Below the pieces are notes generated by a model that worked only from the letters and a program-made list of their open reading frames with translations, ran no database searches and was not told the DNA's origin. Source: Macrostomum lignano (taxonomy: Eukaryota). Taken from it: a stretch of 64,000 nucleotides of DNA. A program made the translations under genes and the position numbers. Positions 1 to 64,000 of the stretch are shown here, in pieces. Numbering within the stretch: position 1 is the first letter of the stretch; each line of letters opens with the position of its first letter. Where the stretch lies: assembly GCA_002269645.1 (NCBI GenBank), contig NIVC01003094.1, forward strand, positions 55,794 to 119,793. The letters run 5' to 3'.

Positions 1-630
1 CTTTCAACTCTCACCCTCTCTCCACTCTCACCCTCTACTCTCAGTCTCTTTCAACTCTCAGCCTCTCTTTACTCTCAGCCTCTACTCTCAGTCTCTTTCA
101 ACTCTCACCCTCTCTCCACTCTCATCCTCTCTTCACTCAGTCTCTTTCAACTCTCAGCATCTGTCCACTCTTACCCTCTACGGCTACTCTCAACCTCTCT
201 CCACTTTCGGCCTCTCTTCACTCTCAGTCTCTTTCAACTCTCACCCTCTCTCCACTCTCACCCTCTACTCTCAGTCTCTTTCAACTCTCAGCCTCTCTCC
301 ACTCTCACCCTCTACTCTCAGTCTCTTTCAACTCTCACCCTCTCTCCACTCTCACCCTCTACTCTCAGTCTCTTTCAACTCTCAACCTCTCTCCACTTTC
401 AGCCTCTCTTTACTCTCACCCTCTCTCCACTTTCGGCCTCTCTTCACTCTCAGTCTCTTTCAACTCTCACCCTCTCTCCACTCTCACCCTCTACTCTCAG
501 TCTCTTTCAACTCTCAGCCTCTCTTTACTCTCACCCTCTACTCTCAGTCTCTTTCAACTCTCACCCTCTCTCCACTCTCACCCTCTCTCCACTCTCACCC
601 TCTCTCCACTCTCACCCTCTCTCCACTCTC
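1..630. repeat. CT-rich degenerate tandem array built on ~17-bp units (ctctctccactctcacc and variants); runs off the window edge
   Basis: Repeating units visible directly; almost no G on the + strand. Confidence 0.95.
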
Positions 631-632
631 CG

Positions 633-905
633 AGAAACAATGGGTGAGAAACAGTGGGTGAAACATTGGGTGAAACAGTGGGTGAAACAGTGGGTGAAAC
701 ATTGGGTGAAACAGTGGGTGAAACAGTGGGTGAAACATTGGGTGAAGCAGTGGGTGAAACAGTGGGTGAAACAGTGGGTGAAACATTGGGTGAAACAGTG
801 GGTGAAACAGTGGGTGAAACAGTGGGTGAAACAGTGGGTGAAACAGTGGGTGAAACAGTGGGTGAAACAGTGGGTGAAACATTGGGTGAAACAGTGGGTA
901 AGAAA
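633..905. repeat. 12-bp minisatellite (GAAACAGTGGGT), ~22 copies
   Basis: Direct reading; accounts for the four repetitive ORFs at 578-924. Confidence 0.95.
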
Positions 906-1151
906 CAGTGATTTTTTACCATAAAATTTATTTTTGGCAGTGGATTGATCGCTCTTCCAAAAATTCCAGAACTCTCATTGGCTGGGCGCTCATCAAATAG
1001 CAGTTATCCCCCCCCCCCCACTGATACGGGCCCCGAATTTTGAATTTTCTGTTTATGTATAACTGTATTAGATTAGCATATCTATATAATAAAAACTGGT
1101 TTTCTGATATCGGAGCTTAAATAGTTTTTGATCAAGAAATATAGCATTAAA

Positions 1152-1277
1152 ATGGCAGGTGCATACCCATGTGTAGTGTGTGTGCAGCCTGTTGTCAATG
1201 GAGAGGAAGCTATTGAGTGCTCGCAGTGTAGCGAATGGCAGCATCGTGCGTGTAACAGTCGCGTAACAGTCGCGTAA
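1152..1277 (+). pseudogene. Truncated PHD-finger-like fragment (41 aa), probably transposon-derived
   Basis: Manual translation from ATG 1152: MAGAYPCVVCVQPVVNGEEAIECSQCSEWQHRACNSRVTVA*. It shows CxxC...CxxC...WxHxxC and lacks the last CxxC. Below the ORF-track cutoff. Confidence 0.7.
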
Positions 1278-3284
1278 GCCCTAACTCAATGTGGCACTTA
1301 TTTATATTTAATCTCTAATCCAAATATACTAAATCTCTAAGGTTTGTATGTTTGCTTGTCCATAACGCTCTAGTAGTATGCTAAAATTACTATATCTGCA
1401 TGTACTAATGAGGTAGAACTAGATTGCACAATCACTGTTCAAACTGCACACAGAATAGCCTGCGCAAAAAAGTTCAAATTAATTTCAATACACGACCCCA
1501 TCTCTGTCTGTGACCCCTCTCTACTACATCTTTGTCTCTCCTGCATCGAAGTTCTGATAGTTTAAATCAAAGCGACTTCTTTTCCAGCTTTGCATAACAT
1601 TATCTGCATAAATTAGCTACTCCAGCAATAGCATATTGTCGGGCAAGGTAACAAAAATTTATCACTTTTTTAGAATGAATGCATTGACAGCTGGCTTGGT
1701 CAGCCAACTGTCTCAGGGTTGTTATTAAATCAAGATAAAAAGCAAATACTCCACCCAGTTACCACGAATAGATCGAATAGTAACAAAAAACAGCTGTACT
1801 TGACTTTTATCTCTTATAGGTTCTGACTTCATCGCTATAGCTATAGCTACAGCCTACATGCAACGGCCGTGCATTTTTAATACCAAGCCATAAATCTTGA
1901 ACGGAACGAGGGGCGTACTCAAAAAATTTAGGGGGGGGGGTTTGTTACGGAGAGAGGTGGCACTGGCAGACCCCGGAATTTTCCTCCCTCGACCCCTCCC
2001 CCTCTGGGTGCAACCCCTGAACTGCATGGACTCGAGTCGAGCTTAAAAAACTGTTTGTATATATAACTGTGAGTTCCAATTAACGTACTGAATTCAAGAG
2101 GAGGGCACAAAAAAGATTTGGATAGTAACGCATTTTTTACGAGGGGCCGGCGTTAGTGATATAGCTATCAAATATTCCAAAATAGCTGCAGGTAATAAAT
2201 ATTAGTGTGATGCAATTGAATTTCCGAGCAACGTATGTGGGCGCGGCATCTATATTGTAGTTGGTGTTCCCATGTGTAGAAGTGCAACCAAACAAGGCCC
2301 CCGGATCTGCCAAGTGCAGCATGAGCATGAGGTCATGACCTCAGAATAACATACAAACTTTGATGGGACTAAAAGTTGCATCCCAGATGGGACTATGTAA
2401 AATAAAAAAATGATTATGCCTTTGGTCCGATCTTATGGTATTTTGCATATTTCGAACGCATGTCCGCATAGTAGCTACATGTACTACTGTACTAACAGAT
2501 AAATGCAAGCATTTTGCAAAAGTATGCAACCATTGTTTTCTCACAATTTGTTCGCAAATCTCCCTTCCATCTGCCCTATCCACTGATATCTTCAAGGTTG
2601 CAGGTTTTTTCACCAAATTCCAGCATCTCCACCGCATGGACTCCCGAAATATAAACGGAGCGAGCAGCTTATACGAGTTTATGCCGGTGCCCTTCCCAAA
2701 GTTTATTGGCAAGATTTAGAAAAATATGTTCTTCGCTAATATCACATCTTTCTAATATATCACATCACACCACATTACTTATTTGCGAGCGGCAAGGCTA
2801 CATGCAGTTTGTGCTTTACTCGTAAAAACGGCTTTGATTTCGCAAATATTTCCTTTTGCATAACGCTGAATGTGATTTCAGCTGCGGAAATTTAAAAAAA
2901 TTTGACTGCTATTGATAATTCCTGATCGGCTAGAAAAAACGTCACAGATAGAATGGATAACGTGTACATGTACATGTATCTTGCACTTATATGCACATAC
3001 GTGCATCTCACATGTATTACATGTATTACATTACATATATCAAGAAGTTTGGTACATGTATATTTTGGAGAGATGTCAGAATGTCAGAATCAGTATTTAT
3101 CGATCAGTACCCTTTGAAAAAATGCATGTACATGTAGCTCACACTGTACCTGTGCAAAGTTGCCGCAGTGCGCGAGAGTAAACTATATTTGCATTTAAAA
3201 ATCGGAGGCAAAAGATCAAATGTGTGAAAAATGCTGTAATTTGTGTATTATAGTGCCTGAAATTCAGAAATGAATTAAAAGCGC

Positions 3285-3605
3285 GAGAATGAGTGAGTGA
3301 GAGAGAAAGCGAGAATATAGGAGTGAGGGTGAGAGAGTGAGTGAGTGAGTGAGAGAGTGAGTGAGTGAGTGAGTGAGAGAGAGTGAGAGAGAGAGAAAGC
3401 GAGAATATAGGAGTGAGGGTGAGTGAGGGTGAGTAAGTGAGTGAGTGAGAGAGAGTGAGTGAGAGAGAAAGCGAGAATATAGGAGTGAGGGTGAGAGAGT
3501 GAGTGAGTGAGAGAGAGAGAAAGAGAGAGAGTGAGTGAGTGAGTGAGTGAGAGAGTGAGTTAAAGAGAGAGTGAGAGAGAGAGAGAGAGTGAGTGAGAGA
3601 GTGAG
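3285..3605. repeat. GA/GAGT-rich low-complexity array with a recurring gagagaaagcgagaatataggagtgagggtga block
   Basis: Direct reading. Confidence 0.9.
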
Positions 3606-6600
3606 AGATCTCCTAACCCCCGGATCCATATATTCTCTCAAATTACATGTGCATGTACATTTACTCTCATCCCCTCCCTTTGCTTTCACCAAAATTCTCG
3701 GCTTTGAGTACACAATAAAATACACACAATAATGCTCGTACATTTACACAGACATTCTCATAGGCATTGGGCCTAAGATGCGCTTTTTCTGTTATGTGAG
3801 TGAACGATAGTGGTTAACTTGCTTTCGTCAAAGCACATGTAAACCTTCGTCAAAATGAATGGCACCTCTAAATCCACGTACCATAGCACAATATCAAGCC
3901 GCTAGATTTGTTTGTCCGTAATAATGCACTAGACGCACCCAGACGCCGAATATACACTCAAATAATCGTGCGAGCTCGTAAAAAAACTTTTCAAATTACA
4001 GCAACTTGCAATTGAACTTTTGAGAGGCTTTTTGAAAGTGAAGTTAAAATTAATTACTCAAGCTTTTGCTCTCAAAAGCATTATTCATGCTCATCCACTG
4101 CTAAAAGTAACAAATTGTGCTTTTGTTAAAGATATTTTTAAAATTGCCCTTGTTGACTTGCAATCGTTTTGGGCCACTTAATTATTCATCTTATTCCTGA
4201 CCAATCTTGGGACGCTTCTTCCTCATCTAACTCCACAACCCATCACAACCAATAGCAATGCTGGAAGATTGGTAGCTCCCCCTCAATTCCAGTAGCCAGT
4301 AAGAGCTGTGGCGGTCTTGGTGTGTGGCGGTCTTGGTCATGCGCCCTATGAGTATGACATTTGCCTTTGGCTTTAAAATGGTTTATGGTTATAAGCTTGC
4401 TTTTGAAAAATTGGCTTTTAGCAAGCCTTATAATATGGCCAATGAACTTTCCTTACATTTTATTCGTATCTTTTCGCCATCTTTTTATTCTTACTTTTTT
4501 ATAGGCCTATTTTTCTTATAAAGTTTGTTATTGTAGAAAACATTACATAGGCCTATAAAGTTTACAATAAAAAAGATATACCTAGGCCTAAACACTATAT
4601 AGTGCACCACTGGAAATTTCTTAAAATATCATTGTTGCACTTATCAAGGTCTAGGGTCGATAAGAAGTAACAATAACAGGATTGCACCCTACGAGTACGC
4701 CTGACACTGTGCAATGAAATGTATGGTTTTTTATAGAAAACAAAAATGTATTCAGCAGCTGAGTCAGCTGAAGAGCTAGTCTGACAAGACTGACCTTAGA
4801 TAGGCGTAGATCGTCTTTATCCTCTTTCATATCGTATCAGGCTAGGTAGGCTAGCAATCAACAAGATGTGAAATCTGAAAAAGAACGTTACTGTACTTTT
4901 CAAACTTGTATGTTTCTTAGAAAAAATAATCGTGCTTCTAAATATAACACATAAAAGATGTGCGTAGGACTTAAATATTTACTAATTTGTATTAAAATTT
5001 CCTATCTTAATTAGATTTTTAGGCCTTTTTGTGTGCTATAAGTAGGCACGAAATTGTGTTCTAAACTTTTGTTGAGTAAGTGTTGAGTTTAAATTATCTT
5101 TTTAACTGTAAATCAACTTGAGTTTATACTACATATATGACTTTGACTTGGGGAAAAATAATATCAATTTCAAGAGTAGTGATCGAATGATCTAATTAGG
5201 CCTAATGACAGTCATAATCGTACCTTAATTATGTATAGATCAAAAGGACTACTTAAGCAGTCCTTGATGCATCCATCCCTGTGTGTATGTCCATGTTACC
5301 TTGTATAGATATATTTAATTTTAAGTTTTTTGTCTAATGATAAGACATTTTAGTGCCTTCCCCTTAGGAAATTAGAATAGGCCTAGGCTATGGAATGCAA
5401 ATCAGGCTTTCAACTTTCAAGTCTGTGTCTTTGCATATTTAGACCTGTAAACTTTAACTCTAGCTATTGTATAGGCCTAATATTGATAGAGCAATAAGAA
5501 AGGCACAACATATCACAAGATGAACACTGGAACTGCCTCCTAGCCTATCAAAAGCAATTTAGGCCTAACATTTTTTGTGCCGAAAAAATGGAAACTTCCT
5601 ATCTCCGTAGTGTATTTTTTCGGGAAAACCTGCCTTTTAAAATTTTCTAAGAAATGAGGTTTCCTGTCGTTCTACTTAAGTCATCCTTGTCTATGTTATG
5701 CACATTGCACATAATGGTCTATATGTACAAAATATTAGGCCCTACATTTCAATAAAAGTTTGTATAGATAAAGTAAGACAGATTATAGATAGGCTTAGAG
5801 TAAATTTGCTAATAATTACAATTACAAGACAATATCACAATGATAATGTAATGATAATAGGCAGCCTAGGGAGTAGGGACTATCAACTTGATAATAGACC
5901 TAGGAGATGAGATAAAATGTCTAAACTAATAATACTAACTAGGTCTACTAGGATGTTGAAGAATCTAAAACTAAGTCATATACTCATATCATATAGATAT
6001 AGGCTATAGCCATTATGCACAATGCAGTACTATATAAGCTAGGCAGTCTTACTTATACCTAACTCAATATAGGCCTAACATAGGCCTATCTATTGATAGA
6101 TATCCAGAATCCAGGATAGGCCATAAGCGATGGATATCTTGCATGCTTTAACTATTGAATGAAAGACTTGACAATGTTGACTACTCTACTCTGTCACTCT
6201 GACTGTGCTCTATCTACCTACATCATTATCCATACTATAACATTAACAACAATGCAACTAATCATGCAAAGCTTATAATTTTTTAGTGTGAAGTGAAACG
6301 TGTTTAAAAAAATTTGAGTGACCTAACAAAGCTGAGCTAAAGCTATGCAAGGAGACAGGGCTGTGCTTTTTATAACTGGTCATAATTATTATTTAAAAAT
6401 ATGGAAAAAAAATCTTAAGCCTATCATGCACATCCAACTTCGTGGTGAAGGGGCTAGTGTCCATTTAAGGATGTACTGTCCTGCTGTGTGCTTGCTTCTT
6501 AAACTTGTCCATCTAATTTTGCTAGCCTATCCACACCTGCTTTATTGCATCATGTTAGCTTAATTAATTTAATTCTACCCTCTTTCTGTATTATTGCCTT

Positions 6601-7200
6601 ATGATGCTGATTGCTCAGCGAAACATGTCACGAAAACATCAATAAAACTCTATGGTTTAAAGAAAAAGAAAATAAAGAAGAAAACATGTGCGAATGTTCG
6701 ATTTTGCGTTCATTTTCCTATAGCATTCCTAAAACGGTGGTGTACCCAACCTCAACTCTAAGAAATCCGGACTTTTTGCTGGCTCTCAATCAGAGACTTT
6801 ATAAATTGAGAAAAAAAATAAAAAAATAAAAATAATAAAAAACTAAAAGTGATGTTTCCTCAAGCTGCTAAATTAAGTATTCCATTCCATAATTTAATGT
6901 CAGAAGTGACTGCAATACCAAACTTTCCAGCCAAAAAATTGTTTTTCCCGAACCAGACATTTATATTACATACTCGTATGCACACACCACATTAAGAAAA
7001 TCAAGCTGATCTCTAAGGCCCACAGGGCAATATAAGAGCCAACCATGCTGGGACTACTTGCGTGGCATAGCCCTAGAGTACACTCTGGCAAAATTCAGAG
7101 TGCACTCTAGGCCAAAGTGCACTATCTCTGCACTATCCCAAAGTTGTACTATCTCAATGTGCACTCTAGGCCTGAGTGCACTCTGGCCAAAGTGCACTAT

Positions 7201-7850
7201 CCTTCGAAACCGCATTCAACTCATCATCAACCACAGGCTTCTCAACATCCAGAGCGGCTTTCGATCTGGACGCTGTGATCATCATTGACACCTGCGATCG
7301 AGACTCGCCAAAAGGCGGTGTCAATTGTTTTTGTAGATTTCTGCAAAGCTTTTGACTCCGTCAGCCCCGCGGGCGGCCATTGCCTGCAGCTCCTCCAGCA
7401 GCATGGAGTTCCTCAGCTGCTGTTTCAGGCGATCATGGACCTCTACAGCTCGTCCAAGGCTTTTTTCCAGACTGAACACGGCCCTACACCTGAATTTGCC
7501 ACCACCTCCGATCTGGGGTCCTGCAAGGTGACCCTATCACCGTTTCTATTCGTTATCCTGATTGACTACGTCATGCGGCTGGCTCTGCGCGACGAAGACG
7601 GCTATGAAGTGGTGCCTCGCCGCAGCTCCCGCTTTCCCTGTGTCAAGCTGACCTGCCTCGCCTTCGCCGACGACTTGGCGCTGACCTGCTGCAGCCCCGG
7701 AGCTGCGCAGAGGGCGGTGAGTCGGCTGGCTGACGAGGGGAAGCGCGTGGGGCTCCACATCAAATAGGCTCGTACAGCAAGACAGAGGTGCTGCATTTTG
7801 GCATTGCCAACTCTCCACCGCCGCTGCTTCTACCGGACGGCAACACCATC
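7201..7850 (+). mobile_element. RTE-type non-LTR retrotransposon reverse transcriptase fragment, frameshifted
   Basis: Motifs QSGFRSGR, FVDFCKAFDSVS, TLSPFLFVILIDYVMR, LAFADDLAL, GLHI..KTEV split over several frames. Confidence 0.9.
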
Positions 7851-8800
7851 AGACCTGAGTGTGGGCTCTGCCGCTGAGGATCGAGTAGGTCTACCAGCGG
7901 ATAAATATCGGGCCACCAAAGTGGGTTGATAAAATTCCCAAGGGGTTTAGAGGGCCCTTTTGGAGATGGGTGTCTTTACTGCAAATGTCGCAACTACTAC
8001 ACGGCTTGACTCCGGCCAACCGGCTGTAGACCTGCGGTTTTAGAGATGGGATCTTGCCAACGAGGTCGCACGTACTAGCATGAGAGCGAACACTTCTTAC
8101 AGCGTGAAATCTAGCTTAGCAACAATTCATGGACCTTTTAGACTACAGTATATAACAGTAGGGACGGCAAGCGGAAATTTTACGTTACTTAGAAAATCGA
8201 AGAGGAATTTTCCGGGGATTTAATCGCCTAAAGGACCGACAAGGCTAGTAGGGAAAACAGTCAGCTTTGTTGAAGGTCGTTTGCCAAACTCTTGAGCTTG
8301 AGATGCTCAGGGAACCCCGAAATTGTGAAGGCTCACCGGGTGGTTGAAGACTAAAAAATAAAGGCCCCACGGGGAATCAGAATGAGGAAATAAAATTAAG
8401 TTTCGTGCAGGTAAAGACTAAGAGAGATGCGAGAGAGTCACCACATCATGAATAAGTAAAGAAGGGATGCACCATGCCCGTGACAGAGACGCAAGCGCTG
8501 CTTACTAGTTCTATTGAGGCTCAGCATATGCGGGATTTTCAATTAAAGCCCAAGCTTAGCAGGTCGATATCGGATAGGGAATGGTATAAAGCAACCATAG
8601 ACCGCAGAGAACCGTAACAACCCGCAATCTCGTTCACTCTAGAGCCTAAGGCTACGCCCAGTGGTGAGTAAAGCCTCCCTGACCCTCCCTGCGGACTCAA
8701 CGGCAGCCCTAGGCAGCTTATTAACGCAGTATAGAGTTTTGAAGGTAAGACTGCCTAAATCAGCGCCCTGCAATTCATACATCGAGCTCATCGAAGCGGA

Positions 8801-11531
8801 ATGGAGCTGATGCGCTCAGATATAAGTCGCCTCTATCCGGACACGTACTTCAGTCCGGTCACCTGGGAAATGGACCAGGAGCGCTTTCTGCGACTCCGGG
8901 TGAAAATCAACTCGGAGGGACTAATCGAACTGGATTTGAGCTCGCAGAACATTGTTGACTTGCCGCAGGAGGCCTACAACTTTAGCCGAGTCGAGTTGCT
9001 GAATGTATCCAAGAACAGACTCGAGAGGCTGGGCCACCAGATCGGGCAATTTCGTCGGCTCAAGATTCTTCACGCCTACCTGAACTGCCTGTCTCATGTG
9101 CCCGACACCATCTCCAACTGCAACCAGCTCACGGAGCTGGACCTCTCCAACAACAATCTTTCTTCGCTGCCTGGCACGATTGGCTACATGAAGAATATGA
9201 AAGTGCTCAACATATCGTCCAACTATTTTGAGCAACTGCCGCACGGCATAGGACAAATGGAGAATTTAAAGTCACTGAATGCTCAGAACAACAAGCTGTG
9301 GGGCGTACCGTTTACGATGAAGAACTTAAAGAGTTTGAGAAGCCTCAACCTAGCTCACAATCGTTTCAATGTACTGCCTGAGGTAATCTGTTCAATTCGA
9401 TCGATCAGGGAGCTTAATCTCAAAGGCAACCGCCTAGTTGACCTTCCAATTGAGATGCAGCAGCTGCGTAACCTTCAAGTGAGTGTAAAAATAATGATTA
9501 GAATGCTCCTAATTGAAAAGAAATTTGTTAAGAAATTGTTAAGAAACCAACAAGATTACGAGCTACCATTTAGGAAAATTGTAACTAACTTACTTTTTCA
9601 CACTGCAGGATCTAAATCTGTCCAAGAACAAGTTCGAAACCATGCCTCAGTCAATCCTGGGCATTCGCTGCTTAGTGACTTTAAACCTGTCCAACAATCA
9701 GCTCAATCACGTGCCTTACCGTTTGTCGCGTCTGACAAAACTTAGAACTCTGCTTCTGCAAGACAATAAGATTCTGTCCTTCTCTTGCGATTGCGTGTCG
9801 CTCGAAACGTTGAACCTCTCCGACAACAGCATGAAGTCGCTCTCGGTTGAGAAACTCGTCAACCTGAAGATGCTGAACCTGGCTGACAACCTGTTGGAGG
9901 CCGTTCCTATGGGATTGTCGGATGCAACGGCTCTCGAGAGGCTGTTCTTGCAAAACAATCGTCTCTACTACCTGCCTCCGGACATTGCCTTGTTAAAGCG
10001 TCTCAGAACGCTCGACCTCGGCAACACACACACACACACACACAACAGCATCAAAAGCATCAACAGCAAATGCAGCAGCTTCAGGTGCCCCAGGGCCAGC
10101 AACCACAGGTGTCACCCAAGGCATGGCTTGCAGCAGGTGGTCCGCAACCGGCCGTCACAAGCCGCAACCGTCACGGTGAGCTTCGCTCAAAATCGCAGTC
10201 CACATTTCTAAGAAACGGCGGCGGCGGTGGCGGCGGCCCAGCCAAAAAAGGAGGCCACGGCACGGCCAAGCGGAACGCGGCCCAGCGTAACACGTCTCAC
10301 ACGAGCAACAATGGGCACCTGCAGCAGCACCGTCGATCGTTTCACGCCGCTCTGCCTGACAGCAACATTGAAAGCGTCTCGGAGCCCGAGGGCGGCGGTC
10401 GACGCAGAGCGATAACACCAACGCCAATGTCTACCTCATTCGTTGGCGCCTTTGGTCAGCAGTCCGCCGTGATGGCAACCAAAGTGCTGCCGCTTCAGCC
10501 ATCCAACGGGAACATTTTTATGTACGATCCGACCAGCTACCCGGCCTCGCTGCAGGTGGCCTCAATCCAGGACCTGCACCAGGCGTCCATCATCGACCAG
10601 CTGGTGAATTCGCCCGACAGCACTTCAGACGAAGAAGACAGGCGACCAGTCCGTACGACGGTGTCCTCGAGGTCACAACCGGCTCAGCAGCATCTCCAGA
10701 ATCATCATCAGCCGCAGCCGAACCAGAAGATGCAGAATCGTGTCGACTACAATCTGCTTGGCGTCTGCAACGAAGTGGAGACTCTGTTGCACGAGAATTG
10801 GGCCCGGCCGGCCGAGCGCTGGAAAAAGCTTAGCATTCGATCATTGAGGAAGGCCAAGTCCAAGTATGAATTCCATGTTACTCTTTTGTAGTGCAGCTCT
10901 TATACTTACAGTTTATCTGCAAATTGTTTTATATTTTGTTCACAGCCAGGACCTCCGCTCCCAGACGGCAATGGACCGCAGTCCCAGCCTGCCGGTGCGG
11001 ACGCTCAGCCAGCGCAGGGGTCACTCGGTGCAGGCCCAGCCCGACGTGTTTGTCATCACCCAGGCCGGCGGACTGTTTGCGTCCACCTTTGATCCGGCTG
11101 TTCGGATTCACTTCCCAGCCAACTCGGTTGAGAAGGCCATCGAGCTGCATATGCGGGTTGAGTCTATTGATAAGTCACTGATTGACGAGCTGCGCCAGGT
11201 GCTGCCAGCCGTTGACAACCTGGTGACCGTGGGGCACCTGGTGCGCGTCGAGCAGAGCACGGAAGCGCCGCTGCACGCGCAGGTCACGCTGTTCCTGCCG
11301 CTGCCAACTGCCGGCGGTGGAGGCGGCGCAATCAAAGGCCGTCTGCAGGTCGTGACCCTGCGCGAGGACACCTGCGTGCCGTTCACGTCCGGCTGGCGTC
11401 AGACGCCGGGTGGCATCGAACTCAGGACCTGGCAGCTGGCTGGCAAAGTTGCGGTGGTCACAAAAGCAAAGTGCAAGTATAAGGCCTGCAAGAGTGTTGA
11501 GGAACTGCTGGACACTGTGCACAGCATGTGA
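8801..11531 (+). CDS. LRR + ZU5 (PIDD-like architecture) protein; exons ~8801-9478, 9609-10863, 10946-11531; frameshift at the (AC)n tract 10024-10044
   Basis: About 15 LxxLxLxxNxLxxLP repeats. Intron 9479-9608 (gtgagt..tgcag) joins RNLQ|DLNLSKN in phase 0. Intron 10864-10945 (gtatga..cacag) is phase-2 consistent. Exon 3 has ZU5-like GGLFASTFDPAVRIHFP..GHLVRVE..VTLFLPLP. Start could be 8801 or 8870. Confidence 0.8.
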
Positions 11532-11689
11532 AGAACCAGAAGCTATTTTTACTACTATCTAACAGCGAAACAACAAGTAGTAAGATTGATATTTTGAGTT
11601 TAGGCTTCATGTGTGCATTCCACTCTCATGTATTTATTTTTTCATTGGAGGCAGGGGGCTGTGTGTACCCTGCTGGCACACTTTAAGCG

Positions 11690-11915
11690 ACATTGTCACA
11701 CAACCGGCGATTCCGCCGACTCCCCTGAGCAGGCACACATGCGCGCGGATACGCACGCAGGAATCGCACAGGTCCACACTCACACAGGAGAGTACAGCGG
11801 CCCTAGCTGTATTTATCGTTAGGCATGTACACTTCACTGTGCCCAGGGGGTTGGCCCTCAAGGGCGTTAATTGCACGAGCAGAGCAAAGCCGAGATTCCA
11901 ATTTAGCCCCAAATT
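11690..11915 (-). mobile_element. SINE family B copy (tRNA-like head missing or degraded)
   Basis: Shares acagcggccct..aggcatgtacact..gtgcccagggggttggccctcaaggg..gcac with the copies at 21.1, 29.3 and 31.5 kb. Confidence 0.6.
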
Positions 11916-12819
11916 AAAGTGATTTCACTTGAAATCGAGCCTGAGCCGCTGGCAGATAAGAGCCCCCTTACTCTCAGTTGTAAAGTAGAACTGATTCTCT
12001 CAATCCTCTCAATCCCAAAGACTATTTCGCACGTAAATTTCATAAATCTTTGAGTCAGCATTCAAGGATCTGCTATTAACCATCATAGCCTGAATCTGTT
12101 CATGCTGGACGGCAGATTATACAAGCTGAAGATGTCGAATTTCGAAAATTTCAATGCGGATGTGTGTGCGGCCTGGTCATCAATCCTTAAATGAGCGCAC
12201 TTGAGGCCAGGGCGGTCTCGTCAGTAAACGTTTTTTTATCACCTAAAACTTCTTCGCATTGATGCGCGCTCGTAGTAATATTAATCTTTATTCTACGAGT
12301 ATCAGTAAGTTTCAATTGGCTAAGAGGACTGCCGAGACTACTTTATTTAGATGTTTTAGGTCTGTACATGTACTTACGTACCCTCGAATCTTTAACCCTC
12401 AGCCTCCCTTCACTAAATCGCTGCAACTTTATGGCTGTGCAATGCTACTTTTTCGAATATCTTGATTCTATATATTTATAAGCCTCGATACAAACGACTT
12501 TAATTTGTCGTTTTGTTTGAACTCATAACATAGTACTTTTAAATAATGAATAATTTGCACGAATTTTCCTCTGTATTGCTCGGCTCCACTGTATCTCCTT
12601 TTTCATGCATTGATTGCCATTTTGCACTATATTCTGCTAACAAAAACGTCACTTTGTGATGGAGCAATTTTTTATTATTGATATTAATGCACACCCATCC
12701 TTGATTTATATTCCTAAAAAAGCAATAAAACTTTTAAATAGCTCGTACATGTACATCACTGTGCCGCACCGTTGAGCAGCTTTGTTGTGTTGATTTCTCA
12801 GCTGGAATTTTGATCTACT

Positions 12820-12945
12820 TTGAATCTGCCTCTCCGCTCATTGAATCTGCCTCTCCGCTCATTGAATCTGCCTCTCCGCTCATTGAATCTGCCTCTCCGC
12901 TCATTGAATCCGCCTCTCCGCTCATTGAATCTGCCTCTCCGCTCA
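12820..12945. repeat. 21-bp tandem repeat x6 (TTGAATCTGCCTCTCCGCTCA)
   Basis: Direct reading. Confidence 0.95.
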
Positions 12946-13172
12946 CTATGCGTAGCGTTAGTTCTCTTCTCGCTTCCTTATACGAGCTTAATAAGCCTTA
13001 TCATTAAACATCTGTTTAGGAAAACGAAAAAAAAAGTCTATGACAAAAGCGCCAGTCAGTAAATGTACGCAGTAAATCAGATTGAAAGAATCCCTAATTA
13101 GGATGTAAAAAATATACTCTGCAGAATCGGCGCCAGCACGAGCTATCGTATCAACTGTTCGGAACTTTTAGT

Positions 13173-16100
13173 ATGGCCGCCAGAAAGAGACAACCGACCC
13201 TTGGAAACCCACTAGGCGCTCGCATTGAGATGATGCCCAGGCAGCAGCAGCCGCCCAAGCCTCAGGCGTCACACTCGTCAGTAAGTTCGGCAGCGCCAGC
13301 CATCGCTACGGCTGCCGAGGTCGGCCAGGCTTCCATTGACAACATTGTGACCGCGGTGCGAATGTTCTCCGAGTCGCTGCTCACTAACAGAGTCTCCAAA
13401 GAGGCGCAGCAAGAAGTCAAGGCTCTGGCCGCGCAGATGGAGGTGAGATGGAGAGCTGAGATGGGGAGGTGAGATGGAGAAGAGAGAAGGGGAAGAGCGG
13501 GCAGTAGTATACGGGAAGGTGAGGATGAGTGAGAGGGTAGAGGGGGCGCTCTTAATAAGCAGTACCCGATTGAGAAGCTGAGAATAGACTGAGCAGGCGC
13601 AGCACCGACTGTCCCGCTACCTGGCAGGTGCTCATCGCCCGCCGCAGGCTGTCGGATAGCCGCTCCCGATCGCCCAACGCGGCGGAGACGCGACTGGCGC
13701 TGCGCAACTTGAAGCGTTTTCTAGAAAGGGAGGCGGCTGGGGAGCGACTGGCGGCACCGGGTGGCAAGCTGCAATGCGTGTCTTGCACGACCGACACTCT
13801 GGAGTCCAGCTGCGGCTCGCGGATACAGGTTTGGCTTCATCTTTGCTTTCAATAGCAAGCCCGCGTATCTGGGCCTTGTGAAGTCTAGGTTTGCGTGCCG
13901 AGAAAGGTGGCCTCTGTGTGGCTTTGTTTGCTCAATATATTTATTAGTCAATATTGGGGGGTGGGGGTAAAGCGATGCGTGATTGGTCGAGAATCGGTAA
14001 ACAAGTTTAGGCGAGAGGGTGAGTCATGAATAATGTGAGGCAGAGAGTGTAGCGTACGACCTACATCCTTCCCCAGGTGAATAAAAGTTCACATGAAACA
14101 GAGAATAAAATCAGAACACTTTAAATTAAAGCAAGCGAGAATTTAATCAGGGAGAGTAAATCAATAATTACGAATTCGAGTGCGCAAATAGTCGATAGCA
14201 GAGATTATAATAATTGTGACGAGTGTAATGTAAAATTCAGCGAAGCTTGAGCGCATTGAGCTGGGTTGTTAAGTTCTGCAGCAATGAATCGAATGCATTG
14301 AAAAAGTTTCCAACTAAATTTATAGGTACGACACGAGAGGGTTTACAGAAAGCAATCAATAGCCGGTGCAAATTATTCGCATTAATTGTATTTGCCCTGG
14401 CCACTCAGTCTGATGTTGCTCCGCGGCGCCCCTGTGAGGCCAGAGTTGCCAGCCCGATTCGCCCGCGTTCCGCTCCGCTCCAGTCCTGCCGGTCCCGCCG
14501 CTGCGTTGTCCGACCATCAGATAGTCGTAGGTCTCTCGTTGAGCTCATGGGGCTTGGCGCTCGCCGTTGGTGTCCCTGGAAGCAGGAGCTGCGTGACGGA
14601 GGCCCGATGCGCAGGATGCCCAGCTCTTCGCTCGTCTCCCTCCCAATGATCGTCGTTGCCGCTTCCCTCACGATGATGAAGTTGATGCTGGCGCTGATGT
14701 TGTAGACGGCGGTCCGCAGCCTGGCCATCCCGAGCGTGGCCAGTGGCTTCCTGGAGCCGAACGGGTGCACTCGACGCTTGCATGCCTGGAGATCCCTTGC
14801 CCTGCCTCCGATGGACCAGAAGGTCTTCAGGCTCATCAGGTTGCAGCCGGCGCCGCTGTCGATCAGAAGGTCGGCTTTGCGGCTCCTGATGGCCGCCCTG
14901 ACGCGCGGCAGGCGATTCCTTCGGGATTCAAGACAGAAAACCTCGCAGCTGCTCTCCAGGTCCTCTGGCTCGGCTCGCCCCTGGGCCGATACCACATGCA
15001 CTTTCTCCTCGAATCCCCCGGGGCTGGACAAGCAAGCCTTCGCCAGGTGTCCAATTTTGTTGCATTTGTGGCAGGTTTTCCCTCTTGCCAATTCGCACGT
15101 ACGGTGGCCCAGCTCTCCACACCGAATGCATTTGGCTTCCGATTGGGACTCCTGGCCGTGGCGTTTTCGCTGGATCGAGCTTATCGTCTCGTTGTTTCGT
15201 GCTTCGATGGCTGCTGACTGAAGTTCCGCCGCCTCGAAGGCTCTTGCTTGCTGCAGTGCGTCCTTGAGGCTGACGTTGCGAGTTTGCAGGAGTGTCCGCC
15301 GGAGCTGGGCGGATCTGCAGCCGGCCACTATTTGGTCACGGATGAGCAAGTCGCGCTGGGACCCGAAGTCGCAGCCATCGGCGGCTGCGTAGAGGCGCTG
15401 TGTCCAGGCGTCCAGTGACTCGCCAGTTTGCTGCGTGCAGTGCCGGAATTCGAACCTGACAAACACAGGGTTGTGTCTGTCGCTGTAGTGAGTCCTGAAT
15501 GCCTCGATCAGATCGTCAAGAGACTTTCCAGTTCGATTCAGCTCTTTAAATGTGTCCGCCAGCTGCTTGCCGCCTATGTAGAGAATTTCGCGCTGCTGGT
15601 CGGCACTTGTGATGCCACTGGCTGTGACAAACCTTTTGAAACGGCCGGACCACTCCTCCCACTTTGCGGAGAGGTTGTGCTGTTCTGCCTGTTCGTTAAA
15701 CTGCTCAGGCGGGGGTAGCTGCAGAGGCACAGACATTCTGACTGCTTGCGATGCCAATGTGAAGTCTAGGTTTGCGTGCCGAGAAAGGTGGCCTCTGTGT
15801 GGCTTTGTTTGCTCAATATATTTATTAGTCAATATTGGGGGGTGGGGGTAAAGCGATGCGTGATTGGTCGAGAATCGGTAAACAAGTTTAGGCGAGAGGG
15901 TGAGTCATGAATAATGTGAGGCAGAGAGTGTAGCGTACGACCTACAGGCCTGTGTGTACACATGTGCACACATCTATAGCTTCTGTTCCGCTTATTGTAG
16001 AGGGAAACAGTGTACGCGTATGTGGGTAAATAGCAAGCCAGAAAGTTCATAGCTATAAGAGCATAGCAGATAGATGGTAGATTAGAGTAGAATTAATGAG

Positions 16101-18389
16101 CTGAGCTGAGTAGGAAAGAAGAGAAGAGAAAATACGAGACGAGACGAGAGGAAAGGAGCAAGAGAGGAGAGGAGTAGGAGAGGAGAAGAGAGAAGAGAGT
16201 GGAGAGAGGGGAAAGGAGAGAGGAAAGAGGAGAGAGGAGATAGGGGAGGAGAGGAAAGAACGAGAAGGGAATAGAGGAGAAGTGAGCTAGATTATTTTGC
16301 GGAGATGAGAAGAGAGAAAGGAATGGAATAGGAATAGAGGAAAGCAACGAAAGAGACATATGAAGGAGGGCCTTGTACCTCTGTCTACTAGTCGGTAGTC
16401 GCTGCAATCTCATTGAAAACTCTCAAGGACCATTAACACCACGACACCCGCGGCCCCAACACAACCACCCAGGCCTTCTCGTCGGTCTCAGACCGCACGC
16501 AAAGCCCTGGCACGGATTCCGCTGTCGAGGACGAGGACGCCAGCAGCCCCTGCAATGACGGCGGCGGAGACGGCTGTCGCGCTCTACCATCAGCTGTGAC
16601 AGCCACGATCGTTGAGAACATGCGGCTCCGCTGCTGTCTTCATCGGCAGCCTCACCAAGCCTCGCCAGCGGCCACGCCGCCTTCGGCTGCTGAGAAGCCG
16701 CAGCCAAAAAAGAAGAGGCCTCACAGACCGTCGCAGCAGCCGACCTCACGGCCGCCGTCGCCACCGCCTAAGGAGCTTCTCGGACCGAGCCGACAGGTGC
16801 AACTGTTCAGCTCTGCGGGGCAGCCAGTGTTTCTGCTTCCAGCTTCGGATTTGCCCGACAATGAGCAAGGTTTCGAGCCCGCTTCGAGCTTCCATCGCGC
16901 GCAAGTGGCAGCAGATTTTGCTGAGCCAAACAGCGGCATGGAATCCATTCGCTGGTTTCAAGCACAGCAGCAGCAGCTTCCCCCGGTGATGATTAAACTG
17001 CAGCTACCGGAAAGAATCGAACGCGAGCCGCTGAGAGTCGCCAATCCGCAGCTTGAGGAGCTGCTGCAAACACCGCCTCCACCGCCGCAGCCGCGACCTC
17101 TTGAGGTGGTAGCTGAGCAGCTTGCCTACGAGCCTGAGATGCTCCTGACTGCGGAGGCAGCCGCCGGCTCCGGCTGGTGCGCCTCCTGCGGTCGCTGCAC
17201 CGTAGTTGCCGACAAGGCGCTCGTAGGCGAGCAGGGCAACCAGAACTGCGCCAGCGTTGAAGTCCGCCTGCCGATTCCCGGCTCCGTTTGCTGCACCGTC
17301 ACGGCGACTGCGGCTGCGGATGCGAGCAGCGACACGTTGGCGAAGGCCGCCAACAAGATTGTGTCCACCTGCAGCTGTCCGTCTGACAGCGACGCTCACA
17401 GAGCGGAGGGCAACAAAGACCCAACGGACGGGAACAAAGAGACAATGGAGGAAAGCGAAGATATCCAAGATTCATCGGCCCTGATGCACCAGCAGCAGCA
17501 GGAGCAGCAGCACGACGGCACGAAATCTGCCCTTCAGCATGTCGGACTTCAGGCGGCGCCCGTGTTGATCGTGCAGCGAGTCTGCGAGACCTCCAGCCCA
17601 CCGGAGCGGCTGGTCTCGTCGGCCAGCCTGCTGGCTTTGATGAGCAGCGGCGTCGGTGGCGTTGAAGATAGCGGAGAAGGCGAAGGAGGCGGCGGCAGCG
17701 GCTTTGACAGCGTGGAAGACATCAACTGGCAGCAGCCGCTGTTTCGGATCGCCGACCTGGTGCGCCAGGTGAGGCTGGCAGCGCCGATGACCCGATCCGG
17801 CAGTCCTGAGCCGGTCGTCGCCGGTCAGCCGAATTGGGATGCCCAGGGAGTCGAGGACATCGGCGAGAGCAACTCCACTTTAGAGGTGCTGGACCAGAGC
17901 GGCGAGACTGACAAGGCGGCGGCGGTGATGGCAGCTGCGGCTCCTCTGGCGCCGACCTGGTCGTCGTGCGAGCTCGGCCAGTCGTCCGGCTTCACCAAAC
18001 TGCTGCTCACGCTGGACAAGGCGGCCAAGCGGCGACGCGACCAGGCTTTAGCGAGGCGGCAGCGACACAAGAAGCAGCGTTCCACTCTTTCTCCGCCTCC
18101 GCCGACGCCGCAGCCAAAGACGCGAGAGTCTCGACAGTTTAAAAGCTCGAAGCGCAGTAGAAAAACCTCTCGGTCGGGCAACAACAGCAGCTGCCGCGGA
18201 CTGCGCCGACAGTTGCACTCACCGCCTCCGCCTCCTTCGGCATCGTTGAGGTCGCTGTCCGAGGCGATGCGCCAGCAGCAGGCGGCGCTGCACCAGGCTG
18301 CCAAATCGCTGTCAGGTTTGTCACGCAGCCTGCGGCATTGCGTCCGACAGGTTCAAGACGTCGCGAATGCGGTTAACAGCACTCTGTGA
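13173..18389 (+). CDS. Low-complexity protein of unknown function; proposed exons 13173-13442, 13628-13828, ~16473-18389 (~800 aa)
   Basis: GC-rich exon-like blocks. Donor/acceptor pairs (ag|gtgaga 13443, cag|gtg 13627, cag|gtttgg 13829, cag|gcc 16472) are all phase 0. The last block holds a 597-aa ORF. No domain recognised; joining the exons into one gene is inference. Confidence 0.55.
13877..15946 (-). mobile_element. 2070-bp non-autonomous Gypsy-type LTR element: Gag + protease only, identical LTRs, 5-bp TSD
   Basis: 189-bp LTRs at 13877-14065 and 15758-15946, identical on reading, TG..CA ends. TSD GGCCT at 13872-13876 and 15947-15951. PBS-like TGGCATCGCAAG after the 5' LTR; polypurine GGGGAAGGA before the 3' LTR. 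Confidence 0.95.
14405..15736 (-). CDS. Gag-protease polyprotein (443 aa) of the mini LTR element
   Basis: ATG 15736 lies 21 nt after the LTR. Gag-like WEEWSGRF and LIRDQIVAG; two Cys/His knuckles CIRCGELGHRTC and CHKCNKIGHLAKAC; aspartic protease LLIDSGA; stop at 14405 with no RT motifs. Confidence 0.9.
   Translation of the reverse strand: MSVPLQLPPPEQFNEQAEQHNLSAKWEEWSGRFKRFVTASGITSADQQREILYIGGKQLADTFKELNRTGKSLDDLIEAFRTHYSDRHNPVFVRFEFRHCTQQTGESLDAWTQRLYAAADGCDFGSQRDLLIRDQIVAGCRSAQLRRTLLQTRNVSLKDALQQARAFEAAELQSAAIEARNNETISSIQRKRHGQESQSEAKCIRCGELGHRTCELARGKTCHKCNKIGHLAKACLSSPGGFEEKVHVVSAQGRAEPEDLESSCEVFCLESRRNRLPRVRAAIRSRKADLLIDSGAGCNLMSLKTFWSIGGRARDLQACKRRVHPFGSRKPLATLGMARLRTAVYNISASINFIIVREAATTIIGRETSEELGILRIGPPSRSSCFQGHQRRAPSPMSSTRDLRLSDGRTTQRRDRQDWSGAERGRIGLATLASQGRRGATSD
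16095..16360. repeat. GA-rich simple-sequence tract
   Basis: Direct reading. Confidence 0.85.
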
Positions 18390-19221
18390 CCGTGCGGTCC
18401 GGCAGCACTGCATTTTTAGCAGCATTTTCGTGACAAGATCGATGAAATGCTACCGCATAATCTAAATTTACATCTGCTAAATTACTAACTACTTTTTGCT
18501 TTCCAAATATTCTTCTTTTTGTCGATTTGTATACAAACCCCAACCAATAGTCTTCGTTACTAACTATTTCTCAATATCTTAGTCCCTCTCGACTCCGATC
18601 GACACCCCCCTCATTCCCTCTCACTCAGATAGACACCCACCTCACTCCCTACCCGGAACACCCACCTCACTCCCAAGCCCCAGTGGACACCCACCTCACT
18701 TTCTAGCCCCGTTAGAAACCCACCTCACTCTCACCAAATACCAATGTTATAATCCTAACTCATCCTAACTCAATCCTAACTCAATCTTAACTCTGTATCC
18801 TGCAGTATCTTTTGCTTTTTTCTCAACGGGAGCACTAGACAGCAGGTTGGAGAATGCAGCACATTTAAAAGTGTGAAGCAGGGAAGCGACGCTGGTCCGA
18901 TGCTGAATTGTACAATTTTTATTCATGCTGTATGAAGTAGTCGACCTTGATAATCGAAAAAGTGTTATCTTATTTTCCCGAAAAAAACTTCATCCTGAAA
19001 GATGAACAAAAATATGGCTTCAGCGTTGCACCCAGCTCTTTAATCGCTTGTCTTCTGGTATGGTCAATAAAATTCAGTTGAAAGCAGTGGAGCAGTGGAA
19101 TATTCACAGAATGGATTACGAGAGCAAAGTTAAAAGGGTAAAAATTCATTAGAAGCTCACAAGGCACAATTTTGGCTCAAATGCATTAATAGTGAGATAG
19201 AAGTTAACAGCCGTTCTTATT

Positions 19222-19720
19222 TGTTCTGGTGCTTGACTCGGTGATGTGGAGTGCTCTTCCTTGCCATGACGACGGTTTTCTGCCATGGTGACGCGTGGGT
19301 CAACGCCAACTGGAGAGGCGGCTCAGCGTGCTTGGCTACGCTGACGATTTCACCCTGCTGGAGACGGAACTTCCACGATATCAGCAATTCGCCTACCTCA
19401 GAGGTCTGGTTTACGACGTCCGCGAGGATCTGTGGCGCCGCCTGGACTGCCTTTTTGCGGTTTTGTTCCAGGAGGTGGTAGAGACCGTCTTGCTGGACAA
19501 CGCTAAGATCTGGACGCTGCGGGCTCTCGAATGCTTGAACAGGAAGTTGACGCGGTGCACGTTGACCTGCTGCGCGCCGCCTTTAAGATCGGCGACTAGC
19601 GAGTTTTCAAGATCGGTCTGGTCCGTCCAAGTGACCTGTTGCGCCATAGGAGACTACAGCTGGCAAGCCAGATCATCCGCACGGAGTTTTACTGCCCGAA
19701 ACCGGTGCAGGAGGTGCTGC
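19222..19720 (+). mobile_element. Decayed, internally deleted RTE-type LINE RT fragment
   Basis: LVLDSVMWSAL, RRLSVLGYADDFTLL, QFAYLRGLV, LFQEVVETVLLDNAKIWTL correspond to YADD, FKYLG and VLLYxAETWTL motifs with segments missing. Confidence 0.75.
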
Positions 19721-20289
19721 TGCCGACGCTGCAAGCATTCTAACGGCATTTGGCCTTGTGACGCAGATGTTGTTTATGAGCTAACCTGCCATCTGACATC
19801 TAATCTGATATTGTTGTGTTGAAGGCCTTGAAGACCAGGTGTCAGAGGTGTAGAAAGTTGAAATTGATTTTTTAAGTCCTATATCTTGCAGGTCTTCAGA
19901 AGGCAAATAACAAGGCAAGCTGTTATTTTTGTACAAATAGCAAACTGATGCGTCAATCATGCGTATCAGTACTATATATAATTTTAATAATCCAGATTTA
20001 CCAAATTGTTGTCAAAGCCAAAGCTCTCTCTAACAGATTGAACAATTCAACAAAGAAAGAAATGCCGAATAAGTCTTATTCTTGCACTAAAAATCTCATT
20101 GAGTGAGCAAACGTTGGCGGTAAAAGAACATTGGAAAATGATTTAAAATGCTGCAGCTTATATGATGTCGAAGAGGCACAATCGCACAAACCATAGCAAA
20201 GCAGTTGAAACTTTTTGAAGCATAAAATAACAACCATTTCTCACCGAAATACGGATTGACTATCTATCAGGGCAGCTTTTATATCACAT

Positions 20290-20560
20290 CCACACCCGGG
20301 TCCACTTTCAGATCCACACCCGGGTCCACTTTCAGATCCACATCCGGGTCCACTTTCAGATCCACATCTGGGTTCACTTTCAGATTCACATCCGAGTCGA
20401 CTTTCAGATCCACATCCGGGTCCACTTTCAGATCCGCATCCGGGTCCACTTTCAGATCCGCATCCGGGTCAGACTATAGATCCACAACCGGGTCCACTTT
20501 CAGATCTGCATCCGGGTCCGCTTTCAGATCTGCATCCGGGTCCGCTTTCAGATCCGCTTT
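20290..20560. repeat. 24-bp minisatellite (TCCACTTTCAGATCCACATCCGGG) overlapping the Pus10 stop codon
   Basis: Direct reading. Confidence 0.9.
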
Positions 20561-23500
20561 CGATTCCGCAGCCGCGTCGCCGCCAACGTGTGGCCAGTCG
20601 AGCTCCACGTCAACAACGTCCAGCAGCAGGAGGTCGCATTGCCGCCCCTCGCCCAGCAGTTCGCCAAGCGACGGTCGGGTCCGTCCGAGGTCACCGTGGA
20701 CGAATTCCTTGACGTAGGCGCCGGCTTCAGTGCGAAGGCGCAGGCGGAACAGCCGGCCGGCATCAGCAGCGTCGGGCGGCAGCGGCTCCAGATTGAGGCT
20801 GAGGATGCGCCGCTTGCGGACAGCGACGGTGCGGCGGTGCAGCACGCGGACCGGGGTGGACTGCTCCAGCACCAGGCCTGAGGCGGCTAAACCAGAGAGC
20901 TTGCCGGCGTCCTCAGCGGTGATTGGCGGCCCGCCAGTGCAGCGGCACAGTGCAGAGTAGCATTTCACTTTTTCGCTTTCGCCGGCTCGCAACGCCTCAC
21001 AATGGGCCCGGTTCACCTGGCACAAGTGCGACACCTGCGAGTTCGAATAATATCAGGGCTTATTAAATAAAACGAACATTCCAAAGAGGACTGTGGACAT
21101 CTGGTGCAACGCCTGCGGCGACATCATCCCACAACCAGCGCTGACGGCAATTCTGCCCATTTCGCTGACTCCTGAGAACACACAAGCGCGCCAATACTGT
21201 ACGAAGGCACGCACTCATGCACACGCTCATACAGAGGCCCTTGACTTTGCCCTAGAGTCCTGTCAGGCATACACACTCTGTGCCTGGGGGGTTGGTCCTC
21301 ATGGTTGTGAATCGCACATCAACCTCCTGGCCAATTTCGTCCACAAGCCCCAAATGAAAGCGGCCGACCAAACACGGAATCGAACCACAGCCGGGTCGTG
21401 GCATGAGAGTCAGACGCTGAACTACTGTGCCCTGATAAGCGCTCGTTCATAGCAATCAAATAGACAATTCTGACTAACAGAAATATGCTAGTAAACAAGC
21501 ACACAATCACGGCAGATTAAAAAATAGAATGATGAACAAGGTTTACGCTTAGGTCTACTTTCTGAACATCAAGATAAAAACTTTTCAAATTTTACAACAA
21601 ATCATGCGGCAGGTCGATAAAATGCTCAATATTTTGTTATAATCTCTGCCTGTTTCATAGCTCCGTTGAGGTTCTCCGAAAATGTATATTACAAAAGTAG
21701 CTATAACACAAGTCAAGTCTTCCGCATGTATTGTCTAGAAATCAAGCACATCCTGATGCTCAGTCTATTCTATACGAATAGAGCAAGCTATATCCTAATA
21801 TTAAGATTTGATCGGGCTCCAGCACTTAAAGACGTCTCTATTTTCATGTCACAAACGATGAATATCATATATGTCCGGAAGACTCTTTCCTATAAAAGAA
21901 GAAACCCGAACCCGTCCATTTTTCTTATCGACTCGCGCAAAAGTCAAGCAATAGAAGTGAAATATTTACGAATCGAGCCCGGGACCAATTCTCACCTGGA
22001 CCCGATCATCGGCCGCGTTGATCTCCGCCTGCAGGGCCGCAGTCTCGGCCGCAGTCAGTCGGGCAACTCTCGGGTTGAGCAGCCTGAGCAGGAACGGCCG
22101 GCCTCGGCCAAGCATTCGCACGTCGACATCTTCGCGGCCGGCCGAAGCGAAGCTGGCCGAGTCGGCTTTAGCAAGCCGGACAATGGCCGGACTGATCAAC
22201 TCTTCGACGCTGGTGTCCATGCGTCGTTCGCCGTCCAGGATCCAGGGTGTCTGCGGCAGCCGGCGGCAGAGTTTGCGGTAGCGGCCGCCGACAAACATGA
22301 GCTCCTTGCTCACCTGGAGTGGCGGAGGGATCAGGCTACTACTAACCAACTGAGTAGTTACTGGCGTACGGTAACTTTTCAAAATATTATGATAAACTTG
22401 GGACAACTAAACCCACAGTAATAGCATAGCTTTTGTCCTACTACGAGCTCGTAAGTTAGAAAACGGACCAGCCATCAATGTTTAAAGCCTACAGAACTAA
22501 GACAGGTTGCAGAATTATTGTCATACAATATTTCTAGGTATTTTAGAGGCAACCCGCTCAACCAAATAACTACTAGAAGCCCTACCTCGGCTACAATGAG
22601 TTTCACTGGGCCGCTGGCGGGAGCCGGTGGACAGGGCAGAGCGGCTTTGAAAGCTTCAGCACTGACTGAGGCCAGCGCACTCGCCGCCCCGTGTCTGGTG
22701 CTGCCGCCGCCGCCGCCGCCGCTCGACAGACGGCGCAGACAGACGTCACTTTCTGACGCATCGTCAGCGTAACGAAATTCCAATGCCAATTGTAGAGGAA
22801 TTGTTTCCACGTCGCCACGAGCTGCAATTGCAGATTAGCGGTTGAAGTTTGTGTTATCAATATTGAGATTTAAGAGTAATACGCCCCCTAACCCACTGCA
22901 AGGCGACCTCATGGTTGGTACATTTCTTCTCATCCTTTATTTTTTACTCAAGCTCAGAACTAAACTGGACTGCCTATTCAGCTGTTTGCCAACTGCTTAG
23001 TTAGTTAGTTGATTAGTTAGTTAGTTAGTTGATTAGTTAGTTAGTTAGTTAGCCAGCAGATATGCCCATTCCATATTCCCATTTCATATGCCTATACGCA
23101 CTCTGTTGACCTCCATCAGACAGAAGCCTCCGCTCGATAGCCTGCCTGGCCAGCGCCTTCCACAGGTCCTTCGCCGATATGGGCGCCTCCTTAATTTTCT
23201 CCACCGAATGTTGCTCAGCCTTAGCCAGTTGCCAGGCGTGATCGCGGATCAGGCAGACAATTGGCGAGCTGACTAATAGGCGGCAGGCGGTGAAGCTGTG
23301 CCCGCTGGCAGCCACCGCGTTTGCGATTAGATCGCAGACGTCGCTATCCAGACGGTCGAGCGTGGCTAGGATGCCTAGACATGCGCTGCAGACTTCGGTG
23401 CTGGTGCATGCAGGAGAATCGCCGTTGAGTTTCACTCGTTTCGCCTCTTGACTGTCTCCGCCTAGCTGAGAATCTTTGCTGCTGGCCGCGGCAATGTCTG

Positions 23501-23573
23501 ACATCAGCTGGGTGAAATCTGGCTGACAGATGCGCAGCTGGCAGCGCCAGCAGAGATATGGAGCCTGCCGTGA
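20474..23573 (-). CDS. PUS10: tRNA pseudouridine synthase Pus10; exons ~23573(?)-23102, 22821-22586, 22313-21996, 21034-20474
   Basis: LCWRCQLRIC, CSACLGIL, FVGGRYRKLCRRLPQTPW, SAGREDVDVRMLGRGRPF, QSTPVRVLHRR, EAGAYVKEFVHGDLGRTRP. GT-AG junctions are phase-consistent (1,0,0). The 5' end is uncertain. Confidence 0.93.
21130..21431 (-). mobile_element. SINE family B copy with tRNA-like head, in a Pus10 intron
   Basis: Minus strand begins ggcacagtagttcagcgtctgactc..gtggttcgattccgtg (A/B-box-like); body shared with the 29.3 and 31.5 kb copies. Confidence 0.7.
23005..23052. repeat. (TTAG)n microsatellite in Pus10 intron 1
   Basis: Direct reading. Confidence 0.9.
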
Positions 23574-24534
23574 CTGCAGCTCAGCTGCTGTGCCCTCTGC
23601 AGCAATATTATTAGAGGCCAGAAAGTCGTTAGGGCGAGTTTTGGTGAGGGGGACAGATTAGACTAGAAATGCGAAATGAGACATGTTTCTTAAAAAAGCA
23701 GGTTTCCTAGAAATAAGACACGTTTCTTAGAAATAAGGCCCCGTTTATTACAAATGAGACACGTTTCTTAGAAAAAGGCCCCGTTTCCTAAAATGAGACA
23801 CGTTTCTTACAAATAAGGTCCGGTTTCCTACAACAGACAAGTTTCTTAGAAAAAGGTCCAGTTTCTTAGAAATAAGGCCCGGTTTCCTACAAATAAGAGG
23901 TTTTTATTTTCACAGAAATAAGACGCCAATTTTTTTAATCGGTCGCCCAAATTTCTACAAAAACACTTCACTTTAACTTCCCAGAAATGCGATGACTATT
24001 TTATATAAAATGAAAGCCATTTATACCACAACAAATCAATGAAGTAAGTTCAATATTTATCATATTTAGTTATTGTTAGACTGTTAACATACAGGTATAT
24101 TTCCAACCGTCAGAAATCTACATGTAAAAACCAGTACTTTTTGATATTTTATAGTAGATACACAGGAATTCTACTGTGATCAATATTCTTTTAACAGTAA
24201 CATCGTAGATGATTGGCGAAAATTGGCTTTAGAAGCAGCGTTGGCTGGAAGTTTAAAAATAATAAGTGAATTTCTGTTACTTAGACAGGATCAAGTGCAG
24301 TTTTTATACAGTTTACTAAGGTTGCTACGACAGATAAATTTACGAGCATTGATTAATAATATGGCAAATGTTGGGTAAGAGTATTTGAAATGCATATTTA
24401 AGCAACTGAGTGATAATCAATGAATTACGAGCGTATTTGTCCTAAAAGTTACGTAAACAGAACCATGCAAGCTTTGTTAAAATTATTTTGGCAGTCTGCT
24501 ACAGATCACTCCATTAACTTAGGATTATTCAGTC

Positions 24535-24959
24535 GTCAGTCAGTCAGTCAGTCAGTCAGTCAGTCAGTCAGTCAGTCAGTCAGTCAGTCAGTCAGTCAGT
24601 CAGTCAGTCAGTCAGTCAGTCAGTCAGTCAGTCAGTCAGTCAGTCAGTCAGTCAGTCAGTCAGTCAGTCAGTCAGTCAGTCAGTCAGTCAGTCAGTCAGT
24701 CAGTCAGTCAGTCAGTCAGTCAGTCAGTCAGTCAGTCAGTCAGTCAGTCAGTCAGTCAGTCAGTCAGTCAGTCAGTCAGTCAGTCAGTCAGTCAGTCAGT
24801 CAGTCAGTCAGTCAGTCAGTCAGTCAGTCAGTCAGTCAGTCAGTCAGTCAGTCAGTCAGTCAGTCAGTCAGTCAGTCAGTCAGTCAGTCAGTCAGTCAGT
24901 CAGTCAGTCAGTCAGTCAGTCAGTCAGTCAGTCAGTCAGTCAGTCAGTCAGTCAGTCAG
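24535..24959. repeat. Pure (TCAG)n microsatellite, ~106 units, ~30 bp downstream of the BABAM1 stop
   Basis: Direct reading. Confidence 0.98.
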
Positions 24960-24989
24960 ACCCAAATTTCTATCAGCCTTCATTTAGCT

Positions 24990-26653
24990 CTAGTCAGCAT
25001 TGTCAGGTTGCTGGCTGAGGGTAGCGGTTGGCAGCAAGCCAGCTACAGGCTCCTGTGGCGGCGTCGGCGGCGGTCTCTGCAGCCGATAGTTGGCGTCAGA
25101 CTGAGGCGGCCGCTGCAGCGGGTGAGCCAGAAAGGTGGCAGCCTGATTAAAAAACGCCGTGGGATTATTCAACACCTCGTGTATGTAGGAGCGGCTGTGC
25201 TCGCTCTCCAGACAGCAGAGTCGCTTGAAAATCTCCTCGGCCCGATTGTCCTCAGCCGGCGGCTCGTGCACGTACAGAATGTCGAAGAACAGGTCGGGCT
25301 CCGCTAGCAGAGGCTCCAATAGTCGCTTGCTAATGTGAGGCGGCGACTTTGATCGGCAGCAGAGTAGCACAATTCGCAGCAAACTCGGCTGAGAACCAGA
25401 GGACGACGGCAACGAGTTGTCGACGAGCAGTCGGTTCGGGCACAGCTGGCCGCGGGCGTACTCGAGCAGGCAGTCAAGACTGAAGTCTGCCTCGTCTCCG
25501 GCCGGCTGTTGAAGCAGGTCGCGAAGCCCTTGCGAGGCTGCGGCTCTGGCGAAGGATGAGTTGCAGCGATTGTAAGGCGACTGTATTGGAAGATTACAAG
25601 TCAGTAAGGAAAGATTCTTAGCCAGTAATGTTGGAAGTTTCTTAGAAAGTAAGAGGGATTATTCTACATGTAAGGCAGTTGTGAGCAGTTTCTGAGGCAG
25701 CAATGGGGAAATTCCAAAGCAACAATGGGGAGAGTCTAAAGCGGCAATGGGGGAGAGTCTAAAGCGGCAATGGGGAGAGTCTAAAGCGGTAATGGGGAGA
25801 GTCTAAAGCGGCAATGGGGAGAGTCTAAAGCGGCAATGGGGAGAGTCTAAAGCTGCAATGGGGAGAGTCTAAAGCGACAATGGGGGAGAGTCTAAAGCGG
25901 CAATGGGAGAGTCTAAAGCGACAATGGGGGAGAGTCTAAAGCGGCAATGGGGAGAGTCTAAAGCGGCAATGGGGAGAGTCTAAAGCGGCAATGGGGAGAG
26001 TCTAAAGCGGCAATGGGGAGAGTCTAAAGCGGCAATGGGGAGAGTCTAAAGCGGCAATGGGGAGAGTCTAAAGCGGTAATGGGGAGAGTCTAAAGCGGCA
26101 ATGGGGAGAGTCTAAAGCGGCAATGGGGAGAGTCTAAAGCTGCAATGGGGAGAGTCTAAAGCGGCAATGGGGAGAGTCTAAAGCTGCAAGATCCTTTTTC
26201 GCACTTGGCCAGCTTGGCGGCATCATCAGTGAACGGCTCCAGCACGGAGATCCGATTGCCCCGCATGCCAACCAGTGACACCTGGTGCTTGCCGCCCAGC
26301 CGCAGTTTATTCTGCGCCAACAGGTGGAAACATTTCAAGGTCAAATCTAGCAGCGACACGGTCTCGCCGTTGCGCATCCGAAATGTTTTGACGGCGAATT
26401 CGGGCGAGGCGTCGACGCACAAGGCGAGGCGTTCGGGCCGGTTGGCTTTGCTGGCCAGTCGGAGCTGCCGATTTCTCGAATCGAATGTCGGCTTGGAGTC
26501 CAGCAGCGATTGATAGTCGACTGGCGTGTTCGACCTGGGTGGAGGATGCTGCTGTTGCTGTTGCGGCTTCTCGTTGCCTTGGTTACTACCAGTAGCTGGC
26601 GGAGCCGAAGGCTCAACCGGCTGCTGCTGCTGATCAGGTTTAGGCTCGGACAT
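24990..26653 (-). CDS. BABAM1: BRISC/BRCA1-A complex member 1 (MERIT40/NBA1), vWA-like; exons 26653-26205, 25580-24990
   Basis: RPERLALCVDASPEF..NKLRLGGKHQVSLV, FSLDCLL, LFFDILYVHE, FLAHPLQRPPQSDANYRL match the MERIT40 pattern (PEKVIICLD..FFFDVVYIH..LLAHPLQRP). Intron gtgcga..tacag, phase 2. Confidence 0.88.
25716..26185. repeat. 22-bp minisatellite (GCGGCAATGGGGAGAGTCTAAA) filling the BABAM1 intron
   Basis: Direct reading. Confidence 0.97.
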
Positions 26654-26809
26654 GCCGCTGCTGCTGCTGCGGCTTTCAAGGGCTGAATCAAATTTTGAGC
26701 ACTGTAGTTGAGTAGCTACCAGTTTCACTGCCAATAGTGGTTTCCTATTGAGCTAACTATTCACAGTTTAAGTATAAGTATATTTTAGTGGAGTTTCGGT
26801 TTAAAATAA

Positions 26810-27395
26810 GTCAATTAGGGCTGGAGTTAGGTAAAAAATAGACTGGATTAAGCAGATTTAGGATCAGATCAGATCAATTAGGGTTGGATTTAGGTCAAAG
26901 ATAGACAGGATTAAGCAGATTTAGGATAAGCTCAGATCAGATCAATTAGGGTTGGATTTAGGTCAAAGATAGACAGGATTAAGCAGATTTAGGATCAGAT
27001 CAGATCAGATAATTAGGATGGATTTAGGTCAAAGATAGACAGGATTAAGCAGATTTAGGATCAGCTCAGATCAGATCAATTAGGGTTGGATTTAGGTCAG
27101 AGATAGACAGGATTAAGTAGATTTAGGATTAGCTAGGATCAGATAATTAGGATGGATTTATGTTAAAGATAGACAGGATTAAGCAGATTTAGGATCAGCT
27201 CAGATCAGATCAATTAGGGTTGGATTTAGGTCAGAGATAGACAGGATTAAGTAGATTTAGGATTAGCTAGGATCAGATAATTAGGATGGATTTATGTTAA
27301 AGATAGACAGGATTAAGCAGATTTAGGATCAGCTCAGATCAGATCAATTAGGGTTGGATTTAGGTCAAAGATAGACAGGATTAAGCAGATTTAGC
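26810..27395. repeat. Composite ~60-65-bp tandem repeat (..gattaagcagatttaggatcagctcagatcagatcaattagggttggatttaggtcaaagatagaca..)
   Basis: Direct reading. Confidence 0.92.
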
Positions 27396-28204
27396 AGGCT
27401 TGCTATGACGTGATTCTTGGCCACACGAGGGTCAACCACCAAGGCACAGAGTGTGAACATACAAATGTACATTCCGTTAGAGCTACTTCAACTTAATTCA
27501 TCCCCACCTCAACGATAAGCCAATAAAATTCTCTTCTAAACAATATAAGATAGGTACAAGAGACGAAAAAGTTCAAACTAACATATTAGAATCCAAAAAA
27601 ATGAAATATCAAAGCCTTGGCAACGCAAGTTTTTCTAAGCAAAAAACAGGAACTGTTTGCGATCTGCGTGCAGTGTCTAGAAAAAGTTTACTTTGAGCAA
27701 AAAGTTATAATAATAATCCGTCTAAATTTCAAACACAAACAAACAAATAAAAGCAAAAACACACGCTAGTGATAATAAGTGTGACCAGGGAGTTGTCAGG
27801 TGTGCACAAAAATAACAAAATACAAGATAAGAGAAATGTTACGATAGCCAGTGCAAAAATGCTATTATTCATTTCAAGGTGTTAATCTGCTCTAAGCATT
27901 GCCTGTAATTTGAAATTTCAAAATAAATAAAATCAGAACAGATTAGACTAGTAAAACGAATGTATTGCAATAAAATAGCTAAACACAAGCATTCGACTCT
28001 GTGCAGTGAGAATCAACTGATACTAATGAGATTTTATTCGAATTTACATTACAGATTTTTAGTTAAAACCATTAGGATTCTCAATCAAAGGCTTGTTTCA
28101 ATTATCAAACCTAAGGGCTTAGGACTCGCGGTGCTGTGACTTGCTGTCCATAGCGGCTCTACAGTTTCACCCCTAGATTTTCATTTAGACAGGACTATCA
28201 CAAG

Positions 28205-28400
28205 CAGTCATATTTTATTTGATTACACCCTATTGCGCGGCGTATCTGAAGGCTGCGTACGGCTTTACAGCTGGGTGAACTGAAGCAATGCAGAGTTACC
28301 ATGGTAGGTGTCTTGCTCAAGGATACAAATTGTTCCAGTGGGATCGGGAATCGAACCCCCGACCTTTCAAGTCGTGAGTCCGACGCTCTGACCACTAGAC
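28205..28400 (-). mobile_element. SINE family A copy (tRNA head + CORE-like domain), internally deleted
   Basis: Minus strand tctagtggtcagagcgtc..gaaaggtcgggggttcgattcc..ggaacaatttgtatccttgagcaagacac..ctgcattgcttcag..cacccagctgtaaa..acgcagccttcagat..ggtgtaatc; matches 38555-38846. Confidence 0.85.
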
Positions 28401-28748
28401 TTCAATCCTAGCTATGAAATTGGGTTTCATAGTCGCTATGGACCAAATTAAATGCAGCTGTGCCAGCCTTGCTACCATAGACAAAAGCTCCGTTACTTGG
28501 CAAACGAATCTTGAATTAAATTCAACGCGTGTAGGTCTAAATGGGCTGCAAAAAGCTATATTAAACACACTTAGTTATAGTTGTATCTAAAATTTCAGCT
28601 GGCTTGAGCATTCCTGTAAAAATGGTAGCCAAAGTCTGGAAAAATCTCTTGTAATATCTTCAATTATATAATTACTACTCCGATGTAGCTAAAAACTTAA
28701 TATTTAGCCTGACAGATCTTTTGAGAACTTCCAAAAACAATGAGTTCG

Positions 28749-29781
28749 TCACTTTCGCCGCTTGACCAGCTTCAGCAGGCTGACCAGCTCCCTGCGGTCT
28801 CGCTCAACCATCTGCTGAGTTTCCGGCCAATCCCTGAGCAGCTGCTCCCTGAGCTGGCCAGCCTGAGCAGATTGGCCAAATCTGTGCAGCTGGCGTAGAA
28901 AATTCGGATTCGGATCGGCCAATATTCGGCGAGTTTTAACTGCCGCGATGACGTCATCGACTGACAGGCCGGTCAGGGCGATCAGGTAGGCGCAGACAAT
29001 GGTCACCGATCGGGAGATGCCCATCAGACAGTGTACCAGTACCTGGCAGGTGATCCATGCAAATTAATTAAGCCTATTTAAAAGCCTAAGGTTACCGCGA
29101 GTTCGAATCTCAAATTCAGGCAAAAAATGATATCCGTTTCCCACAATTATTGCCTATAGAGAGCTATACAGATAGCCATAAGAATAATTAAGCTAAACTT
29201 TAAATCTTCTAGTATGCCCCAACGCATGTACCAAACAGGTTAATGCTGATTCAATCACACAGGGTGTACAGCGCCCCCAGGCTTTCTAATCGTCAAACAT
29301 GTACACTCGCTGCGCCCTGGGGGTTGGCCCCTACGGGCGTGAATCGTACGGCAACCGCCCCCCCCCCCCTAGCCAATTTCAGGTCACAAGCCCCAAATAA
29401 GTGGCTGAACACGGAATCGAACCAGGGGTCGTGGCGCGAGTCAGACGCTGTATATGACTCGGATTGATTTTCAAATATTCTAAATAAGCGGGCACAACAC
29501 ACCTGACCATTGGCAGCCCGGGCCTCGTGTATAAACTGGGCCGCCTTGGTGAAGTGCTGCGTTAAATCCTGCCTAAGACTGTCCTCGGCGTCCAATCGCA
29601 GGGTCCGGATTGGAAACTCGAAGGGTCGGGAATAGGAGGCGTAGTTGAATTCCGGTTCGACCACGCCTAACAGGTGCGAGATGCGGGCCGATGTCAGTAG
29701 GCTGTGATTGGCCACCGCCTCTACGCCGCTTAGCCAGAGGCCTTCCACAATGTGACTGAGCCTGTCACTGGATAGCGCCAT
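28749..29781 (-). CDS. Small atypical dual-specificity phosphatase (DUSP15/22-like), 190 aa; exons 29781-29503, 29042-28749
   Basis: IVEGLWLSG, DSLRQDLTQHFTKAAQFIH, catalytic VLVHCLMGISRS (HCxxGxSRS), ADPNPNFLRQL; phase-0 GT-AG intron. Confidence 0.92.
29258..29462 (-). mobile_element. SINE family B copy in the DUSP intron
   Basis: Plus-strand cacggaatcgaaccaggggtcgtggcgcgagtcagacg and gccctgggggttggcccct shared with the other copies. Confidence 0.7.
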
Positions 29782-29799
29782 GCAGCCGCTGCGGGAATC

Positions 29800-30575
29800 A
29801 GGGGCGATTCTTGACTGGGTTGGTGCTAGGGGCGATTCTTGGCTGGGCTGGTGTCGGGCGATTCTTGACTGGGTTGGTGTTAGGGGCGATTCTTGACTGG
29901 GCTAATGGTGTCAGGGGCGATTCTTGACTGGGCTGGTGTCAGGGGCGATTCTTGGCTGGGTTGGTGTCAGGGGCGATTCTTGTCTGGGCTGGTGTCAGGG
30001 GCGATTCTTGTCTGGGCTGGTGTCAGGGGCGATTCTTGGCTGGGCTAGTGTTAGGGGCGATTCTTGTCTGGGCTGGTGTCAGGGGCGATTCTTGGCAGGG
30101 CTGGTGTTAGGAGCGATTCTTGACTGGGCTAATGGTGTCAGGGGCGATTCTTGACTGGGCTAATGGTGTCAGGGGCGATTCTTTGCTGGGTTGGTGTCAG
30201 GGGCGATTTTTGGTTGGGCGATTCGTCTGGGCTGGTGTCAGGGGCGATTCTTGGCTGGGCTAGTGTTAGGGGCGATTCTTGGCTGGGCTGGTGTTAGGAG
30301 CGATTCTTGACTGGGCTAATGGTGTCAGGGGCGATTCTTGACTGGGCTAATGGTGTCAGGGGCGATTTTTGGCTGGGCTGGTGTTAGGAGCGATTCTTGA
30401 CTGGGCTAATGGTGTCAGGGGCGATTCTTGACTGGGCTGGTGTCAGGGGCGATTCTTTGCTGGGTTGGTGTCAGGGGCGATTTTTGGTTGGGCTGGTGTC
30501 AGGGGCGATTTTTGGTTGGGCTGGTGTCAGGGGCGATTCATGGCTGGGTTAGTGTCAGAGGCGATTCTTGGTTGG
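29800..30575. repeat. 28-30-bp minisatellite (GGGGCGATTCTTGACTGGGCTGGTGTCA)
   Basis: Direct reading. Confidence 0.97.
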
Positions 30576-30920
30576 TCTGCTATCTAAAAACTTTACAGCT
30601 GAAAAAAGTGTTTATTATAGAAAAAAATTATGCTGCAATAAGTGAAATTAAAATGCAAACACAAACGAGCCGTTTTTGTCATTCCTTTATTTCTAGTCCA
30701 AAGTTTAGAACATAACAACGATTTCAAGTACGAATACAGAGTAAATGTAGGAAATGCACAGCGTAGTTTGCTTCCAACAACAAGGGGGTGAAAAGATTCA
30801 TGGGAATTACAGGGAGAACCAGAGGGGAATCCGGTGGGGATATCATAGGAGAATCAGACAGGAAGTGGGAAGTCTCCATGGAATTAAAGAAATCAGAATC
30901 ATGGCAACTCAGCGAGATGA

Positions 30921-32196
30921 TCAGGCGGCGGACTGGAAGCAGCAGGCGGCAAGCAGGTGAGCCTTGACGTCCTGGCCAAGCTGGTTGGCAACGCAGGCGC
31001 AGGCGCGCGAGGCGCAGGCCAGCAGGGGGTCCAGCTGTTGGGAGTGCAGCCTGGCGCCAACGGACGCGTGCAGAACCCGCTGGCCAACGCAGGCGACGGT
31101 GAGGCTGGGCAGCCCGGCGCTCTGCTCGTAGGAGTTCAAATCAACCAGGGGCGCTTGGTCGCAGTAGCCAACGGTGACAGCGGCAAGGTGGCCTCGCATG
31201 GCTACGCCGGCGTCCATCAGCGCGAGGCTGACGGCGTTAATAGCGGCCGACAGCTCGGAGCCGTCAGATTGAAGCACCTGATTGATTATGAAGGAAGCGT
31301 TGCAGGTGAAATTTTCTTTTTTTCTATAATGTGCATGCAATTTATATCCGCGGTGATTTCCAATACAGAGATTAACTTTCTAATGTAATTAAAACAGAGG
31401 ATAAAAATCCCATAGAGCTTCAAACGTATAAACACGAATACTCGCAGGAGGGCAGTGACCACCCTGGTGCAGCGCCTTCACGCTCACACAGGATGTACAG
31501 CGGCCCTGAACTTCTAATCTAGTCAGGCATGCACACTCTGTGCCTTGGGGTGCTGGCCCTCAAGGTTAGTGAATCGCACGACAGCCTTCCCAGTGCCAGT
31601 TTGTGGTGCGCACGCTCCAAATTGAATGCGGCCGGCCGCGCACGGAATCGAACCTGGGGTCGTGGCGCAATAGTCAGATGGATTTCTAAGAAAGCAAGGT
31701 TAACTAAATCCTACACATTGCCGTGTGGGAAACTTTCAATGTTTTTTTCTGTAGAACAGGTAACCGAAATCCGGGAGATAAGTTCTAGTTAATCCAGAAC
31801 CTTCCATCTCCAAAGCCAAAAACATGCCTGAACTCGAATCTCAATCTGAGACCGTCTGTACAGCTGCTTGAGCACAACGCCGCCCAGGGCCTCCTCGATG
31901 AGCAGGGCGGTCTCGTCCTGCTTGCGGTCGCCGCGGCCCCGGCGCCGACGCTCCGTCATGCTGGCAAACGGCGGCTTGTTGTACAACACGCGCAGCACGC
32001 AGTCCTCCTCGGGTGACAGGTCGGCAGCTCTGGCCTGAGCGGGGCCGTGCACAGTGGCTAACAGGCGCGAGTTGCCGTGCTCAAGCAGAGCCGAGCCGTC
32101 AGCCTGCGGCTGCGTGCCTAATTGGGCCCTCAACAGGCGGTGCTCGTTTGGCCGGCGACCGTCAACTCGACGACCGTTGAGTAGGATGTCCGTCAT
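30921..32196 (-). CDS. EXOSC4: Exosome complex component RRP41, 241 aa; exons 32196-31828, 31277-30921 (GC-AG intron)
   Basis: RVDGRRPNEHR, ADGSALLEHGNSRLLATVHGP, PPFASMTERRRR, SQIEIRVQ|VLQSDG, AAINAVSLALMDAGVAMR, PLVDLNSYEQ: RNase PH family, Rrp41 type. Confidence 0.95.
31455..31680 (-). mobile_element. SINE family B copy in the EXOSC4 intron
   Basis: cacggaatcgaacctggggtcgtggcgcaatagtcaga and cacactctgtgccttggggtgctggccctc shared with the other copies. Confidence 0.7.
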
Positions 32197-32404
32197 TAGG
32201 GAATCCGGGTTCTACTCTGGGCGAATACTGCCGAACTGTAAGCAAAAATAGGTGATCAATTGAGACTCGAACTCGCGTTTCGCGATAGGTGACTCATGCG
32301 ACTTGTCACTTGGGAATTGGGGAGGGTTTTCATGGGAAGTTAGTTTTTTAGGGGGGGATTAGAGGAGATTCTGAAGGGGATCAAATTAGAGGAGATTTAT
32401 AAGG

Positions 32405-33215
32405 GGAATTCGAGTAGATTCTTAAGTGGAATTTGAGTAGATTCTTAAGTGGAATTAGAGGAGATTCTTAAGTGGAATTAGAGGAGATTCTTAAGTGGAA
32501 TTTGAGTAGATTCTTAAGTGGAATTAGAGTAGATTCTTAAGTGGAATTTGAGTAGATTCTTAAGTGGAATTTGAGTAGATTCTTAAGTGGAATTCGAGGA
32601 GATTCTTAAGTGGAATTAGAGGAGATTCTTAAGTGGAATTAGAGGAGATTCTTAAGTGGAATTAGAGGAGATTCTTAAGTGGAATTAGAGTGGATTCTTA
32701 AGTGGAATTAGAGGAGATTCTTAAGTGGAATTAGAGTGGATTCTTAAGTGGAATTAGAGGAGATTCTTAAGTGGAATTAGAGTGGATTCTTAAGTGGAAT
32801 TAGAGGAGATTCTTAAGTGGAATTAGAGTGGATTCTTAAGTGGAATTAGAGGAGATTCTTAAGTGGAATTAGAGTGGATTCTTAAGTGGAATTAGAGGAG
32901 ATTCTTAAGTGGAATTAGAGTGGATTCTTAAGTGGAATTAGAGTAGATTCTTAAGTGGAATTAGAGTAGATTCTTAAGTGGAATTAGAGTAGATTCTTAA
33001 GTGGAATTAGAGTAGATTCTTAAGTGGAATTAGAGGAGATTCTTAAGTGGAATTAGAGGAGATTCTTAAGTGGAATTAGAGTGGATTCTTAAGTGGAATT
33101 AGAGTAGATTCTTAAGTGGAATTAGAGTAGATTCTTAAGTGGAATTAGAGTAGATTCTTAAGTGGAATTAGAGTAGATTCTTAAGTGGAATTAGAGGAGA
33201 TTCTTAAGTGGAATT
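32405..33215. repeat. 23-bp minisatellite (GATTCTTAAGTGGAATTAGAGGA)
   Basis: Direct reading. Confidence 0.97.
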
Positions 33216-34029
33216 TGGGCAGATTTTTGATGGAATCAGAGGAGATTCTAAAAGTTTCTAAAAGATTCTAAAAGATTCTAATATTTAAAGGATATTCTTA
33301 AGTGGAATTTAAAGAGATACATAAATGGAATTGGAGAAGATTCTAAAAGGACATTTATTTAAGATTCATATAAGAAGTTCGAGATTCATAATCGTAATTG
33401 TAAGGAAATTAAGGAGATCAAGAGATGTTATACTATAGGCTAGCTAGAGTTTCATTTGCCACAGTCACACTTTATTAACTACTCAATACCGACTCTGAAA
33501 CTCTGCTTAAAAAGCAGGTAACGTTCTCATGTTTGGTTTGGCTTCAGAATTCTATTATAGAGAATTTTCCGTGGGCTGATCATAAACAGTTTTACTAATC
33601 TATCGTCAGGGAGCAGTCTTGATTGCACAGACAATTGATTTTTCAAATCCTCAGTCTCAACAGGTTGGACCTTTGAGATCTTGTTAAACCCGATAAAAGC
33701 ACATGTACAGACAATTATACTCTTATATAGGTGTTCCTTTTTATAGCCCAATTAGTTTAGATAAAACAAAACATAACAATCAAAGTCAAAGACGACATTA
33801 CAGAAAAAACCATGACGTATTTATTGATCTAGAGAAATGAGAGCATGGCATAAACCAGTTTTAAAAGCAAACAGCAAGGAAGACTAATTCATTATCAAGC
33901 TTATGCAGGCCTTCAATTTTGGCGTGAATGTAGATTACATAAGAGGAAATCTACAACAGAAGTTACGCGAAATGCATTGCTTCTGCAAATACGCATCCGA
34001 TTGCAATTTAAGCCGGTTTTAGACCGGTT

Positions 34030-34770
34030 AAGGGCGATTCTCAGGTGGGCTAGTGGCGTCAGGTGCGATTCTCGGGTGGGCTAGTGGCGTCAAGAGCGAT
34101 TCTCAGGTGGGCTAGTGGCGTCAAGAGCGATTCTCGGGTGGGCTAGTGGCGTCAAGAGCGATTCTCAGGTGGGCTAGTGGCGTCAAGAGCGATTCTCAGG
34201 TGGGCTAGTGGCGTCAAGAGCGATTCTCAGGTGGGCTAGTGGCGTCAAGAGCGATTCTCAGGTGGGCTAGTGGCGTCAAGAGCGATTCTCAGGTGGGCTA
34301 GTGGCGTCAAGAGCGATTCTCAGGTGGGCTAGTGGCGTCAAGAGCGATTCTCGGGTGGGCTAGTGGCGTCAAGAGCGATTCTCAGGTGGGCTAGTGGCGT
34401 CAAGAGCGATTCTCAGGTGGGCTAGTGGCGTCAAGAGCGATTCTCGGGTGGGCTAGTGGCGTCAAGAGCGATTCTCAGGTGGGCTAGTGGCGTCAAGAGC
34501 GATTCTTAGGTGGGCTAGTGGCGTCAAGAGCGATTCTCAGGTGGGCTAGTGGCGTCAAGAGCGATTCTCGGGTGGGCTAGTGGTGTCCGGGGCGATTCTT
34601 GACTGGGCTAGTGGTGTCCGGGGCGATTCTTGACTGGGCTAGTGGTGTCCGGGGCGATTCTTGACTGGGCTAGTGGCGTCAAGAGCGATTCTCAGGTGGG
34701 CTAGTGGCGTCAGGGGCGATTCTTGACTGGGCTAGTGGTGTCAGGGGCGATTCTTGGCTGGGCTAGTGGT
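34030..34770. repeat. 31-bp minisatellite (GATTCTCAGGTGGGCTAGTGGCGTCAAGAGC), related to the 29.8-30.6 kb array
   Basis: Direct reading; the last units convert to the GGGGCGATTCTTGACTGGGCT form. Confidence 0.97.
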
Positions 34771-34797
34771 CTCAGGATCAAAGAATAACGATTGATA

Positions 34798-37700
34798 TCA
34801 TGAATCGGAGACTTCCTTATCTCTGCAAATCCGCAGCAGCCGCACAGACGCATCGGCCGAACAGCTGGCCAGACAGTCAGGCTGTCCGGGTCGAAACGCC
34901 AGCTGGCGCACGGTGGCCGCGTGCACCGACGCCACAATGGCGATCGGCGCCAGGCGCCAACCACCAGCCGACGCCGAATCGGCGCCAGGCGCCAGCACAC
35001 TAATCAACGCTACGGCGCCAGATTCCAAACCGGCGGCGCAGCAAAATTCTGTTGCTGTTGCTGTAGGTCGAAAGCTCAGCGCCGTCACCGCGGCATCCAG
35101 CTCCAGCGAGGCCACTGGCTCCGGCTGCTCCACCTTCGTCTCAGTCGGCGCTGCCAACGCCGCCAACCAGACGGAGATTCGACGATCTCGCGAACCGGTG
35201 GCAAAGAATTTCTCTGCCTCATCATCTGCGGAGGTCGGCGGCCAGGCGCAGGACCATACGATGCGGGCGTGAGCGGCCCGCCTGGCGCTGAGCAGTTGGA
35301 TCTGACTGTCGGAGTCCTCGTCGTCCGGCAGTCGCCAGAGGCTCCAGCCGCGGTCGCGCGACACGGCTAGCAAACGTCTGCCAGACGAGTCGAATGCTAA
35401 TTGCGCCACAGTGAGGCCGTGATGCTCCAGCGTTTGGCGCCAGCTTGGACTCCAGTCTGGCGCCAAGCGCCAAACCAAAATGCCGGCCTGGTCGGGTTGG
35501 GTGGCCCGGCAAGCGGCCGCTAGGAGGCGTCGGCCCGGACAGGCGGCCAGCGATTGAACCTCGCCGCCGTGGCCGAACAGCTTGCGGACCTCCGGCCACA
35601 GGCCGCCATCGGCCAGAGCGTCTTCGCTTGGAGGCTCCTCCGGGTCGGCGGCGCCGCTTCCTCGCTGCCCCGACGTTGTCGACTGCATTGGCTGGTTTGA
35701 CAGGCCGAGCGACGGTACTTGGGCGTACTCGGGCTCGGCTGAATCCGCGGAGTCGGTTGGGTTCGGCGGCTCGCTGCGCTTCAGCTCGGGACAGCTAGGG
35801 TCGGCATTCGAGACCTGCCGTGCGTATTACTTATGGTCAAGTACTTTTCGAGTATTTTTTAGCTGAGAACTACCCGAGTAATACCCCAGGTTTAGCACTT
35901 CTGAGTATTCTGGCTTTGACTGAGCACTTTTCGAGCATTCTGGCTTTGACTGAGCACTTCTGAGTATTCTGGCTTTGACTGAGCACTTTTCGAGCATTCT
36001 GGCTTTGACTGAGCACTTCTGAGTATTCTGGCTTTGACTGAGCACTTCTCGAGTATTCTGGCTTTGACTGAGCACTTCTCGAGTATTCTGGCTTTGACTG
36101 AGCACTTCTGAGTATTCTGGCTTTGACTGAGCACTTCTCGAGTATTCTGGCTTTGACTGAGCACTTTTCGAGCATTCTGGCTTTGACTGAGCACTTCTCG
36201 AGCATTCTGGCTTTGACTGAGCACTTCTCGAGCATTCTGGCTTTGACTGAGCACTTTTCGAGCATTCTGGCTTTAACTGAGCACTTTTCGAGCATTCTGG
36301 CTTTGACTGAGCACTTCTCGAGCATTCTGGCTTTGACTGAGCACTTCTCGAGCATTCTGGCTTTGACTGAGCACTTTCTATATGTAAGTCAAAGCCCAAT
36401 TTAGATTTGGTTTGGCCTAAATATTTTCGATTAGGCGCACCTGACAATTGACTATCTAAACCTACCTGAGCCAGGACAGTCCGAAATCCATTGGGAGCGC
36501 GGAACAAGCGCACGGGTTTCTCCTCAGCCGCGCTGGCATAGACCCGGCAGCCGCTGTCGTCTAGAAAGGCCAGCGCGGTCATATCGTAACCGTGCACCTG
36601 CGGCCTGGCCAGCTGGCCCCATCGGCCGCCAAGCCTACGGCACGGCCCGTGCGCCCGGCAGGTTTGATCAGACGATGCGCTCAACAAATAAGCGCCGCCT
36701 GGCGACCAGGCTATCGACTCAACTGGCGCCGAATGCCCGCCGAAGCAGCCCAGTGGGCGCCAGCGAGTTGCCTCGCCAGTTTCGCCGCCTTCAACCCGAG
36801 TCCACAGGCTGAGCGCGCCGTTGAATCCGCAGGCTAACAATGATTGACCGCCAGCCGACAGCAAATCAGGCGGACTGGGCAGGCCAAGCAGGAAGCCAAG
36901 TTGATTGCCGCCGAGTGAGCCGACGCGGTCGCGCTCCAGCCAGAGTCCGCCAGCGTCTGCCTGCGGCTGCCAGACCACCAGGCTGCGGTCCATGCTGCTC
37001 GTTAGCAGCCGCAACTGGGGCTGACGATCGGCGCCATCATCATCATTGACAGAGAAGAATCTGACGGAGGTGACGGCCGAATCGTGGCCCTGCGCGAGTA
37101 GGCGTCAGTGAGACTTTAACTGAATGATCAGCTCAGTAGAGCTAAGCCCACTGATTAGCCCAGTAGAGCTAAGCCCGCTGATTAGCCCAGTAGAGCTAAG
37201 CCCGCTGATTAGCCCCCCCCAGTAGAGCTAAGCCCGCTGATTAGCCCAGTAGAGCTAAGCCCGCTGATTAGCCCAGTAGAGTTAAGCCCGCTGATTAGCC
37301 CCCCCCCAGTAGAGCTAAGCCCGCTGATTAGCCCAGTAGAGCTAAGCCCGCTGATTAGCCCAGCGGAAAGCACAATAAAAGCAGCAAGCCGCACACCTGC
37401 AGCACGGATTCCAGTCGAATTGCAATCCGCCCGAAGCCCACGCCAGCCTCAGAAGCCACCTGACGGTCAACATCGAGCAGACGAGCCGGCCGCTTGCCAT
37501 CGCTATAATTGTCGCCTTTGCCAGTCACCGCAGCGTTGTCATAATCTGGCAGACGCTCCAGCCGCCACAGCCTGACCGTGGAGTCCTGACTAGCCGTGGC
37601 AATCAGAGCACACCCCTCCTGGTCGGGCAATTCCACCCAGTCGATGTCGCGCACCCAGTCCTGGTGGCCGCCGCTGACGCGAATTACTCGCCGAATCGCC

Positions 37701-39380
37701 TCGCCACCAGCGGTTTCGGCCAGATTCAATGCGCCATCGTCGTCGCCGTAGGCCAGCAGCACCGAATTGTTGAACCGGATGAGCCGCAGGCCGAATGCGA
37801 ACCCGCCGCCGAGGCTGATGTCGTCAACACGAGACACTGACCAAGCCGGCTGCCATTGAAAATTAAACAATATTATTAATTAGGCACTCGCTTTGGCCAG
37901 CAGAGACGGAGCACACAAAGACTATTAGGGAACTTTAGGGAGAATCTTTACGCGCGATCATTGTCGAGGAGGAATTCCCGGGGAAATCTCTGGAAGCGAT
38001 TCCCAAGTGGAAACCATATTCTTAGGGGAAATTCCTAAAGGGAGAATTCTCTGACAAAGATTCCCGAGTGGAAGCCGGCAGTTAGGAAAGTCCGGGGTAA
38101 CTGCGTGAAAATTAATGAAAGTGCCTCCTTTTGGCAGAAGAAAGCCAAAATGCAAGAAATTTCCGGGGAAATTCCGGGAGAATCGCTGGAAGTGCAAGGG
38201 GTTTTTGGGGAGAGAAACTGACAGTTGAAAGTGACAGGAATTCCGTAGGAATCTTTCGGGTAATTGTCTTAAGATGAAAATCATGGGGGATAATTAAATG
38301 GGGAGTTTCATGTTGCGATTCTCATTATTGATAGGTAAAATCACGGTGGGGAATCTCGGAAGGAATTTGGGGGAGACTCTTTCAAAAGTGATTTCTTTTT
38401 GAGAGGAAGCTAAAAGCATAGAAAAGATTCTACCAGTGAAGTGCTCTATTCCCAGCTCTAAAGCTCCTATCCTGCATTGAATGTGTTACCTACCAATGAA
38501 AATACTCCAACAAGCAGAAGCTGAGGATTCTCAGCCAATAGGGAGCAGTAAAAAGTGGTTGTAGCCTAGTGACTAGAGCGTTGGGCTCACTGAAAGGTCG
38601 GGGGTTCGATTCTCAACCCACTCGGAACAATTTGTGTCCTTAAGTAAGACACTTAATTCTGCATTGCTTCAGTCACCCAGCTGTAAAATGGGTGCCAGCA
38701 TTAGCTGGGGTAATTGAGGCTGTGTGTGGCGACCCCTCAGTCCTTGGACTGAACAGCCTTACGCAGCCTTCAGATGCGCTGTATAATAGCTGCGGCTGAG
38801 CTGTCGGTTGCACATCTGCCCATTAAAGCAGGTGTAATCGAAAAAATCACAGTGAAATCATCAAATACATCGGACTCAAGTAAGCAACCCCAGTGATTGC
38901 ATTAAGATACTTCACCTGACTATTGACTAGCCGCCACAGCACCAGTCGATGATCCGAGCCGGCTGTGGCCACCAGAACCCCAGTCGGTTCGCCGTGCAGC
39001 ACTCCAGAGTCAACAGCCAGACCGTCAACATTCTCCAGTGTAGTCTGGCTGCCGTGCCCGCCGCTCAGACAGGCCAGACTGTCCAGCTGGCAGTCGGGCC
39101 CACCGGCAAGCCACAGTCTAGCGGTGCCATCAGCCGAGCAGGACAGGCCGAGGCGCCGCTGCTGATGGTCGGAGTCGGCCACCCAGCGCACCGCCGTCAC
39201 GCTCGCTGTGTGGCAGCCTCCGACCAGGCGAACCAGCCGACGCTCCGGACCGGGCGGGGCCAACCGGGCGAGGCCGACGCAGGATTGGACGGCGCATAGC
39301 AACAAGCCATTAGGACCCCAGTCGGCCGGCCGGGCGCACTGATTCAGATTGGCCGATATGTACTCCGAATATATTCGAGC
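34798..39380 (-). CDS. ELP2: Elongator complex protein 2 (WD40); exons 39380-38916, 37849-37397, 37089-36466, 35814-34798 (~852 codons, no genomic ATG)
   Basis: ADWGPNGLL, GHQDWVRDIDW, ATASQDSTVRLW, LLTSSMDRSLVVW, WGQLARPQVHGYDM, SAAEEKPVRLF, VPSLGLSN, LWPEVRKLFGHGGEV, AHARIVWSCAW, FATGSRD. All three introns are GT-AG phase 0; length fits Elp2. Confidence 0.95.
35895..36378. repeat. 30-bp (some 28-bp) minisatellite (CTGGCTTTGACTGAGCACTTCTCGAGCATT) in Elp2 intron 3
   Basis: Direct reading. Confidence 0.97.
37135..37362. repeat. 27-bp minisatellite (GCCCAGTAGAGCTAAGCCCGCTGATTA) in Elp2 intron 2
   Basis: Direct reading. Confidence 0.95.
38555..38846 (+). mobile_element. SINE family A copy (tRNA head + CORE-like domain + A-rich end) in Elp2 intron 1
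   Basis: gtagcctagtg..gggggttcgattc (A/B boxes), gtgtccttaagtaagacacttaa..cagctgtaaaatggg (resembles the CORE-SINE core), ends ggtgtaatcgaaaaaa. Confidence 0.85.
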
Positions 39381-39412
39381 CTGAATTGCGAATACAGAGC
39401 ATCATATAGATT

Positions 39413-40255
39413 GACTGGCTTGACTGTGTGAGATGGCACTAGCTTGACTGTGTGAGATGGCACTAGCTTGGCTGTGTGAGATGGCACTAGCTTGGCTGTG
39501 TGAGATGGCACTGGCTTGACTGTGTGAGATGGAACTGGCTTGACTGTGTGAGATGGAACTGGCTTGACTATGTGAGATGGCACTGGCTTGACTGTGTGAG
39601 ATGGAACTGGCTTGACTATGTGAGATGGCACTGGCTTGACTGTGTGAGATGGAACTGGCTTGACTATGTGAGATGGAGCTGGCTTGACTATGTGAGATGG
39701 AACTGGCTTGACTATGTGAGATGGCACTAGCTTGGCTGTGTGAGATGGCACTGGCTTGACTGTGTGAGATGGCACTAGCTTGGCTGTGTGAGATGGAACT
39801 GGCTTGGCTGTGTGAGATGGCACTGGCTTGACTGTGTGAGATGGAACTGGCTTGGCTGTGTGAGATGGCACTGGCTTGACTGTGTGAGATGGAACTGGCT
39901 TGACTATGTGAGATGATACTGGCTTGACTGTGTGAGATGGAACTGGCTTGACTATGTGAGATGGCACTAGCTTGGCTGTGTGAGATGGCACTGGCTTGAC
40001 TGTGTGAGATGGCACTGGCTTGACTGTGTGAGATGGCACTGGCTTGACTGTGTGAGATGGCACTGGCTTGACTGTGTGAGATGGCACTGGCTTGACTGTG
40101 TGAGATGGCACTGGCTGGATTGGGTGAGATGGAACTGGCTTGACTGTGTGAGATGGCACTGGCTTGACTGTGTGAGATGGCACTGGCTGGATTGGGTGAG
40201 ATGGCACTGGCTTGACTGTGTGAGATGGCACTGGCTGGATTGGGTGAGATGGCAG
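39413..40255. repeat. 24-bp minisatellite (TGTGAGATGGCACTGGCTTGACTG) immediately upstream of the Elp2 acceptor
   Basis: Direct reading. Confidence 0.97.
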
Positions 40256-40821
40256 TAACTTAATTATTGGTACTGTATGACAGAACTATTGGGATAAAGA
40301 TATTGCCAGCTATAACATTAGGACAGGAACTAAGGTGTCACGAATTACATAAAATAGCTAGGTTAAATAAGAATAAAGGAGACCTCAGCACTAATTTTCA
40401 GCCATAAAAAACTGTACATGGCTTCAGAAAAATTGCTATAGCACGAGATTACGCAAGCGCATTGGACTACACACACATTATTGCGACCAATTTATATCAA
40501 ATAACTCATATAAATTATGTATAAGTAAAAAGCTGAGCTAATTTAAAATTTGTAATAATATAAAACTTATTCAAATATAGTATCCCAATTGGAAATAATA
40601 CATCAATTTAGCTAATCAAGGCTACTCGTTAAGCAGTTGAACGCACGCGGTTATTAGGAAAAGGCTGAACAAAGCAAATTTGATTGCTTGTAACACTGGG
40701 AAAGCGTAACTTCAATAAAAATATGGCTATAAGTTGCTATTTGCTTTTGTATGTTTGCTGGAAGATAGCGACACTGTTTTTTTGAAGACTTTAATGATTC
40801 GGGAATAAAGGCTACAGATTG

Positions 40822-42270
40822 CGGCACTGATGCAGTATGGGACAGAGGATAGAATGGGCACTGATGCAGTATGGGACAGAGGATAGAATGGGCACTGATG
40901 CAGTATGGGACAGAGGATAGAATGGGCACTGATGCAGTATGGGACAGAGGATAGAATGGGCACTGATGCAGTATGGGACAGAGGATAGAATGGTCACTGA
41001 TGCAGTATGGGACAGAGGATAGAATGGTCACTGATGCAGTATGGGACAGAGGATAGAATGGTCACTGGGCCACAAGGGACAGGGGATAGAATGGTCACTG
41101 GACCACAAGGGACAGAGGATAGAATGGTCACTGGGGCATAGGGGACAGGGGATAGAATGGTCACTGATGCAGTATGGGACAGAGGATAGAATGGTCACTG
41201 ATGCAGTATGGGACAGAGGATAGAATGGTCACTGATGCAGTATGGGACAGAGGATAGAATGGTCACTGGGCCACAAGGGACAGGGGATAGAATGGTCACT
41301 GGACCACAAGGGACAGAGGATAGAATGGTCACTGGGGCATAGGGGACAGGGGATAGAATGGTCACTGATGCAGTATGGGACAGAGGATAGAATGGTCACT
41401 GATGCAGTATGGGACAGAGGATAGAATGGTCACTGATGCAGTATGGGACAGAGGATAGAATGGTCACTGATGCAGTATGGGACAGAGGATAGAATGGTCA
41501 CTGATGCAGTATGGGACAGAGGATAGAATGGTCACTGGGCCACAAGGGACAGGGGATAGAATGGTCACTGGACCACAAGGGACAGAGGATAGAATGGTCA
41601 CTGGGGCATAGGGGACAGGGGATAGAATGGTCACTGGGGCATAGGGGACAGGGGATAGAATGGTCACTGGGCCACAAGGGACAGAGGATAGAATGGTCAC
41701 TGGGGCATAGGGGACAGAGGATAGAATGGTCACTGGGGCACAGGGGCACAGGGGATAGAATGGTCACTGGGGCACAGGGGATAGAATGGTCACTGGGGCA
41801 CAGGGGACAGAGGATGGAATGGTCACTGGGGCACAGGGGCACAGGGGATAGAATAGTCACTGGGGCACAGGGGACAGAGGATGGAATGGTCACTGGGGCA
41901 TAGGGGACAGGGGATAGAATGGTCACTGGGCCACAGGGGATAGAGGATAAAATGGTCACTGGGGCACAGGGGCACAGGGGATAGAATGGTTACTGGGCCA
42001 CAAGGGACAGAGGATAGAATGGTTACTGGGCCACAAGGGACAGAGGATAGAATGGTTACTGGGCCACAAGGGACAGAGGATAGAATGGTTACTGGGCCAC
42101 AAGGGACAGAGGATAGAATGGTCACTGGGGCACAGGGGATAGAATGGTCACTGGGGCATAGGGGACAGGGGATAGAATGGTCACTGGGCCACAGGGGATA
42201 GAGGATAGAATGGTCACTGGGGCACAGGGGCACAGGGGATAGAATGGTTACTGGGCCACAAGGGACAGAG
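40822..42270. repeat. 33-34-bp minisatellite (GGGACAGAGGATAGAATGGTCACTGATGCAGTAT and variants) with a 201-bp higher-order duplication
   Basis: Direct reading; identical ORFs at 41041 and 41242. Confidence 0.97.
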
Positions 42271-42739
42271 GAGTCAGAGTCAATTTAGATCAGTTGTTAC
42301 AAAAACAAACAAAATACAACAGTAACAGTATAATGTTACTTAGCGCATTAATGGCTACTTCGCAACAAAAGCTGATAAAGAACATGTATAATGTGATTTA
42401 CAATACATAAATAAATATATAGAATACAGGGACAATCAGATTAAATATACCAGTCGCTAAATTGGGATTAGCAACAATAAATAGAAACTTGTGCAGCAAA
42501 ACAATGATTAGTTAGCCAACAGAGCAGATTACAATGATTAGCTAACACAATTCAAGCATTTGAAGCAATAAAGAAAATTATGGTGTCCATAACAATCCAA
42601 GTAGAAAATGATGATGATGCTCAGACACAGAAGAGACGAAAATCACGGGGAGATCCGGGGAGAGAGTGGATTCTCGAGAGGAGACTGAGACCATAAGGTA
42701 ATTCCGGGGTAGAATTTCTGTGGAATTTATCCAGAGAAG

Positions 42740-43220
42740 ACCGATAAAATCAAAAGGGAATTCCGTGAGAGAATCATAGGAGACTTCCATGAGAATCATA
42801 GTGGAATTCCGTGAGAGAATCATAGGAGAATTCCATGAGAAACAGGGGAATTCCGTGAGAGAATTGTAGAATAATTTCATGAGAAACATAGGGGAATTCC
42901 GTGAGAGAATCATAGGAGAATTCCATGAGAATCATAGGAGAATTCCATGAGAATCATAGGAGAATTCCATGAGAATCATAGTGGAATTCCGTGAGAGAAT
43001 CATAGGAGAATTCCATGAGAAACAGGGGAATTCCGTGAAAGAATTGTAGAATAATTTCATGAGAAACATAGGGGAATTCCGTGAGAGAATCAAAGGAGAA
43101 TTCCATGAGAATCATAGTGGAATTCCGTGAGAGAATCATAGGAGAATTCCATAAGAAACAGGGGAATTCCGTGAGAGAATTGTAGAATAATTCCATGAAT
43201 CATAGGGGAATTCCGTGAGA
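42740..43220. repeat. Composite GAATTCC-containing tandem repeat
   Basis: gaattccgtgagagaatcataggagaattccatgag units repeated. Confidence 0.9.
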
Positions 43221-43914
43221 AAATCTCTCGGGGTAAAAGTTTTAGAAATTACTAAGAGCAGCTTTAATGTCTAACATTTCAGTGGATATTTGAAAACAAA
43301 GATAACTCTTATCTAGTACTTAAGCAGCGACGGATCAATAAAGTACACGCTTTTATTGATAAAATTTAGCTATAAATGTAAGAAAAGCAGTTTCTATAGC
43401 AGCCGGCAGTGTTGCACAGGAGCTTACAAGTGACAAACACAAAATTGCACGTTTGCACACGAATGAACGAATTTGTTTTAATTTACAGAAAAGGTGGCGC
43501 AAAATGGCAGTTGCAGACAAACTCTGCACTTGCAAAAACTAGCTATAAAAATCGCTTTTGATGTTCCATCTGTCTACTTATAGTAGACAGTCGCTAATTG
43601 TCCATTATTAAATTATTAAATTACAATGTTTGCAAGAGTCTGCATTTGCGAGCAATCGATTATAACAAAAAATGACAACTTATATAAAAGCGTGCACTAC
43701 ATTTAAACAAAAAAACCTTTGTCAATTAAAAGACAAGTTAAGTACTCTTAGCTATAAACAAACAAACTATAAAATATTTACAATGTGCCTAAAAAATAAT
43801 AGGCAATTTCGGTCTTATACAATAAACTTAGAAAACATGAAAATCAATTATTAGTAAGACTAACAATAACGATTAATTATATTCACGTAATTATAATAGC
43901 CACATGGTTTAACA

Positions 43915-44402
43915 AGGGTGGTAGCAGTTCAGAGAGAGTGGCTTTCCAGTCAGCAGTTCAGGGAGGGTGGCTATCCGATTAGCAGTTCAGGGAGAGTGGC
44001 TATCCAGTCAGCAATTCAGGGAGAGTGGCTATCCAGTCAGCAGTTCAGGGAGGGTGGCTATCCAGTCAGCAGTTCAGGGACGGTGGCTATCCAGTCAGCA
44101 GTTCAGGGAGGGTGGCTATCCGATCAGCAGTTCAGGGAGAGTGGCTATCCAGTCAGCAGTTCAGGGAGAGTGGCTATCCAGTCAGCAGTTCAGGGAGAGT
44201 GGCTATCCAGTCAGCAGTTCAGGGAGAGTGGCTATCCAGTCAGCAGTTCAGGGAGAGTGGCTATCCAGTCAGCAATTCAGGGAGGGTGGCTATCCGATCA
44301 GCAGTTCAGGGACGGTGGCTATCCAGTCAGCAGTTCAGCGAGGGTGGCTATCCAGTCAGCAGTTCAGGGAGAGTGGCTATCCAGTCAGCAGTTCAGGGAG
44401 GG
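43915..44402. repeat. 29-bp minisatellite (CAGCAGTTCAGGGAGAGTGGCTATCCAGT)
   Basis: Direct reading. Confidence 0.97.
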
Positions 44403-44606
44403 TACCCTATAAGCTTTTGGCCTCATCCGAGCCTTTATTTTCACGATCTTATAGATAAATTTCAAATAACTAAAGCAATAATAATTAAGCATGCAATAAA
44501 GGACGGTCAATAAAAGATTATAAAGACATTCTAACAACATCAGTAAACAAAGTTTTTCATTTCAGAAAAAAATTGTTCGAAATATAAGTAGTTTCTAAAT
44601 AGAGCC

Positions 44607-46157
44607 TCAGGACAGAGTGGAAACTCGAGTCTGCAGATCGCATATTTTGGCGAATATTTTAATAGCCGGACCCAGCCTAATGCCGACTTTGGTGAGCAAA
44701 TCCATGCGTCTAATTAGCATTAGAGAGATTCCGTCAACCTGTTCGTTAAGGAAACAGTCAGCTTCAGCTGGGTAGCCTTCGCACTTCAGCCAGTCTCGAA
44801 CCTCCTCAACTGTCCAGTCTAACACGCTGGGAGTCTCTTCAACACGCGTGCCGTCGCTGCAGCCGCCGCCGTTGGTCGCCTGGCCGTCTGCTGGCGCGTC
44901 AACAACCGGCGCCGCGGCGGCCTCGCAGGCCCCATTGAGTTGACCGGCGGCAGCAGTCCGACTGGCGACTGCTTCGGCGGCGATGTCGCCAACAATCATG
45001 TGACTTCCGTCCATTGACAGCTTGGCCGTGACAAAAACCGGCTGCTGTTGCTGCTGATGCTGAGCAGTGGCCTGCTGGTGAATCTGCTGAGTTGAAAATG
45101 CTGCGTGAACTATTTGCGTCGTAGCCTGAAGCGGCGGCTGCTGCTGCGGCGGCGCGGGAGCAATAGCAGTCGGCACCTGATGCTGCTGGCGCTGCTGCGA
45201 GTGCGACTGCAGACTCGCCAACGGTATCTGGCCGGACTTGGACACCACAACGGCTGTGGCAGGCAGCACGACGGGCCGTCCAGCAGCGGCGGCGGCCAGA
45301 GCGGCGGCGTGATGATGCTGATGATGATGGCCGTGCGGCATCAGTGGCATGCGCATGGGATCTCCCGGCTCCAGTTTGGGAAACACTGGCGCCAGGGGAC
45401 GCTTAACGGGCGGAGTCGGCGCCCCGTCTGGCCCGCTGCGTCGGCGCTTCCGACGATCGGCGGAGAGGCCGCCGCTGCCGACTGCGACTCCGACGCCGGC
45501 TACCCCGCCAGCTGGGGCGGGCGACGCGATGCCGCCGCAAGCCGGCGACTTGGCGGTCATCCGGTAGCTGACATAGTCGGCAATGGGCACACCGATGATG
45601 ATGCCGCGCTCCTCCATCCGCCGAATCGCCTGGCGAACAGTTTCCGCTCCGACGCTGTGCTTATTCAGCGTGAATCGGATTATCGTATCGAGATCGCGGC
45701 GCCGCTTCTGCCGCTGGCATCGGTCCATGGCTTCCACCACCCAGGCGCAGATCTGATCGTCTGCGCCGGACGCAACGCTCCCAACTGCGCCCGCGGCGGT
45801 GTCCGCATCGGCTGTTGAATCAGCGCCCGCAACAGCTTCTTCAGGCCCCGCGTCGGCAACAACTAGCGCCCCCGCTTCAGCTTCAAGTTCAGGTTCCGCT
45901 TCAGCAATAACTTCAGGTCTCGATTCAACTACAACTTCAGGTGTCGCCTCAGCAATAGCTTCAGGCCCCGCTTCAACTACAGCTAGAGCTGCTGCTTCAG
46001 CGACAACTTCAGGTCTGGCTTCGGCGACAATTTCAGGTCTGGCTTCAGTAATAACTTCAGATCCCACTCCGGCATCAGCAACGATAGGAGCAGCCGCGGC
46101 CGGCTCCCTGATAGCGCTTGACACCTCCGCCACAATTAGCCTCGCTTTGCCTCCCAA
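44607..46157 (-). CDS. SAMD1: SAMD1/atherin-like protein: winged-helix domain + C-terminal SAM domain; 5' end incomplete
   Basis: WVVEAMDRCQRQKRRRDLDTIIR..VSYR resembles the SAMD1/KAT6 WH motif (WILDTIDSLRSRKARPDLERI..SYR). VLDWTVEEV..FLNEQVDGISLML..GIRLGPAIKI resembles the SAMD1-type SAM. The track start is TTG, not ATG. Confidence 0.8.
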   Translation of the reverse strand: MGGKARLIVAEVSSAIREPAAAAPIVADAGVGSEVITEARPEIVAEARPEVVAEAAALAVVEAGPEAIAEATPEVVVESRPEVIAEAEPELEAEAGALVVADAGPEEAVAGADSTADADTAAGAVGSVASGADDQICAWVVEAMDRCQRQKRRRDLDTIIRFTLNKHSVGAETVRQAIRRMEERGIIIGVPIADYVSYRMTAKSPACGGIASPAPAGGVAGVGVAVGSGGLSADRRKRRRSGPDGAPTPPVKRPLAPVFPKLEPGDPMRMPLMPHGHHHQHHHAAALAAAAAGRPVVLPATAVVVSKSGQIPLASLQSHSQQRQQHQVPTAIAPAPPQQQPPLQATTQIVHAAFSTQQIHQQATAQHQQQQQPVFVTAKLSMDGSHMIVGDIAAEAVASRTAAAGQLNGACEAAAAPVVDAPADGQATNGGGCSDGTRVEETPSVLDWTVEEVRDWLKCEGYPAEADCFLNEQVDGISLMLIRRMDLLTKVGIRLGPAIKIFAKICDLQTRVSTLS

Positions 46158-48384
46158 TATGGGAGACAGGTGATAGTAATGGCGAGTGTCAGCCGAGGGG
46201 AAATGAAGGTGTAGGAAGAGTGGGAAGGGTGTAAATTTGCAGTAATTGGCTTGTCAGAACAGCGCAATGTACGTCATGAATGCATAAAATTTTTAGTTTA
46301 AAATTTAGCCGCCAAATCTTGAATGGAATGGTGCATAATTAATTTCAATTAATAGCATTACTAACAGTAGGTTGACAAGTCTTGCACAAACAATAAAGCA
46401 AATAATTTGATCGCATACAACTTTTTTGTAAAGTTTTGCATTTCAGTCTAATTTACAAAAGTAAGTATTTATTATTAAGTATAGGCTGTTTGTCCATTGG
46501 TTTTTAAAAATAACAAATAGTTTACAAAACAGTTAACAAAGAGTTATTATAGCAGGCTGCACATCTTGAACAAATAGTTGCTGCACATTTAAATGCCAAT
46601 ATTTTGGCACTGATGAATAGGCTAAAAAGCTATGCATCAAATGTAGCACTATAATCAACTAGTCAGTTCAAAGCCAAGAGCTGCTCTGTTCAACTGTATC
46701 TTTGATAACATATTTGCTTAATGTATGACCATACATATAAAAGTTAGCAATTCTAGAACATATTGCCAATACCTTAGTCTGATACTTAGTCCAATACTCA
46801 TTTTTTCTTATTTGTATGCTTTTAAGACTTAAGACTTAAGACTTAGAAACAAAAAGTACTAGTTTTTGGCTTTGCCATTCACTATTGGCAGTTCTAAGTA
46901 AGGTCATAGTTAGCATGTTGTTATTATCATATAAAAAATTAAACTCATTCCCAAAATAACAAATATACAGTTTCAACTAGTTAAAACTGCAGTCTAGTTC
47001 ATTTACATGTAGACTATGATAGGCTAGTATTTTGATGTACTTGTTTTGTTAACTTTTTTTCTGTTTTTAATACTATTATCTATTGACTATTTGGTCTATT
47101 CACAATAGGCCTATACTAAATCTCTTTTGTCTTATATACAGGGATAGCTCAATATTTGGGATAGAAAACTACAAAAGTTGGAAGCCATTCTAATTAATAA
47201 CTTAGTCCATAGAAAGCATTTCTTTGATAGTAGGTTTTACCTTATAGTCAATGAGTTTGTGTCAGTGGTAAAAATCTATCTAAGCAATACTTTTTAAGGA
47301 CTAAGTTATTAATAGATTGGCCTCCAACTTTTGTACATATTGTTTCCTATCCCTAGTTATTGAGTAGTCTCTATATATTTAAACATTTAGACTAGGAAAT
47401 CATAAAATGCAAAGCTAATATAATTATTACTATTGTTCCTATTTTTTATTCATCTTTTAAGTTTTGTCTTATATTATAATGAATATATCTAAAATTTTGA
47501 AAAATTCATGAGTCATCACTTTTATTTTTTTAATACATAAGACATGATATAGCCGATTGTAGGCCTACCATGGCTTAATGATAGAAAAATATAGATTTTT
47601 GCAAAATTCTATAACCAAATCTGAATATACAAAAATTCTAAATCTGAATCCAAACATCCAAATGTTTTTCCAAATATAGGCCAAAAGTTAAAGGTAGGGC
47701 CTAAAGTTCTAAACAATTCTATCTTTGATTTATATTATATCTATATAGTATCTAGCAAAACCAAATTCTTATATCCTATATACTAAAAATGGTCTGTCTG
47801 TGTCTATGTGATCGATTAGAGAAAAAATGGCTGGACCGATTTTGTTCGAACTTGCACTGTTCGATCAGAAATTTTCCCGTGACTGTACATGCATCGTGGC
47901 TAAGAAATTTCTCGATGCTAAAGGCATTAAATATTCGAAAAACATGCTTTTTTGCAAAGGTCAAGCAAACTTTTCGACTTGAAATGCATTGTAAGAATGC
48001 TAGAGAAAAAACTGACTGGTTGAATTCTGATTCTGAAATAGATTGCATCATAACTGAATTGTAACTCCGACTTGAATTGAAAATGCAGTGTGGAAGCGTA
48101 GCACCAGACTTGATTTAAATTGCGTAACCATATTGTTAACTGATACTGACTGACTGAGAAACTGATTATGTCATAACTGCTTCGTGTGATTTACTCTATG
48201 CTTGGATTTTAAAGTGTTGAATTATATAAGTGCAAAATTTGATGTTATCAAAACGATGAGAGCTAGCCTAGAGGTGAACAAACTGAACTGCTAAATGCAG
48301 CGACGATGGTTCGAATTTTCATAGAGTACAATTTTTTTAATTAAAACTTTTCAACGTCAGGAAAACTAAAAGACTTTTTAAAAA

Positions 48385-49147
48385 GAAGCATCATGTAAAA
48401 TATCAGAAAAAAGCGTCATATAAAAATCATAGATGCGTCATTTACAAAATCATAGAAGCGTCATGTAAAAAATCATAGAAGCGTCATGTAAACAATCATA
48501 GAAGCGTCATGTAAAAAATCATAGAAGCGTCATGTAAACAATCATAGAAGTGTCATGTAAAAAATCATAGAAGCGCCATGTAAACAATCATAGAAGCGTC
48601 ATGTAAACAATCATAGAAGCGTCATGTAAAAAATCATAGAAGCGTCATGTAAACAATCATAGAAGCGTCATGTAAACAATCATAGAAGCGTCATGTAAAC
48701 AATAATAGAAGCGTCATGTAAAAAATCATAGAAGCGTCATGTAAAAAATCATAGAAGCGTCATGTAAAAAATCATAGAAGCGCCATGTAAACAATCATAG
48801 AAGCGTCATGTAAACAATCATAGAAGCGTCATGTAAACAATCATAGAAGCGTCATGTAAAAAATCATAGAAGCGTCATGTAAAAAATCATAGAAGCGTCA
48901 TGTAAAAAATCATAGAAGCGTCATGTAAACAATCATAGAAGCGTCATGTAAAAAATCATAGAAGCGCCATGTAAACAATCATAGAAGCGTCATGTAAACA
49001 ATCATAGAAGCGTCATGTAAAAAATCATAGAAGCGCCATGTAAACAATCATAGAAGCGTCATGTAAAAATCATAGAAGCGTCATGTAAAAATCATAGAAG
49101 CGTCATGTAAACAATCATAGAAGCGTCATATAAAAATCATAGAAGCC
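48385..49147. repeat. 23-bp satellite (AATCATAGAAGCGTCATGTAAAC/A)
   Basis: Direct reading. Confidence 0.97.
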
Positions 49148-50064
49148 TAATTTAAAAACTAATGAAAGTGTCATTTAAAAATTAAGAAGCATCATGGTAC
49201 AATAAAAGAAGCATCATGTCAGACATGAAGGGTGTCATGTAAAAATTAAATGCAGCTATAATGCTGTGCTGGGGAGAAAAACTGAGACGTAAAGGCTCTC
49301 AGAGAATAACTGAGATTACGGGGGGGGGGGGGGTTGTTTCTGAGATGTCAAAGCAAAAGTCAGAAGCTACTTCAAAGTTCATGTACTTTACTCAATTTTT
49401 TATTGCATTCTTTGTTGGCTCGCCACGGGGGGCGCTGATAGAAGAAGAGTCATGTAAAAAATAAAAGTAGCACTACGTATACATAAAAGAAAAGTCATGT
49501 CGAAGTTAAAAGATTCATTTGGGAATTGCTACGATGTCAAAGCTTGGTGGAAATCGTTATAGTGCTGTGATTCTTAAAGAAGGAATCACTAAAATGTCAA
49601 GGCTTAGGGAGAAGAATTGCTGAGATTTCAAGGCTTTAGGTTGGGTTAAAGTTAGGTTTAGGTCAGGTGTGGGTTGAGGGTTATATTTTAGCGGGTTTCA
49701 AGGTTAACAGAATAACAGGGGATTTTTTAGATTAGAAGGTTTATGGGGGCCATTGCTGACATGTTAAGGCTTACGGGGGGAATAGCTGAGATGGCAAGGT
49801 TCACGGGGGTATAAATGAGATTTCAAGGCTAAAGTCAGAAGCTACATGTAGTTTATTGAAAACTTTTTATTACATTATTTGATGCCTCCTCTGGGGAGAG
49901 ATCGCTGATAGAAAAAGCGTAATGTAAAAAATAAAAGAAGCTTCATGTCGAAGTTAAAAGACTCATTTGGGAATCCCTACGATGTCGAGGCTTGCAGGGA
50001 ATCGCTATAATGCTGTAGTAGTGCTATAATGACTCTTAGAGAGAATTACTGAAATTTCAATGCT

Positions 50065-50126
50065 TTAGGGTTAGGTTAGGGTTAGGGTTAGGGTTAGGGT
50101 TAGGCTTAGGCTAGGGTTAGGGTTAG
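50065..50126 (+). repeat. Interstitial telomere-like (TTAGGG)n tract, ~10 imperfect units
   Basis: Direct reading. Confidence 0.9.
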
Positions 50127-51447
50127 AAGGTTGACAGATATTTTTAGATTTCCAAGGCTTATTGGGGGCATTGCTGAGATGTCAAGGGGGAAGTTGATAT
50201 GTTAAAGCTTGTGGGGGGGAATTACTGACATGTCGAGGCTTACAAGGTTTGACAGGAGATTTTTTAAGATTTCAAGGATACATGTAGCTTATTAAAAAAA
50301 CGTGTATTGCATTTCTTTGGCTCCCCAACGGGGGGCGTAGATTGCTAGTATCTAATCTATTTATAACTATTAGTATTAATACACTAATTGATGTTACATT
50401 TATGCAATTTGATAACTTTACGAGGCCTATAGGCCTTAGCTAAATCTATATATTTGCATTTTGAAAAAAGCAAGTAATGATTACATTCTTCTACAATTAC
50501 ATTTGTTTTGATATCTTGATTTTTATATTTGGAAGCACATTTTAAAAATATTTGGAAAAAAATTCCAAATCCAAAATTTTCCAACTGTGACCTGTTCAAC
50601 TGTCTAGCCTATGGCAAGCTGCGAATTGTCCATGTTCTACCTTGCAGCTTCTTCCCCATATCTCTGCTTCTCTTTTGCTTGTTATTGCCACTTGAGCTTA
50701 GCTTAGATTGTACATAATATAGAATATAGATATACATGTAACTTAGTAATCTGCACCCTCCATTCAAAATTTTCTAGATCCACACCTGTTAACAATTTAA
50801 TAATAATAGGTTTTGATATTTATGGCCCAGTGTATTTCCAATAATTAATATTGCGCATAAAATTAAAATTTCATGGTGATAAATGAGAAATTATTAACAT
50901 AACAGAATAACCATGAGTTTACGACATTGACAGGAACCACATTTTAAATATTGCTTTTAATTTAAATCTGGGTTTTTTGCTAGGTCGGTTATGCCATTTA
51001 GCATAATTACTTAATTTTTTTATTTGGATTATATGCCATCTAAACATATAATCCAAATGTAGAAGATGGCTCTATTCGTCTTTATCTATGCCATCTTCTT
51101 GCAATTGCTATGGCACATTAGTCACACCAAAAACCAACTAGGGACACCTACTTATGTCTCATGATATGCAGCAAGATTAGCAGACGACAGCATGCATACA
51201 TGCTTGCTAATTAAAAGAATAATGTGTCAATTGGTCTATTTTAAAGAAAGATAATTATCTACGAAAATTAGCAGAGTTAAAACAAAGTAAATAATATATG
51301 TATTTATTTTTCTGCCTTGTAGTAAATTAGTGTTTCTTCTTGAAATATTTTCTATAATAAAAAACTTTTTACCATAGTGTTGCGATGATCTTGCAGCTAG
51401 TAATTTAATAGTGGTCCGTAAGAAAGATTTTTGATAGGTTGTCTGCA

Positions 51448-52513
51448 GGGCTTCCCTTCACAAGCGCTAATTTTCATAAGCGCTAACTCACCTACTTTCA
51501 CAAGCGCTAAATTTCACAAACGCTAAACTTCATAACCGCTAACTCACTTACTTTCACAAGCGCTAAACTTCACAAGCGCTAAACTTCATAATAGCTACAA
51601 ATTCGCCACCTACTTTCACAAACGCTAAATTTCACAAGCGCTAAACTTCAGAATAGCGAAACCACCTACTTTCACAAGCGCTAAACTTCACAAGCGCTAA
51701 ACTTCACATTAGCTACGAATTTGTCACCTACTTTCACAAGCGCTAAACTTCACATAGCTAAACTTCACAACCGCTAAAACACAAATGTCGCCTACTTTCA
51801 CAAGCGCTAAACTTCACATAGCTAAACTTCACAACCGCTAAAACACAAATGTCGCCTACTTTCACAAGCGCTAAACTTCACAATCGCTAAAACACAAATG
51901 TCGCCTACTTTCACAAGCGCTAAACTTCACAAACGCTAAACTTCACAACCGCTAAAACACAAATGTCGCCTACTTTCACAAGCGCTAAACTTCACATAGC
52001 TAAACTTCACAACCGCTAAAACACAAATGTCGCCTACTTCCTACTTTCACAAGCGCTAAACTTCACAAACGCTAACCTTTACACAAGGACTTCTAGACTA
52101 GTTAGTCTAGAAGTCCTTGCCTTTACAATCCCCAAAACACGAATGTCGGTTTCTTTTACAAGCGCTAAAATGTTAATTTACTGTATATACTAATATACTA
52201 ATACTAATATACTATTTTAGCGCTTGTGAAAGTAGACGACATTCGTGCTTAGTGTTTGTGAAGTTTAGCGCTTATGAAGTTTAGCGCTTGTGAAAGTAGC
52301 CGACATTCGTATTTTAGCGGTTTTTAACGTTTAGCGCTTGTGAAGTTTAGCGGTTGTGAAGTTTAGCGGTTGTGAAGTTTAGCGGTTGTGAAGTTTAGCG
52401 TTTGTGAAAGTAGGTGGTTTCGCTATTCTGAAGTGTAGCGCTTGTGAAATTTAGCGCTTGTGAAAGTCAATGTCGTTAGCGGTTATGGAAATTAGCGCTT
52501 GTGAAAGCGACCC
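51448..52513. mobile_element. Foldback-type element: long modular inverted arms, GGG..CCC ends, 7-bp TSD GTCTGCA
   Basis: Left arm repeats CTTTCACAAGCGCTAAA, right arm repeats its reverse complement, AT spacer ~52171-52212. GTCTGCA at 51441-51447 and 52514-52520. Confidence 0.88.
52084..52119. mobile_element. 36-bp palindrome (17-bp arms, 2-nt loop) flanked by an 8-bp direct repeat
   Basis: CAAGGACTTCTAGACTA-GT-TAGTCTAGAAGTCCTTG; CCTTTACA at 52076-52083 and 52120-52127. Confidence 0.8.
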
Positions 52514-54379
52514 GTCTGCAGTTGTGCCACAACCACAGAGCCTTTAAAGTCGCACTAAAGAATAAAGATACATGGGTTGTACTTTACTTATTCCGAATAC
52601 TAAATACCCAATTTTGTACTATACATGTAAATACATTTTATGTTGTCCTTTCGTGTACCTAAGGTAAAAAATTATCTACATGGATACGACTATGGTGTTG
52701 TCGATAATTGTGTTATAACCGCTTTTTTACCCTTGATACTCGCACTGGTTTGGAAATACTTATTACAGGTCCCCCAATAGACCGCGCCTGCGAACTCTTT
52801 CTATTAAGATAAAATTTGACGATTAACTGATCACATCTACACGCACACTTTTGCGAAACTATATATATGATAGTATATGTATGGATTTCTGGATTATTTA
52901 GGCTAAAAAGCTAGCTGGACGTTGCTGCAACATGTAATCTAAAAAATAAAATATATGCAAAGAAGTGCTACGTTTACCATTTTTATGGAAAGTTAGTGAA
53001 TCACATTTGTTGGGAAAATTAAGTATTCAAGCAACAATACACTGATAGTCAAGCAGTTAATTTTAGCAGTTTTTCGCTAAAAACTTAATCTGTTAAATTT
53101 ATACTAGCCTTACTATACAGTGTGTATTTTACGTTCAGCGATTCTGCGATTAGCTATTATAGCTATAATTTTATTGCGGTACATAGGTACATGGACAAAT
53201 ATCTCTGGCCCTGATCTTTCCCGAAATGGAATGGTTCTATAGGTCTTGAATTTTTTTATGAATGACAAGCAGTCAAGAAAATTTCAATGCAATTCCATGA
53301 ATAGAATTTAAATTGCAAAAATTACTTTTTTATAACGTGCATATGAAGCGCCTGCTAAAATCGGCAAGGGCAGGGAAGGCTATACAATCTGCATTTCCCC
53401 TGTGAGACTAGACCTTGCCATGAAGTAAAGGGTATTTGCTCGCTTTTTCGAAAACTTAAGACAAGCTGCCTTTGTGGCACTTGTGCAGCCACGCAGAGCT
53501 GCCAGACGGCTCTGAGAACCCAGAAATCTATGCAAGGAGAAAACAAGCCTAACGCCAGCAGGCCTCCTTTCCCACCGGACTGGTTTGAGCTGGAAGAACT
53601 GTTTGCTCACTTCACTGTGACCCAAAATGCCCACGGTTAGTAAGCTCCCAATGCCAAACCGTCAACAGCCAGACGCTTCTGCTGAGTTGTCCAACTTCCA
53701 AGTCTCTCTTTCTCGTCCGGGCTCCTTTGAATACCACACCAGAATTCTGGGAGTTCCCACGAATGAATTGGCCGATGGAGATTTCGACCCACCGCACAGT
53801 CTGAGACTCATTTCCCCAATCTCTTCCTACCTATCAAACATATTCCATTCTCTCTCCCTAGATCCGAACGCCCGTTCCAGGCCTTTCCCTCCAAATTTGC
53901 AGCCAATTTCTTGGAGTCGGCTTTTTAAGCTACCCAGCGCTGAATAATAGATTCTCGTCAAACACGAACCGCGGCGCGGAAGCTCTAAAATAGAAGAGAA
54001 ATCGAAAGCTGGCCTCTGTAACTTTCCCAGGTGGCTGTCCTGCAACTTTGGCCACCTTTTGCCGATGGGAAGAAGAATCGATAGCCAGATGGGAGCAGAT
54101 AGAGCATTAGTTCCATCAACTATCCGAAGGTATTTCCTTTCGGAATTAAAATAATCCTAGCTAGTGCATGGAATTTTCTTACACTGTAGCATAAATTTGA
54201 AGCTTGATAAAGATGACTGCCGCCTTGCTGCTAAAGCCAAAGCTTTCTTTACTTAAGAATCCAAACAGTGGAGGTCGGAGAAAATCCAGAGTTGGGTTTC
54301 ATTTTCCACATCGAATGCCGGGTCACGGGTTTGCAAGCTGGCCTCTACAGGCTTATCGAACTGACATCGATCATAATTT

Positions 54380-57300
54380 GATACATGGATAATGAGACAT
54401 GCTCCATTTTTACGTTCCATATTTATATGAAGCTTTAACTGCCATACAGTGCCGTATCGGTTTTCATCTTTGTCCTTAATCTCTGCTACTTGAATTGGGT
54501 ATCAGAGTTCATTCTAATATCGATGTACCCAGAGATACTCGTATAAGCCCTCTTCCCAATGTTTACTTTTCTAACGAAAGCGCATTATACTCGTAGTAGG
54601 ACGAATATTGCATGGTGTTCAATAGTCAAGATTCCTTGAATATCGCAAATGACCTCCTGTCGTTTGAACATGCGAGTCAGATAAAGTATTGTTTATCCGA
54701 ATACATCTTCATGTCATTACCCAAGGCTGAACTATCGCTCATCCAGTCTCCCTCTCCCACACATACAAGCGGACGTTGTCCCTAGATCGTTCCATCTGTC
54801 CATCATACGCATGCTAATAGAATTCCTCCCTTTTGGTCGCTTGTCCGATTCCTTGGACAGTTGTGTTTAGTTATGTGTTTAGTTAACTTGACTAGAGGAC
54901 AAGCCAAATGCTGTCCTGGGGCCCGAATTCAGGACTAAATAAGCTTGTGAGCCGCGGATTGCAAAGGGTATATGCTATCGTTTAGCGATATGTGTAGTGA
55001 CGTACTAACAAGCAAATAAATATTTTGTATAACTTTCTGTACCAAATTTTACTTTCTAATTTAATAGCTAAGTTAAAGTACGAAACACTTTCTTGAACGT
55101 ATGGACAAGGACGACTAAAGTAACATATATATAAAACGCAAGACTCAACTTTCGTGGAAAGCTCGTTGGAGGCCAATTTTCGTCATCGTTTGCATAGCCG
55201 AAATAGAAATCGGCTTTCAATGATATTTTCACCAATTCTGAGTCTTGCGTCCTTCTTACTTTAGTAGTCCATGCGTATAGAATTTCCCGCGTCGAGTACC
55301 CATACTTAATAATGATAAATTTTAGTCACTCGTGGCAAAAATAATCATTGTCTACCTTTAAAACCATATACCCAATCTACCATTGCTGCACGATAACTCA
55401 TCCGACGACAGTGATTCCTTCACGTTCACTCGTACGTGAAGGACATCGTGCACTCGTGCGCACTCCAGACCGTGCTGGAATCATTCAATGTCTATGGAAC
55501 CATCTCCGCGGCGATTCTGGATAGACATTCTTCTCGTTTCATGGAATAATACGCTAGTAAATGGGAGGGCTTCATAAGACCGAAACTTCACAACGCCGAA
55601 ATATCTTATTGCACAAGACCGAAACTTCATAAGACCGAAATTTCCCTATGCCAAAAATTCTACATGGTCCTTGTTATATATTGAGTTTTCTACGATGTGA
55701 AATTTCGGTCTTATGAAGTTTCGGTCCTATTAAGGACGAATCAGTAGTTTCCGGCGTTGTGAAATTTCTGTCTTGTAAAAGAGACCCAATAAATGTATTC
55801 CACGCAAGAATATACAATTAATACGCTCATATTAATATAGTCAGCTCAGTAGTAGGCTAAGTTTTTGCCTAGACCAGACTAGATAGATCCGTCTATGGTA
55901 GGCTGGCCTTTCTGCATACCAAATCCAAGTCTGGGCTCGCTTTGCAAGACCGGACTACCATAGACAGCTTTCTGGATACGGCCATTCATATAGCTCATAA
56001 TCCACGACGCTACCGCTCGAGTAGTTTCAAAAATGGCAACCGAACGTTCCATACTGAGATTGGTACATCCACTATAAAATAGCGAATTTGATGTCATTGA
56101 CTGGACGATAGCCAGCAGAAAAAATCAAGAAATCCGAAAGTGTATTTCTATGTAACATCAACCTTGTAAAAAGAATGTGGCACTCAATGTAAAAAGAGTC
56201 GTTCGTAAGAGCTTTTCTGTAGTGAGAACTGTAGAGTACTCTTGAAGTAAATTATTATAAGCAGGTGGCGCCCCGAGGAAGTGCCAGTCAATGAAATTCT
56301 GCCCCTCTGACTGTCATTCAAAACATCTTTCCACATTGCTCAAAAGCATATTTGACCATAAATACGAGTTAGCAAATACCTGCTCCACTGCATGCTTAGA
56401 AATTAATTAATCAAGATCCGAAAATGATGCAGGCGCCAACAAAGAAAACAGATCGATTTCTCTTTTCTGTTTTTACGCACGATTGAATTCACAAAGAACA
56501 CAAGAAAATCATTATCGCACCTGAACAAACTATGGCTTTATGAATGGAAAATACACAGAGAACTGAGAAGGCGGAAATCGATCAAAGTATCCAAAAGATT
56601 AAGATGGGCACAAGAGAGTCTGAAAGCCCAATCCGATCGAGGCGGCAGGTTCAGAGCAGCTGAGTTTGTCCTGTCTTTGAAGCATCAGTGCCAACCCACA
56701 CTGAGAGCGCGGGCGTCTTCTATAACACCAAAGCCGCAAATCTCTCCTGCAATAAAAAGATTATGGGCTCCGCTGGAGGGGATCGGAGGCCGTCTCGGCG
56801 CGAGCGGATCTTCATAAATCACCTGGTATTGCTGCAGTCTCAGCTGTCAAGCGCCCCCCCCCCCTCGGAGCAGAGTGTTATCTTTTTTCTACCTGGATTT
56901 CTCCTTTTACACCGTTTGGTCACTTCAGCTGCCTCTCTGGATGCACTTATAATACACTACGCTCACACTCGCAATGCATTATTAATCTGCGGACACCGAA
57001 AAAGCGGATCTATCGAATGAAAATAGAATATATTTTTTTCTTGTCGCTAAAATTTTGCCAGCGATTTTTGAGAAGGCTCAAACTCAAAATAAAATAGTAT
57101 AAAATCCACGGCTAGATGCATGCCCAAGTTTTTGCACCGCAGGAATAACGATATGAACAACCGCAGTGACTAAGCCTGCATGTTACAATAGCTTGAGTTG
57201 TTTCTAGTCTCCATTAACCTGACCAGTTCTTAAATGCACCATCAAGTTCCTCTTTCCTCAGTTGCATCATTTATGAGCAGAGAACGGGTGAACCTTACAA

Positions 57301-59230
57301 ATGGCAGGTATTCAAATCGGGAACTGTCTGTCTCTCGCTAGCTCAGTATCACTAGCATAATTTCTATCCCATCTTGGGAAGCTGCTGATCCTACCAGCCC
57401 AGCTTATCCTGCAGCGAAACATGCAGCTGGATAGGGACAGGAAGAATTCCGGGAAGTAGTTTCACAGCTGCCACTGTTTGCGGACTTCACCCTGTATAAT
57501 CGCCAGCCGCACTGGATGACTGACAATCGAGTGCAGAGGCTGGTGGCTGAGCTGGGGGGGAAGGGGCTCTCCTTGCCTTGTCACGCCCAGAGCCCGCCGG
57601 GCAGACGCCCTCTCAGCATCAGTTGCCACGAGTCCATTAAGCAGACCGAAGCGCTGCTACAGCTGTCTACTAAATCCCTACGAGCTCAAATTTTATTATT
57701 TTATGTCGAATTGTCCTTGCAAAGACTGCGCATCGGGTTCGTTGAGTTTTTAGCACCCCCCCCCCACAATTCACTGGATCCCGATCTCGGTGCTTGACTG
57801 CCCCAGTTCCGATGCCAAGTCCAAGTCCATATTCGGAGACAGATATATCCTCAGGTCTTGAGTGAATAATTGCTGCTGAGTTATCCAGGAGATTGATAAT
57901 GGCTAGAAAGTGTTTGGAGAAATAATCTAGAAAATCTGGGCTGACATCCTAACTGGGCATTGAATTTAATTGAATTGCCTCTACACGAGGTCATACAGCA
58001 GTTCCGGGAGCTCATCATGACCCCCTTTCAGACCCGCGGCACCGCGACAAAAAGGCCTGCAGTGGCAGGAATCCTGATCAATGGATGTTTGCAATAAAAT
58101 GTTGTCGCAAGATACGAACGTGTCGATTAGAAATACATAGTAAATATTAAGTGTATTGTACGAGCGTATGTGCATGTATAAATGAAACACAGAAGTATAT
58201 ACGAGTTCTTGTGTGTTTGCGTTGTAGCCCAATCACGTCGGTGGGCCTGGGCCAGTTCCGGCGACCGAGACTTTGGTCTCGAGAAAGGTAGTGACCTCCT
58301 GATCTGAGGCTGGGTCCAGAGAGCCAAAGGGGTCAGTTGCCCTACGTGCCAGCTAATAAAAACTTTGGCACCTGCACATGAAAACTGCGTCGATAATTTA
58401 GGCTTGTCTTACTCCACTCTGTCTTAAAATGTGAGATCGTGACACCCGTCTGAGACAAAAAACAGATTTCAGAGAAGTAGACCACAGGCTTGACACAGCG
58501 GCTTCTATTCAGAACTACCTCCCACGGTTTCCATTCCATTTTTGAAGCCGCTGTTTGGGTACATGCTGCCGCGTTAAGATACCCTGCTGTTGACACAAAG
58601 GGATCGGAATTAGACAAAGCAAATTATCGACATTTCCCAACTAGCAGGATAACATGGGATCCTTACGCAGAGCTCTTTCCGTCCTTCTGCTCCACTTTTT
58701 TCCGACGCTTCAATCGTCAAACGCTTTGTGCCAAACCAAACAAGAAATGGTGGAATTTGAGATGAAGTGGTAATTGAAACTTGTGACGCTGCCGACGTAG
58801 AGCAGAGAGCAACAGGGATGCTGCTTCCTGATCCCGGATAGTCCAGTATCCATGCTTCGCCAAATGCTTTCCTGCTCTCTCTATTTCAGCTCCTATACGC
58901 AAATATCTAAAACACGTCGAAGCATCGATCGGCGAAACCGGACGTAATTTTCGGGCCCCTCGCAGCTATCCCAGCCACCTCATTCACCCCCCAATTCGCC
59001 GCAGTCCTCCGCTCATCTCTACTTAAGCTCGAAATTCGTCTCCCTAAACAGAGCTTTTTCAACAAGTCGTACACGACGGAGTGAAAAAAACAGTAGACGA
59101 AGAAACTTCTAACGTTAATTAATAGGAAAACTCAGCAAACACAGTCCCCTATACGCCCGCGCCTTCTCTTTCTCGTCACTGCTTCTTTTACAAACACAAC
59201 ATGAGAGGCTCTGTTTTCTGATACCACTGG
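54380..59230 (-). mobile_element. Very degenerate Gypsy-like LTR retrotransposon relic
   Basis: Minus-strand order: CA-g-TGGTATCAGA PBS-like (59217-59229); FLIDT protease-like (58119-58133); TDASKTG RNase H-like (56670-56690); RDNVRLYVW..WVMT*RC integrase zinc-finger-like (~54690-54790). RT motifs are not convincing and no LTR pair was found. Confidence 0.4.
55563..55787. mobile_element. 225-bp foldback MITE of the same design as 51448-52513
   Basis: GGG..CCC ends; inverted modules TTCATAAGACCGAAA / TTTCGGTCTTATGAA; flanks AGTAAAT / AATAAAT (6/7 match). Confidence 0.75.
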
Positions 59231-61583
59231 CCCACCAAAAAATTTCCGCCCAACTTTTCCATAATAGTTTGGAAATTTAGGCTACGAATTCATTGAAGAG
59301 GGCGAACGATGCGCAGCCCCCCATTCTGACTCTGACTATGGGGGGCTGACTTTTTTAGGAGTGTTGCCTAAATGCGTTATGACACCTCCGGCCCTCTGTA
59401 TAGCCACCTGTGGTCAGCGCGAGGTGTACCTTGGTGTTGTTGTTCATGGAAGAGTGCGGCCTTACGCTGTCATAATAAGCGTCTTTGACAAAGTCTGGTA
59501 CGAGATGTAAAATTAAAACTGTGGGTTTAGCCCTCCTGAATACGTTTAGTCTGGAATTCGTTTAACTTTGTTTAACGTTTAACTACGTTTAAGTAGTTTT
59601 TAGTTCCTTATATACGCTCTGAGAAGATATGAGAAGACACTATAGCTATATATCTTTGTCCTATATCATTGCTAAAACTGCAGTAGCATGCGTGTGCTGG
59701 AAACATCCGACACTCCATGCTTAACGCATTGACACGCACTTCGATGGCACTTCAGTCAGGATTTTGCATCCTCCAGAATGCCAGTTTCCCACGCCTGGAG
59801 CGATTCTTGTTTGACGTCAAACTAATTGGCAGCTGGCAGGCAATGGGGAATGTCATTTCTTTGTTAGAAATGAAAAAGACTTCCTCACTTCTCTGTAATC
59901 ATGCTCCCCACCCTCGTCACTCTCATGAACTTGCAATGTCATCAGACGGACGGTTCTGCCAGGAAGTGATTGTCGACTGCAGCGAACTCTGGCATCGGTC
60001 TCTTTGTTTGCAGAAATTATTAGTTGCTGCGTCTCTCAAGCAGTCGTCTCATCCAAAACACAGAAACAGGCCCGAGCAGAACTGTAGCTTAAACAGCGGC
60101 AGTTGCAGCTTTAAATTAACCTAAATTGTCTCGACTATCTCATTTCCAATTTCACTGCACTGCGCTCAGGCCTGCAATTTGCTGCGGCTGCTCTTTCGTT
60201 CTAACCTCTTCAGGTCTCAATGGAATTCTATGGATTACTATGCAGAGTAAGTTCAGGAAGAAAGCTATGGCAAGTTCAACTGCAAAGGCGACTGTTTGCT
60301 CTCAGGTGAATATTTACCTGCGAGACGAGACCTTGGCGGTTCAGATTGTAAGTGGAACAAGTCTTTAGTAATATTTTATCTCTAAATCAGCAGAATACTA
60401 TAGTAAGTCTTTTGAGTATTGCTGAAAATCACGGTGACATTCGACAGTCAGCACGGGATTTATGCCAATTTTTCTGACTTCTGAGTACTAGCATACATGC
60501 TCAGAAAAAAGCACACATTCCAAGCTTCGACCAGTAGCCAGAAATTCTCGCACAAACGCCATATTAATTTGAAGCCATGCGAAGTCGAACCCCTCACTTA
60601 CGGTATACTCGTAAGCTTCCAAGCAATGAGCGAAATGCATTTATTCACTCGTAAGAGTTGAAGCCGTCGTGCTCAGCACAAGTAGTTATTCAGAGAAAAG
60701 CGTTGTCCAAATATGAAATCTGAAAACTCAGTTTGAAGCAAAATGTGTGTTAGTTTTAACACTAGTATATAGTTAAATAGTTAGAACGATCTGTGTATAT
60801 TTATGCTTGTTGCAATGGAGATGGCACTGCATTTAGTACTCATAAAAAGTGAAGCATATGCAGTGTGAAGACGGAGCCAGGCCTATATATTTGTTGTCAC
60901 TACACTTAACAACAGACAGGGAGAAGAGGCTTTAAGGTAGCTATGAAATTTCTGCTTCAGATTTACTAGGCAGCTCCGGCTCAAGCTTCTGGGACAAAAA
61001 AATCAAAATAACAACATAAATAATGTGACACCTTAAAACGCAAATGGATTTCATTGCATTACGGTATACGATTTTCATAATATTTTACTCAATGCACAAC
61101 GCGTAACCAAGTCAAATAATAAAAGCAAACTGATTATTCATTCGCTTTTAGGTAAATAGAAAGAAATCCTCACAAAGCATTGATAAATCCAAAGTCTTGA
61201 CGCCCAACTATTTGAATATCACGTGGGGGCGTAAGCTATGAAAATTACGAGCGTAGTAACTCATACGGGATTAAAAGTAAAAAAGCAGGTCAGTGATAAT
61301 TCGCAAGTATATGCAGCATGAATGGTTACAGAAAATGATGTTGTTTTTTCAATAGCTAGAATCAGTTTCAATGGTTTACGCGTCAATTTTTTTTTGATAA
61401 ACCGTGCATAGATGCAAGATATCGCAATAAAAAGCTACTGATAATTTGTTTGTGCTTAGTTTTTACTCACAGTACGCAAATATGCCATAAATAGATATAT
61501 AGTTATGATATCAAAACGGGCGCTATAAAAATATTTTTATTGGTCTCGAGTTCAGAGATTCGAGGCTTTTGTTAAAATCAGGC

Positions 61584-62805
61584 TCACTCCAGCATCTGCT
61601 GCTCCTTTCCCGGCTGGTCCATCAGCTCGATCGCCTCCTCCTGATTGGCCGGATGCTCGTGGATTTCCGGCCTCTGGACTGTACACTGCGGAGCTTCGTC
61701 GACGACAATTTCGTCGCCGTCGTCAGTCCGCCGGTCGCCAGCGCCTGTGACGAAGGTGACTCCGCCGTTTGCGTCGCCACCGCCACCAGCGCTGCTTCCT
61801 CCTCCTCCACCTCCTCCGCCGCCACCGCCACCGCCGCCCTTGCGATCAGCGCGACCACCTTGCCTCTCCGGACGGATTCTGAGCAGGCGAAACGCCTCCG
61901 CCTTGAAGGCTGGCCCAGCCAGGCAGTACAGCAAGAAATGGATTGCGTAATTAAGATTGAACATGCTGTAGCAGCATACCTGGCCCAGGTAAATCAGGTT
62001 CAGAACGATTTTCTTTTGCCTCATAATAGTGTCACGCTTCTCATTCAGCACCACGGTGAGGATGAGGTAGGGTAGCGAGGAAACCAGGTAGAAGATGCTG
62101 GTGCACAGAAGCATTTTCGTGAGGTTGCTGCCGTCCTTCCTCTTGTTCGGCGCTTTGTGCAAATTTTTCTCGCGCTTAGCTTTCACCCGATGCAGCGTGC
62201 GAATAATGAGCAGGTTGGCAATGAGCATGACTAGAAACGGTCCGACTGTTATTAGCGAAGGATCGACGTACTTCACGTACGCTTTCCTAATAAACTCGTC
62301 CTCAGACGAGCAGATTGTTTTGTTGTTGTCGTTTACCATTAGGGTCATGTACCATGGATGTCGGCAGTTGATAAGAGACACTAAACAGGCTATCAGTATG
62401 CACACTAGCTTGGAACGTTTAATCGTGCAAAACTGTCTGGCCTTGAAGGGGCACACGACCCAAACCATCCGATCGATGGTCACGGCCACGAGTACCCAGG
62501 CGCTGATCTGCGTAACAGAATAGTTCAGAAACAGCTGCAGCTTGCAGAGCACTATGTGCGTGTCTCGAAACTGCGTGCTACTGGTGAAGACAGCAGCCGC
62601 CAGGGCCTTTGTTGTCGGGCCGACCAGCAGTACCAGGATGTCAACGGCGGCCAGAACGGTGAAGTAGAAAGCCGTGCTAGTGTTTCGCAGGTTCGGCACG
62701 CGCAGCACCCTGATGGTGAGGATATTGCCGCCAATTCCAAACAGAGCGATTAGACCGGCCAGGCTCATCTCCAGGGCGACCAGGCCTTCGTAGATTTTTG
62801 CTATT
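61584..62805 (-). CDS. Class A (rhodopsin-like) GPCR, FMRFamide/peptide-receptor-like; main coding exon, upstream exon not identified
   Basis: GIGGNILTIRVL (TM1), YFTVLAAVDILVL (TM2), CKLQLF..SAWVLVAVTIDRM (TM3), KYVDPSLITVGPF (TM5), LLCTSIFYLVSSLPY (TM6), NLNYAIHFLLYCLAG (TM7); acceptor ttttag at 62806. Confidence 0.92.
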
Positions 62806-62850
62806 CTAAAATTTGTTATTAGAGAAGAGAACTGTCATAAGTTTGATATC

Positions 62851-62947
62851 CCATAGACACCATTAACGCCCGCTAATGTCGCTAACCGCCCGGAATTCCG
62901 CCCGGCAGATGAAATGTTCTTTTGACCACAGCGATTATCGTCTATGG
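62851..62947. mobile_element. 97-bp putative MITE with CCATAGAC terminal inverted repeats
   Basis: CCATAGAC at 62851-62858 and GTCTATGG at 62940-62947; no TSD seen. Confidence 0.35.
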
Positions 62948-63399
62948 CAGTAAGTGGGGGCTTAGCCGCATGGATGAATGGTTTTATTCATCTATGCTTC
63001 GCCCCACAGCTTCCATTATGGGACTCTGCCCCCACACCCCCGGCCCTTGCTATGAAGTGTAGCGTCGGGCAAAGATGTCTATGGTATAATATCATTGATA
63101 CCCAGGCGTTAATAAGAAACCTTTTTGCAAGTGAATTCGCCCAAGCTGCAAAACCTTTTATCCACTATAGTGCTTTCTTAGGGAGCTAAATGTACAGTCT
63201 GGTAGATAATGCCATAGACAGCTGCGTTCATGTATAAACTTTTCTATAGAAAACAGCGCGAAACAAAGTGTCAATGTTAGAATGTTAACTATGATCCACT
63301 TGTCTATAGGATTAATCGATAAATTTGGGCTTGCCGCTATTAGGCTAACACAACAGTATAACGCAACATACATTGTTAGCAAGATACTAGCGATTGGGG

Positions 63400-64000
63400 T
63401 GGACGGAGGCCTGGAGAGTAGAGTAGAAAATAGCCTGACCCGGAGCAAGCTGACGTCGATTTAAACATAACAGCGACAACTTTTCTCTCCAAAGCGCCGT
63501 GAAATCTCTACCGAGGTGATGGTTGGTTCGAAGGCGAAGCCTCATCAAATTGCTATTTATTGGGCGTGGACATCTGCAACACTGGATGTCAAGTCCTTGT
63601 ACGCGAATATTGGTGCCCAACAATTCAGTCATGCATCCGCCTTCATATACAAATTACTTTTGAGGTCAGCTGCCTAGCGCATCAGTAAGTATGCAAAGCT
63701 CACAGAGTTCATTTCCGTCAACTCGCGTCTATCTTTATCCAATTTCTCGCCACTCTGTTTATTCAAGAGCTATTAAAGTTGCGCCCCGATCTGCCTGCAG
63801 ATTTTATGCAGCTCTTGCTGTTCCATCATCCTCCAGTCTGTTGACATTGTTTAAGTACTTTCCCCGTTGGTTTTTCAAACCTCAACGCATCGCGAGGCGA
63901 GCATGGCTGCTGGCGGGCTGGCAGTGTCAACAAGGGGCTTCGGCGATAACGTGAGGATTTTCGTGCATTTGGTGGGTAGCTCTGCAGCTACAACTGTATT
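63400..64000 (+). mobile_element. Degenerate Penelope-like RT relic
   Basis: ATLDVKSLYANIG at 63576-63614 resembles the Penelope LDVxSLYTNIP motif; downstream motifs only faintly recognisable. Confidence 0.45.

Follow-up and report, generated by a model that had tools for sequence, protein, structure and literature searches.

The locus described here raises the question of where the Elp2 messenger of the flatworm Macrostomum lignano obtains its start codon. The gene lies on the minus strand of the window, by which we mean the whole 64-kb stretch of DNA that was analysed (contig NIVC01003094.1 of assembly GCA_002269645.1; the record coordinate is the window coordinate + 55793, and the end of the window is the end of the contig, 119793). 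A preliminary description had proposed that the spliced leader (SL), attached by trans-splicing, donates the AUG. As judged from sequence and annotation, an initiator AUG supplied by the SL is probably the best explanation for this gene.

Gene model and start of the reading frame

The model of the gene that we assembled has four exons on the minus strand, separated by GT-AG introns (a slash marks a splice junction here and below):

38916 to 39380, minus strand: exon 1, 155 codons, ARIYSEYISANLNQCARPADWGPNG..., without a Met codon, donor CAG/gtgaag
37397 to 37849, minus strand: exon 2; the UniRef model A0A1I8GP11 starts exactly there
36466 to 37089, minus strand: exon 3, the most conserved part
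34798 to 35814, minus strand: exon 4, TGA stop included

The product is 852 aa long, with no frameshift across 2559 coding nt, and WD40 Pfam matches are present in every exon. The model was matched to mouse Elp2 (8avg_B; E=2.6e-92, residues 20-786), human ELP2 (8ptx_B; E=5.9e-90) and yeast Elp2 (5m2n_A; E=1.1e-56). By this full-length similarity the gene is identified as Elongator complex protein 2 (Elp2), a two-propeller WD40 protein. Exon 1 by itself gave no Elp2 match in protein searches, its sequence being too divergent. A HMMER search with the full model returned a 100%-identical protein of M. lignano, which confirms the flatworm origin that the preliminary description had taken for granted. 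The best Elp2 matches other than the protein itself lay on contigs of metagenomic microbial eukaryotes, which have no bearing on the locus. The protein cluster consists of the UniRef entry A0A1I8GP11 ("Elongator complex protein 2, Macrostomum lignano") and the GenBank products PAA53402.1, PAA73940.1 and PAA84063.1, and all of its entries from M. lignano are genome-derived models. PAA53402.1 equals residues 6-852 of our model with zero mismatches, and the UniProt entry, beginning at exon 2, is 155 residues short. The preliminary description called the gene essential, which is an assumption; Elp2 is non-essential in yeast.

Several further properties of the window may be mentioned. Its exons are long and GC-rich and its introns are about 1 kb, in line with the published M. 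lignano genome; tandem repeats make up 17.6% of it, compared to about 15% in that genome. The SINE in intron 1 of Elp2 carries domain families that are very widespread. The codon preference of the window equals that of an M. lignano-optimised reporter set for 13 of 18 amino acids (16 of 18 with ties included), which is supportive, not decisive. No repeats were shared between the window and the M. lignano promoter fragments of PMC5730564.

The region in which translation has to begin contains the following elements:

39402 to 39404, minus strand: in-frame TGA, 8 codons 5' of the first exon codon (frame scan and copy comparison)
39400 to 39405, minus strand: ATGATG, +1 out of frame relative to Elp2, opening a 31-codon ORF (frame scan)
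39381 to 39382, minus strand: phase-0 AG of a 3' splice acceptor (ttcgcaattcag/G) at which trans-splicing of the SL is proposed (sequence scan)
39363 to 39364, minus strand: second phase-0 AG (tcggag/TAC), with an exon from 39362 reading TACATATCGG; an SL AUG there would give M-YISANLN...
39339 to 39340, minus strand: third phase-0 AG (gaatcag/TGC), with an exon from 39338 reading TGCGCCCGG; an SL AUG there would give M-CARPADWG...

On the minus strand, descending from 39460, the sequence runs ...ccagtcaatctatATGATGctctgtattcgcaattcag/GCT CGA ATA TAT TCG GAG TAC ATA TCG GCC and continues AAT CTG AAT CAG TGC GCC CGG CCG GCC GAC TGG GGT CCT AAT GGC. In the GCT frame it translates as TGA-C-S-V-F-A-I-Q-A-R-I-Y-S-E-Y-I-S-A-N-L-N-Q-C-A-R-P-A-D-W-G-P-N-G. 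The preliminary description had the Elp2 frame open from 39380 after a phase-0 acceptor, and this is how we find it: the frame is open immediately 3' of the AG at 39382-39381, in the acceptor-like context gtattcgcaattcag/GCT CGA ATA TAT, and the first exon base, 39380 (NIVC01003094.1 95173, minus strand), opens GCTCGAATA (GCTCGAATATATTCGGAG). The in-frame TGA that had been reported just upstream also exists, 2-4 nt outside the range given for it. There is no in-frame ATG from this TGA to the conserved DWGxNG motif and none in exon 1, which bears out the earlier statement that no ATG precedes the conserved ADWGPNG. Not until residue 339 does the 852-aa protein have a Met, and therefore no internal start can yield a functional two-propeller Elp2. 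The two ATGs of the ATGATG (39405-39403 and 39402-39400), which had gone unmentioned, overlap the in-frame TGA and lie 22 and 25 nt from the acceptor.

Between the in-frame stop and 39365 (37 nt) the AG of the acceptor is the sole one, and it is preceded by an AG-free tract of 32 nt. The acceptor sequence, ATTCAG, agrees with the trans-acceptor motif known from M. lignano, [T/C]TNCAG, at five of six positions; the exception, which counts against the SL, is the A at position -6, where the motif has T or C. Once an AUG is added, the first genomic codon, GCT, would place a G at +4 and an Ala at residue 2, both of which are typical for true N-termini. The U at -3 of the SL AUG, on the other hand, is a weak Kozak context and speaks against the SL. 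All three AGs within the first 45 nt of exon 1 are in phase 0, so that slippage of trans-splicing among them would stay in frame, a pattern that may hint at selection on trans-splice phase.

How much of the N-terminus is missing was addressed by alignment of the window Elp2 with full-length orthologues, across which the DWGxNG motif is conserved. The Met of Capitella Elp2 sits exactly one position before the first Ala of the window protein, and the numbering of yeast Elp2 is offset from the window model by exactly 1; the earlier assertion that one added Met gives the usual Elp2 N-terminal length thus holds. The Met of Pinctada, Glossina and Pyrocoelia Elp2 is aligned to the first Ala, and the N-terminus is longer by 1 residue in Gryllus and by 3 in Branchiostoma, Bacillus and Bemisia. 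Judged from this alignment, Elp2 misses one codon, a few at most, and these necessarily include the ATG.

Three gene copies and the alternatives to trans-splicing

M. lignano is a hidden polyploid and has three Elp2 loci. The Mlig_3_7 annotation is RNA-seq-guided, and its 5' gene boundaries come from reads that were SL-trimmed before mapping (TBONE). All three GenBank products are flagged as 5'-partial and lack a Met. PAA84063.1 (copy L005) starts ARIYSEY, its gene start being the base directly following the AG; PAA73940.1 (copy L007) starts RIYSEY, +3 nt from the AG, and PAA53402.1, from the copy in the window, starts EYISAN, +15 nt from it. That two of the three annotated models begin some bases 3' of the AG, and not on it, counts against the SL. 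The two other copies have no in-frame genomic ATG before the conserved N-terminus either. Unlike the other two copies, that of the window is intact along its 852 aa: the L005 product ends at residue 523 after read-through into intron 3, and that of L007 is frameshifted past about residue 562. We had also considered the ".g2" suffix of the locus tag as a sign of the second gene of a transcriptional unit and dropped this reading, as the prefix is shared by two contigs and is a similarity-cluster name.

The comparison of the copies bears on the sequence that precedes the acceptor. The in-frame TGA is kept in copies L005 and L006 and is absent from L007 through a 5-nt deletion. This deletion falls in the ATGATG region, just 5' of the AG, whereas the exon 3' of the AG differs by substitutions only, which indicates that the stretch 5' of the AG is non-coding. 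The frame of L007 stays open across 210 upstream codons, and the model nonetheless begins at the acceptor; the annotated transcript therefore stops short of the upstream sequence. Transcripts that continued upstream without splicing would have made the 5'-partial ORF longer than annotated.

These observations weigh on two ways in which the gene might do without any upstream splice. The first is an artefact or a defect, in which a 1-nt assembly indel has shifted the ATGATG out of frame or the gene is a decaying duplicate in the hidden polyploid. In favour of such a case, the ATGATG misses the frame by 1 nt at a distance of just 22-25 nt upstream, and both other copies yield truncated or frameshifted products. 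The three copies were assembled independently, however, and in each of them the remaining ATG stands out of frame at the identical distance of 22 nt from the acceptor, which excludes an assembly frameshift, and the zero frameshifts in 2559 coding nt bound an indel in the 22-nt stretch to at most 2.6% (95% bound). Furthermore, the window copy is intact and aligned to mouse Elp2 across the two-propeller span given above, and the MM-xSVFAIQ- extension that an in-frame ATGATG would create has no orthologue counterpart. We give an artefact or a defect almost no credence.

The second is initiation at a non-AUG codon on an mRNA that is not trans-spliced. Near-cognate codons are present in frame, namely ATT at 39386, ATA at 39374 and CTG at 39347. 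ATT and ATA are poor initiators, the annotated transcripts start downstream of the ATT, and a start at the CTG would drop 11 residues alignable with orthologues. An unspliced leader would moreover show the out-of-frame ATGATG to the ribosome first, and the annotated transcripts end at the AG with no extension 5' of it. Initiation of this kind is highly unlikely here.

There remains the possibility that the ATG is brought in by cis-splicing from farther upstream, where two features precede the start region:

39414 to 40254, no strand assigned: minisatellite of 24 bp x 35, 841 bp, most of the proposed outron
40255 to 40824, minus strand: unique AT-rich region (33% GC) 5' of the minisatellite, candidate promoter and outron start

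The first is the 840-bp minisatellite of the preliminary description, recovered almost to the base. It contains no ATG on the gene strand, and its length varies among the three Elp2 copies, placing the next upstream ATG at about 0.9, 1.3 and 2.0 kb. The AT-rich region is likely to hold the promoter and the outron start. A tiny 5' exon terminating in ATG, or carrying one or two further codons after it, could be cis-spliced to 39380 and have been missed by annotation, the minisatellite then being part of the first intron. The other Elp2 introns are all repeat-bearing (intron 1 has the SINE, and introns 2 and 3 have minisatellites), and intron-poor genomes commonly have introns directly behind the start codon. 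Upstream scanning for ATG(+0-12 codons)/GT gave 18 candidates. The best of them, and the sole plausible one in the AT-rich region, is gcaataATGTGT/gtgtag (ATGTGT/gtgtag) at 40478-40473; it has an A at -3, would yield MC-ARIY, implies an intron of about 1.09 kb, near the species mean of about 1.1 kb, and has a donor akin to the gtgtgc of Elp2 intron 2. This candidate is conserved between the Elp2 copies, but the upstream region as a whole is 97% identical between them, and its conservation is thus uninformative. None of the 18 candidates, however, has the donor consensus GT[G/A]AG, and Ala as the first genomic codon suits protein position 2 better than position 3. Had the transcripts been cis-spliced to an ATG exon, the annotated ORFs would be complete; an upstream exon or an ATG exon is absent from all three RNA-seq-guided models, each 5'-partial and one beginning on the AG boundary. 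A cis-spliced start is accordingly improbable. With this exon, the finding that the earlier proposal had named as refuting it, in none of the three gene models, translation of Elp2 by way of the SL AUG is supported.

The spliced leader as probable donor of the start codon

M. lignano has a single SL, CGGTCTCTTACTGCGAAGACTCAATTTATTGCATG, which ends in ATG and is followed by GTAAG; the trans-acceptor motif [T/C]TNCAG and the donor consensus GT[G/A]AG come from the same work (PMC8629364). Its 3' end reads ...TTGCATG, and the SL-terminal stretches are written AAUUUAUUGCAUG and CTCAATTTATTGCATG. Of the M. lignano genes, 30% are trans-spliced, or 38.8% by another count, with an enrichment of conserved genes. 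The final ATG of the SL is regarded as a start codon by the Macrostomum authors. The premise of the preliminary description, that flatworm SLs end in AUG and that this AUG can initiate translation, agrees with the literature: every flatworm SL ends in AUG, and its use as initiator is documented (PMC12582326; Cheng 2006, cited in PMC9851317). [quoted passage not shown] ORFs that use the SL AUG have been termed "slORFs" (PMC9851317). Within the 64-kb window we detected no SL RNA gene, having searched with the SL 3' 16-mer (3 mismatches), with an ATG-GT...Sm-site pattern and with Rfam at gathering and E-value thresholds.

The mechanism that we propose for Elp2 would proceed as follows. The outron of the pre-mRNA would extend from about 40.8 kb in the window down to 39381, comprising the AT-rich 40255-40824 and the 24-bp minisatellite. 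The spliceosome would discard this outron and link the 35-nt SL (...AAUUUAUUGCAUG) to the acceptor at 39382-39381. Given the phase-0 acceptor, the three terminal bases of the SL (AUG) would directly precede GCU CGA AUA, and the mRNA would read AUG-GCU-CGA..., that is, M-A-R-I-Y-S-E-Y. The SL would in this manner give the Elp2 mRNA its cap, its entire 5' UTR and its initiator codon, and the splice at 39380 would also remove the out-of-frame ATGs at 39405-39400. From sequence and annotation together we infer a physical SL junction at 39380 and initiation by ribosomes at the SL AUG.

The closest known parallel is provided by the SL-AUG genes of S. mansoni (Cheng, Cohen, Ndegwa and Davis 2006, J Biol Chem 281:733). 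There, too, an SL with a terminal AUG is spliced in phase to the ORF of a gene that lacks its own AUG before the conserved sequence, and cap, 5' UTR and start codon all come from the SL, as is proposed for Elp2. The differences lie in the organism, M. lignano being free-living, in the gene, and in the kind of evidence, which in S. mansoni came from cDNAs and translation assays, whereas the junction and the initiation at Elp2 are deduced from sequence and annotation. Elp2 also resembles the trans-spliced genes of M. lignano (Wasik 2015; Wudarski 2017, PMC5730564; Ustyantsev and Berezikov 2021, PMC8629364), with which it would share the same SL. Its acceptor ends in TTCAG, the 5' end of one annotated copy is on the acceptor, and it is a conserved housekeeping gene, the class that is enriched among the trans-spliced ones. 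Genes that depend on the SL AUG were neither counted nor listed in the M. lignano trans-splicing studies. A further likeness is to the start-adjacent cis introns of the yeast ribosomal protein genes, in which the genomic ORF likewise starts after a phase-0 acceptor and the ATG is elsewhere; in these genes the ATG is in a cis exon of the same pre-mRNA, whereas for Elp2 the annotation has no exon of this kind and none can be predicted convincingly. We found no literature naming Elp2 in the context of an SL-supplied start codon. The mechanism was already described by Cheng et al. 2006, and Elp2 in M. lignano, so read, is a new instance of it that opens no new question.

Other genes in the window and implications

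Elp2 is one of two genes, among the six on the same strand of the 64-kb window, without a genomic start before the conserved N-terminus. The other is PUS10, which lies further down and whose conserved N-terminus holds a CxxC zinc motif. A neighbour-joining tree of PUS10 did not place the organism. A TAA near 23660 marks where the PUS10 frame opens; no ATG precedes the CxxC, and a 66-nt AG-free tract ends there in ctgcagag/GGC, in phase 0. With an SL AUG, PUS10 would begin M-GTAAELQSRQAPYLCWRC, inside the 10-21-residue range of the orthologue N-termini. Three neighbouring genes have an ATG of their own and, a short way upstream of it, an acceptor-like site. If an SL AUG were appended at these sites, the RNase PH gene would acquire a 7-codon uORF, the DUSP gene a short overlapping uORF and the gene at 26652 an in-frame extension.

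It is conceivable, although we consider it doubtful, that dependence on the SL AUG is common among conserved housekeeping genes of M. lignano and is systematically hidden, since annotations call such genes "partial". Gene models that use the SL AUG get deposited as "partial" or truncated, and annotation pipelines for organisms with an SL AUG should add the SL ATG ahead of ORF calling. SL-supplied start codons matter likewise for transgene design in M. lignano. If the trans-spliced start is confirmed, Elp2, a conserved tRNA-modification factor, would be untranslatable in M. lignano without trans-splicing, and the expression of the Elongator complex would be tied to the supply of the SL RNP.

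Acceptor sites ahead of PUS10 and its neighbours

A further gene on the Elp2 strand lacks a genomic start codon ahead of its conserved N-terminal sequence:
23594-20477, minus strand: PUS10 (tRNA pseudouridine synthase 10), first coding exon 23594-23102
In the window, no in-frame genomic ATG lies ahead of the conserved N-terminal CxxC motif of PUS10, and the frame is open from downstream of a TAA at about 23660. The sequence ctgcagag|GGC, in phase 0, closes a stretch of 66 nt that is free of AG. Joining of the AUG of the spliced leader (SL) at this site would give the N-terminus M-GTAAELQSRQAPYLCWRC. PUS10 is a second candidate in the window, besides Elp2, for a gene dependent on the SL AUG.

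Two neighbouring genes that have ATGs of their own also carry acceptor-like sites. The annotated DUSP model (191 aa; 29790-29779) begins at TGC, one codon ahead of its ATG (29781), and its start is 4 nt beyond the acceptor cccgcag|CGGCTGCATGG. The TGCATG at the start of this exon is the same as the last six bases of the SL, and an SL AUG arriving at the acceptor would create a uORF of 8 codons that overlaps the real DUSP start. An unnamed gene with its ATG near 26652 (26700-26650) has the acceptor caactacag|TGC, in which CTACAG is a perfect fit to the published trans-acceptor motif. The site is in frame with the ORF, so an SL AUG at this position would add 17 N-terminal residues.

Repeats, mobile elements and other genes

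Tandem repeats make up 17.6% of the window (21 arrays, units of 4-134 bp). A minisatellite is present in Elp2 introns 2 and 3 and in most of the spacers between genes, a different one in each case, and paralogous loci differ in the length of their arrays. Examples of the arrays, followed by dispersed elements and other genes, are:
32384-33249, 34030-34769, 40825-42272 and 48384-49196: tandem arrays
38557-38760 (Elp2 intron 1) and 28264-28405: tRNA-derived SINE, two copies
14408-15904, minus strand: ORF resembling those of retrotransposons; it encodes a pair of CCHC zinc knuckles and also a DSG protease motif
7279-7764, plus strand: putative reverse-transcriptase fragment, separate from the preceding ORF
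44610-46253, minus strand: gene for a SAMD1-like protein with winged-helix and SAM domains
61584-62768, minus strand: rhodopsin-family GPCR
8759-10208, plus strand: LRR proteins
The two SINE copies are about 80% identical, with a core (tgtgtccttaagtaagacacttaa...cacccagctgtaaaatgggt) similar to the CORE/MIR-type domain; neither ARAGORN nor Rfam called a tRNA at either copy. The retrotransposon-like ORF had no Pfam match at E<=0.001. The SAMD1-like gene is on the same strand as Elp2, 5.2 kb upstream of it.

A protein search by word index gave no M. lignano matches for three queries, although 100%-identical entries were in the collection and were recovered by exhaustive HMMER search only. A negative from the indexed search therefore does not amount to absence.

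Elp2 exon 1 and the paralogous copies

Within Elp2 exon 1, the two AGs that follow the acceptor are likewise in phase 0, a coincidence expected by chance in about 1 in 9 cases:
39364-39363: first further AG
39340-39339: second further AG
SL joining at either would leave Elp2 in frame with a shortened N-terminus.

The two paralogous Elp2 copies were compared with that of the window:
L005 (NIVC01000390.1): gene from locus position 8001 onward
L007 (NIVC01000985.1): gene from locus position 8001 onward
Relative to window 39410-39381, L007:7960-7997 has a 5-nt deletion a short way upstream of the acceptor, and with it go the in-frame TGA and one ATG of the pair. The Elp2 frame of L007 then runs open through 210 codons of the minisatellite, and even so it contains no ATG. 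The annotated products of both paralogues are defective, one (523 aa; gene range 8.2 kb) running on into intron 3 and the other (610 aa) frameshifted past about residue 562. Among the three copies, only that of the window is intact. L005 and L007 may be decaying duplicates of a hidden polyploid, or may reflect local assembly errors.
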